DNA of 64,000 nucleotides from Aulosira sp. ZfuVER01 (lineage in GTDB: Bacteria > Cyanobacteriota > Cyanobacteriia > Cyanobacteriales > Nostocaceae). The stretch lies in contig JAVRCV020000006.1 of the NCBI GenBank assembly GCA_034530615.2, forward strand, positions 32,001 to 96,000, in the 5' to 3' direction. Below, piece by piece: positions 1 to 64,000 of the stretch (positions within the stretch are counted from its first letter, which is position 1; each line of letters opens with the position of its first letter). A program made the position numbers and the translations under genes. The notes beneath the pieces were generated by a model. It was not told where the DNA came from. It made no database searches and worked only from the letters and a program-made list of their open reading frames with translations.

Positions 1-390
1 TTTACCGGGTAAAGCATTAGATTCGTGAAATACCACAGGTATTCCTAAAGAACGCGCCGCAATTACCGCCGGGCCAGCAATATAACCACCTGTGGTAAAT
101 ACGCCTTGAAATTTTCCCTGCTTGAGAATTCGTCTGACTTGCAAAATTGAAGTAAGCAGCTTACCCAAGATGCGGAGGGACGAAATACCAAAACCTTGCT
201 GAAACCCCTCAACTGCAATAGTATGCAATGGATATTGTTTGGGAACAAGTTGAGTTTCTAAGCGGTTGGGAACACCCAACCATTCAATTTCATATTCTGG
301 AAGTTTTTGTGCCAGTGCGATCGCTGGAAACAAGTGTCCACCCGTTCCACTAGCTGCTATTAATAACCTAGTTGGTGCTTCTTCTACCAT
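1..390 (-). CDS. murG: MurG, undecaprenyl-PP-MurNAc-pentapeptide GlcNAc transferase (5' part; runs off the window start; missing from the ORF track)
   Basis: Manual translation from ATG at 390 gives [27 protein letters not shown]...[35 protein letters not shown], containing the MurG GTGGH, GGY and HESN motifs. Confidence 0.95.
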
Positions 391-474
391 TAAACCCCTA
401 CCGTTTAGCGCTTAAGCTTAACTAAGATAAAACAATTTCCCACCTTCTCTAGTAAAATCAGTAAACTCTTGCCA

Positions 475-1347
475 ATGACTAACATTATTACTTTATTACT
501 GAGACGCCACCGCAAATTTCCCACCAGCATCTGGCTAATTTTATCTATACTGACATTTGGTATAGGAAGTACTTGGCAATGCACTCAAGCAAGTACACCA
601 CGCCACTCACTACACACCGTTAAACCTCCCTCTGAGCGTTTAGCAGCTGGGAAAATCGCTCAAAACGCACCTCCCACATTGACAAATTTGTTGACACAAA
701 TTGATACAGCTGCTAACCAAGGTGATGTAAAAAAGGTAATCGAATTCTACAGCCCTAATTTTGTTCATGGCGATGGATTAAACCGCCAAACTCTAGAAAA
801 AGCCTTAATTGACCTTTGGAAGCGTTATCCCAAATTAAGATACTCCACTCAGTTGCAATCTTGGCAATCTGAAGGTAACACCATTGTCGCTGAAACAGTA
901 ACTAATATAACTGGCTTACCTTCTGCTAACAGTAATAATTTAGCTCTCAATGCCACAATTAAGTCACGTCAACGCATTTCAGGTGCAAAAATCGTCCGTC
1001 AAGATATTTTGTCGGAACGTACCTTACTAACTTCAGGTAGCAAACCACCTCAAGTTGATGTTAAATTACCACAACAAGTGAAAGTTGGACAGCAATATAA
1101 TTTTGATGCGATCGTCAACGAGCCATTAGGCGACGACTTTCTTTTAGGAACAGCCATAGAAGAACCTATTCAAGCCAACAAATATCTCAACCCCACACCT
1201 GTGGATTTAGAATTACTAACCTCTGGCGGGATTTTTAAAGTCGGACGCGCACCATCTACCCCCGGTAATCAATGGATTTCTGCGGTAATCCTGCGCGGAA
1301 ATGGGATGACGATGGTCACACAGCGTCTACAAGTAGTGAAAAAGTAG
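475..1347 (+). CDS. Exported NTF2/SnoaL-like domain protein
   Basis: N-terminal hydrophobic signal, then a LLTQIDTAANQGDVKKVIEFYSPNF NTF2-like pattern. Confidence 0.65.
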   Translation: MTNIITLLLRRHRKFPTSIWLILSILTFGIGSTWQCTQASTPRHSLHTVKPPSERLAAGKIAQNAPPTLTNLLTQIDTAANQGDVKKVIEFYSPNFVHGDGLNRQTLEKALIDLWKRYPKLRYSTQLQSWQSEGNTIVAETVTNITGLPSANSNNLALNATIKSRQRISGAKIVRQDILSERTLLTSGSKPPQVDVKLPQQVKVGQQYNFDAIVNEPLGDDFLLGTAIEEPIQANKYLNPTPVDLELLTSGGIFKVGRAPSTPGNQWISAVILRGNGMTMVTQRLQVVKK

Positions 1348-1353
1348 TTTGGA

Positions 1354-1408
1354 CATGGGGCATTGGGCATTGGGCAACAATAATTTCTGAATTTTGAATT
1401 TTGAATTG
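1354..1408. repeat. Short tandemly repeated heptamers (STRR-type, GGGCATT and TTTTGAA units)
   Basis: catggggcattgggcattgggc followed by ttctgaattttgaattttgaatt. Confidence 0.75.
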
Positions 1409-1502
1409 TTGGTCTCCCTTCCCCAGTCTCTAGCTTCAAATCTTGGTCATTAGTTCCGAATTATTGGACAATTGACACTAGACTCTTGACTCTTGGCTAA
1501 CA

Positions 1503-2276
1503 ATGATTTCCCTGGAAAATCAAATCATTCTGATCACTGGTGCAAGTAGTGGTATTGGTACTGCTTGTGCCAGAGTTTTTGCTGGTGTGGGTGCGAAACT
1601 AATTTTAGCGGCACGACGACTGGAACGTTTACAGCACCTAGCAGATACACTCAATAAAGATTTTAATACTGAAATTCATTTGTTACAGCTAGATGTGCGC
1701 GATCGCGCTGCGGTAGAATCTGCTATTTCTAGCCTACCTCTCGCTTGGTCTGAGATTGATATTCTCATCAACAATGCTGGTCTGAGTCGCGGTTTAGACA
1801 AGTTGCACGAAGGCAGCTTTGAGGATTGGGAAGAAATGATTGATACCAATATTAAGGGCTTGCTTTACCTTACCCGCTATGTTGTGCCAGGGATGGTAAA
1901 ACGCGATCGCGGTCATGTGGTAAATATTGGTTCGATCGCTGGGCATCAAACTTACCCTAATGGCAATGTCTATTGTGGTACAAAAGCCGCTGTTAGAGCA
2001 ATTTCGGAAGGTTTAAAACAAGATTTGTTAGGCACGCCGATCAGAGTAACTTCTGTCGATCCGGGGATGGTAGAAACAGAATTTAGTGAAGTCCGCTTTC
2101 ATGGCGATAACGAACGCGCCAAAAAAGTTTACCAGGGGGTTACTCCTCTAACTCCAGACGATGTGGCTGATGTAGTATTTTTCTGCGTCACGCGATCGCC
2201 CCATGTCAATATTAATGAAGTAGTACTTATGCCCGTCGATCAAGCTAGTGCTACACTCGTTAACCGACGAACATAA
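1503..2276 (+). CDS. SDR family oxidoreductase (YdfG-like, NADP-dependent)
   Basis: TGASSGIG, NNAG, catalytic YCGTK and PGMVETEFS motifs. Confidence 0.9.
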   Translation: MISLENQIILITGASSGIGTACARVFAGVGAKLILAARRLERLQHLADTLNKDFNTEIHLLQLDVRDRAAVESAISSLPLAWSEIDILINNAGLSRGLDKLHEGSFEDWEEMIDTNIKGLLYLTRYVVPGMVKRDRGHVVNIGSIAGHQTYPNGNVYCGTKAAVRAISEGLKQDLLGTPIRVTSVDPGMVETEFSEVRFHGDNERAKKVYQGVTPLTPDDVADVVFFCVTRSPHVNINEVVLMPVDQASATLVNRRT

Positions 2277-2300
2277 GTCTTGTTACCTGTTTGGGTTGAT

Positions 2301-2321
2301 GGTCTGCCTGGTTGGCAGACC
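2301..2321. terminator. Hairpin between the convergent SDR and thiC genes
   Basis: GGTCTGCC-tggtt-GGCAGACC perfect 8-bp stem. Confidence 0.5.
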
Positions 2322-2434
2322 TGATAATGGGGCTGTCTAAGATTAAAAGATATATGTTGGGCAGGCGATTTGATCGCTCAGTCACTTAAAAAATGTTGGT
2401 AATGACCAGCCCTTCTAGGGTAAGGACTATCTCA

Positions 2435-3914
<1,480 letters not shown>

Positions 3915-4110
3915 ATGTAGATTGTACCATTTTGCTTATGGATAGGAGCAAGGAGGTTAACAAATCCTGAGGTGAGCGGGTCGCCTGTCTCTTCTACTTT
4001 TAAAATGAGTAAGCGTCCATCGGCAAACAGATACTGCTTGAACCTCACATTTTCTTTACATTTATTTGTTAAAAGAATAGTGTCTAAAAATAAGACGGAA
4101 TTAGAAAACT

Positions 4111-4140
4111 ACCCCGATTGCCCGATCGGGGTTTTTATTT
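4111..4140 (+). terminator. Intrinsic terminator-like hairpin (no + strand gene upstream)
   Basis: ACCCCGAT-tgcccg-ATCGGGGT followed by TTTTATTT. Confidence 0.65.
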
Positions 4141-4233
4141 TGTCTAAATATCTGAGCGATCGCCAATCCTCAGATTTTCTTCATTTTTAGTTGATAAAAA
4201 GAATACAGGTATACATTGAACCTACACGATATT

Positions 4234-4259
4234 CCCCGACTCTTGGGTCGGGGTTTTTT
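4234..4259 (+). terminator. Second related intrinsic terminator-like hairpin
   Basis: CCCCGAC-tcttgg-GTCGGGG followed by TTTTTT. Confidence 0.65.
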
Positions 4260-4328
4260 CTCTTGTCAGAAGGTTTGGTAACAGTTAGAGAACTTTGGCG
4301 CTTAGCTGAAGACTCATTTGCCTCTATT

Positions 4329-5201
4329 TTAACTGCTAGTTATCGTCGGGCGATCGCCTTTTTGAAATCTGACCCATGCTTGTTGTAAAGTTGTTGGCGC
4401 AGGGTTTTTGGCATCATAGACAACAATTACATTCGTCAATGGCCGTCCGGCAGGGACTAAAATTTTACTATTAGCAGCTAAAGCTTTCGATGCACCGCCA
4501 TCTAAATTCATTGCTTCATAACAGCCAATGGCTTTCATCGCTTGCGCTTCTTGCTGCAAATTTAAAGCAATATCAAAATTCACCAAAAACAGCTTTTTGC
4601 CGTCCGCGGGAAACCCAATTGCTGTCCGCGCACCTGTGCCTAAAACCGCAGGATCTTTAAAGCCTTCAATATGTGGTTGAAGCCAAATCTCTCCTTTGCG
4701 TAAAAGTCTAGGGCCACAGGTAATCGAAAACCAATGTTGATGCCATTGAGGTTTACCATCAATCCTTGCTGTCACCATTTCTGGTTGATTCCCGACTCCC
4801 AACCCTAAGGTTGTACCAAAGTTTTCCCACTGGCTATATTTCAGAAATCTACCTTCTGCCACCATATTACCCATGACTGTTTTTTGGGCATTTTTGGCAA
4901 AAAAAGTACCATTAGCAACGACAGCAGCACGATGACGCCCTACTAGTCGGTTAAATTCTTCATCACCACTCGTTTTCTGAATAGTGTTAGCAAAAGTTGC
5001 ATTATTTGCTAAACCAATAGTAATGAAAGTTCTGGGGTCGGTGAGATCAATAATTGTTTGATAAAAAGAGATACCGTTAACCTTACCCTTCTTGACTTGT
5101 ACAGGTTGAGCCATAGCGGGTAGTGCTAGTGTTAATCCTTGTGCCAAAGCAGCACCTCCCATAAACAAGAAAGACCGCCGAAATATTTTGGAACTTGGCA
5201 T
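4329..5201 (-). CDS. Phosphodiester glycosidase (NAGPA-like) family protein with Tat signal
   Basis: FRRSFL twin-arginine signal; NGTFF, RTAIG and AMNLDGGAS motifs. Confidence 0.85.
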   Translation of the reverse strand: MPSSKIFRRSFLFMGGAALAQGLTLALPAMAQPVQVKKGKVNGISFYQTIIDLTDPRTFITIGLANNATFANTIQKTSGDEEFNRLVGRHRAAVVANGTFFAKNAQKTVMGNMVAEGRFLKYSQWENFGTTLGLGVGNQPEMVTARIDGKPQWHQHWFSITCGPRLLRKGEIWLQPHIEGFKDPAVLGTGARTAIGFPADGKKLFLVNFDIALNLQQEAQAMKAIGCYEAMNLDGGASKALAANSKILVPAGRPLTNVIVVYDAKNPAPTTLQQAWVRFQKGDRPTITSS

Positions 5202-5392
5202 AATTCACCCTGGACTATATTCTTTTTCTTAGAATGCCCAAACTCTTGCTTAATTCCGTTAAGTCAGCGTGGGGTGTGGGGAATAGGGGGATGAGCGAGA
5301 TGAGGAGAATGAGGGAGTAGGGGAAGAAATCACAAAATGACCATTGACTATTGACTCTGGACTCTTGACAAATGACCAATGCGCCATGCCCT

Positions 5393-5968
5393 ATGCCCAA
5401 ATATAGATATATTATTTTTCACAAACCTTATGGCGTTCTTAGCCAATTTACGCAGGAAACTCCCAAACACTGCACCTTGAAAGACTATATTCCGGTTCCT
5501 GATGTTTATCCTGTAGGGCGTTTAGATTGGGATAGTGAAGGGTTACTACTGCTGACGAACAATGGTCAATTGCAACATCGTCTTGCCAATCCTCGATTTG
5601 GGCATGAACGTACTTATTGGGCGCAGGTAGAACGAATTCCGGATGTAGATGCTATAAATAAGTTGCAAACAGGTGTAAGCATTCAAGATTACCGCACCCG
5701 ACCAGCAAAAGTCCGCTTATTATCAGAAGAACCAGCAGTAGGCGATCGCAATCCACCAATTAGATTTCGGAAAAATGTACCTACAGCTTGGCTAGAAATG
5801 ACTTTAACTGAAGGAAAAAATCGTCAGGTGCGACGAATGACTGCGGCTGTGGGGTTTCCGACTTTGCGATTGATCAGGGTAAGTATCGCTCACTTACAAT
5901 TACATAATCTACAACCAGGCCAGTGGCGTGACCTCACCTGTTCTGAACTAGAAATGTTTCTCGGTTGA
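5393..5968 (+). CDS. RsuA/RluE-family pseudouridine synthase
   Basis: [22 protein letters not shown] and [10 protein letters not shown] motifs. ATG 5393 preferred because upstream codons derive from STRR repeats. Confidence 0.92.
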
Positions 5969-6387
5969 ACAACTAAAACTTATTCATGAGTGCTGAGTGC
6001 AATTAATTTTCATTTTTACTCAGCAATCAGCACTGCTTCGGTGAATTGATTAAATATTTACCCGAGCAAATACTTATTTAATAAGTACTATTACTTATTC
6101 TCTTTTCAAGAGATTACTAAGCAAGAGTATGCTGATTTAATTTACTTTCATACAGCAGATAACAGATTAATTGTGATTTTTAAAATAAAAACCAAAATAA
6201 TGTATTTTACTAAACATATTGATCCGCTATTTTTAACTAAAAATTACAAATAACAAAATAGCGATTATATTTGTTACATAAGTTTTTATTTGCCCTTTGA
6301 CAAAAATCAATTTAGAAGCAGTATAATAATCTTTTTTTATTCCTGCCCTTGTCTGTATCAGCCTTTGGGTGCAAGTTATTAAGTCTT

Positions 6388-8118
6388 ATGAGCCGCAATC
6401 AGCAATCGATATGGCATGACACTCACCAACAACAAGATATCTTGTCTGCAACGCCTGCACGCTTGGAACTTGTACCTGAACGAGTCTGTGATTTAGAACT
6501 TTCCACAGCAGAAACTCTGCATCGTAACCAAGAGGAACTTAAGTTCTATCGTAGACTTTATGAAAATATTCCTTCTGTATATTTCAGTTTAGATACAACC
6601 GGAATAATTTTATCTGTCAATCAGTTTGGTGCCAGATGTCTTGGATACACGGTAGAAGAATTAGTTGACAAGTCTGTTTTTAACTTATTTGAACAGTCAG
6701 ACAAACAAAGATTATTTAATGCATTTGGCGAGCTATTCCAGAATTCATCTAATAGCGAAGATGCCAATTGGGAATTTCGGTTAGATTGTCCTGGTAGTAA
6801 GATTTTATGGGTAAAAGTTGTAGCGCGCTTCTTACCTGATGAGGATGAAAATTATCTGATAGATGCTGACCCTATTGATAAATGTCCGCAAAACAATCCC
6901 CATATTCTCATGGTTTTAGAAGACATTACTGTTCACAAACAGGCGGAAGATGCTTTACGAGAAAGCGAACAACGCTTTCACACTATGGCTAATACCGCAC
7001 CAGTAATGTTATGGATGGCAGGATGTGATGGACTGTTTACCTTTTTTAATCAATCTTGGTTAAAATTTACTGGACGTAGTATGGAGCAACAGCAAGGTTT
7101 AGGCTGGCTCCAAGGAGTACATCCACAAGACCAAGAATTGTGCCAAGAAATATACTATTCTGCCTTTCATGCTAGAGGCAAATTTGAGATGGAATACCGA
7201 CTCAAACGTCATGATGGCGAATATCGTTGGATTTTAGATAGTGGTGTTCCTCGATTTACGCCCAATGGCAAATTTGTTGGTTACATTGGATGCTGCATAG
7301 ATATTACAGAGCGTAAGTTAGCAGAAGTTGCGTTAAAAGACAGCCAAGAAGCTGTACAGGCCCAATTAGAGGAAATGGAAAGCCTCAATCGCCTCAAAGA
7401 TGAATTTCTGAGTACAGTTTCTCATGAACTACGCACGCCACTAACTAATATGAAAATGGCGATTCAAATGCTAGGAATCGCACTAAATCAAGAGCAAAAC
7501 TTTTTGTCAGAAATGGCAAAGCCACCAGCAGAACGCTCAAAAGCATCTCGCTATTATCAAATTTTAGATAATGAGTGCGATCGCGAAATTAATCTCATTA
7601 GTAACTTCTTAGATTTGCAACGGTTAGATACAGGTGCCAAGCCTTTAGTACTAGAAACTATTCAAGTACAGCAATGGCTGTGGCGAGTGGTAGAAGTCTT
7701 TAAAGCACGCAACCGCAACTCCTGTGAGCAAAAATTGCGCCTTAGTGTAGCAGCTAATCTTCCTTTACTAGCCTGCGATCCATTCAGCCTAGAACGCATT
7801 TTAATAGAACTGCTGACCAATGCCTGTAAATTCAGCCCTCCAGATGCAGAAATCACTATTTCCGCGCAATTAAAATCTCATAATATCCAATTTCAAGTAA
7901 TCAATTCCGGTGTAGAAATTCCTAGCTCTGAACTACCGCGAATTTTCGATAAATTTTACCGCATTCCCAGTAACGATCCTTGGAAGCAGGGTGGCACTGG
8001 ATTAGGTTTAGCATTAGTACAGAAACTAACCAAACACTTAGGAGGAACAATCGAGGTTGAAAGTGGGTCAAACCTTACCTGCTTTGCTATCCAACTACCG
8101 CTGAGTACTGAGGTGTGA
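6388..8118 (+). CDS. PAS-PAS sensor histidine kinase
   Basis: Two PAS/PAC domains, SHELRTPL H-box, NACKF N-box, GGTGLGL G2 box. Start uncertain (TTG 6349 or ATG 6388). Confidence 0.9.
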   Translation: MSRNQQSIWHDTHQQQDILSATPARLELVPERVCDLELSTAETLHRNQEELKFYRRLYENIPSVYFSLDTTGIILSVNQFGARCLGYTVEELVDKSVFNLFEQSDKQRLFNAFGELFQNSSNSEDANWEFRLDCPGSKILWVKVVARFLPDEDENYLIDADPIDKCPQNNPHILMVLEDITVHKQAEDALRESEQRFHTMANTAPVMLWMAGCDGLFTFFNQSWLKFTGRSMEQQQGLGWLQGVHPQDQELCQEIYYSAFHARGKFEMEYRLKRHDGEYRWILDSGVPRFTPNGKFVGYIGCCIDITERKLAEVALKDSQEAVQAQLEEMESLNRLKDEFLSTVSHELRTPLTNMKMAIQMLGIALNQEQNFLSEMAKPPAERSKASRYYQILDNECDREINLISNFLDLQRLDTGAKPLVLETIQVQQWLWRVVEVFKARNRNSCEQKLRLSVAANLPLLACDPFSLERILIELLTNACKFSPPDAEITISAQLKSHNIQFQVINSGVEIPSSELPRIFDKFYRIPSNDPWKQGGTGLGLALVQKLTKHLGGTIEVESGSNLTCFAIQLPLSTEV

Positions 8119-8383
8119 AACAAGAGAGTTCAAAGTCAATGGTCAATAGTCATCATTAATTATTCATTATTCCTTGTCCCCCTGCTCCTCCCTTTTAAAG
8201 AAATTAGCTTGCCGATATCTAAAATATTTAGCTAATATGCGTCACAATTAATACTGCCACCAAAATTCACCAGTGAAACCACAATTTTTTATTAGGTCTA
8301 CTGTAGGCAGGGGTAGCAAGTTGTGGCACTTTGGATCTTGAGTGGCTAGAAGCACCTTGGAACGGGAATGAGGAACTTCCACT

Positions 8384-10369
8384 ATGCTGATTTGCCCTCA
8401 GTGTAAATTTGAAAACTCCAATACCAATAAATTCTGCCAAAACTGTGGTGCATCCCTGACCCAGATTGTCTGTCATGAATGCAGTACTTCCGTACCTGTA
8501 AACGCACAAAGTTGTCCTAACTGTGGCACAGACTGCGGAACAGTTTGGTTGGCAATTATTGGCAAACAAGCCACTGGTAGCGAGGAACTAGGAACTGGGG
8601 GCGATGGGGAAAATGAGGAAACAAAGAAAGATGAGGACGCAATATCTTCTCCATCTCCTACGCCTATTAGCTCCCCGCTCGTAGTAGGCTCTTATTTAGA
8701 TCTAGAGCAACGTTATCAATTATTAGAGCCGCTACCAAGCGTAGAAGAACTTGCAGCTAATACTGAAGTTTGTATTCAAGTCTTAGACTGCCAACCATAT
8801 CAAATCTCACCTCTTTTGGCGATGTTAGAAAATCGCCAAAAGGGGCTAGTAACACCATCAGTAGAAGCAAGTGGAATTCCCCAACTTGCTAAACCTTATA
8901 TAGCCTTACAACCACAGGGACATCCAGGAATCCCGCCAATTCATGATGCATGGCAAAAAGATGATATACAGGTCGTACTCATCCAAGACCGCTCGAATTG
9001 GCCGCGTTTACTTGACCAGTGGCAAGAAAACACCACAAGTTCATTGCAAATTTTACACTGGTGCTATCAGATGACCCAATTGTGGGCAGTCTTAGAACCA
9101 GTGAATTGTTGTCCAAGTCTTTTGGATTTATCGAATTTGCTATTGGATGAAGACCAAACACTGACGCTAGGGCGCTTATATTCGGAACAATTTAATGATG
9201 TGCTAGCAAATTTAGCAGAGCAAACATCTGTTGAACAAGAGCAGTCTTTAACAATCAAAGCTTTGGGACGAGTTTGGCAGTCCCTCTTTAGACAGTCTCA
9301 ACGCACTCAATTTGGCTCCATAGTCCAGATGTTAGGGGATTTGGAACTAGGTAAGATTGAAACGATCGCTCAATTGCGATCGCGTTTAGAAGAAATGTCT
9401 AGCGAAATCGTAGCACCGACAATTGAAACTTTACCCCCAACAGAGGAACAGTACACCACTGCACCAACAATTCTGCAATTTGATGAGCTAGACGATTTCA
9501 ACGCCAAAAACGACGATATGCCCACAGTTGTCCTCCCCATGCAGTTAAGCAGCTTGCAAGATACAGGACAAACTGATGTGGGTCGTCAACGTCATCACAA
9601 TGAAGACTACTTTGGCATTGAAACCAACATTAACAAACTAGAGTTACCTCGAACTAGAGTTCTGCAAGCCCGTGGTTTATATATTCTCTGCGACGGTATG
9701 GGGGGACACGCTGGCGGCGAGGTAGCTAGTGAGTTAGCAGTCAATACCCTGCGCCAATATTTTCAAGAACATTGGATTGCCAATCAACTGCCCACAGAAG
9801 ACGATATCCGTGAAGCAGTATATCTAGCAAATCAGGCAATTTACGATCTTAATCAAAAAGACGCCCGTTCTGGAGTTGGGCGCATGGGTACTACCCTAGT
9901 TATGCTCTTAATTCAGGACAGCCACGCCGCAGTTGCTCATGTAGGAGATAGCCGCCTTTATTGCGTAACTCATAAACGGGGATTGGAACAAATTACAGTC
10001 GATCACGAAGTCGGTCAACGAGAAATTACTAGAGGAGTAGAAGCCAGCATTGCTTATGCGCGTCCCGATGCTTACCAACTTACCCAAGCCCTAGGGCCGC
10101 GTGACGAACACTCGATTAATCCTGATGTAGAGTTTTTCGAGATTAATGAAGATACTCTCTTCATACTGGCCTCGGATGGTTTATCGGATAATGATTTACT
10201 AGAAAGCCATTGGCAAACACATTTACTTCCTTTGCTTGGCTCTGGTACTAATTTAGAAGCCGGTGTCACAGACTTAATTGATTTGGCAAACCAATACAAT
10301 GGTCATGACAATATTACCGCTATCCTGATCCGAGCAAAAGTGCGTCCAAATTTGGACAGTTCAAGATAA
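8384..10369 (+). CDS. PP2C-family Ser/Thr phosphatase with N-terminal zinc ribbons
   Basis: Four CxxC pairs at the N-terminus; TDVGRQRHHNED, CDGMGG, HVGDSR, SDGL and GHDNIT PP2C motifs. Confidence 0.92.
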   Translation: MLICPQCKFENSNTNKFCQNCGASLTQIVCHECSTSVPVNAQSCPNCGTDCGTVWLAIIGKQATGSEELGTGGDGENEETKKDEDAISSPSPTPISSPLVVGSYLDLEQRYQLLEPLPSVEELAANTEVCIQVLDCQPYQISPLLAMLENRQKGLVTPSVEASGIPQLAKPYIALQPQGHPGIPPIHDAWQKDDIQVVLIQDRSNWPRLLDQWQENTTSSLQILHWCYQMTQLWAVLEPVNCCPSLLDLSNLLLDEDQTLTLGRLYSEQFNDVLANLAEQTSVEQEQSLTIKALGRVWQSLFRQSQRTQFGSIVQMLGDLELGKIETIAQLRSRLEEMSSEIVAPTIETLPPTEEQYTTAPTILQFDELDDFNAKNDDMPTVVLPMQLSSLQDTGQTDVGRQRHHNEDYFGIETNINKLELPRTRVLQARGLYILCDGMGGHAGGEVASELAVNTLRQYFQEHWIANQLPTEDDIREAVYLANQAIYDLNQKDARSGVGRMGTTLVMLLIQDSHAAVAHVGDSRLYCVTHKRGLEQITVDHEVGQREITRGVEASIAYARPDAYQLTQALGPRDEHSINPDVEFFEINEDTLFILASDGLSDNDLLESHWQTHLLPLLGSGTNLEAGVTDLIDLANQYNGHDNITAILIRAKVRPNLDSSR

Positions 10370-10380
10370 ATGTAGCTAGG

Positions 10381-10582
10381 GAGAAAAAGCAGGGGAGCAG
10401 GGAGCAGGGGGAGAGAAGGAGACAAAGGGGACAAGGAGGACAAGGGGGACAAGAAATTTTAGATTTTAGATTTTGGATTAGATTTCAATCTAAAATCCAA
10501 AATCGTAAATCCGAAATCCAAAATTGTTTCCAATACCCAATGCCCAATGCCCAATGCCCAATGCCCAATGCCCAATGCCCAA
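10381..10582. repeat. Cluster of STRR-type repeats: purine-rich GGGGA(C/G) units, inverted TTTTAGA/AAAATCC units and a CCCAATG tandem array
   Basis: Directly visible, e.g. about six CCCAATG units at 10536-10582. Confidence 0.85.
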
Positions 10583-10615
10583 CGCTCTAATCCTTTTACC
10601 TTATGAGTTTGTATT

Positions 10616-11869
10616 GTGGTTACTCTGACTCTGCTTGAACCGCAACAAAAAACGCCACTCAAGCAATGGTATTTTGAGAACTCCTCCGCGATTAAAATTG
10701 GACGCGCGGCGGATAATCATGTTGTATTAAATGATAGTTTGGTTTCCCGCTATCATTTAGAACTTAAACCAGTCAATTCTGCCAAAAATGGCAGTTCATG
10801 GCAGGTAATTAGTCATGGTACGAATGGCACTTTCCTCAACGGTGTCCTTGTAACTCAGAGCCAACTACCAGATAATTCCCTGCTGCAACTAGCACAGGGA
10901 GGCCCAATAATAAAATTTCAACTTCAGGAGGTAACAACACCAGAATCTTTGCTGAGGCAAAAAGAAATTCCCGGCTCAACGGAAAAAACCTTTGCGCCTT
11001 CATCTTCTACCTGTACTCATGAAGGGAACTCCCCCAAAAATCTCTTTTGCATCCATTGCGGTCAACCTTTATCAGTGCAAAAGACGATTCGCCAGTATCA
11101 GGTATTACGGACTTTGGGACAAGGAGGCATGGGTACTACGTATCTTGCTTGGGATGCAGCAGGTGCGATCGCCGGACACCCACAACTGTTAGTGTTAAAA
11201 CAGATGAATGCCGATATGGTGAAAATTGCCAAGGCCCAAGAGTTATTTGAACGAGAGGCTTACACTCTCAAATCTCTTAACCATCTTGGAATTCCCAAAT
11301 ATTATGACTTTTTTGTTGAAGGCGGCAAAAAATATTTGGCAATGGAATTAGTCCACGGACAAGATTTAGAAAAACGGATTTATACCACAGGGCCAGTTAT
11401 CCCAAGTCAAGCGATCGCCTGGATGATCCAAACCTGCGATATTTTAGATTATCTCCATAGCCAGCAACCACCACTGATTCACCGGGATATTAAACCCGCT
11501 AACCTGATGGTGCGAAATTCTAACAATCGAATAGTAGTACTAGATTTTGGTGCAGTTAAGGAAATTGGTACAGCACCGGGTACTAGGATTGGCGCTGAGG
11601 GTTACTGCGCTCCCGAACAAGAACGAGGACAACCCCTCACCCAATCGGATTTATATGCCATTGGCCCCACTTTAATTTTTTTACTGACAGGTGAAAACCC
11701 TTTCAAGTTTTACCACCAGCGAGGGCGACATTTTCGCTTTGATGTAGCTAGCGTTCCAACAATTACTCCCCAATTAAGAGCGATTATCGATCGCGTTACA
11801 GAGCCATTGCCACGCGATCGCTATCAGACTGCTCAAGAACTAGCTACGGCATTAGCTACTTGCCAATGA
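10616..11869 (+). CDS. FHA-domain Ser/Thr protein kinase
   Basis: IGR...VSRYH...GTNGTFLNG FHA; LGQGGMG, VLK, HRDIKPAN, DFG and APE kinase motifs. Confidence 0.93.
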   Translation: MVTLTLLEPQQKTPLKQWYFENSSAIKIGRAADNHVVLNDSLVSRYHLELKPVNSAKNGSSWQVISHGTNGTFLNGVLVTQSQLPDNSLLQLAQGGPIIKFQLQEVTTPESLLRQKEIPGSTEKTFAPSSSTCTHEGNSPKNLFCIHCGQPLSVQKTIRQYQVLRTLGQGGMGTTYLAWDAAGAIAGHPQLLVLKQMNADMVKIAKAQELFEREAYTLKSLNHLGIPKYYDFFVEGGKKYLAMELVHGQDLEKRIYTTGPVIPSQAIAWMIQTCDILDYLHSQQPPLIHRDIKPANLMVRNSNNRIVVLDFGAVKEIGTAPGTRIGAEGYCAPEQERGQPLTQSDLYAIGPTLIFLLTGENPFKFYHQRGRHFRFDVASVPTITPQLRAIIDRVTEPLPRDRYQTAQELATALATCQ

Positions 11870-11928
11870 AGTATAGAAGCAAGTGCAAGTATGAAGGCTG
11901 AAAAATTTCATCCCTCATACTTCACATC

Positions 11929-12147
11929 TTATTCTTCGTCCCAAGCTTCCACTGCTAACAATTCACTGATTGGATCTTGCATACTAAAGCCAAAATCCAA
12001 CAGTTCTTGTTTCCAGTGCTGCCAATCATTGCCATAGAGCAAAGCGATTTTCCAAATGCTATCACTTGGCTTGATAATATTCGATTCTACGAGTGATTGC
12101 ACGTTGAGCTGCAATTTCACCATTGGGTGAATTACTTGCTGAGTCAT
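11929..12147 (-). CDS. DUF4327-like small cyanobacterial protein
   Basis: LQxxVxSLVESNIIKPSDSIWKI...W...F...DPISELL..EAWDEE pattern recalled for this family. Confidence 0.7.
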   Translation of the reverse strand: MTQQVIHPMVKLQLNVQSLVESNIIKPSDSIWKIALLYGNDWQHWKQELLDFGFSMQDPISELLAVEAWDEE

Positions 12148-13062
12148 AACCTCGATTCAATTCAGATTTTGTTTAGTAAATGCTTAATCAAAACTGCTTT
12201 CCGTTTTGCAAATGTTACCGATGCGTAGAGCGTTGTACTTTTGGCAAAGCTAGTCTTAACTTTTTAACTATACCATAACTAACTCTACTAAGTTTCTGAG
12301 TAATTCGGTTTTGTACGGTAATTACCACCACAAAACACTAATTACATCGAACACTCATCATAGACACCAAAAGTAAAAATTAGCCGTCTCTATAGATGCA
12401 TCAACAGCAAGGGCAAATACGACTAGTAAAACTGTATTTGTTTTCGTCAACGGAATATGTGCAGATTGCGAAAACCCATATAATTAGGGCTGTTGGGAAG
12501 TTTGGTGAGTTAACGGTTCAATTATTTACCGTATTTGAATCTTATATAGAATATCGCAAACATCTGAAACTAAACAATCTTCTTGCAAATCTTTATATAA
12601 ATTTTATATTGGCATGAACGAGGTATCATTTATGGCATTTAATTTATGTCTTAATCAGAGACAAAATATAGTGCTGTAGGTAGATGAAGATACAGAAAAT
12701 ATAACCTTATTACTTATCTAAAAATTACTTTATTCGTAAATTAATTTTCTTTAGGGTTTTTGATGCGATCGGGTAAGGTCATAACGGATACAAACTACTA
12801 AAGTAGCTTGGTCAGCTTGGCAAGGCACCGCCTTTATGCTTGCCCCTATGTATCAAAACCGATATTACCGCAGGCGATCGCCGCTGAAAATTGTGGGTGT
12901 TGTACTTGCATCCCATAACATCTCATCTAGCCTTCAGATTCAGCTTTTGAATTTTGTGTAAAATATTTCTCCAGAAGATGATAGTTTCTGTGAAGTAGTG
13001 GGTATCCTCATAACGGGAGGATAGCTATTAGCTAAGTATTTACCACAGCATCTACATAAAGT

Positions 13063-13467
13063 ATGGGTTCAAGTGAAGAATATTTCATTGTCCGCCGCAA
13101 GCAGATTGCGCGGCGACAAAAGATTTTAACAATAGTGTCAATCGTATCATTTTTAGGTTCCATCGCCTTTTCAGCGATTCCGGCGATACAACAGGCTATT
13201 AATGCACCTAAGGCAGTAGTTGCATCTCCAGAGAATTCATTAGAAAAACAGGCAAAAGGTTTTGAAACTGTTTTAGAACGCGAACCAAATAATTTGGTGG
13301 CGTTGGAAGGGTTGGTAAATGTGCGACTAAATTTGAAAGATATTCAGGGTGCAATTCAACCTTTAGAAAAGTTAGTGAAGTTACGCCCTGAACGAAAAGA
13401 GTACAAAGTTCTTTTAGAGAGTTTGAAAAAAGAACAAGGTAAGAGCGATTCCCCGACAAATAACTAG
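13063..13467 (+). CDS. Membrane-anchored TPR protein (first gene upstream of the pse operon)
   Basis: One TM segment ([16 protein letters not shown]) followed by TPR-like [15 protein letters not shown]...LEKLVKLRP. Confidence 0.75.
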
Positions 13468-13522
13468 CCCAAGTCTAATTAATACTCTTTGGCAAAAATT
13501 TAATTCTGAGATTACTTAGTAA

Positions 13523-15677
<2,155 letters not shown>

Positions 15678-15681
<4 letters not shown>

Positions 15682-16427
15682 AAACTGTTGCAATTATTCA
15701 AGCTCGTATGGGGTCTACCCGTCTACCTGGAAAAGTGATGAAAGAGCTTTGTGGCAAAACTGTTTTGGCACATGTAATATTTCGGGTTCAAGCTTGTTTG
15801 TTAATTGATGAAGTGGTTGTGGCAACAACTACATCAAAAACAGATGATGTGATTGTTGTAGAAGCAGAAAAATGTAGAGTAAAGTGGTTTCGAGGAAGTG
15901 AAGAAGATGTTTTAGAGCGTTACTATTTCGCTGCTAAAAAATATAATGCTGATGTAGTGGTCAGAGTAACTTCTGACTGTCCGCTGTTTGACTCTGAAGT
16001 ACTTTCACAAATGTTGGTATACTTCAAACATCAAACATTTGAAGGCTTACAAATAGACTACCTCAGTAATTGCTTGCATCGCAGTTATCCCCGTGGTTTA
16101 GATGCAGAGGTTTTTACCTTTAATGTTTTAGAGAAAGCATTTAAAGAAGCACACAATCCATATGAAAGAGAACATGTTACACCTTATATCTACGAGCATC
16201 CCGAAATATTTGCTTTACATAACCATAGAAACGATGAAGATCTAACTAATTATCGGTGGACTTTGGATACCGAAGACGATTGGAAATTAATAGAAGCAAT
16301 CTATACAGATATATATCAGAATGAAGAAATTTTTACAACTGATGAAGTAATAGCTCTTTTAAGAGCAAAACCAGAATTGGTTAAACTCAATATTCATGTG
16401 AAGCAGAAACAACTTGGTTTTTGCTAG
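15678..16427 (+). CDS. SpsF-type cytidylyltransferase (probable CMP-pseudaminate synthetase)
   Basis: IQARMGSTRLPGKV, RGSEEDVLERY, RVTSDCP, REHVT and RWTLDT motifs; ATGA overlap with pseC. Confidence 0.8.
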
Positions 16428-16468
16428 AAAAAATTACTTAACACTTTATGCCTTAAGGAGAATTTACT

Positions 16469-17683
16469 ATGACTAAATACATTCAGTACTGCACTCATTG
16501 TGTTATGCCGGAAACTAAACCGGATTTATATATTGACGAGCAAGGAGTTTGTAGCGCCTGTCGCAATCTTGAAAAGCGGCAAGAAGTTAACTGGCCAGCA
16601 CGGAAAAAGGAATTGCTTGACATCTTAAAGCGTTACCGATCTAAGAACGGCAGTAATTATGACTGTATTATTCCTGTTAGTGGTGGTAAAGATAGCCACT
16701 TTCAAGTACTCAAAATCTTGGAAATGGGGATGAATCCTTTATGCGTTACAGCTACAACCGATAAACTGTCTGATATTGGAAGACGTAATATTGAAAATCT
16801 CAAAAACCTTGGTTTAGACTACATAGAAGTGACCACCAATCCCTTAGTGCGCAGCAAGATCAATCGTCTAGCGCTAACTGAAATTGGGGATATTTCTTGG
16901 CCAGAGCATGTAACTATATTTACTATACCTGTTAGATTAGCCGTACAACTCAACATACCATTAATTATTTGGGGAGAAAACCCACAGAATGAGTATGGTG
17001 GTCCTGCTGCTGCTGGAAACAACAATTCCTTGACCCGACGGTGGTTAGAAGAGTTTGGCGGACTGTTAGGACTGAGAGTTAGTGATTTAATAGGACAACA
17101 AGGGATTGAACCGCAACATCTAATTCAATATACCTATCCCTCTGACGAAGATTTACAAAGGGTTGGGGTAACAGGACTTTTCTTGGGTTACTATCTGCCT
17201 TGGGATGGTTATCAAAACGCCCTTTATGCGCAAGCTCACGGCTTTGAAACTTACCATAAGAGTATTGAAGGTTCCTTAGTGAACTACGAAAACTTAGACA
17301 ACTATCAGACGGGAATACACGACTACTTTAAGTTCCTCAAGTATGCTTTTGGGCGAGCTACAGACCTTGCTTGTTTGCACATCCGGCGTGGACGATTGGG
17401 AAGAGAAGAAGCTATCAAACTAGTGAAGATGCACGATGGCAAATTTCCTTGGGTTTATTTAGGTTACCCTTTAGAAGAGATTCTTAAAGAGATTGACATG
17501 ACCGTGGAAGAGTTTATTCAGGTCTGCGATCGCTTCACCAACAAAAAGCTATTTCTCTGTGATAACAGAGGCAACTTGGTAAAAGACAAACAGGGAAATC
17601 TTAGCAAAATTAACTACGACAATATCCTTCCTACTCAGGAATTAGACTGGCAGCTAACTGTAAATCACACCACAATCTCATAG
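16469..17683 (+). CDS. N-acetyl sugar amidotransferase (PseA/WbuX family)
   Basis: N-terminal CxxC..CxxC, PP-loop YDCIIPVSGGKDS, WGENPQNEYGG and HDYFKFLKYAFGRATD motifs. Confidence 0.88.
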   Translation: MTKYIQYCTHCVMPETKPDLYIDEQGVCSACRNLEKRQEVNWPARKKELLDILKRYRSKNGSNYDCIIPVSGGKDSHFQVLKILEMGMNPLCVTATTDKLSDIGRRNIENLKNLGLDYIEVTTNPLVRSKINRLALTEIGDISWPEHVTIFTIPVRLAVQLNIPLIIWGENPQNEYGGPAAAGNNNSLTRRWLEEFGGLLGLRVSDLIGQQGIEPQHLIQYTYPSDEDLQRVGVTGLFLGYYLPWDGYQNALYAQAHGFETYHKSIEGSLVNYENLDNYQTGIHDYFKFLKYAFGRATDLACLHIRRGRLGREEAIKLVKMHDGKFPWVYLGYPLEEILKEIDMTVEEFIQVCDRFTNKKLFLCDNRGNLVKDKQGNLSKINYDNILPTQELDWQLTVNHTTIS

Positions 17684-17690
17684 GATACGA

Positions 17691-18308
17691 ATGAAGAAAG
17701 TCGCGATTGTTGACTATGGTATGGGAAATGTGGATTCTGTCGCGCGTGCAGTTCAGCACTGCGGTGGTGAACCAATTATTACTTCCAAAACTGCTGATTT
17801 TGAAGTCGCAAATTACATCATTCTACCTGGAGTGGGCGCTTTTCAAACTGGTATGGAAAATATCTGTAGTCAGGGTTTAGAGGTAGTGTTACGAGAACAA
17901 GTCTTGGAACAAGGTGTTCCTTTTTTAGGGATTTGTTTGGGTATGCAACTGCTAGCTACTAAAGGTTGGGAAGGAGGAGAAACAGAAGGGCTGGGTTGGA
18001 TTGAAGGAGAAATAAAGCGACTTTTACCTGATAGCTCTGATATCCGTATTCCGCATGTGGGGTGGAATGAGGTTATCTTCAATCAACCTTCATCTGTATT
18101 TCAAAACATTCCCTCTGGCAAAGATTTCTACTTTGTTCACAGTTATCACTTCTCATGCCATCATCCTCAAGACGAAATTGCTCATACACCCTATTGTGGG
18201 GGCTTCGTCTCCGTAGTTGGTAGAAATAACATTTTGGGTGTCCAGTTTCATCCAGAAAAAAGCCAACGGCTGGGATTACAAGTTATGAAAAATTTTCTCT
18301 CTCTTTAG
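17691..18308 (+). CDS. HisH-like glutamine amidotransferase (WbuY-type paralogue)
   Basis: DYGMGN, LPGVGAF, GICLGMQ, PHVGWN, YFVHSY and QFHPEKS motifs; sugar-operon context. Confidence 0.9.
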   Translation: MKKVAIVDYGMGNVDSVARAVQHCGGEPIITSKTADFEVANYIILPGVGAFQTGMENICSQGLEVVLREQVLEQGVPFLGICLGMQLLATKGWEGGETEGLGWIEGEIKRLLPDSSDIRIPHVGWNEVIFNQPSSVFQNIPSGKDFYFVHSYHFSCHHPQDEIAHTPYCGGFVSVVGRNNILGVQFHPEKSQRLGLQVMKNFLSL

Positions 18309-18316
18309 TAGGCGCT

Positions 18317-19075
18317 ATGTTGAAAGTCCGTGTCATGCCAACTTTGTTATTTAAAAACTTCGGCTTAGTTAAAGGTGTCCAATTTAACAGTTGGCGGCGG
18401 GTTGGTAGCGCCATGCAAGCCGTTAAAGTCTACAATATGCGCGAAGTCGATGAGTTAATTTTCTTGGATATTAGTGCTAGTAGTGAGGGGCGTTCCCCTG
18501 ACTTTGAAACCGTCGATGAGCTTGCAGATGAGTGCTATATGCCTTTAACTGTAGGCGGCGGCGTACAAACAGTTGCAGATGTAAAGCGATTGTTGCAGGT
18601 TGGTGCTGATAAAGTAGCTATCAACACTGCTGCTGTATTTACACCAGAACTAGTTAAATCAGCAGCCCAGCTATTTGGCTCTCAATGTATAGTGGTTTCA
18701 ATTGATACCAAAAAGCTCCACAGTGGAAACTATGAAGTATTTACTCATAGTGGAACGCAGCCTACGGGGAAAGACCCTGTAACATTTGCTCAGGAAGTTG
18801 AGCAATTAGGTGCAGGTGAAATATTACTAACATCTATTGACGCTGATGGCACAATGACAGGTTACGATATCGAACTCATCAGAAGAGTCAGCCTAAAGGT
18901 TTCGATTCCTGTAATTGCATCTGGGGGGGCTGGAAATTACGAACATATGGCTTCGGCATTAATTGAAGGAGGAGCATCTGCGATCGCAGCAGCTAGTATA
19001 TTTCACTTTACTGAGCAAACTCCTTTGCAGGCCAAGCGTTTTCTCAAAGAACGCGGTATAAATGTACGGCAATAA
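18317..19075 (+). CDS. HisF-like cyclase-fold subunit (WbuZ-type paralogue)
   Basis: VKGVQF, DELIFLDI, VGGG, GADKV, TSIDADGT and ASGGAG motifs; the N-terminal PTLL lacks the HisF PCLD aspartate. Confidence 0.88.
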   Translation: MLKVRVMPTLLFKNFGLVKGVQFNSWRRVGSAMQAVKVYNMREVDELIFLDISASSEGRSPDFETVDELADECYMPLTVGGGVQTVADVKRLLQVGADKVAINTAAVFTPELVKSAAQLFGSQCIVVSIDTKKLHSGNYEVFTHSGTQPTGKDPVTFAQEVEQLGAGEILLTSIDADGTMTGYDIELIRRVSLKVSIPVIASGGAGNYEHMASALIEGGASAIAAASIFHFTEQTPLQAKRFLKERGINVRQ

Positions 19076-19186
19076 CTCAGAAGTGACTTATTAATTTCAA
19101 AATTTAATTTCTAGCTTGATTTCGAGTAGTCAAGGAATTTCAGTTACTGAGACCGACTCTAAAAGAGGAGAGGATAAATCACTCCA

Positions 19187-20677
19187 GTGAAAGTAATCAT
19201 TCGTACAGATGCTTCTAGTGAAATTGGGACAGGTCACTTAATGCGCTGTCTTGCTTTGGCTCATGTATGGCAAGGAATAGTAGGAGAAGCTATTTTTGTT
19301 ATGGCTACTGACGCTGCGACTTTAGAGGCACGGTTAAAATCAGAAAATCTGAAAATATTTCATCTACCAATGTATTTGCATAGCTCTGAGGATGCAAGAG
19401 AAACCGCTCGTCTTGCACAGCAGCTTGATGCTATGTGGGTTGTAGTTGATAGCTACTACTTTGGCTCTGAATACCAACAAATAATTAAAAATTCTGGGCT
19501 AAATCTTTTATTTATTGATGATTATGGACACGCAGATCGCTACTATGCAGATCTAGTTTTGAATCAGAACATCTCTGCCAATAAAAAATTGTACTCAAAA
19601 CGCGAGCTTTACACTCAGATATTACTCGGAACTGATTATGTATTGTTGCGACGGGAGTTTTTGCAATGGCAAGGATGGCAACGCTCTCACCCACATGTAG
19701 CCAGCAAATTACTGATCACAATGGGAGGTGCCGATCCTGATAATGTCACCCTGAAGATTATTAAAGCCTTAAATATGCTGGAGAGCGATGGAATGGAAGC
19801 AGTAGTTATAGTAGGAGGAAGTAATCCTCACTATGAACAATTGCTATTAGCATCAAAGAATTCGCTATTTCCTATTCGTCTAGAAAAGAATGTGACAAAT
19901 ATGCCTGAGTTGATGGCTTGGGCTGATGTGGCAATAACAGCAGGTGGTAGTACCTGTTGGGAACTAGCTTTTATGGGCTTGCCTAGCCTAATAGTGACTC
20001 TGGCTGAAAATCAAAGAGCGATCGCACAAAAATTAGATGAGATGGGGATATCTATCTATCTAGGTTGGCATGATGATGTTTCTCCTGCTGAAATAGGGTC
20101 GGCAGTTACTGATTTACTAATAGCTAAACATACACAAGTCGAAATGACTAAACGCGGACAAAAGTTAATAGATGGCGAAGGAAGTAAGCGGGTATTGAGT
20201 TATCTAGAAGCGAAGTTATTAAAATTACGCTGTGCTTGCCAAGAAGATGGTCGGTTGTTGTGGGAATGGGCAAATGACCCAGACGTAAGGGCTGTTTCCT
20301 TTTCTATAGAACCTATACCTTGGGAAGAGCATTTTCAATGGTTCCAATCACGACTGCACTCTCCGAATTGTATTTTCTACATTGGTGTTAATAGAAATAA
20401 TATACCTATTGGTCAAATTCGCTATGACATAGAAGGATATGAAGCCATTATTTCTATAAGTATCGATAGAAAGTTTCGTTATCAAGGTTATGGCTGTAAC
20501 CTGATTAATTTAGGATGCAAAAAAATATTTTCTGATTCTAACGTTAATATAATTCATGCCTATATAAAATCTCATAATCAAGTATCAATTAAAACTTTTT
20601 ACAAAGCAGGTTTTAAAAATATGGGAAAAACTAAATTAGGAAAACATGAGGCAGTTCATTTAGTCAGAAACAAATAA
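19187..20677 (+). CDS. pseG: PseG UDP-sugar hydrolase fused to a C-terminal PseH-like GNAT N-acetyltransferase
   Basis: RTDASSEIGTGHLMRCLALA, VVVDSY, IDD, MGGAD and AGGSTCWE (PseG), then LWEWANDPDVR...GQIRYD...N..SIKTFYKAGF (GNAT). Confidence 0.85.
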   Translation: MKVIIRTDASSEIGTGHLMRCLALAHVWQGIVGEAIFVMATDAATLEARLKSENLKIFHLPMYLHSSEDARETARLAQQLDAMWVVVDSYYFGSEYQQIIKNSGLNLLFIDDYGHADRYYADLVLNQNISANKKLYSKRELYTQILLGTDYVLLRREFLQWQGWQRSHPHVASKLLITMGGADPDNVTLKIIKALNMLESDGMEAVVIVGGSNPHYEQLLLASKNSLFPIRLEKNVTNMPELMAWADVAITAGGSTCWELAFMGLPSLIVTLAENQRAIAQKLDEMGISIYLGWHDDVSPAEIGSAVTDLLIAKHTQVEMTKRGQKLIDGEGSKRVLSYLEAKLLKLRCACQEDGRLLWEWANDPDVRAVSFSIEPIPWEEHFQWFQSRLHSPNCIFYIGVNRNNIPIGQIRYDIEGYEAIISISIDRKFRYQGYGCNLINLGCKKIFSDSNVNIIHAYIKSHNQVSIKTFYKAGFKNMGKTKLGKHEAVHLVRNK

Positions 20678-20697
20678 AACCCCTGTGAAAAAATTAA

Positions 20698-21753
20698 ATG
20701 ATAGAAATTAAGATTGCAGGTAAAAAAATAGGTGCTAACCATCTACCGTTTGTGGTTGCTGAAATGTCTGGCAATCACAACCAATCATTAGAAGTAGCTC
20801 TAGAAATAGTTGATGCAGTAGCCAAGGCTGGGGCACACGCTCTCAAACTCCAGACCTATACAGCAGATACTATGACCTTGGATATCCATGAGGGTGATTT
20901 TTATATTGATACGCCCAATAGTCTTTGGCATGGTAAATCGTTGTATCAGCTTTACCAACAGGCTTATACTCCTTGGGAATGGCATAAACCGATTTTTGAC
21001 CGTTGCAAGGAACGAGGAATCATCTGCTTTAGTACTCCTTTTGATGCTACGGCTGTAGATTTTCTGGAATCCTTAGAGGTACCTTGCTATAAAATTGCCT
21101 CTTTTGAAAATACTGATTTACCTCTAATCCGTAAAATTGCTAGCACTGGTAAACCGATGATTATCTCTACTGGTATGGCGACAGTTTCGGAGTTAGACGA
21201 AACAGTGCAGACAGCGCGCGAATCGGGTTGCCAGGATTTGATACTACTCAAATGCACAAGTACTTATCCAGCGACGCCAAAGGATAGCAACTTGTTGACT
21301 ATTCCTCATCTGCGTAATTTGTTCAATGTACAGGTAGGGTTATCAGATCACTCAATGGGGATTGGTGTTGCTGTTGCGAGTGTTGCTTTAGGGGCGACAT
21401 TTATTGAGAAACACTTTACTCTCCGTCGGGCTGATGGTGGTGTTGATTCCACTTTTTCAATGGAACCAGAAGAAATGCAGCAACTGGTTCTGGAAACTGA
21501 AAGAGCTTGGCAAGCACTGGGTAATATAAATTACGGCACGACAGAAGCGGAGAAAGCATCATTAAACTTTCGGCGATCGCTCTATATTTCACAAGATATA
21601 AAAGCCGGGGATGTTTTGACACCGGAAAATTTGAGAGCGATACGTCCAGGATTTGGCTTACCACCTAAATATTATCAAATTTTATTAGGCAAAAAGGTTA
21701 CCAAAAACTTGAAAAGAGGCACTCCTTTAGACTGGAAACTTCTCCTAGAGTAA
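20698..21753 (+). CDS. pseI: Pseudaminic acid synthase PseI
   Basis: AEMSGNHNQSL, KLQTYTADT, TPWEWH, KIASFE, LKCTSTYP, SDHS, EKHFTL and C-terminal RRSLY/SAF domain. Confidence 0.93.
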   Translation: MIEIKIAGKKIGANHLPFVVAEMSGNHNQSLEVALEIVDAVAKAGAHALKLQTYTADTMTLDIHEGDFYIDTPNSLWHGKSLYQLYQQAYTPWEWHKPIFDRCKERGIICFSTPFDATAVDFLESLEVPCYKIASFENTDLPLIRKIASTGKPMIISTGMATVSELDETVQTARESGCQDLILLKCTSTYPATPKDSNLLTIPHLRNLFNVQVGLSDHSMGIGVAVASVALGATFIEKHFTLRRADGGVDSTFSMEPEEMQQLVLETERAWQALGNINYGTTEAEKASLNFRRSLYISQDIKAGDVLTPENLRAIRPGFGLPPKYYQILLGKKVTKNLKRGTPLDWKLLLE

Positions 21754-21998
21754 TTGAGTAAAGATTACTTTTAGTTTTATTTAAAAAATATACGTAAATT
21801 ATAGAGGTGACATTATGGCAATATGCAATTGAAAGTTTTCCTTACACATACCAGAGATTTTTACTGTCTCAGTAAATCAGACCCAGAACTTAACACAAGG
21901 AATAAGCTATTTACTAAATAGAATTCCTTTACTTAGCTAGCTAATAGAGCCAATATTTATTGTCCGTTATTGAAAATTGTAAACAAAGGATTAGAGCA

Positions 21999-24900
21999 AT
22001 GACTGAACTTAAAAAAATCATGTTTTTCGCGCCATATGCATGGTGGTCAGTTCACAGTCAAGTCGATGCAGTGGTTGCTTCAGCATTAAGGTTGCGGAAT
22101 TGTGAGATTTTTGTAGTTGGTTGTGATGGAGTATATAAAAATTGCAATGTTGCACATTTCGCAACTCAGGTTGGTTACGAATATGCTGATGCTTGTCAAG
22201 CTTGTTCACAAACTAGTAAACAGCTTTTGGCCTCATCTTTTAATTTACCTTATCTACAGTTGCGTGATTGGATTAGTGACAAGGACTACAACATTGCTAA
22301 TCAATGGGTAGAAAATCTTGTTCTCCAAGATTATAAAAATGCTGTCTATTTTGACTTACCGATTGGTAAATGGGTGACCTCATCTATTTGTACATATTTT
22401 AGAATATCTTCTGATATAGAACTATCTAGACCAGAGGTTAGAAAAGTTCATAAACAATATTTAATTGATGGTTTAATAACTTATAAGGCAATTTCCAGAT
22501 TAATAGATACTTATAATCCTACCAATCTATTTTTATTCAATGCTCGCTTTGCACCTTACAGTGTAGCATTTGAGGTGGCAAAGCAGCATCAAATTGATGT
22601 GATCGCTCACGAAAGAGGATTTATTGCTGATAGTTTTGGTTTCTTTGATAATTCTAATTGTTTAAGCCCTAAGACCCCACTTGATTGTGTGAAAAGTTGG
22701 AAAGATATTCCTCTAAATAAGCAAGAAATTTCCCAAGTAAAAAAATATTTTATTGGGCGAGAAAATGGTCAGAATCTTAGTTGGCCTTCTTTTTATGATT
22801 TCCATTCAAATCATACGAATGTTCGGCACCAATTGAGAATTCCAGTAGACGCAAAAGTAGTTACTGTTTTCACATCAAGCGAAGATGAACATGCAATGTC
22901 TGAAGATTATAAAGTTATGACAAAGCAACTAGATATAATTGAAAGCTTGATGGAAATATTTAGGGATAGAGATGAATATTTAGTAATTCGCCATCATCCC
23001 TTTATCACAGGTGCAGGGAGTAAGACATTCCTACAAGCTATAGCATATGATTTTTTGTCAAAAGCTTATCAGCAAGTACTTTCTGCTCCTAAAAATGTGC
23101 GGATTATTATGCCCTCTGAGCAGTTAACTTCATATGCTCTTTTATGGCATTCTGATGCAGCGATCGCTTTTTTCAGCACTGTAGCACTTGAAGCAGCAGC
23201 TAGAGGTGTACCAACAGCAACATTTGAACAATCTCCATATCGGGAAGCAGTAAAACATACTTTTCAACAAATCAGTCAAGAATCTTTGGGAGAATTAGTC
23301 GAGAGACTACTTTCTGCATCTTGTCAAGCAACTGTCGAGGACTTGATCAAGTTGTATCGCTTCACTGATGCTTATTTCTTTAAATTTTCTACTAAGTTTC
23401 GCTCAATTGGTATTAAAGACTATCATCTTCCAGATTTCAAGATTAAATCTTTAGATGATTTGAAGCCTGGTATTGATCCAGCTTTAGATAGAATTTGCAA
23501 CAGAATTATACATAACACTTCTATCTACGATATCCCAACCGATGAGCGTAAAAATAACCCAAATTTTGAGGAGTTGAATTTCTTTAACAACGAGTTGCAG
23601 GAGATAGAAGAATATCGTCAAAAAATTAAGTCTCAAGCTTTAGAGAGTAACTATCTCTCTGCCAAACCTTCAGTAGCTATCATTAGTCTAAATTATATAA
23701 ACGTTCCACAGACTGACAAGCAGCTTTTACCTGCATGGAAAAATCAATCTCGGCATCAAAATCTGATTGTTTATGATTGCCATAATTTAGATTGGTATGA
23801 CTACCAAGGCATTATAGACTCAATTATTAATTGTATTTCCCTGATTGAAGAAGAATATATTCTGATTACGAATGATTATATTCAGTATGACGAATCTTTC
23901 ATCTCATCGGCTTTAGATATTCTTTTGGCAGCAGATCACAAAGAAACTGCCGGAGTTATATTTGGAGCTTGGATTGCATCTTCTAGTAGAATTAATCAAG
24001 AAATTTTTACAGAACGTGTACCTGCAAAAAGCTATCTAGAGGCTATAGAAGTTTTACCCTTACTCCAATTTCCTCAAAATCTGCTTTCTTTTGGACTAAT
24101 ACATAAAGATTTCTTGTTAAGGTTATTAACATCTGTTAAGTCAGCATCTAGTCACAATCCAGCTGGTGTAACGATCTTTAATGGTCTCCAACAGCCAGAG
24201 ATACAAAGAGTAGAGTTACCAATGTTAATTATTGAGGAATTAAATACTCATTTACATCAAGATAGGTTGCTAGAAGCAAATCAAATTCCTCAATTAAATA
24301 CTTTGGCATCAGCACAATCAGATACTTATCCTTCAAAGAATCTCAATCAACATATCCTACTATACACAGACGATTTTAGTATTTATGGCGTTGGTCAATA
24401 CAACCACTCTATTATTTGTGAATTAGCAAAATTAGGTTATCAAGTAACTTGTGTACAAACCCACACATCTAATCATCTCATTCAAGAACAACAAAAGTTA
24501 GGTATTCAGCATTTATGGCTAAATTATAATAGCATTCATGAGTTTTCAAGAACACTGTTGGATATATCAGATGCTCAAGAAATATTTCCTAAAATTAAAC
24601 CTGACCTGATTATTTTTAGTGATTGTTGTCCGTTATCCAATTTAGCTGCTAAAAAAGTGGCTAAACAGATGGGAATACCATATATTATTGTCGATGGATG
24701 TGCTGTTCCCTATTTAGCAGAGCGATTTGCCTCATACTTGGAAGAATTAGAGCAAATTCATACTCAAGCGGGAGCATTCATTACTGTCTCAAATGAAAAT
24801 TTGAATTTGTTACACCAGCTATTTAGGCTTCCAAAACACAAAGGACAAGTAATTTATAGCGGACGACCAGAACATTATTTTGCCCCTCCTAAACTATCTA

Positions 24901-27900
24901 TTCGCGATCGCCTACGTCAAGAATATGGTATTCCTGCAAATGCAGTAATTTGTTTTACAGCTGCTCGCTTAGACGCAGGAAAAGGTTATCAGTACCAGCT
25001 AGAAGCAATTAAGCAACTTATGCAAAGTGAATCATGGCATAAGCTATATTTTGTATGGGCTGGTGATGGTGCTTTAGAAGCACAACTTAAGCAAGCAATC
25101 GAGCAATTAAAGATTAGCAATCACGTCAAACTTTTAGGTAACTGCACAAATATTGTTGAGTGGCTGGATACATCTGATATTTTTGTTTTGCCTTCCGAAT
25201 TTGAATCATTTGGATTAGCAATTGTAGAGGCAATGGCAAAAGAATTACCAGTTATTGCTCCGGCTGTAGGCGGTATTCCAGAAGTGCTTGGAGATGTGGG
25301 GAAACTTGTCTCTGACCCAAAAATTAATCCACAAGCTACGATTGAGGAAATGGCAAGAACAATTGAAGCTTGGTCGCTAAATCCAGAATTGCGTCGTTCA
25401 ATTGGCCTGGCTGGTAAAAAGCGTGCAGAAGCCATGTTTAAGGAAGAACGGATGATCAAACAAACTATGGAAGTAGTGGAACGCACACTATTGCTACAAA
25501 GAAATCAAGTTTCATCTTCTTTCGCAAATATGCCTCTTGTCTCTGTCATTATTTCCTGTTACAACCTAGCTGAGTTTTTACCCGAAACAGTGGCCAGTGT
25601 CATTGCTCAGACATACGAGAACTGGGAAATCATTATTGTTAATGATGGGAGTAAAGATAATACCAGTGAAGTTGCACAACAGTTGATATCAACCTATTTT
25701 AATAAAAAGATCCGACTTGTTGAGAAAGCAAACGGTGGGCCTGCTAGCGCTAGAAATGCTGGTATCAGAGTATCTAATGGTGAATATATACTTCCATTAG
25801 ATGCTGATGATAAGTTAAGCTCAACAGGAATTGAGAATCTATTAAGTGTGGCATTAAATCAAGATTCTCCTTGTGTGGCATTTGGTTCCTATCAAATGTT
25901 TGGAATCGAAAATAAACTCATTGTCAGCGCAGGCTTGTTTTCTAAAGAAAACATGAAGCGATTTGATATGATTCACAATTCTTCACTCTATTCAAAGAAA
26001 GTGTGGAATTTAGTTAAGGGTTATAAAGAAGATGTTGCTTTAATTGGTTATGAGGATTGGGAATTTTGGCTGAATTGCTTAAAACATAAAATCAACTTCT
26101 ATGGTACACAAGAAATAGTAATATATTACCGCAGAAGTGTTGATTCGACTGGCAATCGAGCTTTTACCCAACATCATAATAAGTTTGCCTTAATCGTTGC
26201 ATACAATTCTGAGATTTTTAACCCAACAATAATTAAAGAATCAGAGAACTTGTTGCTTTCATTTGGGTTGATTAAAAAGTCAAGTGAACTCAGCAATGAA
26301 TTAGAAGAGCTTTTATTGCAAATAAATAGCTGCGTTAATCAGTATCAGCAACAACCAAGCAGCCACTCAGCAATAGCTAACCTCTGTCAAGCTCGTCAGA
26401 AATTTGCAGAAAAATTGCTCACTATACCAGCAGAAAAATTGATCGTTAATTACTCTGAGTATCTAGGTGATGCACATCAAAAATTGCTAAATAGCGGTAT
26501 TAAACATGAGTTGCTGACAGAGAAAGAGCAGAATTTTGTTAATACACTATCAGATCATATTGCTAAAGGTTTTGGCGAATCACAATCTATCCAATACCTG
26601 TTGGCAGGAATGTTGTACTGCCGTGCTGACCAACTACCACTGCAATATGACCTAACTCATATTCCTCAATGGTTGCTAGCTGATTATCTGAAATTTATCT
26701 TAGAATTTCCGCGCCTATTTCAAGAAAAGGGAGAAGCAAATAATTACTATCGCTATTTACAACAATGGCTAGATTACTTACAAGAAAATATATCCAGTAA
26801 TCCAGAATCAGTATTATGGCAGTATATAGCGAATTTTTTCCTTCAAGCTGCTAACTTTAGCCCTTTATATTTCACTACAGAAAATTTAAAAGAGATTTAT
26901 ATCAAACGCGCTGAGATCATGGAATATGCTTTGAAAACTCAAGGCTATGAAATTGACTACGACTTTCCAGAACGATCTCTAGAACGAAAAAAAATGCGTC
27001 TAGGAGTTCTTGCTGCTCATTTTCAACTGGGTACAGAAACCTTTCACACACTGCCAGCATACAAACATTTAGATTGGAATAGGTTTGAAATTATTCTCTA
27101 CACTGTAAGTGCCAATAATAGTCGTTTAGAACGCTATTGTGCAGGTCATGTAGATGCTTTAGTTATCTTACCTTCAGACCTACAAAGTCAGGTACAAACG
27201 ATTCGTAATGGAGATCTCGATCTTCTCTTAATTGCAACAAACGTGACATTAGTCACAAATCAGATTACATTACTTGCCTTGCATCGACTAGCAAGGCTAC
27301 AGTTGACCTTTGGCTCTTGCCCTGCAACAACAGGCATACGAAACATTGACTATTTTATCTCTGGAAGATTATCAGAACCTGTGTCAGGTGGACAAAAGCA
27401 TTATAGAGAAAAGTTAGTAACTCTTGATGGAGTAGGTTACTGTTTTGATTACCCTTCTGAACTAGAAACTCCCACAATTAAACCCTATCGAGAAAGCTGG
27501 GGTGCAAGTGAAAAAACTGTTGTATTTACTTCGGGTGCTAATTTCTACAAGATAATTCCAGAAGTGAGAGAAACCTGGGTAAAAATTCTTGCTGCTGTAC
27601 CTGATTCAATTCTCGTTTTATACCCATTTGCTCCTAGCTGGAGCAATTCATATCCGGCTAACTCTTTCCTCAACCAAATGTATGCGGTTTTGGCTAAGTA
27701 CGATGTTGACAAAAGCCGTCTCATAGTTCTTAATGCACTACCTAGTCGTGCTGATGTTAAAGAAGTTTTAAAGCTAGCTGATGTGTATTTAGATTCCTAC
27801 CGCCATTCCGGTGGTCATTCTCTTGTAGATGCTTTAGAGGTAGGATTAACACCTGTAGTTTTGGAAGGTGAACCTCTGCGGTCGAAGCATGGGTCTGCCT

Positions 27901-28550
27901 ACTTAAAAGACATCGAAATGCCTGACTTAGTAACAGACAACGAGATAGACTATATCAATTTAGCGATCGCACTTGGTAATAACCCTGAATTACGCCAGCA
28001 AAAGAGTGCCCAAATCAAAGAAAAAATGCAGGGCAATCCCAGTTTTCTGGATAGTCGCTCCTACTCAGCTAAAATAGGGAAACTATTCCAAGAGCTATTC
28101 AGCAATTATCTTGCAGATAATCTGAGCCAAAACTTGCCCTTAAATGAGACTAACCTGATTATTTTTCCTGACTGGTCACAACCAGAAGACCTACTATATC
28201 AAGATTTATCCAGTGTAATTTCTGCTCTCACTACTCACCCTGATAAAAGTCAGATAACTCTCTTAATAGATACTCACAATATTTCTGAAGAGGAAGCTGA
28301 TATGCTTTTATCGTCTTTGACCATAAATTTGCTAATGGAAGAGGATGTGGATATAACTGAGGGACCAGAAATTTCTTTGCTAGGGCAGATAAGCGATATT
28401 CAATGGGAAACTCTTTTGCCTAAAATTCAAACTCGAATTGCTTTAACAATAGATAATCCACAGGCGATCGCCCAAGTGAAAGCAGACAAGTTACCAGTCT
28501 GTGAATTAGATAGCTTGAGTGTCTTCCAATTAGAGGTGCTACCTGTGTAG
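21999..28550 (+). CDS. Giant (~2183 aa) multi-module glycosyltransferase: KpsS/capsule-synthesis-like, degenerate GT-A, GT4, GT2 and GT41/HMW1C-like domains plus a C-terminal tail
   Basis: HERG/RHHP/STVALEA (N-terminal); FVLPSEFESFGLAIVEAMA (GT4); PLVSVII..YN, VNDGS, LDADD, EDWEFW (GT2); PATTG..IDYFIS, ANFYKI, ADVYLDSY (GT41). ATG 21999 follows AAAGGA. Confidence 0.85.
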   Translation: MTELKKIMFFAPYAWWSVHSQVDAVVASALRLRNCEIFVVGCDGVYKNCNVAHFATQVGYEYADACQACSQTSKQLLASSFNLPYLQLRDWISDKDYNIANQWVENLVLQDYKNAVYFDLPIGKWVTSSICTYFRISSDIELSRPEVRKVHKQYLIDGLITYKAISRLIDTYNPTNLFLFNARFAPYSVAFEVAKQHQIDVIAHERGFIADSFGFFDNSNCLSPKTPLDCVKSWKDIPLNKQEISQVKKYFIGRENGQNLSWPSFYDFHSNHTNVRHQLRIPVDAKVVTVFTSSEDEHAMSEDYKVMTKQLDIIESLMEIFRDRDEYLVIRHHPFITGAGSKTFLQAIAYDFLSKAYQQVLSAPKNVRIIMPSEQLTSYALLWHSDAAIAFFSTVALEAAARGVPTATFEQSPYREAVKHTFQQISQESLGELVERLLSASCQATVEDLIKLYRFTDAYFFKFSTKFRSIGIKDYHLPDFKIKSLDDLKPGIDPALDRICNRIIHNTSIYDIPTDERKNNPNFEELNFFNNELQEIEEYRQKIKSQALESNYLSAKPSVAIISLNYINVPQTDKQLLPAWKNQSRHQNLIVYDCHNLDWYDYQGIIDSIINCISLIEEEYILITNDYIQYDESFISSALDILLAADHKETAGVIFGAWIASSSRINQEIFTERVPAKSYLEAIEVLPLLQFPQNLLSFGLIHKDFLLRLLTSVKSASSHNPAGVTIFNGLQQPEIQRVELPMLIIEELNTHLHQDRLLEANQIPQLNTLASAQSDTYPSKNLNQHILLYTDDFSIYGVGQYNHSIICELAKLGYQVTCVQTHTSNHLIQEQQKLGIQHLWLNYNSIHEFSRTLLDISDAQEIFPKIKPDLIIFSDCCPLSNLAAKKVAKQMGIPYIIVDGCAVPYLAERFASYLEELEQIHTQAGAFITVSNENLNLLHQLFRLPKHKGQVIYSGRPEHYFAPPKLSIRDRLRQEYGIPANAVICFTAARLDAGKGYQYQLEAIKQLMQSESWHKLYFVWAGDGALEAQLKQAIEQLKISNHVKLLGNCTNIVEWLDTSDIFVLPSEFESFGLAIVEAMAKELPVIAPAVGGIPEVLGDVGKLVSDPKINPQATIEEMARTIEAWSLNPELRRSIGLAGKKRAEAMFKEERMIKQTMEVVERTLLLQRNQVSSSFANMPLVSVIISCYNLAEFLPETVASVIAQTYENWEIIIVNDGSKDNTSEVAQQLISTYFNKKIRLVEKANGGPASARNAGIRVSNGEYILPLDADDKLSSTGIENLLSVALNQDSPCVAFGSYQMFGIENKLIVSAGLFSKENMKRFDMIHNSSLYSKKVWNLVKGYKEDVALIGYEDWEFWLNCLKHKINFYGTQEIVIYYRRSVDSTGNRAFTQHHNKFALIVAYNSEIFNPTIIKESENLLLSFGLIKKSSELSNELEELLLQINSCVNQYQQQPSSHSAIANLCQARQKFAEKLLTIPAEKLIVNYSEYLGDAHQKLLNSGIKHELLTEKEQNFVNTLSDHIAKGFGESQSIQYLLAGMLYCRADQLPLQYDLTHIPQWLLADYLKFILEFPRLFQEKGEANNYYRYLQQWLDYLQENISSNPESVLWQYIANFFLQAANFSPLYFTTENLKEIYIKRAEIMEYALKTQGYEIDYDFPERSLERKKMRLGVLAAHFQLGTETFHTLPAYKHLDWNRFEIILYTVSANNSRLERYCAGHVDALVILPSDLQSQVQTIRNGDLDLLLIATNVTLVTNQITLLALHRLARLQLTFGSCPATTGIRNIDYFISGRLSEPVSGGQKHYREKLVTLDGVGYCFDYPSELETPTIKPYRESWGASEKTVVFTSGANFYKIIPEVRETWVKILAAVPDSILVLYPFAPSWSNSYPANSFLNQMYAVLAKYDVDKSRLIVLNALPSRADVKEVLKLADVYLDSYRHSGGHSLVDALEVGLTPVVLEGEPLRSKHGSAYLKDIEMPDLVTDNEIDYINLAIALGNNPELRQQKSAQIKEKMQGNPSFLDSRSYSAKIGKLFQELFSNYLADNLSQNLPLNETNLIIFPDWSQPEDLLYQDLSSVISALTTHPDKSQITLLIDTHNISEEEADMLLSSLTINLLMEEDVDITEGPEISLLGQISDIQWETLLPKIQTRIALTIDNPQAIAQVKADKLPVCELDSLSVFQLEVLPV

Positions 28551-28594
28551 CATTAGCTAAGTACCGACATGGTGAAAATTATTCACCATGCTAT

Positions 28595-28625
28595 AAAAAA
28601 AAGCCTGCGGAAACAGGCTTTTTTT
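28595..28625. terminator. Bidirectional intrinsic terminator between the giant GT and ogtA
   Basis: AAAAAAAAGCCTG-cggaaa-CAGGCTTTTTTT; a second hairpin CATGGTGAA/TTCACCATG lies at 28568-28590. Confidence 0.85.
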
Positions 28626-28654
28626 CATAATTTTAGAGTTGTGGAGATACGATG

Positions 28655-28807
28655 TAATTAGTTAGACAGAATCGCACACACAAAGTCATTCCGAATGTAG
28701 CGTTCGCCCTTGGCGTTCCCGAAGGGTAGCGTAATGAAGCAATCGTAAGAGTTGGGATTGCTTCGCTTTGCTCGCAATGACTGTAAATGTTTTTGTCCAG
28801 CTACTTA
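28655..28807. mobile_element. MITE-like nested palindromic element
   Basis: Imperfect terminal inverted repeats TAATTAGTTAGACA / TGTCCAGCTACTTA enclose a GTCATT...GAAGCAATC / GATTGCTTC...AATGAC palindrome. Confidence 0.55.
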
Positions 28808-28831
28808 TCAAGTCTGAAGGTTTCTCCCACC

Positions 28832-31060
28832 CTATTTTCCTTCCAGATACCTTTGCCACATCTGTTCGTAAGCCTTCTCCATTTCACGGGTAAACTGCTT
28901 ACCATTCCACAGCGGTGCAGTGTGCCGAGACTGACGTAATTGCCCAGAAATTTGCTGTCTTAAAGAAGCATCTTTACCCAAGCGTACGCCCCATTCTATA
29001 TACTCTTCATCTGTCCAAGCTATGCCTTCGGTTATACCAGCATTCACCATCATGGTGTAGCTATTACGTGCTGCGAATTGTTCACCAACTCTCGTTACTA
29101 AAGGGATACCCATCCATAATGTTTCTAGGGTTGTTGTTGCTCCATTGTAAGGATATGTATCTAATACAATATCAGCAATGCCCAAGTTAGCACGATGAAC
29201 TGACTCTAGAGAGACTTGCGGTAAAAATCGTAACCTAGATATGTCCACACCCTCCTCTTCAGCAATTTGATAAAAAAAGCGTTTAATTGCTTCTTCTTCA
29301 GAAAGTCCCTTAATCAAAAAGTAGCTGTTAGGTACTTGTTTGATAATTTGCATTTGCCACCTAGTTGTTTCTGGATGGCGTTTATATCCTCTTTGTGCGC
29401 TTAGATATACAACAGCATCTTCAGGGATATTTAAGTCCTCTCTACGAAGAGTTGGTACACCTACCTCAAAACCATCTACTGCTATGTAAGTTTGCGATAA
29501 TCGCCAGATTTTCTCTGTGTAGTAATCTTGTGCATCATCTGGTAATACATAGGGGTCGGCAATAAAGTAATCAATTGCAGGTATGCCTGAAGCATCCCAA
29601 CCTAGCCAAGTAACTTGGATAGGTGCTGGCTTGAGTGCCATCACTTCGCTAGTAATATCCAAAGTAATGCTATCAAGGTCAATTAAAATATCGATTTCAT
29701 CTTGATATATTTGTTCAGCAATCTCTAAGCCATTCATACCTAGCTTATGAACATTACCTGCATTTTGTACATACCAATCTTGAAGAAAATCATTGACTAA
29801 TTGATAATTAACAAAATATGTATGAATCTCAAATTTGTCTTTATCATGATGCTGAAATAACCAGCGAGCTAGCCAACCAACTGAATGATTTCTTAAAGCG
29901 TAAGATACATAACCAATTTTTAATTTTTTAGTGGAATGTTTTAAATCTTGACTATTATTTTTGTAATAAGCTTTTTTTCCTTGTGATTGAGCAAAATCTT
30001 GAACATCAGTATTGAAAATTTTAGCTATTTGATTCTGAATTCTCCGGAAACTAGCAGGATTATCTTTAATGTGAGGTATAGCAAAAGATGGTGTTAGCAA
30101 CCGTAGTATTCTGCCCTCTTCTAAGGCAATTGGTTGGGCTTGGATAAACTGTTGAAATACTGCTTCCAATTCTTGGCAAGTTTCACATATCTCCTGCCAA
30201 TATCCACCTGCTGACATTAGTCCTCTTAACAGCAAATGGAGGGCGAAAATTTTATCAGCTAAACTTTCTGATAGCGAATAACATAACTTAGCTGTCTCTA
30301 TACCCTGAGAATAATTACGAGCATCTTGATAAAAAACTGCTAAATGTCTTAAAATCTCTACATTCTCTGGTTCTAATTTTAAATGCAATTTAAGAAGCTC
30401 TGCTGCTAGCAAAGGTTGCCGTAAAGTATGCCCAATTGTCATAGCAGTAGTAAGGATTAGGCAAAAGCAGTGATAAGTATCAGAAAAGTGAGGTAAACAA
30501 GCTTCTACTAAATTTAGATTGAATGGATGTAAAGGCGCAGTATTTAAAAAATCTTCTAAAACTTGTATTAACAATTCGGCATTGATATTTGCGCTTTCTA
30601 GCTCGTTTAAATTTTCAATTATTCCCCATTCATGCAAGTCTTTAATATCTTCAAATTTTTCAAGTTTGAGGCAAAGTCGCAATATGTGAAGTAAATTATT
30701 AATGTCAATAGGATTAACTTCACGCATATGCTGGCGGATTAACCAGGCTAGGGAATATTCTCCCAATACTTCGCGTTTTTCAGCTTCTATTTGCAAAAAT
30801 TGAAATAGTTCGTTTGTCCAAATTTCTAACTGCTCTTCATCTGCCTCTGTCATTGGCAGCATCCACGTCATTTGGGCTTCAGCTTCTTGTCCTTGTAATA
30901 GCAATAGTAATCCTAAATGCCAATAATAAAAAATAGCATTTGGTTCTATTACTATTGCTTTTTCATATAACTGTGCTGCTTGCAGATATTTTTCTTGGAT
31001 AAAGTATTGTTCAGCTTGATTCTGCCAATTCTGTATATTAGTAATCATTGTATTTTTCAT
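28832..31060 (-). CDS. ogtA: O-GlcNAc transferase / SPINDLY-like GT41 with TPRs (OgtA-like)
   Basis: N-terminal TPRs; KLKIGYVS...HSVGW, DILIDL, PAPIQVTWLG and DTYPYNGATTTLETLWMGIP motifs; directly downstream of pilA as in Nostoc punctiforme. Start uncertain (31072/31060/31048). Confidence 0.88.
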   Translation of the reverse strand: MKNTMITNIQNWQNQAEQYFIQEKYLQAAQLYEKAIVIEPNAIFYYWHLGLLLLLQGQEAEAQMTWMLPMTEADEEQLEIWTNELFQFLQIEAEKREVLGEYSLAWLIRQHMREVNPIDINNLLHILRLCLKLEKFEDIKDLHEWGIIENLNELESANINAELLIQVLEDFLNTAPLHPFNLNLVEACLPHFSDTYHCFCLILTTAMTIGHTLRQPLLAAELLKLHLKLEPENVEILRHLAVFYQDARNYSQGIETAKLCYSLSESLADKIFALHLLLRGLMSAGGYWQEICETCQELEAVFQQFIQAQPIALEEGRILRLLTPSFAIPHIKDNPASFRRIQNQIAKIFNTDVQDFAQSQGKKAYYKNNSQDLKHSTKKLKIGYVSYALRNHSVGWLARWLFQHHDKDKFEIHTYFVNYQLVNDFLQDWYVQNAGNVHKLGMNGLEIAEQIYQDEIDILIDLDSITLDITSEVMALKPAPIQVTWLGWDASGIPAIDYFIADPYVLPDDAQDYYTEKIWRLSQTYIAVDGFEVGVPTLRREDLNIPEDAVVYLSAQRGYKRHPETTRWQMQIIKQVPNSYFLIKGLSEEEAIKRFFYQIAEEEGVDISRLRFLPQVSLESVHRANLGIADIVLDTYPYNGATTTLETLWMGIPLVTRVGEQFAARNSYTMMVNAGITEGIAWTDEEYIEWGVRLGKDASLRQQISGQLRQSRHTAPLWNGKQFTREMEKAYEQMWQRYLEGK

Positions 31061-31236
31061 AGGTAATTGCATGGACAATATAACTCTGAAGCTCACATAA
31101 CGGAAATAAAGTGGATAGAAGCATCTACCCACTTTAAAAACTACTAATTTAGTTCAATACAAACTACACGAAAAATTACTTTGCTATGAAGTGGCTTAGA
31201 CAAACAATACTTTCACGTAGTAAGTGACTGTTTCAC

Positions 31237-31812
31237 TTATTTCAAAGAGACAAAGTTACTAGGACATGAGGGTGAATTAGTGGTGCTGTCGAAATTGCCA
31301 CTAACACTATAGGCAACTACATCTGAACCACTATTAACTCTTGCTGCGGTCGCTTCACATAAAGTAGCTACGGTAGTAGCTTCACTGGTAGAAGCTTGCG
31401 TTGTTACACCCACATTACCTATATAAGATTTGAGAGGTGCATTGGCAAGTACTGTTGCTGCTTGGTTAGTTACTTGGCTGGCGTTAGTAGAACCACCACC
31501 AGAAATTGAGTACTTGTAATTTGTGGTTTGTGTGGCAATACCAAGACCTAGTTTACCAAAGTCAGCTTGAGCAGCAAATTGGTTCTGTTCTAAGTAATAA
31601 GCTTGCTGAGCGCGGTTCATGGAACCTACGTAGGTTTTAGCTTCAGACTGCTTGGCTTTGTTGGCTTGGTTCAAGAAAGAAGGTAGTGCAATAGCAGACA
31701 AAATACCGATAATGATGATTACTACCAACAATTCAATAAGTGTGAAACCTTCGTTTTCTTGTTTTTTGCCGAGAATGTGTTGGATAAATTTAGCTTTCAG
31801 TTCGGTTTTCAT
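31237..31812 (-). CDS. pilA: Type IV major pilin PilA
   Basis: Class III signal MKTELKAKFIQHILGKKQENEG|FTLIELLVVIIIIGILSAIALPSF, NRAQQAYYLE, and a C-terminal Cys pair. Confidence 0.93.
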   Translation of the reverse strand: MKTELKAKFIQHILGKKQENEGFTLIELLVVIIIIGILSAIALPSFLNQANKAKQSEAKTYVGSMNRAQQAYYLEQNQFAAQADFGKLGLGIATQTTNYKYSISGGGSTNASQVTNQAATVLANAPLKSYIGNVGVTTQASTSEATTVATLCEATAARVNSGSDVVAYSVSGNFDSTTNSPSCPSNFVSLK

Positions 31813-31855
31813 AAGTGTTTTCCCTGGGGTGGGGTGGGTTGTTTGTTCTAAAAAG

Positions 31856-31864
31856 AACTTACCC
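31856..31864 (-). promoter_or_regulatory. Candidate SigF-type -10 element for pilA
   Basis: GGGTAAGTT on the minus strand ~45 nt upstream of the pilA ATG, resembling the GGGTAAG element of cyanobacterial SigF pilA promoters. Confidence 0.5.
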
Positions 31865-32009
31865 ACCTCAGAGCAGTTTCATATCACTAGTAGCAAAAAA
31901 TATTTTTCGCTAGATTTTCATCCTCAAATAGCAGTGATGGGAAGGTGAATTGATAGGGTTGCAAACACCTGCGTAGAACGCGGAGTTGCTTGTCTTAGAC
32001 ATTGCTCAC

Positions 32010-32018
32010 AATATTCCC
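32010..32018 (-). promoter_or_regulatory. Candidate SigJ (J-box) promoter element for pilA
   Basis: GGGAATATT on the minus strand, 8/9 match to the recalled GGGAATACT J-box, ~200 nt upstream of pilA. Confidence 0.45.
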
Positions 32019-32090
32019 AGTTTTTGCAATTTGCGATCGCAGTTTCTTATGCTATATTAAGCGTAGTCGTTATGAGTTTGTATAACTGTT

Positions 32091-33464
32091 ATGACCAACC
32101 CGACAGTAGAAAACTTGGTAATCATCGGTTCTGGGCCAGCAGGATACACAGCGGCCATCTATGCAGGGCGAGCTAACTTGAAGCCTGTTGTATTTGAAGG
32201 CTTCCAAGCGGGAGGTTTGCCTGGTGGGCAACTAATGACCACGACGGAAGTAGAAAACTTTCCAGGGTTTCCTCAAGGCATTACTGGGCCGGAATTGATG
32301 GATAGGATGAAGGCACAAGCAGAGCGCTGGGGGGCTGAGTTATATACAGAAGATGTGATATCAGTTGATTTGAGCCAGCGTCCTTTTACTATTCGCTCAG
32401 AAGAAAGAGAAGTTAAAGCCAACAGTATTATTATTGCTACTGGTGCGACAGCCAAGCGTTTGGGTTTACCCAGCGAGCATGAATTTTGGAGTCGTGGGAT
32501 TTCTGCTTGTGCAATTTGCGATGGTGCAACACCAATTTTCCACGGTGCGGAACTGGCTGTAATTGGTGCTGGGGACTCGGCTGCGGAAGAGTCAATTTAC
32601 TTAACTAAGTACGGTTCTAAAGTGAATTTGCTGGTGCGCTCTGATAAAATGCGAGCTTCTAAAGCCATGCAAGACAGGGTTTTGAGCAATCCCAAAATCC
32701 AGGTACATTGGAACACCGAAGCCGTGGATATCTTTGGTAACGGCCACATGGATGGAGTGAAAATTCGTAATACCAAAACTGGCGAAGAAAGCGAACTTCA
32801 CGCCAAGGGCTTATTCTACGCCATTGGTCATACTCCTAATACCTCTCTATTTAAGGGACAACTAGAATTGGATGAGGTGGGTTACGTTGCTACCAAACAC
32901 GGTTCTGTAGAAACCAGTGTAGAAGGAGTTTTTGCGGCTGGTGATGTGCAGGATCATGAGTTTCGTCAGGCAATTACGGCTGCGGGTACTGGCTGTATGG
33001 CGGCGATGTTGGCAGAACGCTGGTTATCTTCTAGTGGTTTGATTCAAGAATTCCATCAACAGCCAGAAACATCAGTTAATGAATTAGAACATCAGCCAGC
33101 AGCGAAAAAAACCGAAGCTGAGCAAGAAGCAGAATTTAATTTGAATGCTACGCGCCATGAGGGTGGTTATGCTTTGCGGAAACTCTTCCATGAGAGCGAT
33201 CGCCTACTTTTGGTAAAATATGTTTCTCCTGGCTGTGGCCCTTGTCATACCCTCAAGCCAATACTAAATAAAGTAGTCGATGAATTTGAGGGCAAAATTC
33301 ACTTTGTAGAAATTGACATCGACCAAGACAGAGATATTGCCGAAAATGCTGGTGTGACAGGAACGCCGACAATTCAATTGTTCAAAGATAAGGAACTTTT
33401 GAAGGAAGTTAAAGGCGTGAAGCAAAAGAGCGAGTATCGACAGTTGATTGAAAGTAGTCTGTGA
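32091..33464 (+). CDS. ntrC: NADPH-thioredoxin reductase C (NTR fused to thioredoxin)
   Basis: GSGPAG, ENFPGF, CAICDG and GAGDSA NTR motifs plus a C-terminal CGPC thioredoxin domain. Confidence 0.93.
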
Positions 33465-33623
33465 GAGACTGGGGGTTAGGGGGACAAGGGGGACAGGGAG
33501 GACAAGGAAGATAAGGGGGATATAAATAACAATTATTGCCTTTTGCTTTTTGACCATTGACTCTTTACTGTTGACCCTTGACCCTTGACTAATATAAAAG
33601 TAGCAGCCAGTCAGGTAGGTATT

Positions 33624-34208
33624 ATGTTTTCATCACCTATTTTGTTGCGAATTCCACCTTCAATGAACATGACAGACGAGCAGTTTTTTGAATTCTGTCA
33701 GGTTAATCGTGACTTACGCATTGAAAGGAACAGATTTGGAGAGATATCAGTTATGCCGCCTACTGGCTCAGAAACAGGCAATCGTAACTTTAATCTTGCT
33801 GTCCAGCTAGGAGTTTGGGCAGAACAAGATGGAACAGGTATTTGTTTTGACTCTAGTAGTGGGTTTAAGCTCTCAACAGGTGCGGAGCGATCGCCTGATG
33901 TTTCTTGGATAAAATTGCAAAGGTGGAATGCGCTATCTCAAGAACAACAGCAAAGTTTTGCACCCATCTGTCCAGATTTTGTATTAGAACTAATGTCGCC
34001 TTCTGATACTCTCAAATCTTTGCAAGAAAAAATGGCAGAATACATGAGAGAACCAGGTGTACAGTTAGGTTGGCTAATTGACCGTAAAGAGCGTAAAGTT
34101 TATATTTATCGTCCTGGTACGCCAGAAGTATGTCTGGAAAATCCCGCCACTATCAGCGCCGATCCAATTATGCCTGGATTTGTGCTCAATATGAGTAAAG
34201 TTTGGTAA
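33624..34208 (+). CDS. Uma2 (DUF820) family endonuclease-like protein
   Basis: IER...G...MPP, DSSSGF, RSPDVSW, CPDFVLELMSPSD and LGWLID motifs. Confidence 0.9.
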   Translation: MFSSPILLRIPPSMNMTDEQFFEFCQVNRDLRIERNRFGEISVMPPTGSETGNRNFNLAVQLGVWAEQDGTGICFDSSSGFKLSTGAERSPDVSWIKLQRWNALSQEQQQSFAPICPDFVLELMSPSDTLKSLQEKMAEYMREPGVQLGWLIDRKERKVYIYRPGTPEVCLENPATISADPIMPGFVLNMSKVW

Positions 34209-34340
34209 TCAGCGCGTGATTGAGAATATTGGAGTCACCACTATATTAATTATGTAATGCGATCGCACTTAACAAAATCCATTAATATTGCCACCGCTAT
34301 AAGCCAAAATTTTTATAGATAAGAACTTAGGTACAGGTAA

Positions 34341-35315
34341 ATGGATATCAAAAACGGCTTCATCGGCACCGTTGGCAATACACCTCTAATTCGCTTGAAC
34401 AGCTTTAGTGAAGAAACGGGGTGTGAAATTCTCGGCAAAGCAGAATTTCTTAATCCCGGTGGTTCCGTCAAAGACCGCGCTGCACTTTATATTATTGAAG
34501 ATGCAGAAAAAAAGGGCTTACTCAAACCCGGTGGTACAGTAGTTGAAGGCACAGCTGGTAATACTGGCATTGGTTTAGCCCATATTTGTAATGCCAAAGG
34601 CTACAAATGCCTAATTATCATTCCTGATACTCAGTCCCAAGAAAAAATAGACGCACTCACAACACTAGGCGCAGAAGTTCGTCCTGTTCCGGCTGTACCT
34701 TATAAAGACCCCAATAACTACGTCAAGTTATCTGGCAGAATCGCTGCTGAATTAGATAATGCTATTTGGGCGAATCAATTTGATAATTTAGCTAATCGCC
34801 ATGCTCATTACGAAACTACAGGGCCAGAAATCTGGACGCAAACAGATGGTAAAGTCGATGGTTGGGTAGCTGCAACTGGAACTGGCGGTACATTTGCTGG
34901 TGTAGCACTCTACTTGAAAGAAAAGAATCCAGCAATTAAATGTGTTGTTGCTGACCCCCTAGGTAGTGGACTTTACAGCTACATCAAAACTGGTGAAATC
35001 AAGATGGAAGGCAATTCCATCACCGAAGGTATTGGTAATAGTCGCATCACAGCGAATATGGAAGGCGCACCAGCTGATGATGCTATCCAGATAGATGATA
35101 AGGAAGCTTTGCGAGTAGTTTACCAACTGCTGAGAAAAGATGGATTGTTAATGGGTGGTTCTACAGGTATTAATGTTGGAGCAGCCGTTGCCTTAGCAAA
35201 GCAGTTAGGCCCAGGACATACTATTGTTACAATTTTGTGTGATAGTGGTTCCCGGTATCAATCGCGGATATTTAACCACGAATGGTTAGCTTCTAAAGGA
35301 CTTTCAGTAGATTAG
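34341..35315 (+). CDS. cysK: Cysteine synthase
   Basis: [28 protein letters not shown] and EGIG motifs. Confidence 0.92.
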
Positions 35316-35446
35316 TCAATTGTCATTGGGTATGGGGCATTGGGCATTGGGCATGGGGTATTGAGTATTTGATTATTTCTCCGCCTCCCCGCGTCCCCCC
35401 GTCTCTTTTCTTTTATCCTCTTCCTCTTCTCTGCGGTTTGTAAAAA

Positions 35447-35779
35447 ATGTCAAATACTGCTCAACCATCACACTCGCCAAGTACAGATCCAGCTTCTTTA
35501 CCAAGATGCGTGCGGGTATGTCAAAACCGCAGTTGTAAAAAACAAGGTGCAGCAGATGTCTTAGCAGCTTTTGCCGCTTTGCCTGTTCCTGATGTGATGG
35601 TTACAGCGAGTAGCTGTTTGGGACAATGTGGTAGCGGGCCGATGGTATTGGTATTACCAGAGATGGTCTGGTATAGCGGAGTTCAACCAAGTGAAGTACC
35701 TCTATTGGTAGAACAACACTTATTAGGTGCGCAAAGAGTCAAGCAGATGCTTTATTATCGGTTTCATCCCCAGGGATAA
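35447..35779 (+). CDS. Thioredoxin-like (2Fe-2S) ferredoxin
   Basis: VCQNRSC...CLGQCGSGP...WY motif set. Confidence 0.85.
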   Translation: MSNTAQPSHSPSTDPASLPRCVRVCQNRSCKKQGAADVLAAFAALPVPDVMVTASSCLGQCGSGPMVLVLPEMVWYSGVQPSEVPLLVEQHLLGAQRVKQMLYYRFHPQG

Positions 35780-35835
35780 AGCTGTTTCAAAATATATAAA
35801 CTCTGCACTCTTTGTTGACTGAAGTGAGGCATCCG

Positions 35836-36762
35836 ATGAATATTCAGCAGCTACGTCAATCATTAAAAATGAAGTGGCTGAGTTACTACGAGCAAAATCG
35901 CCCTTGGTTAGTAAAAATGCGAATCTGGGGTACTTATGATGGTCTGCGCAGGCCTTCATCTGGTTTTATTTTGGCTACTCTGTCGGTTTTAGAACCGCAG
36001 TTCGATCAAATACTTTCTTTTCTGATCGAATTAAATAATAATCCTGACCAAATAGTTACAGCATTGGGTCTTAATTTCAATCCTGACAAAGAGTTAGGTT
36101 CATTTACCAGAGAGCATTTTATAGCTCATAATCATGTTTATAACGCACCTCCAGAAGAGATTCATGATGAACAAGAACCTGTATTATTAGATACTTTTCA
36201 TCCAGAAGTAAATTCTGAATCTCCTACTAAGATCCTACATTTTGAAAAGCCTGCTACGGAACTGGTGCTGCCAAAAATACCGATACCATCGGTTACAGTA
36301 ACTCATGCAGTAGTCCGCGATCGCCAATCTGAATCATCAGTTGCAGTAGCTACTCAGGTTAATCGTGATTGTTCAACCACGATGTTACTGGACGAGAAGC
36401 CATCTGACGAAATGATACTTCAAGACCAACCTGGGCGATCGCTAACAATCCCTACTGAAGTTCCGAACAAAAGCACAATAGTAACTTCGCAAATAAACGC
36501 TGAAATTCCTCATCAAACCCAAACTCTGCTACCCTCAGCAACGGCTACGGCGCTTTCTTCCACCGACACAAATTTGAAATCGCTTGCTGTCACTATAAAG
36601 GTTCCCAGCAATAGTCAACCAATGAAGATGAAATCGCCTGATAGCCCTCATAAGGTCAAGCTTTCACGTAAAACTAATGCTCGTAGTCTAGCTTCTTGGG
36701 TCGATGAGTTTTGTCAAGGCGCTGATTGGGACCCAGCGGAATCTATTTTTATCCACTTTTGA
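35836..36762 (+). CDS. DUF5331-like protein with long low-complexity middle
   Basis: N-terminal LRQSLKMKWLSYY..NRPW...RRPSSGFILATL...LGLNFNPD; C-terminal WVDEFCQG. Confidence 0.65.
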   Translation: MNIQQLRQSLKMKWLSYYEQNRPWLVKMRIWGTYDGLRRPSSGFILATLSVLEPQFDQILSFLIELNNNPDQIVTALGLNFNPDKELGSFTREHFIAHNHVYNAPPEEIHDEQEPVLLDTFHPEVNSESPTKILHFEKPATELVLPKIPIPSVTVTHAVVRDRQSESSVAVATQVNRDCSTTMLLDEKPSDEMILQDQPGRSLTIPTEVPNKSTIVTSQINAEIPHQTQTLLPSATATALSSTDTNLKSLAVTIKVPSNSQPMKMKSPDSPHKVKLSRKTNARSLASWVDEFCQGADWDPAESIFIHF

Positions 36763-36817
36763 AGCAATTTAAAGTAGTTATACCAGTTTGAAAATAAGAA
36801 TACGACAAATATATGAG

Positions 36818-36845
36818 GTAGGGGCGCAAAGCTTTGCACCCCTAC
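36818..36845. repeat. GTAG-type REP-like palindrome
   Basis: GTAGGGGCGCAAAG/CTTTGCACCCCTAC inverted repeat. Confidence 0.7.
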
Positions 36846-36930
36846 AGATGATTGATGTGTAGTACAGAAAGCCGCAGGGTATTAGCCTAGCTGATAGCAA
36901 CTGCGGCTTGCTGCTTTTTAATGACTGGCT

Positions 36931-37173
36931 TTACATCTTACCGTGCTGCAATACTTGTTGAAGATGGCGGCGAATTTCTTGGGCTTGCTCCATATCAGAC
37001 TGCCGCAATTTTTGGAATAACTCTACACAGGGCTGGGAGTTAGCTTCCTGTGCGTCTTTGATGTAAGTGTCGTAAGCCTTAACTGCTTCAGCTTTGTTAT
37101 GCAACACAGTCACAAAATCGTACTCCAGGTTGCTAATCGCTTGTTGAGTTTGTCCGTTACCTGTAGTAACCAT
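36931..37173 (-). CDS. Small helical (ferritin-like half) hypothetical protein
   Basis: GAGGA Shine-Dalgarno upstream; ISNLEYD...KAEAVKAYDTYIKDA...ELFQKL two-helix pattern. Confidence 0.7.
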   Translation of the reverse strand: MVTTGNGQTQQAISNLEYDFVTVLHNKAEAVKAYDTYIKDAQEANSQPCVELFQKLRQSDMEQAQEIRRHLQQVLQHGKM

Positions 37174-37410
37174 AAATTCATCCTCATTTAGGTTTCTAAT
37201 TAATTTCTACTCACCGTAAACGAGGTCTTCATCTTCCCAAAAGCGTAGAAAAAATTACCAAGGCTAGATTGAAGGGATGAGGGAGATGAGGGAGATGAGG
37301 GAGACAAGGAGGACAAGGGGGACAATGAAGAAATAACTAATGACTCTTAGCTCTTGCCTATTGCCTTTTACCAAATAACAAATGCCTAATGACAACTGAC
37401 GAATGACAAC

Positions 37411-37959
37411 TTATGAGAGAGGTTGATTTTCATCACAGCGGCGTGAATATTGGAATTCTAACTGGTTTTGCTTGTCTCTATTTCCTGAATAAGCAATTGG
37501 GCAAAACTTAGTATTAGCACTAATGCAATCCATGTGTGGTGTTTTGGCACATACTATCAGTAGCCCACCCAGAATGAATAATAAGCCACACATTGCTGCT
37601 GTCTGTAGAGAAGAAATTTCTAACGCACCATGAACAACTATTTCTCTGAGGACGGATACAATTGTGACTTCTACCGCTACTCCAACAGAAATACTATGCT
37701 CTTGCAGGTAAACCATGAGCAACCGAAATAGCTCTACCAAAATCAAGACAAATAGTATTTTTGCTGTGACTACTTTGTAGTCTAAAGGCTTTGTAATGGC
37801 AATAAATATGCCCCACAATTGAAGCAACATGACAGCAAATAAACCTAAACATAAGACAATTACAATTAGGTCTTGGAATGCCTCCATGTTGCGAACGATC
37901 GCATGACGATCGAACCAGCGATCGCAAAATAAAAACCGACTTTTGATGCGCTTTTGCAT
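37411..37959 (-). CDS. PsiE-family membrane protein
   Basis: Four TM segments; ILFVLILVELFRLL..YL..H and VTIVSVLREI motifs. Confidence 0.8.
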   Translation of the reverse strand: MQKRIKSRFLFCDRWFDRHAIVRNMEAFQDLIVIVLCLGLFAVMLLQLWGIFIAITKPLDYKVVTAKILFVLILVELFRLLMVYLQEHSISVGVAVEVTIVSVLREIVVHGALEISSLQTAAMCGLLFILGGLLIVCAKTPHMDCISANTKFCPIAYSGNRDKQNQLEFQYSRRCDENQPLS

Positions 37960-38052
37960 GTACAATACCGTTCAGCGATTGGGATAGGTTCAGACCACAC
38001 CAGCGAGTCCACCCAATAACCCTATTGTTGCGCACTGTTAAGGGTTCGCGCC

Positions 38053-39072
38053 TCAGCGAGGTTGGTAATTTAAATTTTGTGCTTGTTGCAACAATTGCTC
38101 GGCATTTCTCGCCCATTGAGGATTACCCTGAGTTTTATATAAGTCTCTGGCATATTGAAATACTTGCGCCGCTTCTGCATACTTTTTTAATTGCATAAAA
38201 ACTAACCCTGCACCGTAATAAGCATTGGCATAGTTAGAGTTGGATGCGGCTGATTTTCGGAAGGATTCTAAGGCTTCTGTTAATTTACCTTTTTGAAACC
38301 AAATTGAACCAAGGTTGTAATGAACTTCGGGATATTTGGGATTAATTTGTAGCGCTTTACTAAAGGCATCTTTTGCTTGATCTATTTTGCCTTGTAATAG
38401 ATAAATTCTTCCTAAATGGTAAGCAGGCTCAGGTGCATTTGGGCTATATTGCATTGCTTTTTTTAAAGATGCGATCGCTTTATCCCAATCTCGTTGCTGT
38501 TCTCTGAGCAATCCTAAGTTATAGTGAGCAAAACCGAGTTTAGAATCTAGTTCTAATGCTCGTTGCAAGTAATCATTTGCTAACTGTAAATTATTACCTT
38601 CTAATAATGAGCCGCCTAAATTCGCAAAAGCGGGAGCAAAATTAGGATCGGCCTGCGTTGCTTGATAAAATGCATCTGCCGCAGGTTGTAATTCTCCAGC
38701 TTGTCTCAATGCTAGCCCTAAATTATAGTGGGCGGCTGCCAATCTTGGATCTAGTTGTGTAGCTTTTCTAAATAAAGCGATCGCATTTTGAACTCTACCC
38801 GCTTGAATTGCTTGTAAGCCTTGATTTAATAAGTCTATGGCAGGTTGAGCAGCAGTTTGTGCCAGTAAGTCTGGTGGAGAGACAGAAAGACTGGGAGAAG
38901 GGTAAATTAGGCTTTCACCAAGCAGAATCAAACTTATCAGTACAGCATAGCGGAAATAATTGTTTCGTTGCAAAATCTTCTGAATTAGGCTGAATTTACT
39001 TCTGCCCTCTGCCTCTTGCCTCCTGCCTTCTTGTACCTTCTTAGCTATATGATATTGATTGAATAATTCCAT
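38053..39072 (-). CDS. Exported/membrane-anchored TPR protein
   Basis: Hydrophobic segment followed by about six to seven TPRs (AHYNLG...). Start uncertain because the N-terminus includes repeat-derived sequence. Confidence 0.85.
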   Translation of the reverse strand: MELFNQYHIAKKVQEGRRQEAEGRSKFSLIQKILQRNNYFRYAVLISLILLGESLIYPSPSLSVSPPDLLAQTAAQPAIDLLNQGLQAIQAGRVQNAIALFRKATQLDPRLAAAHYNLGLALRQAGELQPAADAFYQATQADPNFAPAFANLGGSLLEGNNLQLANDYLQRALELDSKLGFAHYNLGLLREQQRDWDKAIASLKKAMQYSPNAPEPAYHLGRIYLLQGKIDQAKDAFSKALQINPKYPEVHYNLGSIWFQKGKLTEALESFRKSAASNSNYANAYYGAGLVFMQLKKYAEAAQVFQYARDLYKTQGNPQWARNAEQLLQQAQNLNYQPR

Positions 39073-39351
39073 TGCTTTTTGTGACTGGCAACGCTTTCAG
39101 TTAATTTTTCTTCACAAACTGTTTTGAGAAATAGAGTCTTTTAACAAAAATTAAAAATTCTGTATTAAAGTTTGAGTTTATTAACTTTTATTTAACTAAA
39201 TCTTACAACAAACTACGATTTTTCATAACATCGATTAAAGGGAGGATAATAACAGGTTAAAGAGGAGATGATTCTCCTTCAGAGAACCATTTTCTATCCT
39301 TGCATACACAGGATAATGCGGTTAGTGGTGACTTACCGCAAGGGAGGTTTT

Positions 39352-41406
39352 ATGAACGAAAAAGTAAAATCGGGTTCGCGGAACGTTGCAATTGTCGGTC
39401 CTTATTTGAGTGGAAAAACAACTTTACTAGAAAGTTTGTTGTTTGTTACAGGGGCGATTTCCAGGAAAGGCAATGTGAAGGATGGTAACACAGTGGGAGA
39501 TAGTGCGAATGAATCGCGCGATCGCCACATGAGTGTAGAAGTAAGCGCGGCTAGCACTGAGTATAACGACTTGCGCTTTAACTTTATTGACTGTCCCGGC
39601 AGTGTAGAATTTGCCCAAGAAACATACAGCGCCCTCATGGGAGTCGATGCGGCAATTGTAGTTTGCGAACCCATCCGCGATCGCGTCCTCACCCTTGCTC
39701 CTCTGTTTAAATTCCTAGACGATTGGGAAATTCCCCACATCGTCTTTGTTAATAAAATGGACAGGGCAAATATTCATGTTCTCGAAACATTGCACGCCCT
39801 CAAAGCTGTTTCCAGCCGTCCCCTAGTAGCCCATCAATATCCCATCATGCAGGGGGAACAGCTAACAGGCTTTATTGATATGGTCACAGAACAAGCATAT
39901 CAATATCATGCAGGCGCACCAGCTGACCTGATTCCTTTCCCCGAAAATTTAAAAGAAGAAGAACATATTGCGCGGGCAGAAATGCTCGAAGCTTTAGCAA
40001 ATTTTGATGACCACTTATTGGAAGAACTTTTAGAAGATATCGAACCACCCCAAGAAGAAATCCTCAAGGATTTAAAAATGGAATTAGGGGCAGATTTGGT
40101 AGTGCCCGTTTTCTTTGGTGTGGCCGAACAAGATTATGGTGTCAGACCTTTATTAGAAGCTTTGGTACGCGAAGCACCAGAACCCGAAAGCACAGCAGAA
40201 CGTCGTTTAAGCAAAGCAGGCAATACCCCAATTGCTCAGGTATTGAAGACTTACTATACTCCTCAAGGTGGCAAACTCTCCCTAGTCCGTGTTTGGCAAG
40301 GTAAATTAACCGATGGTATTGTCCTCAATGGCATTCGTGCAGGTGGTATTTATCGCCTGATGGGGCAACAACAGCAATCAGTTAATGAAGTTTTAGCTGG
40401 TGAAATTGTCGCTATCAGCCGTTTAGAAGGCGTGAAAACCGGAGATATCCTCTCTACCGATTCCCCGTTGAAACAAGAATTACCCAAAGCTGAACAGTTG
40501 GAACCTGTTTACGCTCTCGCCATCACTCCCGAAAAGCGCAACGATGAAGTAAAACTTAGCAGTGCGATTACCAAACTGTTGGAAGAAGATCCTTCTTTGG
40601 CTTGGGAACAACATGGTGACACCCACGAAGTGATTCTTTGGGGACAAGGCGAAATTCATCTGCAAGTCGCTTTAGATAGACTGCGGCGGAAATATAATCT
40701 GCCGATGACAACCCACCTACCACAAGTTCCTTACAAAGAAACCATCCGTAAACCTGTAGCAGCAGTTCATGGGCGCTATAAGCACCAAAGCGGTGGACAC
40801 GGGCAATTTGGTGATGTTTTCCTCGATATCCAGCCCCTACCCCGTGGCGAAGGCTTCAACTTCCGGGAAACTATAGTTGGCGGCGTAGTTCCCAGACAGT
40901 ATATTCCTGGCGTAGAAATGGGCGTGCGGGAATTTCTGGCACACGGGCCTTTGGGCTTCCCAATTGTGGATGTGTCTGTAACCTTAACCAATGGTTCTTA
41001 CCATACTGTTGATAGTTCCGAACAAGCCTTTAAACAAGCCGCCCGGTTGGCAATGCAAACGGGGATACCCCAAGCCCAACCTACCCTCCTAGAACCGATT
41101 CTCAAAGTACAAGTAACCACACCTAGCGAATTTACCTCGAAAGCGCTGCAACTTCTCAGTGGTAGAAGAGGGCAAATTTTGGGCTATGAAGGCAGAAATG
41201 ATTGGCAAGGCTGGGATAATATTTCAGCTTATTTGCCCCAAGCCGAGATGCAAGACTTTATTGTAGAGCTGCGATCGCTCACTCTCGGTGTTGGTTCCTT
41301 CCACTGGGAATATGACCATCTGCAAGAAGTACCGGAAAAACTCGCTGAACGTGTGATTGCTGGCAATGGCAATGGCCATAGTAATGGCAACGGTAACAGC
41401 AAGTAA
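39352..41406 (+). CDS. Elongation factor G paralogue (EF-G2-like)
   Basis: Divergent P-loop GPYLSGKTT, DCPG, NKMD, GQGEIHL, KHQSGGHGQFG and SYHTVDSSE motifs; GGGAGG SD before ATG 39352. Confidence 0.9.
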   Translation: MNEKVKSGSRNVAIVGPYLSGKTTLLESLLFVTGAISRKGNVKDGNTVGDSANESRDRHMSVEVSAASTEYNDLRFNFIDCPGSVEFAQETYSALMGVDAAIVVCEPIRDRVLTLAPLFKFLDDWEIPHIVFVNKMDRANIHVLETLHALKAVSSRPLVAHQYPIMQGEQLTGFIDMVTEQAYQYHAGAPADLIPFPENLKEEEHIARAEMLEALANFDDHLLEELLEDIEPPQEEILKDLKMELGADLVVPVFFGVAEQDYGVRPLLEALVREAPEPESTAERRLSKAGNTPIAQVLKTYYTPQGGKLSLVRVWQGKLTDGIVLNGIRAGGIYRLMGQQQQSVNEVLAGEIVAISRLEGVKTGDILSTDSPLKQELPKAEQLEPVYALAITPEKRNDEVKLSSAITKLLEEDPSLAWEQHGDTHEVILWGQGEIHLQVALDRLRRKYNLPMTTHLPQVPYKETIRKPVAAVHGRYKHQSGGHGQFGDVFLDIQPLPRGEGFNFRETIVGGVVPRQYIPGVEMGVREFLAHGPLGFPIVDVSVTLTNGSYHTVDSSEQAFKQAARLAMQTGIPQAQPTLLEPILKVQVTTPSEFTSKALQLLSGRRGQILGYEGRNDWQGWDNISAYLPQAEMQDFIVELRSLTLGVGSFHWEYDHLQEVPEKLAERVIAGNGNGHSNGNGNSK

Positions 41407-41438
41407 TCTTGTTGGCATTTTGAATTAAAGTAAAATCA

Positions 41439-41470
41439 ACGCCCTGCGCTTAATTGTGCAGGGCGATTTG
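41439..41470. terminator. Hairpin after the EF-G paralogue
   Basis: CGCCCTGCGC-ttaatt-GTGCAGGGCG. Confidence 0.6.
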
Positions 41471-41500
41471 TTTAATAGATTATGTTAATTCAATTTAATT

Positions 41501-41525
41501 GTAGGGTGGGCATTGCCCACCCTAT
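41501..41525. repeat. GTAG-type REP-like palindrome
   Basis: GTAGGGTGGGCA-t-TGCCCACCCTAT. Confidence 0.7.
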
Positions 41526-41539
41526 GCAGGTTTTGTAAT

Positions 41540-41881
41540 TCAACTACTAGGACGGACAACGCGAATCAACTTACCTATTAATGATTCTTCTTGATTAATT
41601 GTTTCATTAATTCGAGTTGCCATTCGATATCTATCAGTATCATTTGTACAAACAATAATACCCAAATGTTCGGGTGAGCTTCTATGCAGTTTGATAAAAT
41701 CTTGACGATTTAGTGTGATGACAGTTCGATTATCGCTGATTGCAAAGGCTAAAACTTCCTCATCAGGAATACCTAAATTTGCGTTACCAGCTTCCTGTAC
41801 TGTTAAAACATCATGTCCCATTGTTCGTAACAATTCACTCACTTGCTTTGGGAACATTTCATCAGCGTATAAACGCGCCAT
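41540..41881 (-). CDS. DUF5615 PIN-like toxin
   Basis: LYADE, GHDV, DEEVLAFA...R.VITLNRQDF and H.GIIV pattern. Confidence 0.85.
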   Translation of the reverse strand: MARLYADEMFPKQVSELLRTMGHDVLTVQEAGNANLGIPDEEVLAFAISDNRTVITLNRQDFIKLHRSSPEHLGIIVCTNDTDRYRMATRINETINQEESLIGKLIRVVRPSS

Positions 41882-41884
41882 GAT

Positions 41885-42211
41885 TTAAGCAGCCTCATTA
41901 GCACGGATAGCAGCTTCAATTTCTTGAGGATAAGCATCTGCATATATCCAAGCATTAACTAAATCTGCCGCGCTAATATGAGGATAATCTTGCAAAAGTT
42001 GGACTTCAGTAATTCCCAAACGACGTGCTTCAACTAATAGCCAAACTGCAATACGAGTTCCAGCGATACAAGCTTCTCCGCCACAAACACCTGGTGTTTT
42101 AGTAATACCTTTTGCCCCAATGTTGATGCTTTGGGTTAGGCTTTGGATAATTGCCGCTTTTTCTGTTGGAGGTAGTGCTAGGATTTGATTTTCGAGTTCT
42201 TGGAGAGTCAT
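41885..42211 (-). CDS. DUF433 antitoxin
   Basis: TPGVCGGEACIAGTRIAVW...LLQDYP..S.ADL motif; 3 nt upstream of the PIN gene. Confidence 0.9.
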   Translation of the reverse strand: MTLQELENQILALPPTEKAAIIQSLTQSINIGAKGITKTPGVCGGEACIAGTRIAVWLLVEARRLGITEVQLLQDYPHISAADLVNAWIYADAYPQEIEAAIRANEAA

Positions 42212-42326
42212 ACACTAACTAGCGCAATTTGTATTGTATTTATATTGTAGCGGTAGAATTTTATTGCTTCTGTGTCAGATGTAAAGATGGGGAAAGAGCG
42301 ATCGCTTTTAATTTGAGTTACTACTA

Positions 42327-44144
42327 TTACCGTCTAAAACCAATAAGCTGCAAAAACTGTGTCACAGGTTTCATTAACTTTTGCCATTGTAATTTTATGG
42401 ATATTACTCTCTTGTTGTACCAAGCTAGGTAGTCATAAGGTTGAATTTCCATTGCTTTGTCATAGGCGGTGATCGCTTCTTCATTGCATCCTAAATTAAA
42501 TAGCGCATACCCCCGGTTGAACCAAGCTTGGCGATCATCAGGTTGAAATTCCAAGGCTTTGTCATAGCTGGCGATCGCTTCTTCACTGCGTCCTAAATTA
42601 AATAGCGCATTCCCCCGGTTGTTCCAAGATAGGTGGTCATCAGGTTTAAATTCCAAGGCTTTGTTATAGGAGGCGAGCGCTTCTTCATAGCGTCCTAAAT
42701 TAAATAGCGCATTCCCCCGGTTGTTCCAAGATAGGTGGTCATCAGGTTTAAATTCCAAGGCTTTGTTATAGGAGGCGAGCGCTTCTTCATAGCGTCCTAA
42801 ATTCCGTAGCGCAATCCCCTGGTTGTTCCAAGCATCTTGGTAATCAGGTTTAAATTCCAAGGCTTTATCAAAGGATGTGAGCGCTTCTTCATAGCGTCCT
42901 AAATCATCTAGCGCATTCCCCTGGTTTAACCAAACTAGGTGGTCATCAGGTTTAAATTCCAAGGCTTGATCATAGTTGGCGAGCGCTTCTTCATAGCGTC
43001 CTAAATTCCGTAGCGCAATCCCCCGGTTTAGCCAAGCATCTTGGTCATCAGGTTTAAATTCCAAGGCTTGATCATAGTTGGCGAGCGCTTCTTCATAGCG
43101 TCCTAAATTCCGTAGCGCAATCCCCCGGTTGTACCAAGCTAGCTGGTAATCAGGTTTAAATTCCAAGGCTTTATCAAAGGATGCAATCGCTTCTTCATAG
43201 CGTCCTAAATCATCTAGCGCATTTCCCCGGTTTAACCAAGCAACTTGGTAATCAGGTTTAAATTCCAAGGCTTTGTCAAAAGAAGCGAGCGCTTCTTCAT
43301 TGCGTCCTAAATTCCCTAGCGCAATCCCTTGGTTTAACCTAGCTTCGTGGTAATCAGGTTCAATTTCCAAGGCTTTGTCATAGTTGGCGATCGCTTCTTT
43401 ATAATTCTGTCCAGCAGATTGCAATTTTCCCAAATTAATCAGTAAATCACATTGACGAGCGGGTGTTTGATGGTCTTCTGCTATTAATTCTTGAATTACT
43501 AATATTGCTTGAGTTCTTTCTTCTGGTGTTAGGTTGAGATATTTTTCGTCATCTCCATCCTGAATAATGCGTGATGACTCTTGTTCTAAGGTTTCTGAAT
43601 CTATAGGAAATTCAAATAAACCTGAACGCCAGTCAAAAAAATCAGGCGCACGTTGAAGAAAATATTTAATTGCAAATATTGGTAGCAAGAATACAAAACA
43701 AATATTAAAGTTATCCTTAAAGCGTTCTCGCTGTTGATTGAGGTTAATTAAAACAGGCGGTACACCCTTCCAACTGTATGAATAAATATCTCTACTATTC
43801 CACCCCATTAAACTTTTGCATTCTTCATATTCATAAAATGAATGTTCTAGCCCTGTAATAAATAAACAATCTATATTTTCTTTATTAGATAATTTATCAA
43901 TTATTTCGTATAAATTATCAACTGTTTGATCAAGCCGTAAAACCTCAATATTTTTATTGTTAATATCTTCTTTGACTTTGATAATTAAATCTTCACCCTC
44001 AGCCGGAGAGCAACGGATAAATAATAAGCCAAAGCCTTCTGTAAAATTCAGTGTGCGGACTAAGGCTTGATATTCTTCATCTCTTTCTGATGAGAAATCT
44101 TTATCCCAATCAATCATAGGATATGCTCGCGTTTCACTCAACAT
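42327..44144 (-). CDS. TPR-repeat protein with N-terminal degenerate P-loop-like domain
   Basis: N-terminal ..LFITGLE..LNQQRE..RAPDFFDWRSG domain without a Walker A, then nine full and one partial near-identical 34-aa TPRs. Confidence 0.85.
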   Translation of the reverse strand: MLSETRAYPMIDWDKDFSSERDEEYQALVRTLNFTEGFGLLFIRCSPAEGEDLIIKVKEDINNKNIEVLRLDQTVDNLYEIIDKLSNKENIDCLFITGLEHSFYEYEECKSLMGWNSRDIYSYSWKGVPPVLINLNQQRERFKDNFNICFVFLLPIFAIKYFLQRAPDFFDWRSGLFEFPIDSETLEQESSRIIQDGDDEKYLNLTPEERTQAILVIQELIAEDHQTPARQCDLLINLGKLQSAGQNYKEAIANYDKALEIEPDYHEARLNQGIALGNLGRNEEALASFDKALEFKPDYQVAWLNRGNALDDLGRYEEAIASFDKALEFKPDYQLAWYNRGIALRNLGRYEEALANYDQALEFKPDDQDAWLNRGIALRNLGRYEEALANYDQALEFKPDDHLVWLNQGNALDDLGRYEEALTSFDKALEFKPDYQDAWNNQGIALRNLGRYEEALASYNKALEFKPDDHLSWNNRGNALFNLGRYEEALASYNKALEFKPDDHLSWNNRGNALFNLGRSEEAIASYDKALEFQPDDRQAWFNRGYALFNLGCNEEAITAYDKAMEIQPYDYLAWYNKRVISIKLQWQKLMKPVTQFLQLIGFRR

Positions 44145-44162
44145 GCCACAGAGATAAGCTTT

Positions 44163-44774
44163 TCACCCATTGAAATCAAAACCTCTTAATATTTTCTGAT
44201 TTATAAGTTTTGCTAGTTTAGCTTCTATACTTGCATAATTATTTGATACTTCGCGAAAAATTCTTATAACATCGCTAGACTTATTTTGAATATTTTGCAT
44301 TCCACCTTGATCAACAATATATTGCAATCTCGTGAGTAGGTTTTCAATATTATCTAGCTTTCCAAATAATTCACCTGCTTCCGATGTGTCAAGTCCTGGA
44401 AGCTCATTCAGCTTTGTCAAAACCTGGTTACGTTCGATTGGTGCTTGATTTGCAAATACTACTGTAGAACTAGGAATTACAGCTGGTGCAACCGCAGCCA
44501 ACTCAGCCATTTTATCTGCTAATGCTCTTGCAATGGCCACGGATGTTTTGATTTCCGAGTATGATAAAATTAGGGACTTAAGCTGGGGAAATCCAGAGTT
44601 TACTTTATTTTCAAGAGTAACAATTTTATCTTGAAGTTCAGTCAATTTTTTATTTGTAGTAATTTTAAAAAAACCCAATGATAAAACTGCTACTGTATTA
44701 GCAGCATTTTTAATATCTTTAATTACTTCTCTCAACGAACTTAGCAATAAAATTGCATCTTTTATCTGCATCAT
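44163..44774 (-). CDS. Hypothetical helical protein inserted between the NTPase and TPR genes
   Basis: Open frame of ~203 aa; ATG 44774 overlaps the NTPase stop (ATGA); no recognisable motif. Confidence 0.65.
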   Translation of the reverse strand: MMQIKDAILLLSSLREVIKDIKNAANTVAVLSLGFFKITTNKKLTELQDKIVTLENKVNSGFPQLKSLILSYSEIKTSVAIARALADKMAELAAVAPAVIPSSTVVFANQAPIERNQVLTKLNELPGLDTSEAGELFGKLDNIENLLTRLQYIVDQGGMQNIQNKSSDVIRIFREVSNNYASIEAKLAKLINQKILRGFDFNG

Positions 44775-46357
44775 TTCAAGCCAATCCTCAAAGCGTATAA
44801 ATCTCGGTTTAATCTCCAATATTCAGACAAAGCGATTACTCTGCTATAAATATCACTTTCTTTATTAAGAGATTTAGCAATTCTCTCTAACATTGTATAA
44901 GCAGAGTTAGCTGTATCAGCAACTTTAGCATAATCCTGTCTTTCTATATATTGTTTATATAATTTAGCAAGATCACTTAAGCCTTTAAGTATTGTATTAT
45001 CAATTTCATCAGTGTTTTCAAAAGATTTAATTAATTCTTGATAAGCTAAAGCGTCTCGAAATTCTTTAATTCCTTTAATAACGGGATGAATATTATACCA
45101 AACTTGGCTTTCTCCTTCCACATTTAAATAACGATATTCTAAAATACAGCGATTAAATAATAACCCTCGGTACAATACATCGTTTTCTATCTCTTTAGAA
45201 AGATACACAGTTGCGAGTGCTTCCCATTCATTAGCAAAAACGGTATTTCTATAAGTATTTCGTAACTCACTAATTGAACGTTGTAAAGCTCTGGTAGGAA
45301 TTGGTAGGCTGTTAGTATATTTAATTGCTTCCTTCATTAATAATAATAAATTTCGCACATGGCCTCCACTCATGAGGCATAGCATTTCTAAAGCTTCTCG
45401 CTGCTCAAACATATCTACAATAGATAAACTAGAGTCTATCAAACTCAGACGTTTTTGCAGTATTTCTATAACTTTATTAATTCCCAGTTGATATGATTGA
45501 TTATCAGGTGTTTGCACCATTATCATCGGCAATACCTGAGTATTACCATAGATATTAGCTAGGTCTGCAGCGCGATTGGAATACAGCAAGGAAATGGGTA
45601 TTGTGTACAACAAATGACAATCTAAAGCTTTGAGTTGTTCGCTACGGTCGAGAAAAATTTGTTCGTGATTTGTGCGTCCATCTTCTTGAGGTATGGGTAC
45701 AATTCGGTCTAAGTTATCAACAATTAATACAAGTTGATAATAACCTGAAGGTAAGTGCTTTTTGGCATCTTGAATAAATTCATTTAAAGCCGCAATCAAA
45801 GTAATTGTATGGGGATTGACTCGCTCACGAATTGTTTGGCGTTGAGTAGATTCTGCTCGTAAATTTGCTGTTAAATTAGCAAATTGGGAAATCTGATCTT
45901 CTATACTTAAGCTTTCTGAAGAAACTTCAGTTAATGCTAAATCTTTTAAATCTTGCCAACGGTCTTTTAACCAATTCAACAAACTAACTGGAGAAGTGTA
46001 ATCTTTTAATACTTCTACTAAGTGGCGGGTACAAGCTAACAGAATATCAGTATATTGAGCATCTTCTGGATCGATATCTTCTTCATCAGCGGCAAAATAA
46101 ACTACAAAGCAACCTTGCTCATCTAAATATTTCTGAAGACGCAGTAATTCTGTTGATTTTCCAGCACCGCGATGACCTGCATATAGTTGAGAGGTCATCC
46201 TGTCTGAATATAAAATCTCTCTTCCTACTTCTACTAATATGTCGCCATCTCCCCGCACTTCTGTACAATCCACATAAGCGGGATCTCCTGCGGGTAAGGG
46301 GCGAAATGGGTCGAAAGCATTGTATATCCGCTTTAAAAAGGCAAAATCCTGGGCCAT
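44771..46357 (-). CDS. P-loop NTPase (STAND/AAA-like) with C-terminal helical extension
   Basis: Walker A GHRGAGKST, Walker B LVLIVDNLDR, SGGHVR sensor and winged-helix-like ILEY...WYNIHP. Confidence 0.85.
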   Translation of the reverse strand: MAQDFAFLKRIYNAFDPFRPLPAGDPAYVDCTEVRGDGDILVEVGREILYSDRMTSQLYAGHRGAGKSTELLRLQKYLDEQGCFVVYFAADEEDIDPEDAQYTDILLACTRHLVEVLKDYTSPVSLLNWLKDRWQDLKDLALTEVSSESLSIEDQISQFANLTANLRAESTQRQTIRERVNPHTITLIAALNEFIQDAKKHLPSGYYQLVLIVDNLDRIVPIPQEDGRTNHEQIFLDRSEQLKALDCHLLYTIPISLLYSNRAADLANIYGNTQVLPMIMVQTPDNQSYQLGINKVIEILQKRLSLIDSSLSIVDMFEQREALEMLCLMSGGHVRNLLLLMKEAIKYTNSLPIPTRALQRSISELRNTYRNTVFANEWEALATVYLSKEIENDVLYRGLLFNRCILEYRYLNVEGESQVWYNIHPVIKGIKEFRDALAYQELIKSFENTDEIDNTILKGLSDLAKLYKQYIERQDYAKVADTANSAYTMLERIAKSLNKESDIYSRVIALSEYWRLNRDLYALRIGLK

Positions 46358-46510
46358 AAATCTCAATTTCTCAGGTTAGCGCCATATTATCGCAAACTTA
46401 CAGGGATAGATAGAAAATTAAATTGTCGGGTGTGCGATCGCTTAGATTATGCCATTGTTCACATTTTACGGTGCCGTACCCTCAGGAATAACACACTCTA
46501 CTTTAAGAAT

Positions 46511-46804
46511 GAAGCTCAAAGACTCATTAACGGAGTTTTGATACTCATTAACCAAGCTCAACTACTCATTAACGGAGTTCTGATACTCATTAACGGAGTT
46601 CTGAGCCTCATTAACTAAGCTCAAAGACTCGTTAACCAAGCTCAAAGACTCATTAACCAAGCTCAAAGACTCATTAACCAAGCTCAAAGACTCGTTAACC
46701 AAGCTCAAAGACTCGTTAACCAAGCTCAAAGACTCATTAACCAAGCTCAACTACTCGTTAACCAAGCTCAAAGACTCGTTAATGGAGTTCTGATACTCGT
46801 TAAT
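46511..46804. repeat. 21-bp tandem repeat array (13 full units plus partial ends)
   Basis: Units start every 21 nt from 46523 to 46796: CTC(A/G)TTAACCAAGCTCAA(AGA/CTA) and CTC(A/G)TTAA(C/T)GGAGTT(C/T)TGA(TA/GC). Confidence 0.95.
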
Positions 46805-46897
46805 TAAGTGTTAACTTAAACCCTAGCGAATGGAATTTACGGCTATACAATCACAGTCTGGGGAAATGGACTTGGTTAGTTTTATCGGTTATTAGTT

Positions 46898-48886
46898 ATG
46901 GGACAGAATGCAAATATAGATGCAAACTTCTTCTTGGTTTGTGGACTTGGCAACCTGGGGCAGTATTGTGTATCTGTGCTGAAAGAGTTTGGAGTGAAGG
47001 TAAATGCTATTGAAGTTGCAAATATTTCTAGATGGGAAGTTCCAGACTTACCGGATTTAGTAGACAAACTAGTCATTGGTGATTGTCGCCAACCCAAAAT
47101 ATTAGAACAGGCAGGAATTCGGCAGTGTCGGGCTATTTTGATTGTAACTAGTGATGAGCGAGTAAATATTGCCGCCGCATTTGCGGCGCGATCGCTTAAT
47201 CCGCAAATTCGCTTAGTTATTCGGTCAGCACAGGAAAATCTCAATGAATTACTCAGTCACAACCTGGGTAATTTTGTGGCTTTTGAAGCTACGCAACTAC
47301 CCGCCAAAAGCTTTGCTCTCGCAGCTTTAAGCAGTGAAACCAGAGGATTTTTCACTTTAGAAAATAGTTTGCTGCGAGTAGTTAGAGTAGCTGTAGATGT
47401 TTCCCTCCGTTGGGCTACACGTTCCCAAATTCACGAAATGAATACTGCCCACCGAAGAATTTTAGCTCATGCTAGAGCTGGAAATCCTCTACCAAAGTCA
47501 TTTTATCAATGGGAACCTAACACTCAAATTTTAAGAGGAGACACTGTTGCTTATATTGAAGTAAGCGATCGCCTTGCTAATCGTACAGCACAACCTGTTA
47601 GCAGTCTTAGGCAATTTTGGGGTGCAAGGATTGCTGGGATGAGATGGTAAAATCTGCGACACCAGCTGAGTCAGTTTTGGGCAGATAGTAGCCAAACCCG
47701 TCGCGTAGCTTTGGTGGGCGGTATTTTTATGGTGAGTTGGTTTTTATGCGGGACTTTGCTGTACAAGCTGCAATATCCCAAAATCAGCTTCCAAGATGCG
47801 CTGAATGTCTCTCTAGTTTTAAGCATCGGTGGCTACGACAACTTATTTGGACAGCTACAGCTACCTTTCGAGATTCCTTGGTGGCTGCATTTATTCAGCA
47901 TCAGTCAGACTGTAGCGGGTACAGTTTTTGTGGGTATTCTGTATGCGATTATGACTGAACGTGTCTTAGCTGCTAAATTCCAGTTTTCTCGGCGGCGTTT
48001 CCCAGTACCCAAAGCAGATCATATAGTGCTAATTGGTTTAGGAAGAGTTGGTAAGGGTGTCGCCCAGCTATTGCAAGAACTTCAGCAACCTTTGGTGGGC
48101 GTTCATGCCACTGAACTGGAAACAGATATACTCTCCACAATGCCATTAATTATTGGCAATATCAAAAATGCCCTCAGTCGAGTTAATCTTGCTACTGCTA
48201 AAAGCGTTATTGTCGTCACCGATGATGAGGTAACTAACTTAGAAATTGCATTGATGACCCGTGCTAGCAATCCCACAGCTAATTTGGTAATTCGCACCGT
48301 AGACCCCCGTTTTAGCGAGAATGTCGCCCGTCTGCTACCCTATGCTAGAGTTTTGGGCGTTTATGCTTTAGCTGCTGAAGCATTTGTGGCGGCTGCGTTT
48401 GGCGAAAATGTTCTCAATCTATTTCGCCTCAACGGCCAAACGACACTAGTAACTGAATATCAAATTGAAACTGATGATACTCTCAATGGCAAATTGCTGG
48501 CTGAGATTGCTTATGGTTATGAGATTGTGCCAATTCTCCATGCCAAAGCTAGCCAATCTACTTCTAAGTTTATGCCTTCTGATGATATCAAGCTGGCTGT
48601 AGGCGATCGCCTAGTAGTTTTAGCAACTATTGAAGGATTGCAACGAGTCGAACGGGGAGCGATCGCATCTGGGCAATTACTTGTAAGAGTTGAATCTGCG
48701 CTGTCATCAGAAGCAGCCTTTGAAGGAGCAGCGGTAATTTCGCGGATTTCTGGTTGTGATATGCATCTAGCGAGAACACTGATGAGCCAACTGCCAGGAA
48801 CTTTACAGTATCCACTCTACAAGCACCAAGCTCATCGTTTGGTAAGTGAATTGAGTAAATCTCAAGTGCAGGCTCACATAATTTAG
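46898..48886 (+). pseudogene. TrkA/RCK-domain potassium channel protein interrupted by one in-frame TAA (47648-47650)
   Basis: ORFs 46898-47650 and 47711-48886 share a frame. The gap translates openly (NLRHQLSQFWADSSQTRRVA). The joined product is RCK_N (VCGLGNLG), 2TM pore (SIGGYD), RCK_N (LIGLGRVG), RCK_C. Confidence 0.8.
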
Positions 48887-50100
48887 CTAATCAATCCCAA
48901 CAGGTGTAAGCCAAGTCCGATCGCTCCTCCGGCTAGCACTAACCAGGCAGAATTAATTTTGAATCGGAATACTGCGATCGCACTCAAAATTGCCACGATA
49001 ATTGTTAACCAATCTACCACTGCGGCTCGTCCTAATGTGTAGGTGACACCTGCCATTAATCCTAAAGAAGCCGCGTTCACACCATCGAGAAAGCCGCTAG
49101 CCCAAGGCGATTGACGCAATTTGGGAACCCAAGGGTTAACTACCCACACCAACACGAAAGCTGGTAAGAAAATACCGATTGTACCAGCGATCGCTCCAGC
49201 ATTTCCGGCTAATAAATAGCCAATGAATGTTGCAGTAGTGAAAACAGGCCCCGGTGTAAACTGTCCAATCGCTACTGCATCTAATAATTGCTGTGAGGTT
49301 AGCCAATGGTTGCGCTCAACCAAATCCCGTTGCAGAAATGCCAGCAAAACGTAACCACTACCATAGAGAACGCAGCCAATCTTGAGAAAGAATAAAAAGA
49401 CGCTCATCCAACTGACTGATGTAATGGCGGTGGTAGTACCAACCTGTGCCAAAATCCCTGAAAAAGGTAATAAGAATGCTCCGTTTGTCTGTCCTCTAGC
49501 TTGCCAATTCTTCACTAGCATGACGGCAATACCTAGCAAAATCAGCACCAAAATTTCATTCAATCCCGCAAAATAAGCTGCGATAGCCACCACTCCTGCG
49601 ACGATTGTTGGCAAATCTTTAGCTGCCTTTTTACCCAGATTCCACACAGCTTGCAGCACGATCGCAATAATCACAGGCTTGATACCGTAAAGCAACCATC
49701 CTACCTGGGGAACTGTCTGGTAGCGAGCATAAATTGCTGCTAGCGTCCAAACAATCAGCATCGCCGGCAGAATAAAGCAACTTCCTGCAATTAGTAAGCC
49801 ACGCCATCCGCCTCGTTCGTAGCCAATGTGAATCGCTAATTCCGTTGAGTTCGGCCCTGGAATCAAATTCGTGATTCCCAGCAGATCTAGTAGTTTCTCC
49901 CGGCTCATCCACTGACGGCGATTCACCACCTCATTGTCCATCATCGCAATGTGGGCAGCAGGGCCACCAAAGGCGATCGTCCCCAGTCGCAAAAACACCT
50001 TTGCCAGTTCTGTTAATCGCTGCTGTTGCTGTCTGGGAGTCAGAGCGTTATAGGAAACAGCTTCCGGCTCTTTTGGGATACCCTCAGCTTCTTGCGTCAC
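48883..50100 (-). CDS. chrA: Chromate efflux transporter (long-chain CHR)
   Basis: AFGGPAAHI, IPGPNSTE, YGSGYVL and QFTPGPV duplicated CHR motifs. Confidence 0.93.
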   Translation of the reverse strand: MTQEAEGIPKEPEAVSYNALTPRQQQQRLTELAKVFLRLGTIAFGGPAAHIAMMDNEVVNRRQWMSREKLLDLLGITNLIPGPNSTELAIHIGYERGGWRGLLIAGSCFILPAMLIVWTLAAIYARYQTVPQVGWLLYGIKPVIIAIVLQAVWNLGKKAAKDLPTIVAGVVAIAAYFAGLNEILVLILLGIAVMLVKNWQARGQTNGAFLLPFSGILAQVGTTTAITSVSWMSVFLFFLKIGCVLYGSGYVLLAFLQRDLVERNHWLTSQQLLDAVAIGQFTPGPVFTTATFIGYLLAGNAGAIAGTIGIFLPAFVLVWVVNPWVPKLRQSPWASGFLDGVNAASLGLMAGVTYTLGRAAVVDWLTIIVAILSAIAVFRFKINSAWLVLAGGAIGLGLHLLGLIS

Positions 50101-50360
50101 TGCAATTCTCCTGATTCTGTCATGACTTTGACAGAACTAATAATATCGGATTCGGTATTGACAAACGTTAACGTACCAATAAGCGATCGCATCAAAACCT
50201 CTGTTCTCTTTGTATCTCCGTGGTTCTGTGATTTTTCACCATAAAAACACAAACTATTTTTAAGTTAGTCAATCACGGGAAAATCCATCTTTCCCTATTC
50301 CCTGTTCCTCGTTCCCTTACAATTGAGTATGAAACATCAAAGCTTTTAGGCGCAAAGCTG

Positions 50361-51215
50361 GTGAACTTTTTTATTGGATGTGCAGTTTGGGCATATAAAG
50401 GATGGGTGGGCGAACTCTATCCCCAAGGTACTCGCACAACTGAGTTTCTTCCCCTTTACAGTCGGCGCTTTACGACTGTTGAAGGTAATACCACTTTCTA
50501 CGCCATCCCAAATCAAGAAACTGTCACTCGTTGGGCAACAGAAACGCCCCCAGGTTTTGAATTTTGCCTGAAATTGCCGCGAGATATCACCCATCAAGGT
50601 TTGTTGCAACCTCATATTCCCGCTGCTTTAAAATTTTTAGAGAGGATGCGTCCTTTAGGTCAACGTCTTGGCCCCTTATTTGCCCAATTACCACCAAGTT
50701 ACGCACCTACATTAATCGAAGATTTAGCTACATTTCTGGAAGCTTGGCCCCACACAGAAGTACCTCTAGCTCTAGAAGTTCGGCATCAAGATTGGTTTAA
50801 AGAACCCCATGTGAGTAATTTGACAGCGCTTTTAGAAAAGCTCAATGTCGGTAGAGTACTGTTAGATTCGCGCCCTATCTATAGTGGAGACGATGACCCG
50901 CAACTACAATCAGAACGACGCAAACCTAAATTACCAGTACAATTTAGCGTTACAGCGCCTTTTAGCCTGATTCGGTTTATCTCTCATCCAAATTTATCTG
51001 TGAATCAGCCGTTTATGGAAGAGTGGGTGACGCAGATTCAGCAGTGGTTACAGGCGGGAGTGCGAATTTATTTCTTTGTACATTGTCCGATGGAAGAGCG
51101 ATCGCCTAGCACAGCCCGTCACTTCCAAAAATTACTAGAACAGCATGGTGTAGCAGTTCCGCCTCTACCTTGGAATCATCTCGATCAACCGCCTAACCAG
51201 CTGAGTTTGTGGTGA
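50361..51215 (+). CDS. DUF72 (YecE-like) protein
   Basis: IGCAVWAYKGW, YSRRFTTVEGNTTFYAIP, QLPP and EVRH motifs. Confidence 0.9.
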   Translation: MNFFIGCAVWAYKGWVGELYPQGTRTTEFLPLYSRRFTTVEGNTTFYAIPNQETVTRWATETPPGFEFCLKLPRDITHQGLLQPHIPAALKFLERMRPLGQRLGPLFAQLPPSYAPTLIEDLATFLEAWPHTEVPLALEVRHQDWFKEPHVSNLTALLEKLNVGRVLLDSRPIYSGDDDPQLQSERRKPKLPVQFSVTAPFSLIRFISHPNLSVNQPFMEEWVTQIQQWLQAGVRIYFFVHCPMEERSPSTARHFQKLLEQHGVAVPPLPWNHLDQPPNQLSLW

Positions 51216-51593
51216 GCGTGCTTATTTGTTTGACATCTAAACCGATCGATGCTTTTGTCAAACGCCAAATATGTACCAGCTTAACTGAACATAATCTCAC
51301 TCTCAAAATTGCAACTTATATTGAGATTTTAGTAATCCAATTCATGAGTTTTTGATATTTGTAGTATATCTAATCCTTACTATTTTCAAAAAGAGCGATA
51401 ATTGTAATTGCATAGTTTTCTAGTAAGCCTCTAGGATTTTTATCTCCTAAAAAAGAGGGGGGATAGCCCTCTTTGCGGAAGGATGATTTGGAGATATATA
51501 TTTTAAATAATAACTAACAGCAATATATCGCTTGTTAGTATAGAGAGAATTGAGGCAAGCTCTCAGGGAGCAGTTACACCAAAGGAGGTTGAG

Positions 51594-52043
51594 ATGAGTC
51601 GTCTTCTTTATGAAAGCTCATTGTCATATAAAGGATATCTCATCATTCCATTTGTTTTTGGCAAAGCCGATAATTACGAAATTTATTCATATAAATTATT
51701 GGCAGAGATTGGTCATAACAGCCAATTTCACAAAGCAGAGAATCCAGCGGAAATCTATGGCAGTAATATCAGTAATATTATTGATATTGCCAAAGAACAT
51801 ATTGACCAACACTCAGACTTTGTTAGCTACGGGGATAGTTTTAAATCTCGCTATATTTACCGCCACAACTTGATTATTGTCTGCCAACAGGAGGGTAAAT
51901 ATTTTTACGACCATTACCCACCAGAGCTATTGAATAATATTGCAGCGCCAAAATTATTCAAATCAGAATATGAATGCCTGAGTTGGATTAAACAAGGGCT
52001 GGATGGGCGGCATATACGACCACAATCAATACGGTTCGGATAG
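51594..52043 (+). CDS. Hypothetical protein
   Basis: AAGGAGG SD before the ATG; 149 aa; internal repeat-like YKGYLII / YRHNLII. Confidence 0.75.
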   Translation: MSRLLYESSLSYKGYLIIPFVFGKADNYEIYSYKLLAEIGHNSQFHKAENPAEIYGSNISNIIDIAKEHIDQHSDFVSYGDSFKSRYIYRHNLIIVCQQEGKYFYDHYPPELLNNIAAPKLFKSEYECLSWIKQGLDGRHIRPQSIRFG

Positions 52044-52066
52044 ACACTTTTCATTGAAAGCGAAGG

Positions 52067-52098
52067 AAAACTCCATCCCCCCAGTGGGTGGAGTTTTT
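52067..52098 (+). terminator. Intrinsic terminator
   Basis: AAAACTCCATCC...GGGTGGAGTTTTT. Confidence 0.7.
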
Positions 52099-52191
52099 CA
52101 TAATTTGCCAGTCCTGGATCTCCCGATTTTTCCGTAATCGGTTAATGTAGTAAGATAGATTATTATTTGTAGTACGCAAGGAGGAAGCAAG

Positions 52192-52290
52192 ATGACTGAG
52201 TTTGTAGCAGTCCGGGTGATATTAACCATCTCAACTCAACAGACACAAGGCACAGAGATTCTTGTTCTATCCTCCGTCTTCCAGGAATGA
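52192..52290 (+). CDS. Candidate 32-aa small protein MTEFVAVRVILTISTQQTQGTEILVLSSVFQE
   Basis: AAGGAGG at 52178-52184, 7 nt before the ATG; short AGCCC/GGGCT-TTT hairpin downstream. Confidence 0.4.
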   Translation: MTEFVAVRVILTISTQQTQGTEILVLSSVFQE

Positions 52291-52450
52291 AATCTAGAAT
52301 TACGGACACTGACCAGCCCGCAGGGCTTTTAAAATTGAGTAATACCAAATTGGGATAGATAGTATTGTTTGAGATTTTTGGAACTGTTTGATGGTAGAGA
52401 TTTTTAATCCAAAATCACGCCACTTGCTACAACACAGGGAACAGTCGCTC

Positions 52451-52485
52451 CAAAATCTAAAATCTAAAATCCAAAATCCAAAATT
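52451..52485. repeat. STRR-type AAAATC(T/C) heptamer array
   Basis: caaaatctaaaatctaaaatccaaaatccaaaatt. Confidence 0.8.
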
Positions 52486-52563
52486 AGTATAAACTCCCAT
52501 AGGGAAGTGTTCTCCTCTGTGAGGCCTTGTGCAGAACAAGTAGCACACATTGAGGAAAAATCA

Positions 52564-53625
52564 ATGAATTTGAATTGCTTAGGCTGGAGTAACTTTTTTG
52601 CTCACAGCTATGAACCATATCGCCAACAAGGATTTAGTGTTGGTAGAGTTGCTATTGAATACAAGAATATCTACACCCTCTACAGCGAACATGGAGAAAT
52701 TTCAGCTAAATTAGCAGGTAAACTCAGGCATCAAGCTGCGCAACCTCAAGACTTTCCCTCAGTTGGAGATTGGGTTGTTATCCGGGTGCGAGACTCAGAA
52801 CAGCAAGCAACTATCCACGAGATATTGCCCAGGAAAAGTAAATTTTCTCGTAAGACGGTAGGGAAGAAAACAGCAGAGCAAATCGTTGCAACCAATGTAG
52901 ACACTGTCTTTCTAGTCTCAGGACTAGATAATGATTATAATCCCAGACGAATTGAACGCTATCTAATTCTCGCTTGGGAAAGTGGAGCTAATCCAGTCAT
53001 TGTTTTAAATAAGTCTGACTTGTGTAACTCTCTAGAAAAGTTCTTGGCTGAGGTGGAAGCTATTGCCACAGGTGTACCAATAGTAGTTTTAAGTGCTACC
53101 AATAATCAAGGATTTGAGACTTTAGCATCTTACTTGCAACCAGGGCAGACGGTTGCTTTGTTAGGGTCTTCTGGTGTTGGTAAATCTACAATTACCAACC
53201 AACTCAACAGAGAAACTGTGCAAGCTGTACAATCAGTACGACAGGGTGACGATCGAGGTAGACACACTACAACCCATCGTCAGTTGATATTACTCCCCAC
53301 TGGCGGCTTAATTATCGATACCCCAGGTATGAGGGAAATCCAAATTTGGGCAGGTGACGCAGGTTTGCAAGAAACCTTTGCAGATATCGAAACCTTAGCT
53401 CAACAGTGCCGTTTCCGCGATTGCCAGCATCATAAAGAACCTGGTTGTGCAGTGCAACAGGCATTAGCAGAAGAGCTACTTGATTATTCTAGGTTTCTCA
53501 GTTACCAAAAGTTGCAAAAAGAACTTGATTACTCAGCTCGTAAACAAGATCAATTAGCACAACTAGCTGAGAAAGAACGATGGAAAAAAATCCATAAAGC
53601 TATGCGGCAGCGTAACAAGTCTTAA
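52564..53625 (+). CDS. rsgA: Ribosome small subunit-dependent GTPase A
   Basis: [27 protein letters not shown] and [14 protein letters not shown] zinc finger. Confidence 0.95.
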
Positions 53626-54061
53626 AGAGTTAAAGTTCTAATTAATACGTGACTAATGTCATATTAGTATGTATTAACACAGAAACAAAATCTTGGTATT
53701 TACCAGCTTTGGCACGGATAAACCGTGCCAAGAAGCAAAAAATTAGGTAATATATGGAAATACTCAAACGATTATCTGCTACTTACAGCAAGCAAAGCTT
53801 TTATAAATAAATAACAAGCAATTATTGTAAATTTATATTTCCGTTTTTACCCGGATCTCGGCTTTGAATCTGTTGGATTCAATAGAAACAGGGAAGTTAG
53901 AAATTGGTTTGCCTAGATTATTTTTCCAATTTGACAGCGAAATCTGTCTGCTGAACATCCAAACATGGATAGTTCTCGATCAAAAAGCTCGGATGTGGAG
54001 CTAATTTAAGCCTGCGATCGCAGAGAAACCCGATAACCCCAGCTGGAATTCAAGACCGATC

Positions 54062-57000
54062 ATGAGCCAACGATTCTCATCTGAAAACCCCCAGACAAAT
54101 GCTGGAACGACAACTGGTGTGATTGAAAATAACCAGCCAGAAATCGCTCTGTGTGACAGCGCGGGATATTCGCAGCAGGCAATTGAGTATGCTCCTGTGG
54201 CGATCGCTATATTCGATCGGGAAATGCGCTATTTAAACGTAAGTCGCAAATGGTTAAAAGAATATCACCTCAGTGATGATATTATCGGACGCTCTCACTA
54301 TGAGATATTTCCTGACGTTACATCAGAGTGGAAAGAGATTCACCAACAGTGTTTAGCAGGAGCGATCGCAGAACGTACTGAAGACCCCTATCCCCGAGCA
54401 GATGGCTCTATCGTGTGGGTAAGCTGGTCTATACGTCCTTGGCATACCGCCAGTGATGAAATCGGCGGTATTACGTTGTTTAGCGAAAACATCACTCAAC
54501 GCAAGCAAACGGAGTTAGAGCTACAAGAACGTGAAGAACAATTCCGCTTAACTTTTGAACAAGCAGCCATAGGCATTTGTCATGTAAGTTTAGATGGACG
54601 TTGGCTGCTGGTGAATCAACGCTTGTGTGACATTGTCGGGTATGAGCGTGAGGAACTCTTAGCATTGACATTTCAAGATATTACTCATCCTGATGACTTG
54701 GAAACCGATTTAGATTATATCCAGCAGCTGCTTCAAGGTATAATTCCTCGCTACACAATGGAGAAGCGATATATCCATAAGAACGGTTCGCTCGTTTGGA
54801 TTAACCTCGACGTTTCCTTGCTGCGTCAACCTTCTGGAGAACCTGTATACTTTATTTCTACAATTCAAGATATTGGCGAGCGCAAACACGCCCAAATAGC
54901 ACTTCAACAAAGTGAAGAACGTTATCGTTCGCTGATTGCTGCAACTTCTCAAATCGTCTGGACAGCGGATTCTGAAGGGCGATCGCCAGATATACCGAGT
55001 ATGAGAGCTTACACCGGACAAACTCAATCAGAGGTAGTTAATCTTGGGTGGTTGAATGCAATTCATCCCGAAGATCGGGAAAAAACAACTCAGTCTTGGG
55101 TGCAGGCAGTTCAAGCTAGAAGCTTGTATGACGTAGAATATCGCATCCGAGGTATGGATGGCAGCTATCGCTATTTCCAAGGTCGAGGTGTTCCCATTCT
55201 CAATGAAGACAGCAGCATCCGGGAGTGGATAGGTACTTGCACCGACATCCACGATCGCAAACAAGCAGAACAAGCCCTCAAACAAAACAACACCTTGTTA
55301 CGCTCGATTTTAGAAAGTACACCAGATTTTATTGTCGTTAAAGATTCTCAAGGGCATTATGTTGCCCTCAATTCCAAGGCGGCGAACTTTTTGGGACAGT
55401 CAATTGAAAACATCCTTGGCAAGAACGATTTTGAAGTGTTTCCTTCGGAAGTTGCCCATGAAATCATCGCCAAAGACTATCAAATTTTCACAACAGGCAT
55501 TACTGAGACTTATGAGGAATATCTGTCTAATGGTGACACCAATGGCACATTTCTGACGACCAAAGCTCCTTGGCGGGATGCTCATGGCAACATCCTCGGC
55601 ATCATTGCTACAACCCGAAATATTAGCGATGTTTACGACGAACTTCGCTTACGCAAACAAGCTGAACAAGCCCTCAAAGACAACAACACACTGTTACGCT
55701 CGATTTTAGAAAGTACACCAGACTTTATTGTTGTGAAAGATCTTGAGGGGTGTCATGTTGCTCTTAACTCCAATTTTGCCAAATTATTTGGCAAGCCAAT
55801 TGAGGAAATTATCGGCAAAGATGATTTTGCATTCTTTCCACCTGAGATCGCCAGTAAATTCATTGCTAAAGACCGCCAGATTGTTACCACAGGCATGAGC
55901 GAGACTTATGAGGAAGATGTCAATAATGGTGAAGCTAGGGGAACCTTCTTAACTACAAAAGCTCCTTGGCGAGATGCTCAGGGTAACATTCTCGGTATGA
56001 TTGCTATCAGCAGAAATATTAGCGATCGCAAACAAGCAGAAATCGCCCTTGCCAAAGCCAAAGAAGCAGCAGAAGCAGCGAGTTATGCCAAAAGCGAATT
56101 CCTTGCTAACATGAGCCATGAATTGCGGACTCCCCTCAACGGTATCCTGGGGTATGCCCAAATTCTTCAGCGTTCCAAACATTTGCAAGACGAAGAGCGA
56201 TCGCGTATTGATGTAATTTACCAGTGCGGTTCTCATTTGTTGACCTTAATTAATGACATTTTAGATTTGTCGAAAATTGAGGCGCAGAAAGTAGAACTGA
56301 TGCCCAGTGATTTCCATTTCCCAGCATTTTTGCAAGGCGTAGCAGAAATGTGCCGCATCCGTGCCGAACTGAAAAATATTAACTTCCAATATCAATTAGC
56401 CTCAGAATTACCTATTGGCATTCGTGCTGATGAAAAACGCTTGCGGCAAGTATTGATCAACCTTTTGAGCAATGCAATCAAATTTACCGACACAGGCAGC
56501 GTCACCTTTACAATTAGCTATGCCAGTCAAGGCAAAATTCGCTTTGAAATCCGCGATACAGGTATCGGCATTCTCCAAGATAAACTTCAAGCTATTTTTC
56601 AACCCTTTGAGCAAGCAGGAGATAGCCGCCGCCAAACCGAGGGTACGGGGTTGGGATTGGCAATCAGCCAAAGAATTGTCGAATTGATGGGCAGCACCAT
56701 TCACGTTCAAAGTGAAATGGGAGTTGGTAGTATTTTCTGGTTTGATGCCAACTTACCCGAAGCTGATGAATGGGTAAAAACATCACAAGCTGACGATAAA
56801 GGGCAAATTATTGGTATCAAAGATTGGCGTCCTAAGGTTCTTGTTGTTGATGACAAATGGGCGAATCGTTCAGTCATTGCTAACTTGCTCAGTCCCATTG
56901 GCTTTGAGATCGCAGAAGCGTTCAATGGAGAAGAGGGTTGGCAGAAAATTGCGGAATTTCAACCAGATCTTGTCCTTACCGATTTGTTGATGCCAGAACT

Positions 57001-57445
57001 TGATGGATTTGGACTGATCAAGCGCATTCGTGAATCAGATACATTTAAAGATATTGCCATTATTGTTTCTTCTGCAAGTGTGTTTGAAACCGATCAACAT
57101 CGCAGCTTGGAAGTTGGCGGAAATGATTTCCTCCCCAAACCCATACAAGCAATAGATCTCTTTCAGAAATTGCGGAAATATCTTCATCTAGAGTGGCTTT
57201 ATGAAGAACAGAAAATTACCAGCCAGCCAGAGCAAGAAAATACAAAGTTAGTTGCTCCATCGTCAGCAGAATTGGCAACTCTGTATGAGTTAGTTATGAA
57301 AGGTAACTTCAAAGGAATTATTAAACAGGCAGCATTGCTTGCAGAAATGGATGAAAAATACATTCCCTTTGCAAATAAGCTGCACCAACTGGCAAAAGGA
57401 TTTCAAGACCAAGACATTCTTGCACTTATTCAATCTTACAAATAA
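54062..57445 (+). CDS. Hybrid histidine kinase with five PAS domains and a receiver
   Basis: Five PAS/PAC units, FLANMSHELRTPLN, NAIKFT, GTGLGL and receiver VVDD...DLLMP...KP. Confidence 0.93.
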   Translation: MSQRFSSENPQTNAGTTTGVIENNQPEIALCDSAGYSQQAIEYAPVAIAIFDREMRYLNVSRKWLKEYHLSDDIIGRSHYEIFPDVTSEWKEIHQQCLAGAIAERTEDPYPRADGSIVWVSWSIRPWHTASDEIGGITLFSENITQRKQTELELQEREEQFRLTFEQAAIGICHVSLDGRWLLVNQRLCDIVGYEREELLALTFQDITHPDDLETDLDYIQQLLQGIIPRYTMEKRYIHKNGSLVWINLDVSLLRQPSGEPVYFISTIQDIGERKHAQIALQQSEERYRSLIAATSQIVWTADSEGRSPDIPSMRAYTGQTQSEVVNLGWLNAIHPEDREKTTQSWVQAVQARSLYDVEYRIRGMDGSYRYFQGRGVPILNEDSSIREWIGTCTDIHDRKQAEQALKQNNTLLRSILESTPDFIVVKDSQGHYVALNSKAANFLGQSIENILGKNDFEVFPSEVAHEIIAKDYQIFTTGITETYEEYLSNGDTNGTFLTTKAPWRDAHGNILGIIATTRNISDVYDELRLRKQAEQALKDNNTLLRSILESTPDFIVVKDLEGCHVALNSNFAKLFGKPIEEIIGKDDFAFFPPEIASKFIAKDRQIVTTGMSETYEEDVNNGEARGTFLTTKAPWRDAQGNILGMIAISRNISDRKQAEIALAKAKEAAEAASYAKSEFLANMSHELRTPLNGILGYAQILQRSKHLQDEERSRIDVIYQCGSHLLTLINDILDLSKIEAQKVELMPSDFHFPAFLQGVAEMCRIRAELKNINFQYQLASELPIGIRADEKRLRQVLINLLSNAIKFTDTGSVTFTISYASQGKIRFEIRDTGIGILQDKLQAIFQPFEQAGDSRRQTEGTGLGLAISQRIVELMGSTIHVQSEMGVGSIFWFDANLPEADEWVKTSQADDKGQIIGIKDWRPKVLVVDDKWANRSVIANLLSPIGFEIAEAFNGEEGWQKIAEFQPDLVLTDLLMPELDGFGLIKRIRESDTFKDIAIIVSSASVFETDQHRSLEVGGNDFLPKPIQAIDLFQKLRKYLHLEWLYEEQKITSQPEQENTKLVAPSSAELATLYELVMKGNFKGIIKQAALLAEMDEKYIPFANKLHQLAKGFQDQDILALIQSYK
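55626..55654 (+). mobile_element. 21-nt SDR5-like element inserted in a HIP1 site inside the kinase CDS
   Basis: GCGAT[GTTTACGACGAACTTCGCTTA]CGC; the paralogous PAS repeat keeps an intact GCGATCGC at 56022-56029. Confidence 0.75.
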
Positions 57446-57450
57446 AAGCT

Positions 57451-58779
57451 ATGAATCTCGTAACTGAACAAACTGCAACAGTTCTGATTGTTGATGATAA
57501 TCCTGCCAATTTAGGCGTCTTATCTGATGCCCTCGATCAAGCTGGCTTAGAAGTGTGGGTAGCAAAATCTGGGAAGGTAGCTTTAGAAAGAGTTATGTAT
57601 GCTCTACCAGATTTAATTTTGTTGGATGTGATGATGCCAGAGATGGATGGGTTTGAAACTTGTCGTCAATTAAAAGCTAATTTAGCAACCAAAGAGATTC
57701 CGGTCATCTTTATGACTGCACTTTCTGATACTGCCAACAAAGTTGAAGGTTTTGAAGTTGGCGCTGTAGACTATATCACCAAACCCTTCCAACAAGAAGA
57801 AGTTTTATCACGGATTAAATTGCACTTAAAAATGCATGATTTAGCTCAAAAATTAGAGCATAAAAATACCCTGTTGGAGCAGAAAGTTGCAGAAGTCAGC
57901 CTTGCATATAACGACCTGCAACAAATGCAAATTAAGCTGATTCAAAGTGAGAAACTATCTAGTTTAGGACAGATGGTAGCAGGAATCGCTCATGAAATTA
58001 ACAACCCTGTTAATTTTATTTATGGTAATCTCAGTCATGCCAATGAATATACTCAGGAAGTGCTGAATATTCTACGCCTTTATCAACAAGAATATCCCAA
58101 TCCTACACCACGTATTCAAACAGAACTGGAAACCACAGATTTAGAATTTATCGAAGATGACTTATTAAAACTAATCAACTCAATGAATATCGGCGCAAAA
58201 CGTATTCGGGAAATCGTGCAATCTATGCGGATTTTTTCTCGGATAGATGATATGAACATGAAACCGATGAATATCCATGAGGGTATTGATAGTACACTGA
58301 CAATTTTGAATTACCGCTTAAAAGCAAGACCAGAGCATCCTGGTATCGAAGTAGTTAAAGAATACGATGAATTGCCATTAATTGAGTGTTGTGCTGGACA
58401 AATTAATCAGGTATTTATGAATGTACTCGCTAATGCCATTGATGCATTGGATGAATACAATCAACAGCGTTCATTTGAAGAGATTCAAAAGCAACCAAGT
58501 CGCATTAAGATTCGTACCGCAACGATTGGGGATGATTGGGTCGGTATTTACATTAGTGATAATGGCCCGGGAATTTGTGAAGATGTCAAATCCAAGTTGT
58601 TTAATCCCTTCTTTACAACTAAACCTTCTGGAAAAGGAACTGGATTAGGATTATCTATCAGTCACCAGATTATTACAGAAAAGCATGGCGGTAGTCTCTC
58701 CTGTCAATCCATACCCGGAAAGGAAACAGAATTTGTAATTAAAATTCCAGTGCAACAGCGAATTCCTCAAGTTGCTTAA
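57451..58779 (+). CDS. Receiver-histidine kinase (REC-HisKA-HATPase)
   Basis: LIVDD, LLDVMMP, TKPF; AHEINNP, NAIDA and GTGLGL motifs; 5 nt after the previous kinase. Confidence 0.93.
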   Translation: MNLVTEQTATVLIVDDNPANLGVLSDALDQAGLEVWVAKSGKVALERVMYALPDLILLDVMMPEMDGFETCRQLKANLATKEIPVIFMTALSDTANKVEGFEVGAVDYITKPFQQEEVLSRIKLHLKMHDLAQKLEHKNTLLEQKVAEVSLAYNDLQQMQIKLIQSEKLSSLGQMVAGIAHEINNPVNFIYGNLSHANEYTQEVLNILRLYQQEYPNPTPRIQTELETTDLEFIEDDLLKLINSMNIGAKRIREIVQSMRIFSRIDDMNMKPMNIHEGIDSTLTILNYRLKARPEHPGIEVVKEYDELPLIECCAGQINQVFMNVLANAIDALDEYNQQRSFEEIQKQPSRIKIRTATIGDDWVGIYISDNGPGICEDVKSKLFNPFFTTKPSGKGTGLGLSISHQIITEKHGGSLSCQSIPGKETEFVIKIPVQQRIPQVA

Positions 58780-58801
58780 GTTGTCATTTGTCCTCTCTTA
58801 C

Positions 58802-58836
58802 AAAGTCTGAGCAAAGAAAACTTCTGCTCAGACTTT
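58802..58836 (+). terminator. Hairpin/terminator after the kinase pair
   Basis: AAAGTCTGAGCA...TGCTCAGACTTT. Confidence 0.7.
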
Positions 58837-59052
58837 ACGCTTTGTCATTTTATTATTTCCCCGCGTCTTTACGTCTCCCTTTCTCCGCATCCCCTTGTTC
58901 CCCTGCAAAAACAGCGATGGATATTTTTTTATTTGCAAGTCCCTATTATCTCGACAGATAATAATCTTGAAATTTCAAGAAAAAACTTGAGCTAAACATT
59001 TATCAGATGCTACCGTCTACAGGTGATATTGGATTTGAAGGAATTCACCAAA

Positions 59053-61086
59053 ATGAAGTGTAGGCAAAAAGTAGCTCGTGGACAAAAATCGCTGCTAAGT
59101 TTCAGCTTAATTTTTACTTTTCTTGCACCTTATTCTGCTATTAGCGCTGCACTGCCAAGAAACCCAGACAAAACTGTAAATTGCGAGATTTTAGTTGTGG
59201 GTGGTGGACTCTCTGGTGCAGCCACAGCTTATGAGGGTTTGCTAGCGGGACGAACTGTATGTTTAACAGAAATTACCGATTGGCTAGGGGGACAAATTTC
59301 TGCTCAAGGAACATCTGCATTAGACGAACGCCCAACCCAGCGGGCGCGCCAATTCTATTCTCGCGGTTACTTGGAACTGCGCGATCGCATTCAGCGCAAG
59401 TACGGTAAACTTAACCCTGGTGACTGCTGGGTAAGTGACTCTTGTTTTCTTCCCCGTGATGCCCACAACATTTTGACTCAGATGCTCAAAGATGCTGAGA
59501 AAAAGGGCAAAGGCAAGTTGCAATGGTTTGCGAATACAGCGATCAAGGATCTAGAAATTAGTAGTGATGGCAAAATCATTAATAGTGCGATCGCTATTCA
59601 ACATCAACCAGCAAAAGGCGCACCAGCCCTCAATACTTATCCTTTATCTCAAACCATTGAAGATGCCTATACATACGGCAACTCATCACGGTTTAACAAA
59701 ACTATTATCCGCTTCGTACCTAAGCAAAATTCCAAAACCGCCTCAAATTGGTATGTTGTAGACGCTAGCGAAACCGGAGAAATAATTGCCCTAGCTGATG
59801 TTCCCTACCGATTAGGTATTGATGCTCGTTCTTACCTAGAACCTTCTGCTTCTAGCCCCCAAAACGACCCCTATTGTCCTCAAGGTTTTACCTATACTTT
59901 TGCAATGGAGGCTACCAAGGAAGCACAACTCCAAACAATGCCTCCCTATTATCCTCAATACGCCCCATATTTCAGCTATGAATTGCAACGCTTGGCAAAC
60001 TTTGACTTAGTTTTCACCTACCGTCGTATATGGAGTCCCAAAAAAGGACAACCAGCAAAATTCGGGGGTGTCAATTTTACTGCTTCCACGCCTGGGGATA
60101 TCTCCATGCAGAACTGGACTTGGGGTAATGACTACCGTCCCGGAACTGCTGCCGATAATTTAATTTATACTCGCCAACAGTTAGCAAGTACTGGACAGTT
60201 GCAGCCGGGTGGCTGGATGGGGGGATTGAGAACAGACAGCCTGCGTAAAGCTGAAGAAAATGCTCTCTCTTATTACTATTGGCTAGCTGCCGGGACAACA
60301 GATTCTCAACTAGGGAACGGTGTTAAGCAACCGCAACCAAACAACCGCTTGTTAACAGGTTTAAATTCCCCAATGGGGACAGTGTCTGGACTGTCGAAAT
60401 ATCCTTATATGCGAGAAGGACGGAGGATTATTGGCCGTCCCAGTTGGGGACAACCCTCTGGCTTTGGCATCTGGGAAATTGATATTTCTCGCCGCAACTA
60501 CAATGATGAATATTACCGCAAAACCCTGCCCGCAGATATGTATAAGCAATTAAGAGCAGCACTCGCCGGTTTAGAGGCAACATCGGTAATTTCGGGGCAA
60601 ATTTCACCAGATAAAGCAATGCGGCGGACTCGTTCTACCGTTTTCCCTGACTCTATAGGTATCGGTCACTACGCTATCGACTTCCATCCCTGTATGACGA
60701 AAAGCCCTCCAGAAACACCTGGTAATACAGAACGTGCTGGTGAAAGACGCGGTGCAGGTCAAGCTTATCCCTTCCAAATCGCACTCAGGGCAATGATTCC
60801 TCAGAAAATTGACAATTTAATAGTCGGTGGTAAAAGTATTGCTACTAGTCATATTGCTGCTGCTGCCTATCGAGTACACTCTTTTGAATGGTCTGCTGGT
60901 GCGGCTGCGGGAACAGTTGCAGCTTTTGCTATCAAAAATGCTGTAGCACCCTATCAACTGGTGGATGACTTACCCAAATACGAACCGCAACTACAAGCAC
61001 TCAAACGGCTTTTGGAACAAAACGGCAATCCTACGGCTTTTCCTGATACTTCGATTTTTAACCAAAATTGGGAAGATTGGAAATAG
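59053..61086 (+). CDS. Exported FAD-dependent oxidoreductase
   Basis: Signal peptide; VVGGGLSG, WLGGQ, DASETGE, YMREGRRI and SHIAAAAYRV motifs. Confidence 0.85.
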   Translation: MKCRQKVARGQKSLLSFSLIFTFLAPYSAISAALPRNPDKTVNCEILVVGGGLSGAATAYEGLLAGRTVCLTEITDWLGGQISAQGTSALDERPTQRARQFYSRGYLELRDRIQRKYGKLNPGDCWVSDSCFLPRDAHNILTQMLKDAEKKGKGKLQWFANTAIKDLEISSDGKIINSAIAIQHQPAKGAPALNTYPLSQTIEDAYTYGNSSRFNKTIIRFVPKQNSKTASNWYVVDASETGEIIALADVPYRLGIDARSYLEPSASSPQNDPYCPQGFTYTFAMEATKEAQLQTMPPYYPQYAPYFSYELQRLANFDLVFTYRRIWSPKKGQPAKFGGVNFTASTPGDISMQNWTWGNDYRPGTAADNLIYTRQQLASTGQLQPGGWMGGLRTDSLRKAEENALSYYYWLAAGTTDSQLGNGVKQPQPNNRLLTGLNSPMGTVSGLSKYPYMREGRRIIGRPSWGQPSGFGIWEIDISRRNYNDEYYRKTLPADMYKQLRAALAGLEATSVISGQISPDKAMRRTRSTVFPDSIGIGHYAIDFHPCMTKSPPETPGNTERAGERRGAGQAYPFQIALRAMIPQKIDNLIVGGKSIATSHIAAAAYRVHSFEWSAGAAAGTVAAFAIKNAVAPYQLVDDLPKYEPQLQALKRLLEQNGNPTAFPDTSIFNQNWEDWK

Positions 61087-61103
61087 AACGTGAATTTTTA
61101 GAC

Positions 61104-61135
61104 CTATACAAACAAAGTCCGCTTAGGCGGACTTT
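61104..61135. repeat. Dispersed palindromic repeat / terminator
   Basis: CTATACAAAC-AAAGTCCGC-ttag-GCGGACTTT; a degenerate relative occurs at ~46841-46875. Confidence 0.6.
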
Positions 61136-61195
61136 GGTCAAAGGGGTATTTAGAAATTATGCAAAACTCACACAGCAAAGAATGTGGATTTATCA

Positions 61196-61465
61196 TTATT
61201 GATCTTGGTCATGGTGCGGATTTGCTGGGGTTTCTACTTGTAAAGTATTCCCCTGTTTTTTAACTGAAAAGTCAGATTCATTTTTGCTAGTTTGAGCCAA
61301 ACCAGCCGCCCCAGCAATTGCAGTTCCTGCAAGACCAAAACCAGCAGACCATTTTGCATCATTGGCATTGGGTGAAACTAAAACAGCAACACCAATTACA
61401 GCTCCGATACCAGCCATAAACAGAGGGGTGATAGCTCGAATAAAATCTGGGGTAAGAAATTTCAT
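61196..61465 (-). CDS. Small Gly/Ala-rich membrane protein
   Basis: Two hydrophobic segments in 89 aa; ATG start. Confidence 0.7.
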   Translation of the reverse strand: MKFLTPDFIRAITPLFMAGIGAVIGVAVLVSPNANDAKWSAGFGLAGTAIAGAAGLAQTSKNESDFSVKKQGNTLQVETPANPHHDQDQ

Positions 61466-61741
61466 AGAAGTTCAATTATAGGTTTGATTTTTATCTAGAG
61501 TTAAATACGCACTAGCAGATTTCAATTCCAGAATGTTCTGATATTTTTACTGAAAAGATGTTTCTCTATGGAAACAAGCCACAACAGCCTCAAGCTGGCA
61601 TCACGCGGAAAATTGGCGCGATCGCTTGCTATACTTCCTCGTTAATAGTACAATTGTACTTACAAGAGATTGCTTTCAGTATCATTTCCCCACTACCCCA
61701 GTGGGGCTTTTGTTTCCAGTAGGTAATCGAACAGATATTGA

Positions 61742-62932
61742 CTAACTTTCACCTGATGCTAACTTTTGCAGCCATCTCTGAGCTTCTGCATAAAACTTGA
61801 ATCGGCTTTCATCAGCACGAAACTCTGGAGTATGAACCATTCTTCTGCCATTTACCCACTTCGTGCCGTGGTATTTATGCAGTAATTCATGAAATAACAC
61901 AAACTCGCTAACAAACTCAGGTATCTTGGCATTATCTAGAGTCAAACTCATCACTACTCTATCTCTAGCTGGCTCATAATGTCCGAATTTACGGTAAGTA
62001 TTAATTTTGCTCCATGCAAGGCGAGGTTTAGCAAGATTTGCAGCAAAATATTCTTGGTTCAGTTTGTCAAATAAATCATCCAAGTTATAAAACTGACCTT
62101 GTGGGTTTTCTGAGATGACTTCAGCAATCAAATCAAGCATCAGCAGTATGTTGCTGTATTCTTCAGAACTGGCAAAGGAACGAATTAGTCGTGAATTATC
62201 TTGATTTTTACTAACAAGAACAGATTTGACTAATGCTTGTAAAACTTCATCTGGCGCATTGATAAACCCTTCACTTATGGAAATATGGGCAAAGGTGCTA
62301 GACTTTTTACCTTTATATAATCCTGCTAAATTAGTTAATTCAATCGTGAGTTTGAGTGAAGTTTGTTGATTTTTGTGGAGGATTTCTTGAGCGATTTGTC
62401 GTACTCTATAAGTACTTGTCATGTGAAGTTGTAAGTTTTGCTCATCTGTTAAAAACTTCATCCAAGAGTAGATTTGACGGGATGTACGAGTTAGGTTTGC
62501 TGGTGTGATTTGTTGGTTAGAACATATTTTTTCTATTGCTATGACTGTTTTGATTAAACTTTGATTTAGTTGTTCTATACCAGCAGAGTTTGGATTTGCA
62601 TTAGAAGCAAAATTAAAAATTTTTTCTAAAATATTATTTTGTTGTGCTTTGATATTTTTAATGCTGATACTCTCAATCTGTGTTTGGGTAGCTTGGTTTG
62701 AAGCGATGGGTAAATTATCCAAGTCAATACTTTTGAGAAAATAATAAGCTTCACGAGAGCGTCTTGGTAAATGATGCGGGTTAGTTTTGGCTTCAGCACA
62801 TAATCTCTCAATAGTTGCAACTGAAGTTGTAATAAATTGTTTAAATTCAGCAACCTTATGGGTTGATAACCCATTCCGCAAGTCATCTTGTACTGTTTGA
62901 GCAGTTTTTAAAATACCGCGAATTTTGATCAT
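61742..62932 (-). CDS. SprT/YgjP-like zinc metallopeptidase domain protein
   Basis: C-terminal LFDKLNQEYF...W...GHY...FVLFHELLH...H..EF (HExxH plus third His). Confidence 0.8.
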   Translation of the reverse strand: MIKIRGILKTAQTVQDDLRNGLSTHKVAEFKQFITTSVATIERLCAEAKTNPHHLPRRSREAYYFLKSIDLDNLPIASNQATQTQIESISIKNIKAQQNNILEKIFNFASNANPNSAGIEQLNQSLIKTVIAIEKICSNQQITPANLTRTSRQIYSWMKFLTDEQNLQLHMTSTYRVRQIAQEILHKNQQTSLKLTIELTNLAGLYKGKKSSTFAHISISEGFINAPDEVLQALVKSVLVSKNQDNSRLIRSFASSEEYSNILLMLDLIAEVISENPQGQFYNLDDLFDKLNQEYFAANLAKPRLAWSKINTYRKFGHYEPARDRVVMSLTLDNAKIPEFVSEFVLFHELLHKYHGTKWVNGRRMVHTPEFRADESRFKFYAEAQRWLQKLASGES

Positions 62933-63168
62933 GCTGTTTTCCGTTTTTATACTGGCACAGTGTGCTGTACTGTGCTTGGTTCATCAGTCAAGCTAAAAGT
63001 TTGTAGGCGATCGCAGTTTTATGTTGCTTATGCTGCAATTTATAGCAAAATTGACCTCTTTGCCTCAATAGTAGCAATAGCAAAATGCTCGAAATGCCTG
63101 ATTACCTTTTCATTTGAGAAATTTACGCATTTATAACCGTATAAATTGATGCTTTCAATTCGGGATAA

Positions 63169-64000
63169 CTATTTAACAACAGGTAATTGAACGCTCACAA
63201 TAGTCCCTGTTAATTGCTGAGACTGAATAGATAACTTTCCACCATGAGCATTGACAATGCGTTTGGTAATAGCAAGCCCTAATCCAGTACCTTCAGGTTT
63301 TGTAGAGAAGAATGGTTGAGAAAGCTTGCAGAGGATTTCTGGTGGAATTGGATTACCCCCATTACGTATATTAATGTAAACTTCATCTTCTAGAGAAGTA
63401 TCTACTTCCCACTTAATAACATCTCCATCTCCAACCGCCTCACAAGCATTGCGGACTATGTTAATAAAAACTTGTTTAAGTTTATCCTTGTCCCCGGCAA
63501 TTTTTACCGTTGATAATGCTGATATAAATTCTATTTTCCGTTCTAGCGCTTCTGGCATTTCGCGGATTATTAGCAGCAACTCACTAATGAATTCATTTAC
63601 ATCTAATTGAGAAAGTTGTAATACCTGGGGCTTGGCATAGAGTAAAATTTCACTTAATAACCGTTCTAGACGACTAGCTTCGCTCAGTGCTAACCCTAAT
63701 CTCTCTTGAGCAGCTTCAGTCAGAATAGTTTTTTGAAAATATTTCAATCCCATAATCATGGTAGTTAAGGGATTACGAATTTCATGCACAATTATGGAAG
63801 AAAATTCTCCAATAGCTGCCAATCTTTCCTGCTCTACAAGTTTAGCTTGGGCTGCTCGTAATTCTGCTGTGCGTTTTTCTACTTCAGCTTCTAGTATTTG
63901 ATTAAATTGACACTGTTGCTGATAGAGATGATAGTGATCAATTGCTGTAGCTGCACGTTCAGCAAACAGTTCTACAATTTGAATTTCATCAGTATTAAAT
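63169..64000 (-). CDS. GAF-domain sensor histidine kinase (3' part; 5' end beyond the window)
   Basis: Frame open to the window edge: FNTDEIQIVELFAERAATAIDH (GAF end), coiled coil, VHEIRNPL, NACEA and GTGLGL. Confidence 0.9.
   Translation of the reverse strand, partial: FNTDEIQIVELFAERAATAIDHYHLYQQQCQFNQILEAEVEKRTAELRAAQAKLVEQERLAAIGEFSSIIVHEIRNPLTTMIMGLKYFQKTILTEAAQERLGLALSEASRLERLLSEILLYAKPQVLQLSQLDVNEFISELLLIIREMPEALERKIEFISALSTVKIAGDKDKLKQVFINIVRNACEAVGDGDVIKWEVDTSLEDEVYINIRNGGNPIPPEILCKLSQPFFSTKPEGTGLGLAITKRIVNAHGGKLSIQSQQLTGTIVSVQLPVVK

Follow-up and report, generated by a model that had tools for sequence, protein, structure and literature searches.

Introduction

The N-terminal module (N1) of a giant glycosyltransferase fusion in Aulosira sp. 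ZfuVER01 shares its KpsC-type GT-B arrangement, a (K/R)xHP motif, and, in some of its relatives, affinity to PF05159 with the retaining ulosonate transferases KpsC/KpsS (GT107), WbbB GT99, KrkA (GT140), and KpsS1 (GT118) (PMC12887879, in excerpt). While the GT99, GT107, and GT140 enzymes carry QxxxD, N1 (~545 aa) has SxxxE with an invariant Glu and four conserved Cys, and the conserved Glu of its HERG motif may match the YE base of KpsS1 (same excerpt). WbbB of Raoultella terrigena carries a CMP-ulosonate capping module at the N-terminus of one chain, as the giant is predicted to do, but it terminates a lipid-linked O-antigen for export, whereas the giant has a GT41 domain, linkage to pilA, and many swapped architectures (PMC12887879, in excerpt). 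Another feature that distinguishes N1 from the retaining ulosonate transferases is its usual GT-A-fold partner. Further glycosyltransferase modules reportedly lie C-terminal to the capping module of WbbB.

A protein-linked glycan is likewise made by multi-domain enzymes in Chlorovirus PBCV-1 (A064R, which comprises two glycosyltransferases and a methyltransferase, and A111/114R), but these are viral, the capping domain of A064R is C-terminal, and neither GT41 nor a nonulosonate is involved (PMC7826918, in excerpt). In E. coli O-antigen clusters, the glycosyltransferase genes stand in reverse to their order of action, cap first, and are exchanged via recombination in flanks that are conserved; there they are separate genes serving a lipid carrier, whereas the cassette described here is fused and tied to pilA-ogtA (PMC7685785, in excerpt). 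PilA depends on OgtA for its glycosylation in S. elongatus and for its accumulation in N. punctiforme, and the excerpted Ogt/OgtA account describes no convergent cassette (PMC9306852). The cyanobacterial Ogt/OgtA proteins have a GT41 domain like that of the giant, but the latter belongs to a separate subfamily and has no recognized TPRs. Both the joining of several modules in a glycan enzyme and a reversed order of genes have precedents.

Variable sugar and glycosyltransferase cassettes beside the acceptor gene, with stepwise cytoplasmic transfer, also occur in flagellin glycosylation islands and streptococcal serine-rich-repeat glycosylation. Pse occurs on appendages in such systems, which use other transferase families (Maf/FlmG, GtfA/B), and we know of no shared tail domain in them. 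Pilus-driven hormogonium motility underlies plant and lichen colonization. PilA glycosylation is known to matter, the literature that we found names only OgtA, and the present locus supplies candidates for the remaining enzymes. Our literature search, with most subscription papers outside its range, yielded no paper on the cassette or island. We read the gene of the giant as an allele of a glycosyltransferase cassette that is hypervariable and adjoins ogtA-pilA in a slot of Nostocaceae genomes. The cassette, which stands next to pilA in many filamentous cyanobacteria, likely builds strain-specific sugar chains on motility pili, with a pseudaminic-acid cap predicted in this strain.

Results

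In the window (the whole 64,000-nt stretch that was analysed), a single frame is open at 21960-28550 on the plus strand, and the ATG at 21999 gives a product of 2183 aa (Table 1). The six-part glycosyltransferase fusion proposed in the sequence-only reading was confirmed by the open frame, Pfam, AlphaFold, and relatives; seven relatives, 2167-2183 aa long, are laid out alike, so the fusion is no assembly error. As had been anticipated per module, Pfam recovered GT4 (PF00534, 8e-38), GT2 (PF00535, 1.5e-31), and GT41 (PF13844, 1.3e-22), all three with their catalytic motifs. N1 and the domain after it, the helical region, and the tail had no Pfam match. Across loci, the same modules occur split as well as fused, and the tails found inside fusions mark former gene ends.

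Table 1. Features of the cassette and its borders (positions in the window)
Feature	Position	Strand	Basis
TGATA-N16-GGGTA promoter-like element, head of slot operon	12979..13004	+	Motif count; function inferred
Small TPR protein, N-terminal hydrophobic stretch, conserved 5' slot border	13063..13467	+	Pfam, synteny
pseB	13529..14518	+	TIGR03589 above cut-off
pseC	14476..15681	+	TIGR03588 above cut-off
CMP-nonulosonate synthetase-like cytidylyltransferase	15678..16427	+	PF02348 3e-35, below PseF cut-off
wbuX, wbuY (HisH-type), wbuZ amidotransferase set	16469..19075	+	TIGR03573 and TIGR03572 above cut-off
pseG fused to GNAT acetyltransferase	19187..20677	+	PseH-like, below cut-off
pseI, pseudaminic acid synthase	20698..21753	+	TIGR03586, 510 bits (cut-off, 340)
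Giant glycosyltransferase fusion, 2183 aa	21999..28550	+	ORF call, relatives with equal layout
N1, KpsC/KpsS-like GT-B module, predicted CMP-Pse transferase	21999..23633	+	Fold, alignment
GT-A-fold partner of N1, no conserved DXD, likely non-catalytic	23664..24242	+	Fold, alignment
GT4 module, E-x7-E motif present	24339..25493	+	Pfam and motif
GT2 module, NDGS and DADD motifs present	25533..26198	+	Pfam and motifs
Region preceding GT41 subfamily	26316..26963	+	Sequence comparison of relatives
GT41 (OGT/SPINDLY-like) catalytic domain	26985..28118	+	PF13844, PDB sequence comparison
Tail, isolated GT-B C-terminal half-domain	28140..28523	+	Fold
Hairpin between A and T runs, terminator-like for two convergent units	28595..28625		Read from sequence
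ogtA-like TPR-GT41 gene	28832..31132	-	PF13844 1.7e-53; orthology inferred from position after pilA
Type IV pilin pilA	31237..31866	-	GGGTA at 31864; true start probably inside ORF

Structural alignment of the AlphaFold model (residues 1-764, pLDDT 93) placed N1 on KpsC with Z 14.3 and an rmsd of 3.6 Å over 275 residues, bearing out the proposed resemblance to KpsS/KpsC-type CMP-ulosonate transferases. Generic GT-B enzymes tied with KpsC in Z, but at rmsd 8-10, and ranked above it by Foldseek E-value; the best TM scores among the matches listed were those of KpsC (TMt 0.54) and WbbB (TMq 0.27). According to the model, N1 has a modified GT-B fold of the KpsC/WbbB type. The HERG, RHHP, and STVALEA motifs pointed out earlier were found at 22608, 22989, and 23175. 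In the (K/R)xHP motif, R331 is kept in 189 of 191 sequences (K in the other 2) and H333 and P334 in all 191, while E297 of S/T-x-x-x-E is kept in 192/192 and C42/C49/C66/C69 and E205 are near-invariant. The QxxxD nucleophile motif of GT99/GT107/GT140, which characterized retaining Kdo transferases carry, was present in 0/192 N1 sequences at the expected place, the register being taken from topology; E297 may be the nucleophile of a retaining transfer. PF05159 (Capsule_synth) did not match N1 of the window but reached E<=0.1 in 21 of 33 aligned relatives (best 4e-8), and its Atlas value was 0.96 (23/30 matches). Of the PDB sequence searches for N1, one gave only weak KpsC matches (E 0.73) and another, with A1, none.

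The N1 family comprises 2,377 representatives at E<=1e-30. Gene neighbourhood points to a CMP-ulosonate donor, and because N1 occurs with differing nonulosonate synthase types, the exact sugar is not fixed across the family. Few nonulosonate transferases are known, and N1 and another cap-type module, N2, are uncharacterized candidates; profile-profile comparisons of N2 and N4 with N1 gave no significant match, nor did N2 match any PDB sequence.

The second segment, described earlier as degenerate and GT-A-like, indeed has a GT-A fold (residues 556-748 on 6p61, Z 15.0, and SpsA, Z 14.0) and no conserved DXD, the metal motif, with no invariant acidic residue among 25 sequences and no profile-level match to the neighbouring GT2s. 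On this alignment, the domain is likely non-catalytic.

The GT41 domain scored 80 bits with PF13844 against a cut-off of 25. The Lys that aligns with the 'YKI' motif of OGT is retained in 13/13 sequences, while a conserved ET stands in place of the first His motif. Since SPINDLY/OGT structures were nearest (E 8e-21 to 1e-15), far ahead of the 'Adhesin' entries 8p0o/8p0q (E 0.85; 8p0o is an NGT structure), the label 'HMW1C-like' was not supported. This domain is 24% identical to that of OgtA. Pfam found no TPR array in the giant, and profile-profile comparison of the helical region with TPRs gave no significant match; the region preceding the GT41 subfamily is C-terminal and three-fold repeated in other lineages.

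The tail half-domain is common to the slot proteins. It resembles GT41 in fold (Z 9.3, rmsd 2.6), a link drawn from fold because profile-profile comparisons of the tail with GT41 and with N1 were insignificant; a PDB sequence search with the tail gave no match, and its predicted homodimer scored 0.02. The expectation that GT41 and tail would be constant was not supported, with the tail present in 109/151 family genomes and the helical-GT41 unit in 28/151.

In Nostocaceae, the slot is bounded by the small TPR gene on one side and ogtA-pilA on the other, and an ogtA/pilA or TPR/FHA-kinase border was found at 70 of 75 tail loci (three being duplicates). The wbu set is predicted to give an acetamidino modification of the sugar. 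A nonulosonate synthase lay within 10 kb in 5/5 genomes with N1 (5 of the 151), against a background of 21/151, so the proposed co-variation of the N-terminal module with sugar genes held. PF03102 was counted only at E<1e-60 because, at its own cut-off, weak matches gave 150/151 genomes. Among 56 slot loci, 9 had both a synthase and N1/N2, 46 neither, 1 the module only, and 0 the synthase only. Locus L014 combines Pse genes with N1-GT-A-tail and no further recognized glycosyltransferase beside ogtA.

Several lines of evidence connect the locus with pilA: synteny, co-inheritance, a promoter motif in common, and expression data from the literature. Pairwise identities of OgtA correlated with those of PilA (rho 0.74, 49 loci), against rho 0.19 (29 loci) with the next-door TrxB, and each of the 14 OgtAs that share 70% or more identity with that of the window adjoins a helical-GT41 giant, compared with 7/40 of the others. 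Elements like TGATA-N16-GGGTA are also found upstream of pilA, while ogtA has GGGTA only. GGGTA stands upstream of the slot head in 48/51 loci (10.8 expected), of pilA in 49/49, and of ogtA in 30/50, with trxB (2/29) and the FHA kinase (7/28) as controls; no locus carried J-box-like GGG[AG][AT]TAC in front of pilA, ogtA, or the slot head. Npun_R0678-R0686, which lie beside ogtA and are induced along with it, rise ~19- to 64-fold after 1 h of hormogonium induction, and much less in a sigJ mutant. The slot genes of N. punctiforme retain their induction in a sigF mutant, so we gave up reading GGGTA strictly as a SigF motif. The linkage to pilA could be hitch-hiking, and since the genomes are related, the counts given here are overstated.

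Discussion

We hold with middling confidence that the giant is a cassette allele whose product extends an OgtA-started pilin O-glycan in the cytoplasm, with N1 adding a modified pseudaminic acid last. The neighbouring OgtA would lay the first sugar on PilA, the presumed acceptor; the GT41, GT2, and GT4 modules of the giant would act as inner extenders (alternatively, GT41 could be a second primer); and N1 would cap the chain with the modified pseudaminic acid. The GT-A domain may serve as the acceptor-binding partner of N1, and the tail may be a tag, itself non-catalytic, for docking or localization. One difficulty is that the pilin head is exported, so a soluble enzyme would need to act on it ahead of membrane insertion; to our knowledge, adding a multi-sugar chain to a pilin at that stage is unproven.

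The sequence-only reading, partly supported as a whole, had instead proposed a self-contained collinear line in which the chain is begun on the protein by GT41, lengthened by GT2 and GT4 from C- to N-terminus, and capped by N1, with hand-off within the polypeptide. The GT41 domain does keep its catalytic Lys and lies C-terminal to the variable glycosyltransferases. Only 2 of 48 module pairs flip (shuffles, blind to kinship: mean 31.9, minimum 23), and cap-type modules, of four unrelated types, come first in 33/33 fusions. Moreover, the GT41 subtype tracks the preceding glycosyltransferase in Nostocales clusters (GT4b 25/26, GT2b 26/37, GT2a 14/17), and a second GT41 besides OgtA is found in 39/55 slots. 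The near-fixed, NRPS-like order thus stood, but the initiating module is not obligatory, as helical-GT41 is present in 7 and missing from 33 of 40 N1 loci. Likewise, 16/55 slots with full OgtA, N1-only slots among them, lack an intact second GT41, in one case through a frameshift, N1 joins the giant's GT41 subtype directly in 3 proteins, and methyltransferases follow a glycosyltransferase internally in 19/31 architectures. Since evidence for PilA glycosylation by OgtA is already published (PMC9306852, in excerpt), the giant's own GT41 need not act as primer. Order is also kept by common descent and by recombination in the flanks, and since separate glycosyltransferase genes commonly occur in reverse order too, order alone shows no NRPS-like hand-off. 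We consider such a line unlikely. By analogy, the cap-first fusion probably came from joining adjacent genes already so arranged, as in many O-antigen clusters, which need not mean hand-off along the chain.

It is rather unlikely that the cassette acts on another target, such as a hormogonium surface protein, hormogonium polysaccharide, or lipid-linked chain. The sigJ regulon takes in many surface genes, GT41 is rare (1/119) and the tail absent (0/119) among N1 relatives outside cyanobacteria, and KpsC/WbbB-type enzymes cap lipid-linked polysaccharides (PMC12887879, in excerpt). However, the slots examined, many of whose ORFs are unlabelled, had no recognizable flippase, ABC exporter, polymerase, or ligase, co-inheritance with ogtA-pilA is tight, and GT41 domains point to protein acceptors. 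That the modules act independently on different sites or branches, some being inactive, and that fusion is operon compaction only, would fit their split or fused occurrence, the internal tails, the lost DXD, and the Ser/Thr-rich pilin head (31/115 residues in PilA of the window), but is improbable given the near-total conservation of order and the cap-first placement of unrelated modules.

Returning to extension of an OgtA-started glycan, a bolder and more doubtful version is a programmable pilin 'glycotype' locus, in which enzymes are fused or tail-joined from cap to core and the strain's glycan could be read from the gene, with N1 as a new Glu-nucleophile, Cys4-containing nonulosonate transferase family of >2,000 members at 50% clustering. 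Natural architectures, numbering dozens and fixed in order, offer a test of whether the sequence of a glycan follows from the order of domains, and the idea can be tested directly in the genetic model N. punctiforme, which has the equivalent genes and induces them. The cassette varies between close relatives, as might be expected of a surface under phage or host selection: in three same-genus genomes with other cassettes, OgtA is 51% identical and TrxB 94-95%.

The fusion gene and its N-terminal module

The window (G000:C6:32001-96000 of the source genome) was placed in the Nostocaceae by its named relatives. The giant glycosyltransferase (GT) fusion shares its length and layout with seven relatives, and Pfam assigned GT4, GT2, and GT41 domains within it, which bears out the sequence-only reading of several transferases on one polypeptide. 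A small TPR gene, pseB, pseC, a cytidylyltransferase gene, wbuXYZ, pseG-GNAT, and pseI are located 5′ of the giant, while the TPR-GT41 gene (ogtA by inferred orthology), pilA, and trxB follow convergently on the 3′ side. The stretch between the small TPR gene and ogtA-pilA is referred to as the slot.

Coordinates of the giant, its modules, and related features
Feature	Location	Strand	Description
Giant	window 21999-28550		ORF, 2183 aa
N1, N-terminal module	giant residues 1-545		confident structure model, pLDDT 93
C-x6-C...C-x2-C of N1	residues 42-69 (window 22122-22205)		near-invariant, about 188 relatives
GT-A-fold domain	giant residues 556-748		follows N1
Zinc-ribbon PP2C phosphatase and FHA Ser/Thr kinase genes	window 8384-11869		conserved upstream flank of slot
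Three long ORFs	window 54062-61086	+	1127, 442, and 687 aa
Second tail-bearing gene of the source genome	G000:C36:9575-11686	-	also L149; N-terminal tail, then TPR and third GT41 type
N2, first-position module	L076:7605-8654	-	~340 aa, adjoining pseI; also L132, L134, L141
N2	L093:11372-12421	+	as above
N4, first-position module	L091:6807-7736	-	~310 aa, beside DegT-type aminotransferase genes; also L092, L095
PhyH-type dioxygenase fusions	L003:7721-9895, L019:7540-9960, L007:2323-4746		fusion partner GSCFA or a methyltransferase domain; genes lie between pseI and N1

The lowest-rmsd GT-B matches of the N1 model were KpsC structures (Z 13.4-14.3, rmsd 3.6-4.4), while other GT-B enzymes reached Z 13.9 only at rmsd 8-10. 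Foldseek ranked generic GT-B first by E-value, the best listed TM-scores belonging to KpsC and WbbB, and an Atlas search led to PF05159 clusters at 0.96. PF05159 itself was matched by 21 of 33 N1 relatives, the window copy giving no match. In an alignment of 192 rows, H333-P334 and E297 were invariant and four Cys nearly so. Characterised retaining Kdo transferases are described in PMC12887879 as using QxxxD and (K/R)xHP. With a KpsC-like fold and the CMP motif, N1 thus resembles these enzymes minus one defining motif; the proposed KpsC/KpsS likeness held for the fold and the HP motif, and QxxxD was absent from all 192 rows. E297 would be the putative nucleophile, and the four Cys likely form a metal site, unusual in a GT. 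As far as our literature search reaches, this predicted SxxxE/Cys4 transferase family is new.

Other modules of the giant

Structural comparison of the model gave a GT-A fold for the domain after N1, in which a conserved DXD was not found; 41 such partner domains were counted beside 46 N1 copies. The GT4 and GT2 modules retained their motifs. In the GT41 domain, the Lys matching the YKI motif of OGT is conserved and ET replaces the first His motif; its identity to the neighbouring OgtA-like enzyme is 24%. The tail, a half-domain common to slot proteins and new as far as the literature search reaches, corresponded in its structure model (pLDDT 85; XcOGT match, Z 9.3) to the C-terminal half of a GT-B fold on its own, and profile comparison gave no sequence-level link supporting this fold match. 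The tail is missing from Microcoleus-type giants (P0116, P0121, P0126, and other long homologues), which carry three additional copies of the helical region at their C-terminal end.

Distribution and contents of the slot

In a sample of 151 family genomes, the helical region plus GT41 occurred in 28, N1 in 5, and a true nonulosonate synthase in 21 (E<1e-60, our own count). The tail was found in 109 of the 151 (44 of 201 phylum-wide), so that the supposed constancy of GT41 plus tail did not hold. Of the 27 other GT41 genomes, 26 were covered by fetched stretches, as were 39 further places in other genomes; some of these places ranked highest in the tail list, and some were picked for having a synthase. 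Tail proteins were placed between TPR/FHA-kinase genes and ogtA-pilA, with at least one border in 70 of 75 loci (three duplicates among the 75). The contents, fused or split, were highly variable, including GT2, GT4, FkbM, TylF, CmcI, and other methyltransferases. This pilA-linked hypervariable island is new as far as our search reaches, although a synteny figure in PMC9306852 may show the slot. In L085, L087, and L088, methyltransferase-helical-GT41 genes without a tail, one copy split, were seen in fetched stretches lacking a slot border.

Co-variation of cap modules with sugar genes

The synthase lay within 10 kb of N1 in all five N1 genomes, as the predicted co-variation of N-terminal modules with nucleotide-sugar genes would have it, and was visible in the fetched stretch at 32 of 40 unique N1 loci; the 28 GT41-giant genomes included only 6 with a synthase. 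Among 56 family slot loci, synthase and cap module were both present in 9 and both absent in 46, with one module-only locus, on a short contig, and no synthase-only locus, in a partly ascertained table of stretches up to 20 kb. Slots with a synthase and without N1 carried the unrelated N2 at the first position, a candidate second nonulosonate transferase family with no Pfam, NCBIfam, or PDB match. The first position was held by the polysialyltransferase-like N3 (PF07388) in L086, and N4, which had no Pfam match and is possibly an amino-sugar transferase, accompanied aminotransferase genes. The PhyH-type fusions may tailor the sugar.

Proposed pathway and link to pili

In the likeliest pathway, to which we give an even chance, OgtA would lay the first sugar onto PilA, slot enzymes would lengthen it, and N1 would add amidino-modified pseudaminic acid last as a cap. 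A cytoplasmic enzyme would then have to gain access to the pilin head, which is exported; the tail is a putative docking or localising domain.

Self-priming collinear synthesis by the giant is unlikely. The 55 unique slots with full OgtA contained helical GT41 in 21, a third TPR-GT41 in 19, both in 1, and neither in 16 (one frameshifted); the whole slot of L014 comprised only Pse genes and N1-GT-A-tail. Genomes without a second GT41 in the slot may have one elsewhere, as the source genome has on C36. The tail-TPR-GT41 gene is inside the slot in many relatives and outside it in the source genome.

Co-inheritance, a shared promoter motif, and published expression data tie the slot to pilA, and an acceptor other than PilA seems unlikely. 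Pairwise identities of OgtA co-varied with those of PilA (0.74) and hardly with those of TrxB (0.19), and one OgtA clade spanning several genera was always accompanied by the helical-GT41 giant. In the same-genus genomes L146-L148, slot contents were unrelated and OgtA was 51% identical vs 94-95% for TrxB; here pilA-ogtA-slot is exchanged as a block. Unlike control genes, the slot head, pilA, and ogtA were preceded by GGGTA, reported in PMC2532724 as the Synechocystis SigF-type core. Npun_R0678-R0686 (group 1 GT, aminotransferase, CMP-transferase, NeuB-domain protein, methyltransferase), equated with slot genes by numbering, strand, and names only, rose about 19- to 64-fold at 1 h together with ogtA in the RNA-seq supplement of PMC6495340, an induction blunted without sigJ and persisting without sigF.

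Module order

That the modules work independently is the least likely of the readings considered. When modules were delimited by greedy BLAST across 193 proteins, both orders were seen for only 2 of 48 recurring pairs (68 architectures), whereas 1000 shuffles averaged 31.9 flipped pairs and never gave fewer than 23, kinship uncontrolled. In fusions with other GTs, the first position was taken by N1 (18/18), N2 (7/7), N3 (1/1), and N4 (7/7), but in 19 of 31 architectures methyltransferases came after a GT. Multi-module glycan enzymes with a capping domain are already known, in WbbB (PMC12887879) and chlorovirus A064R and A111/114R (PMC7826918), as is reverse GT gene order, given in PMC7685785 for 69 of 178 E. 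coli O-antigen clusters.
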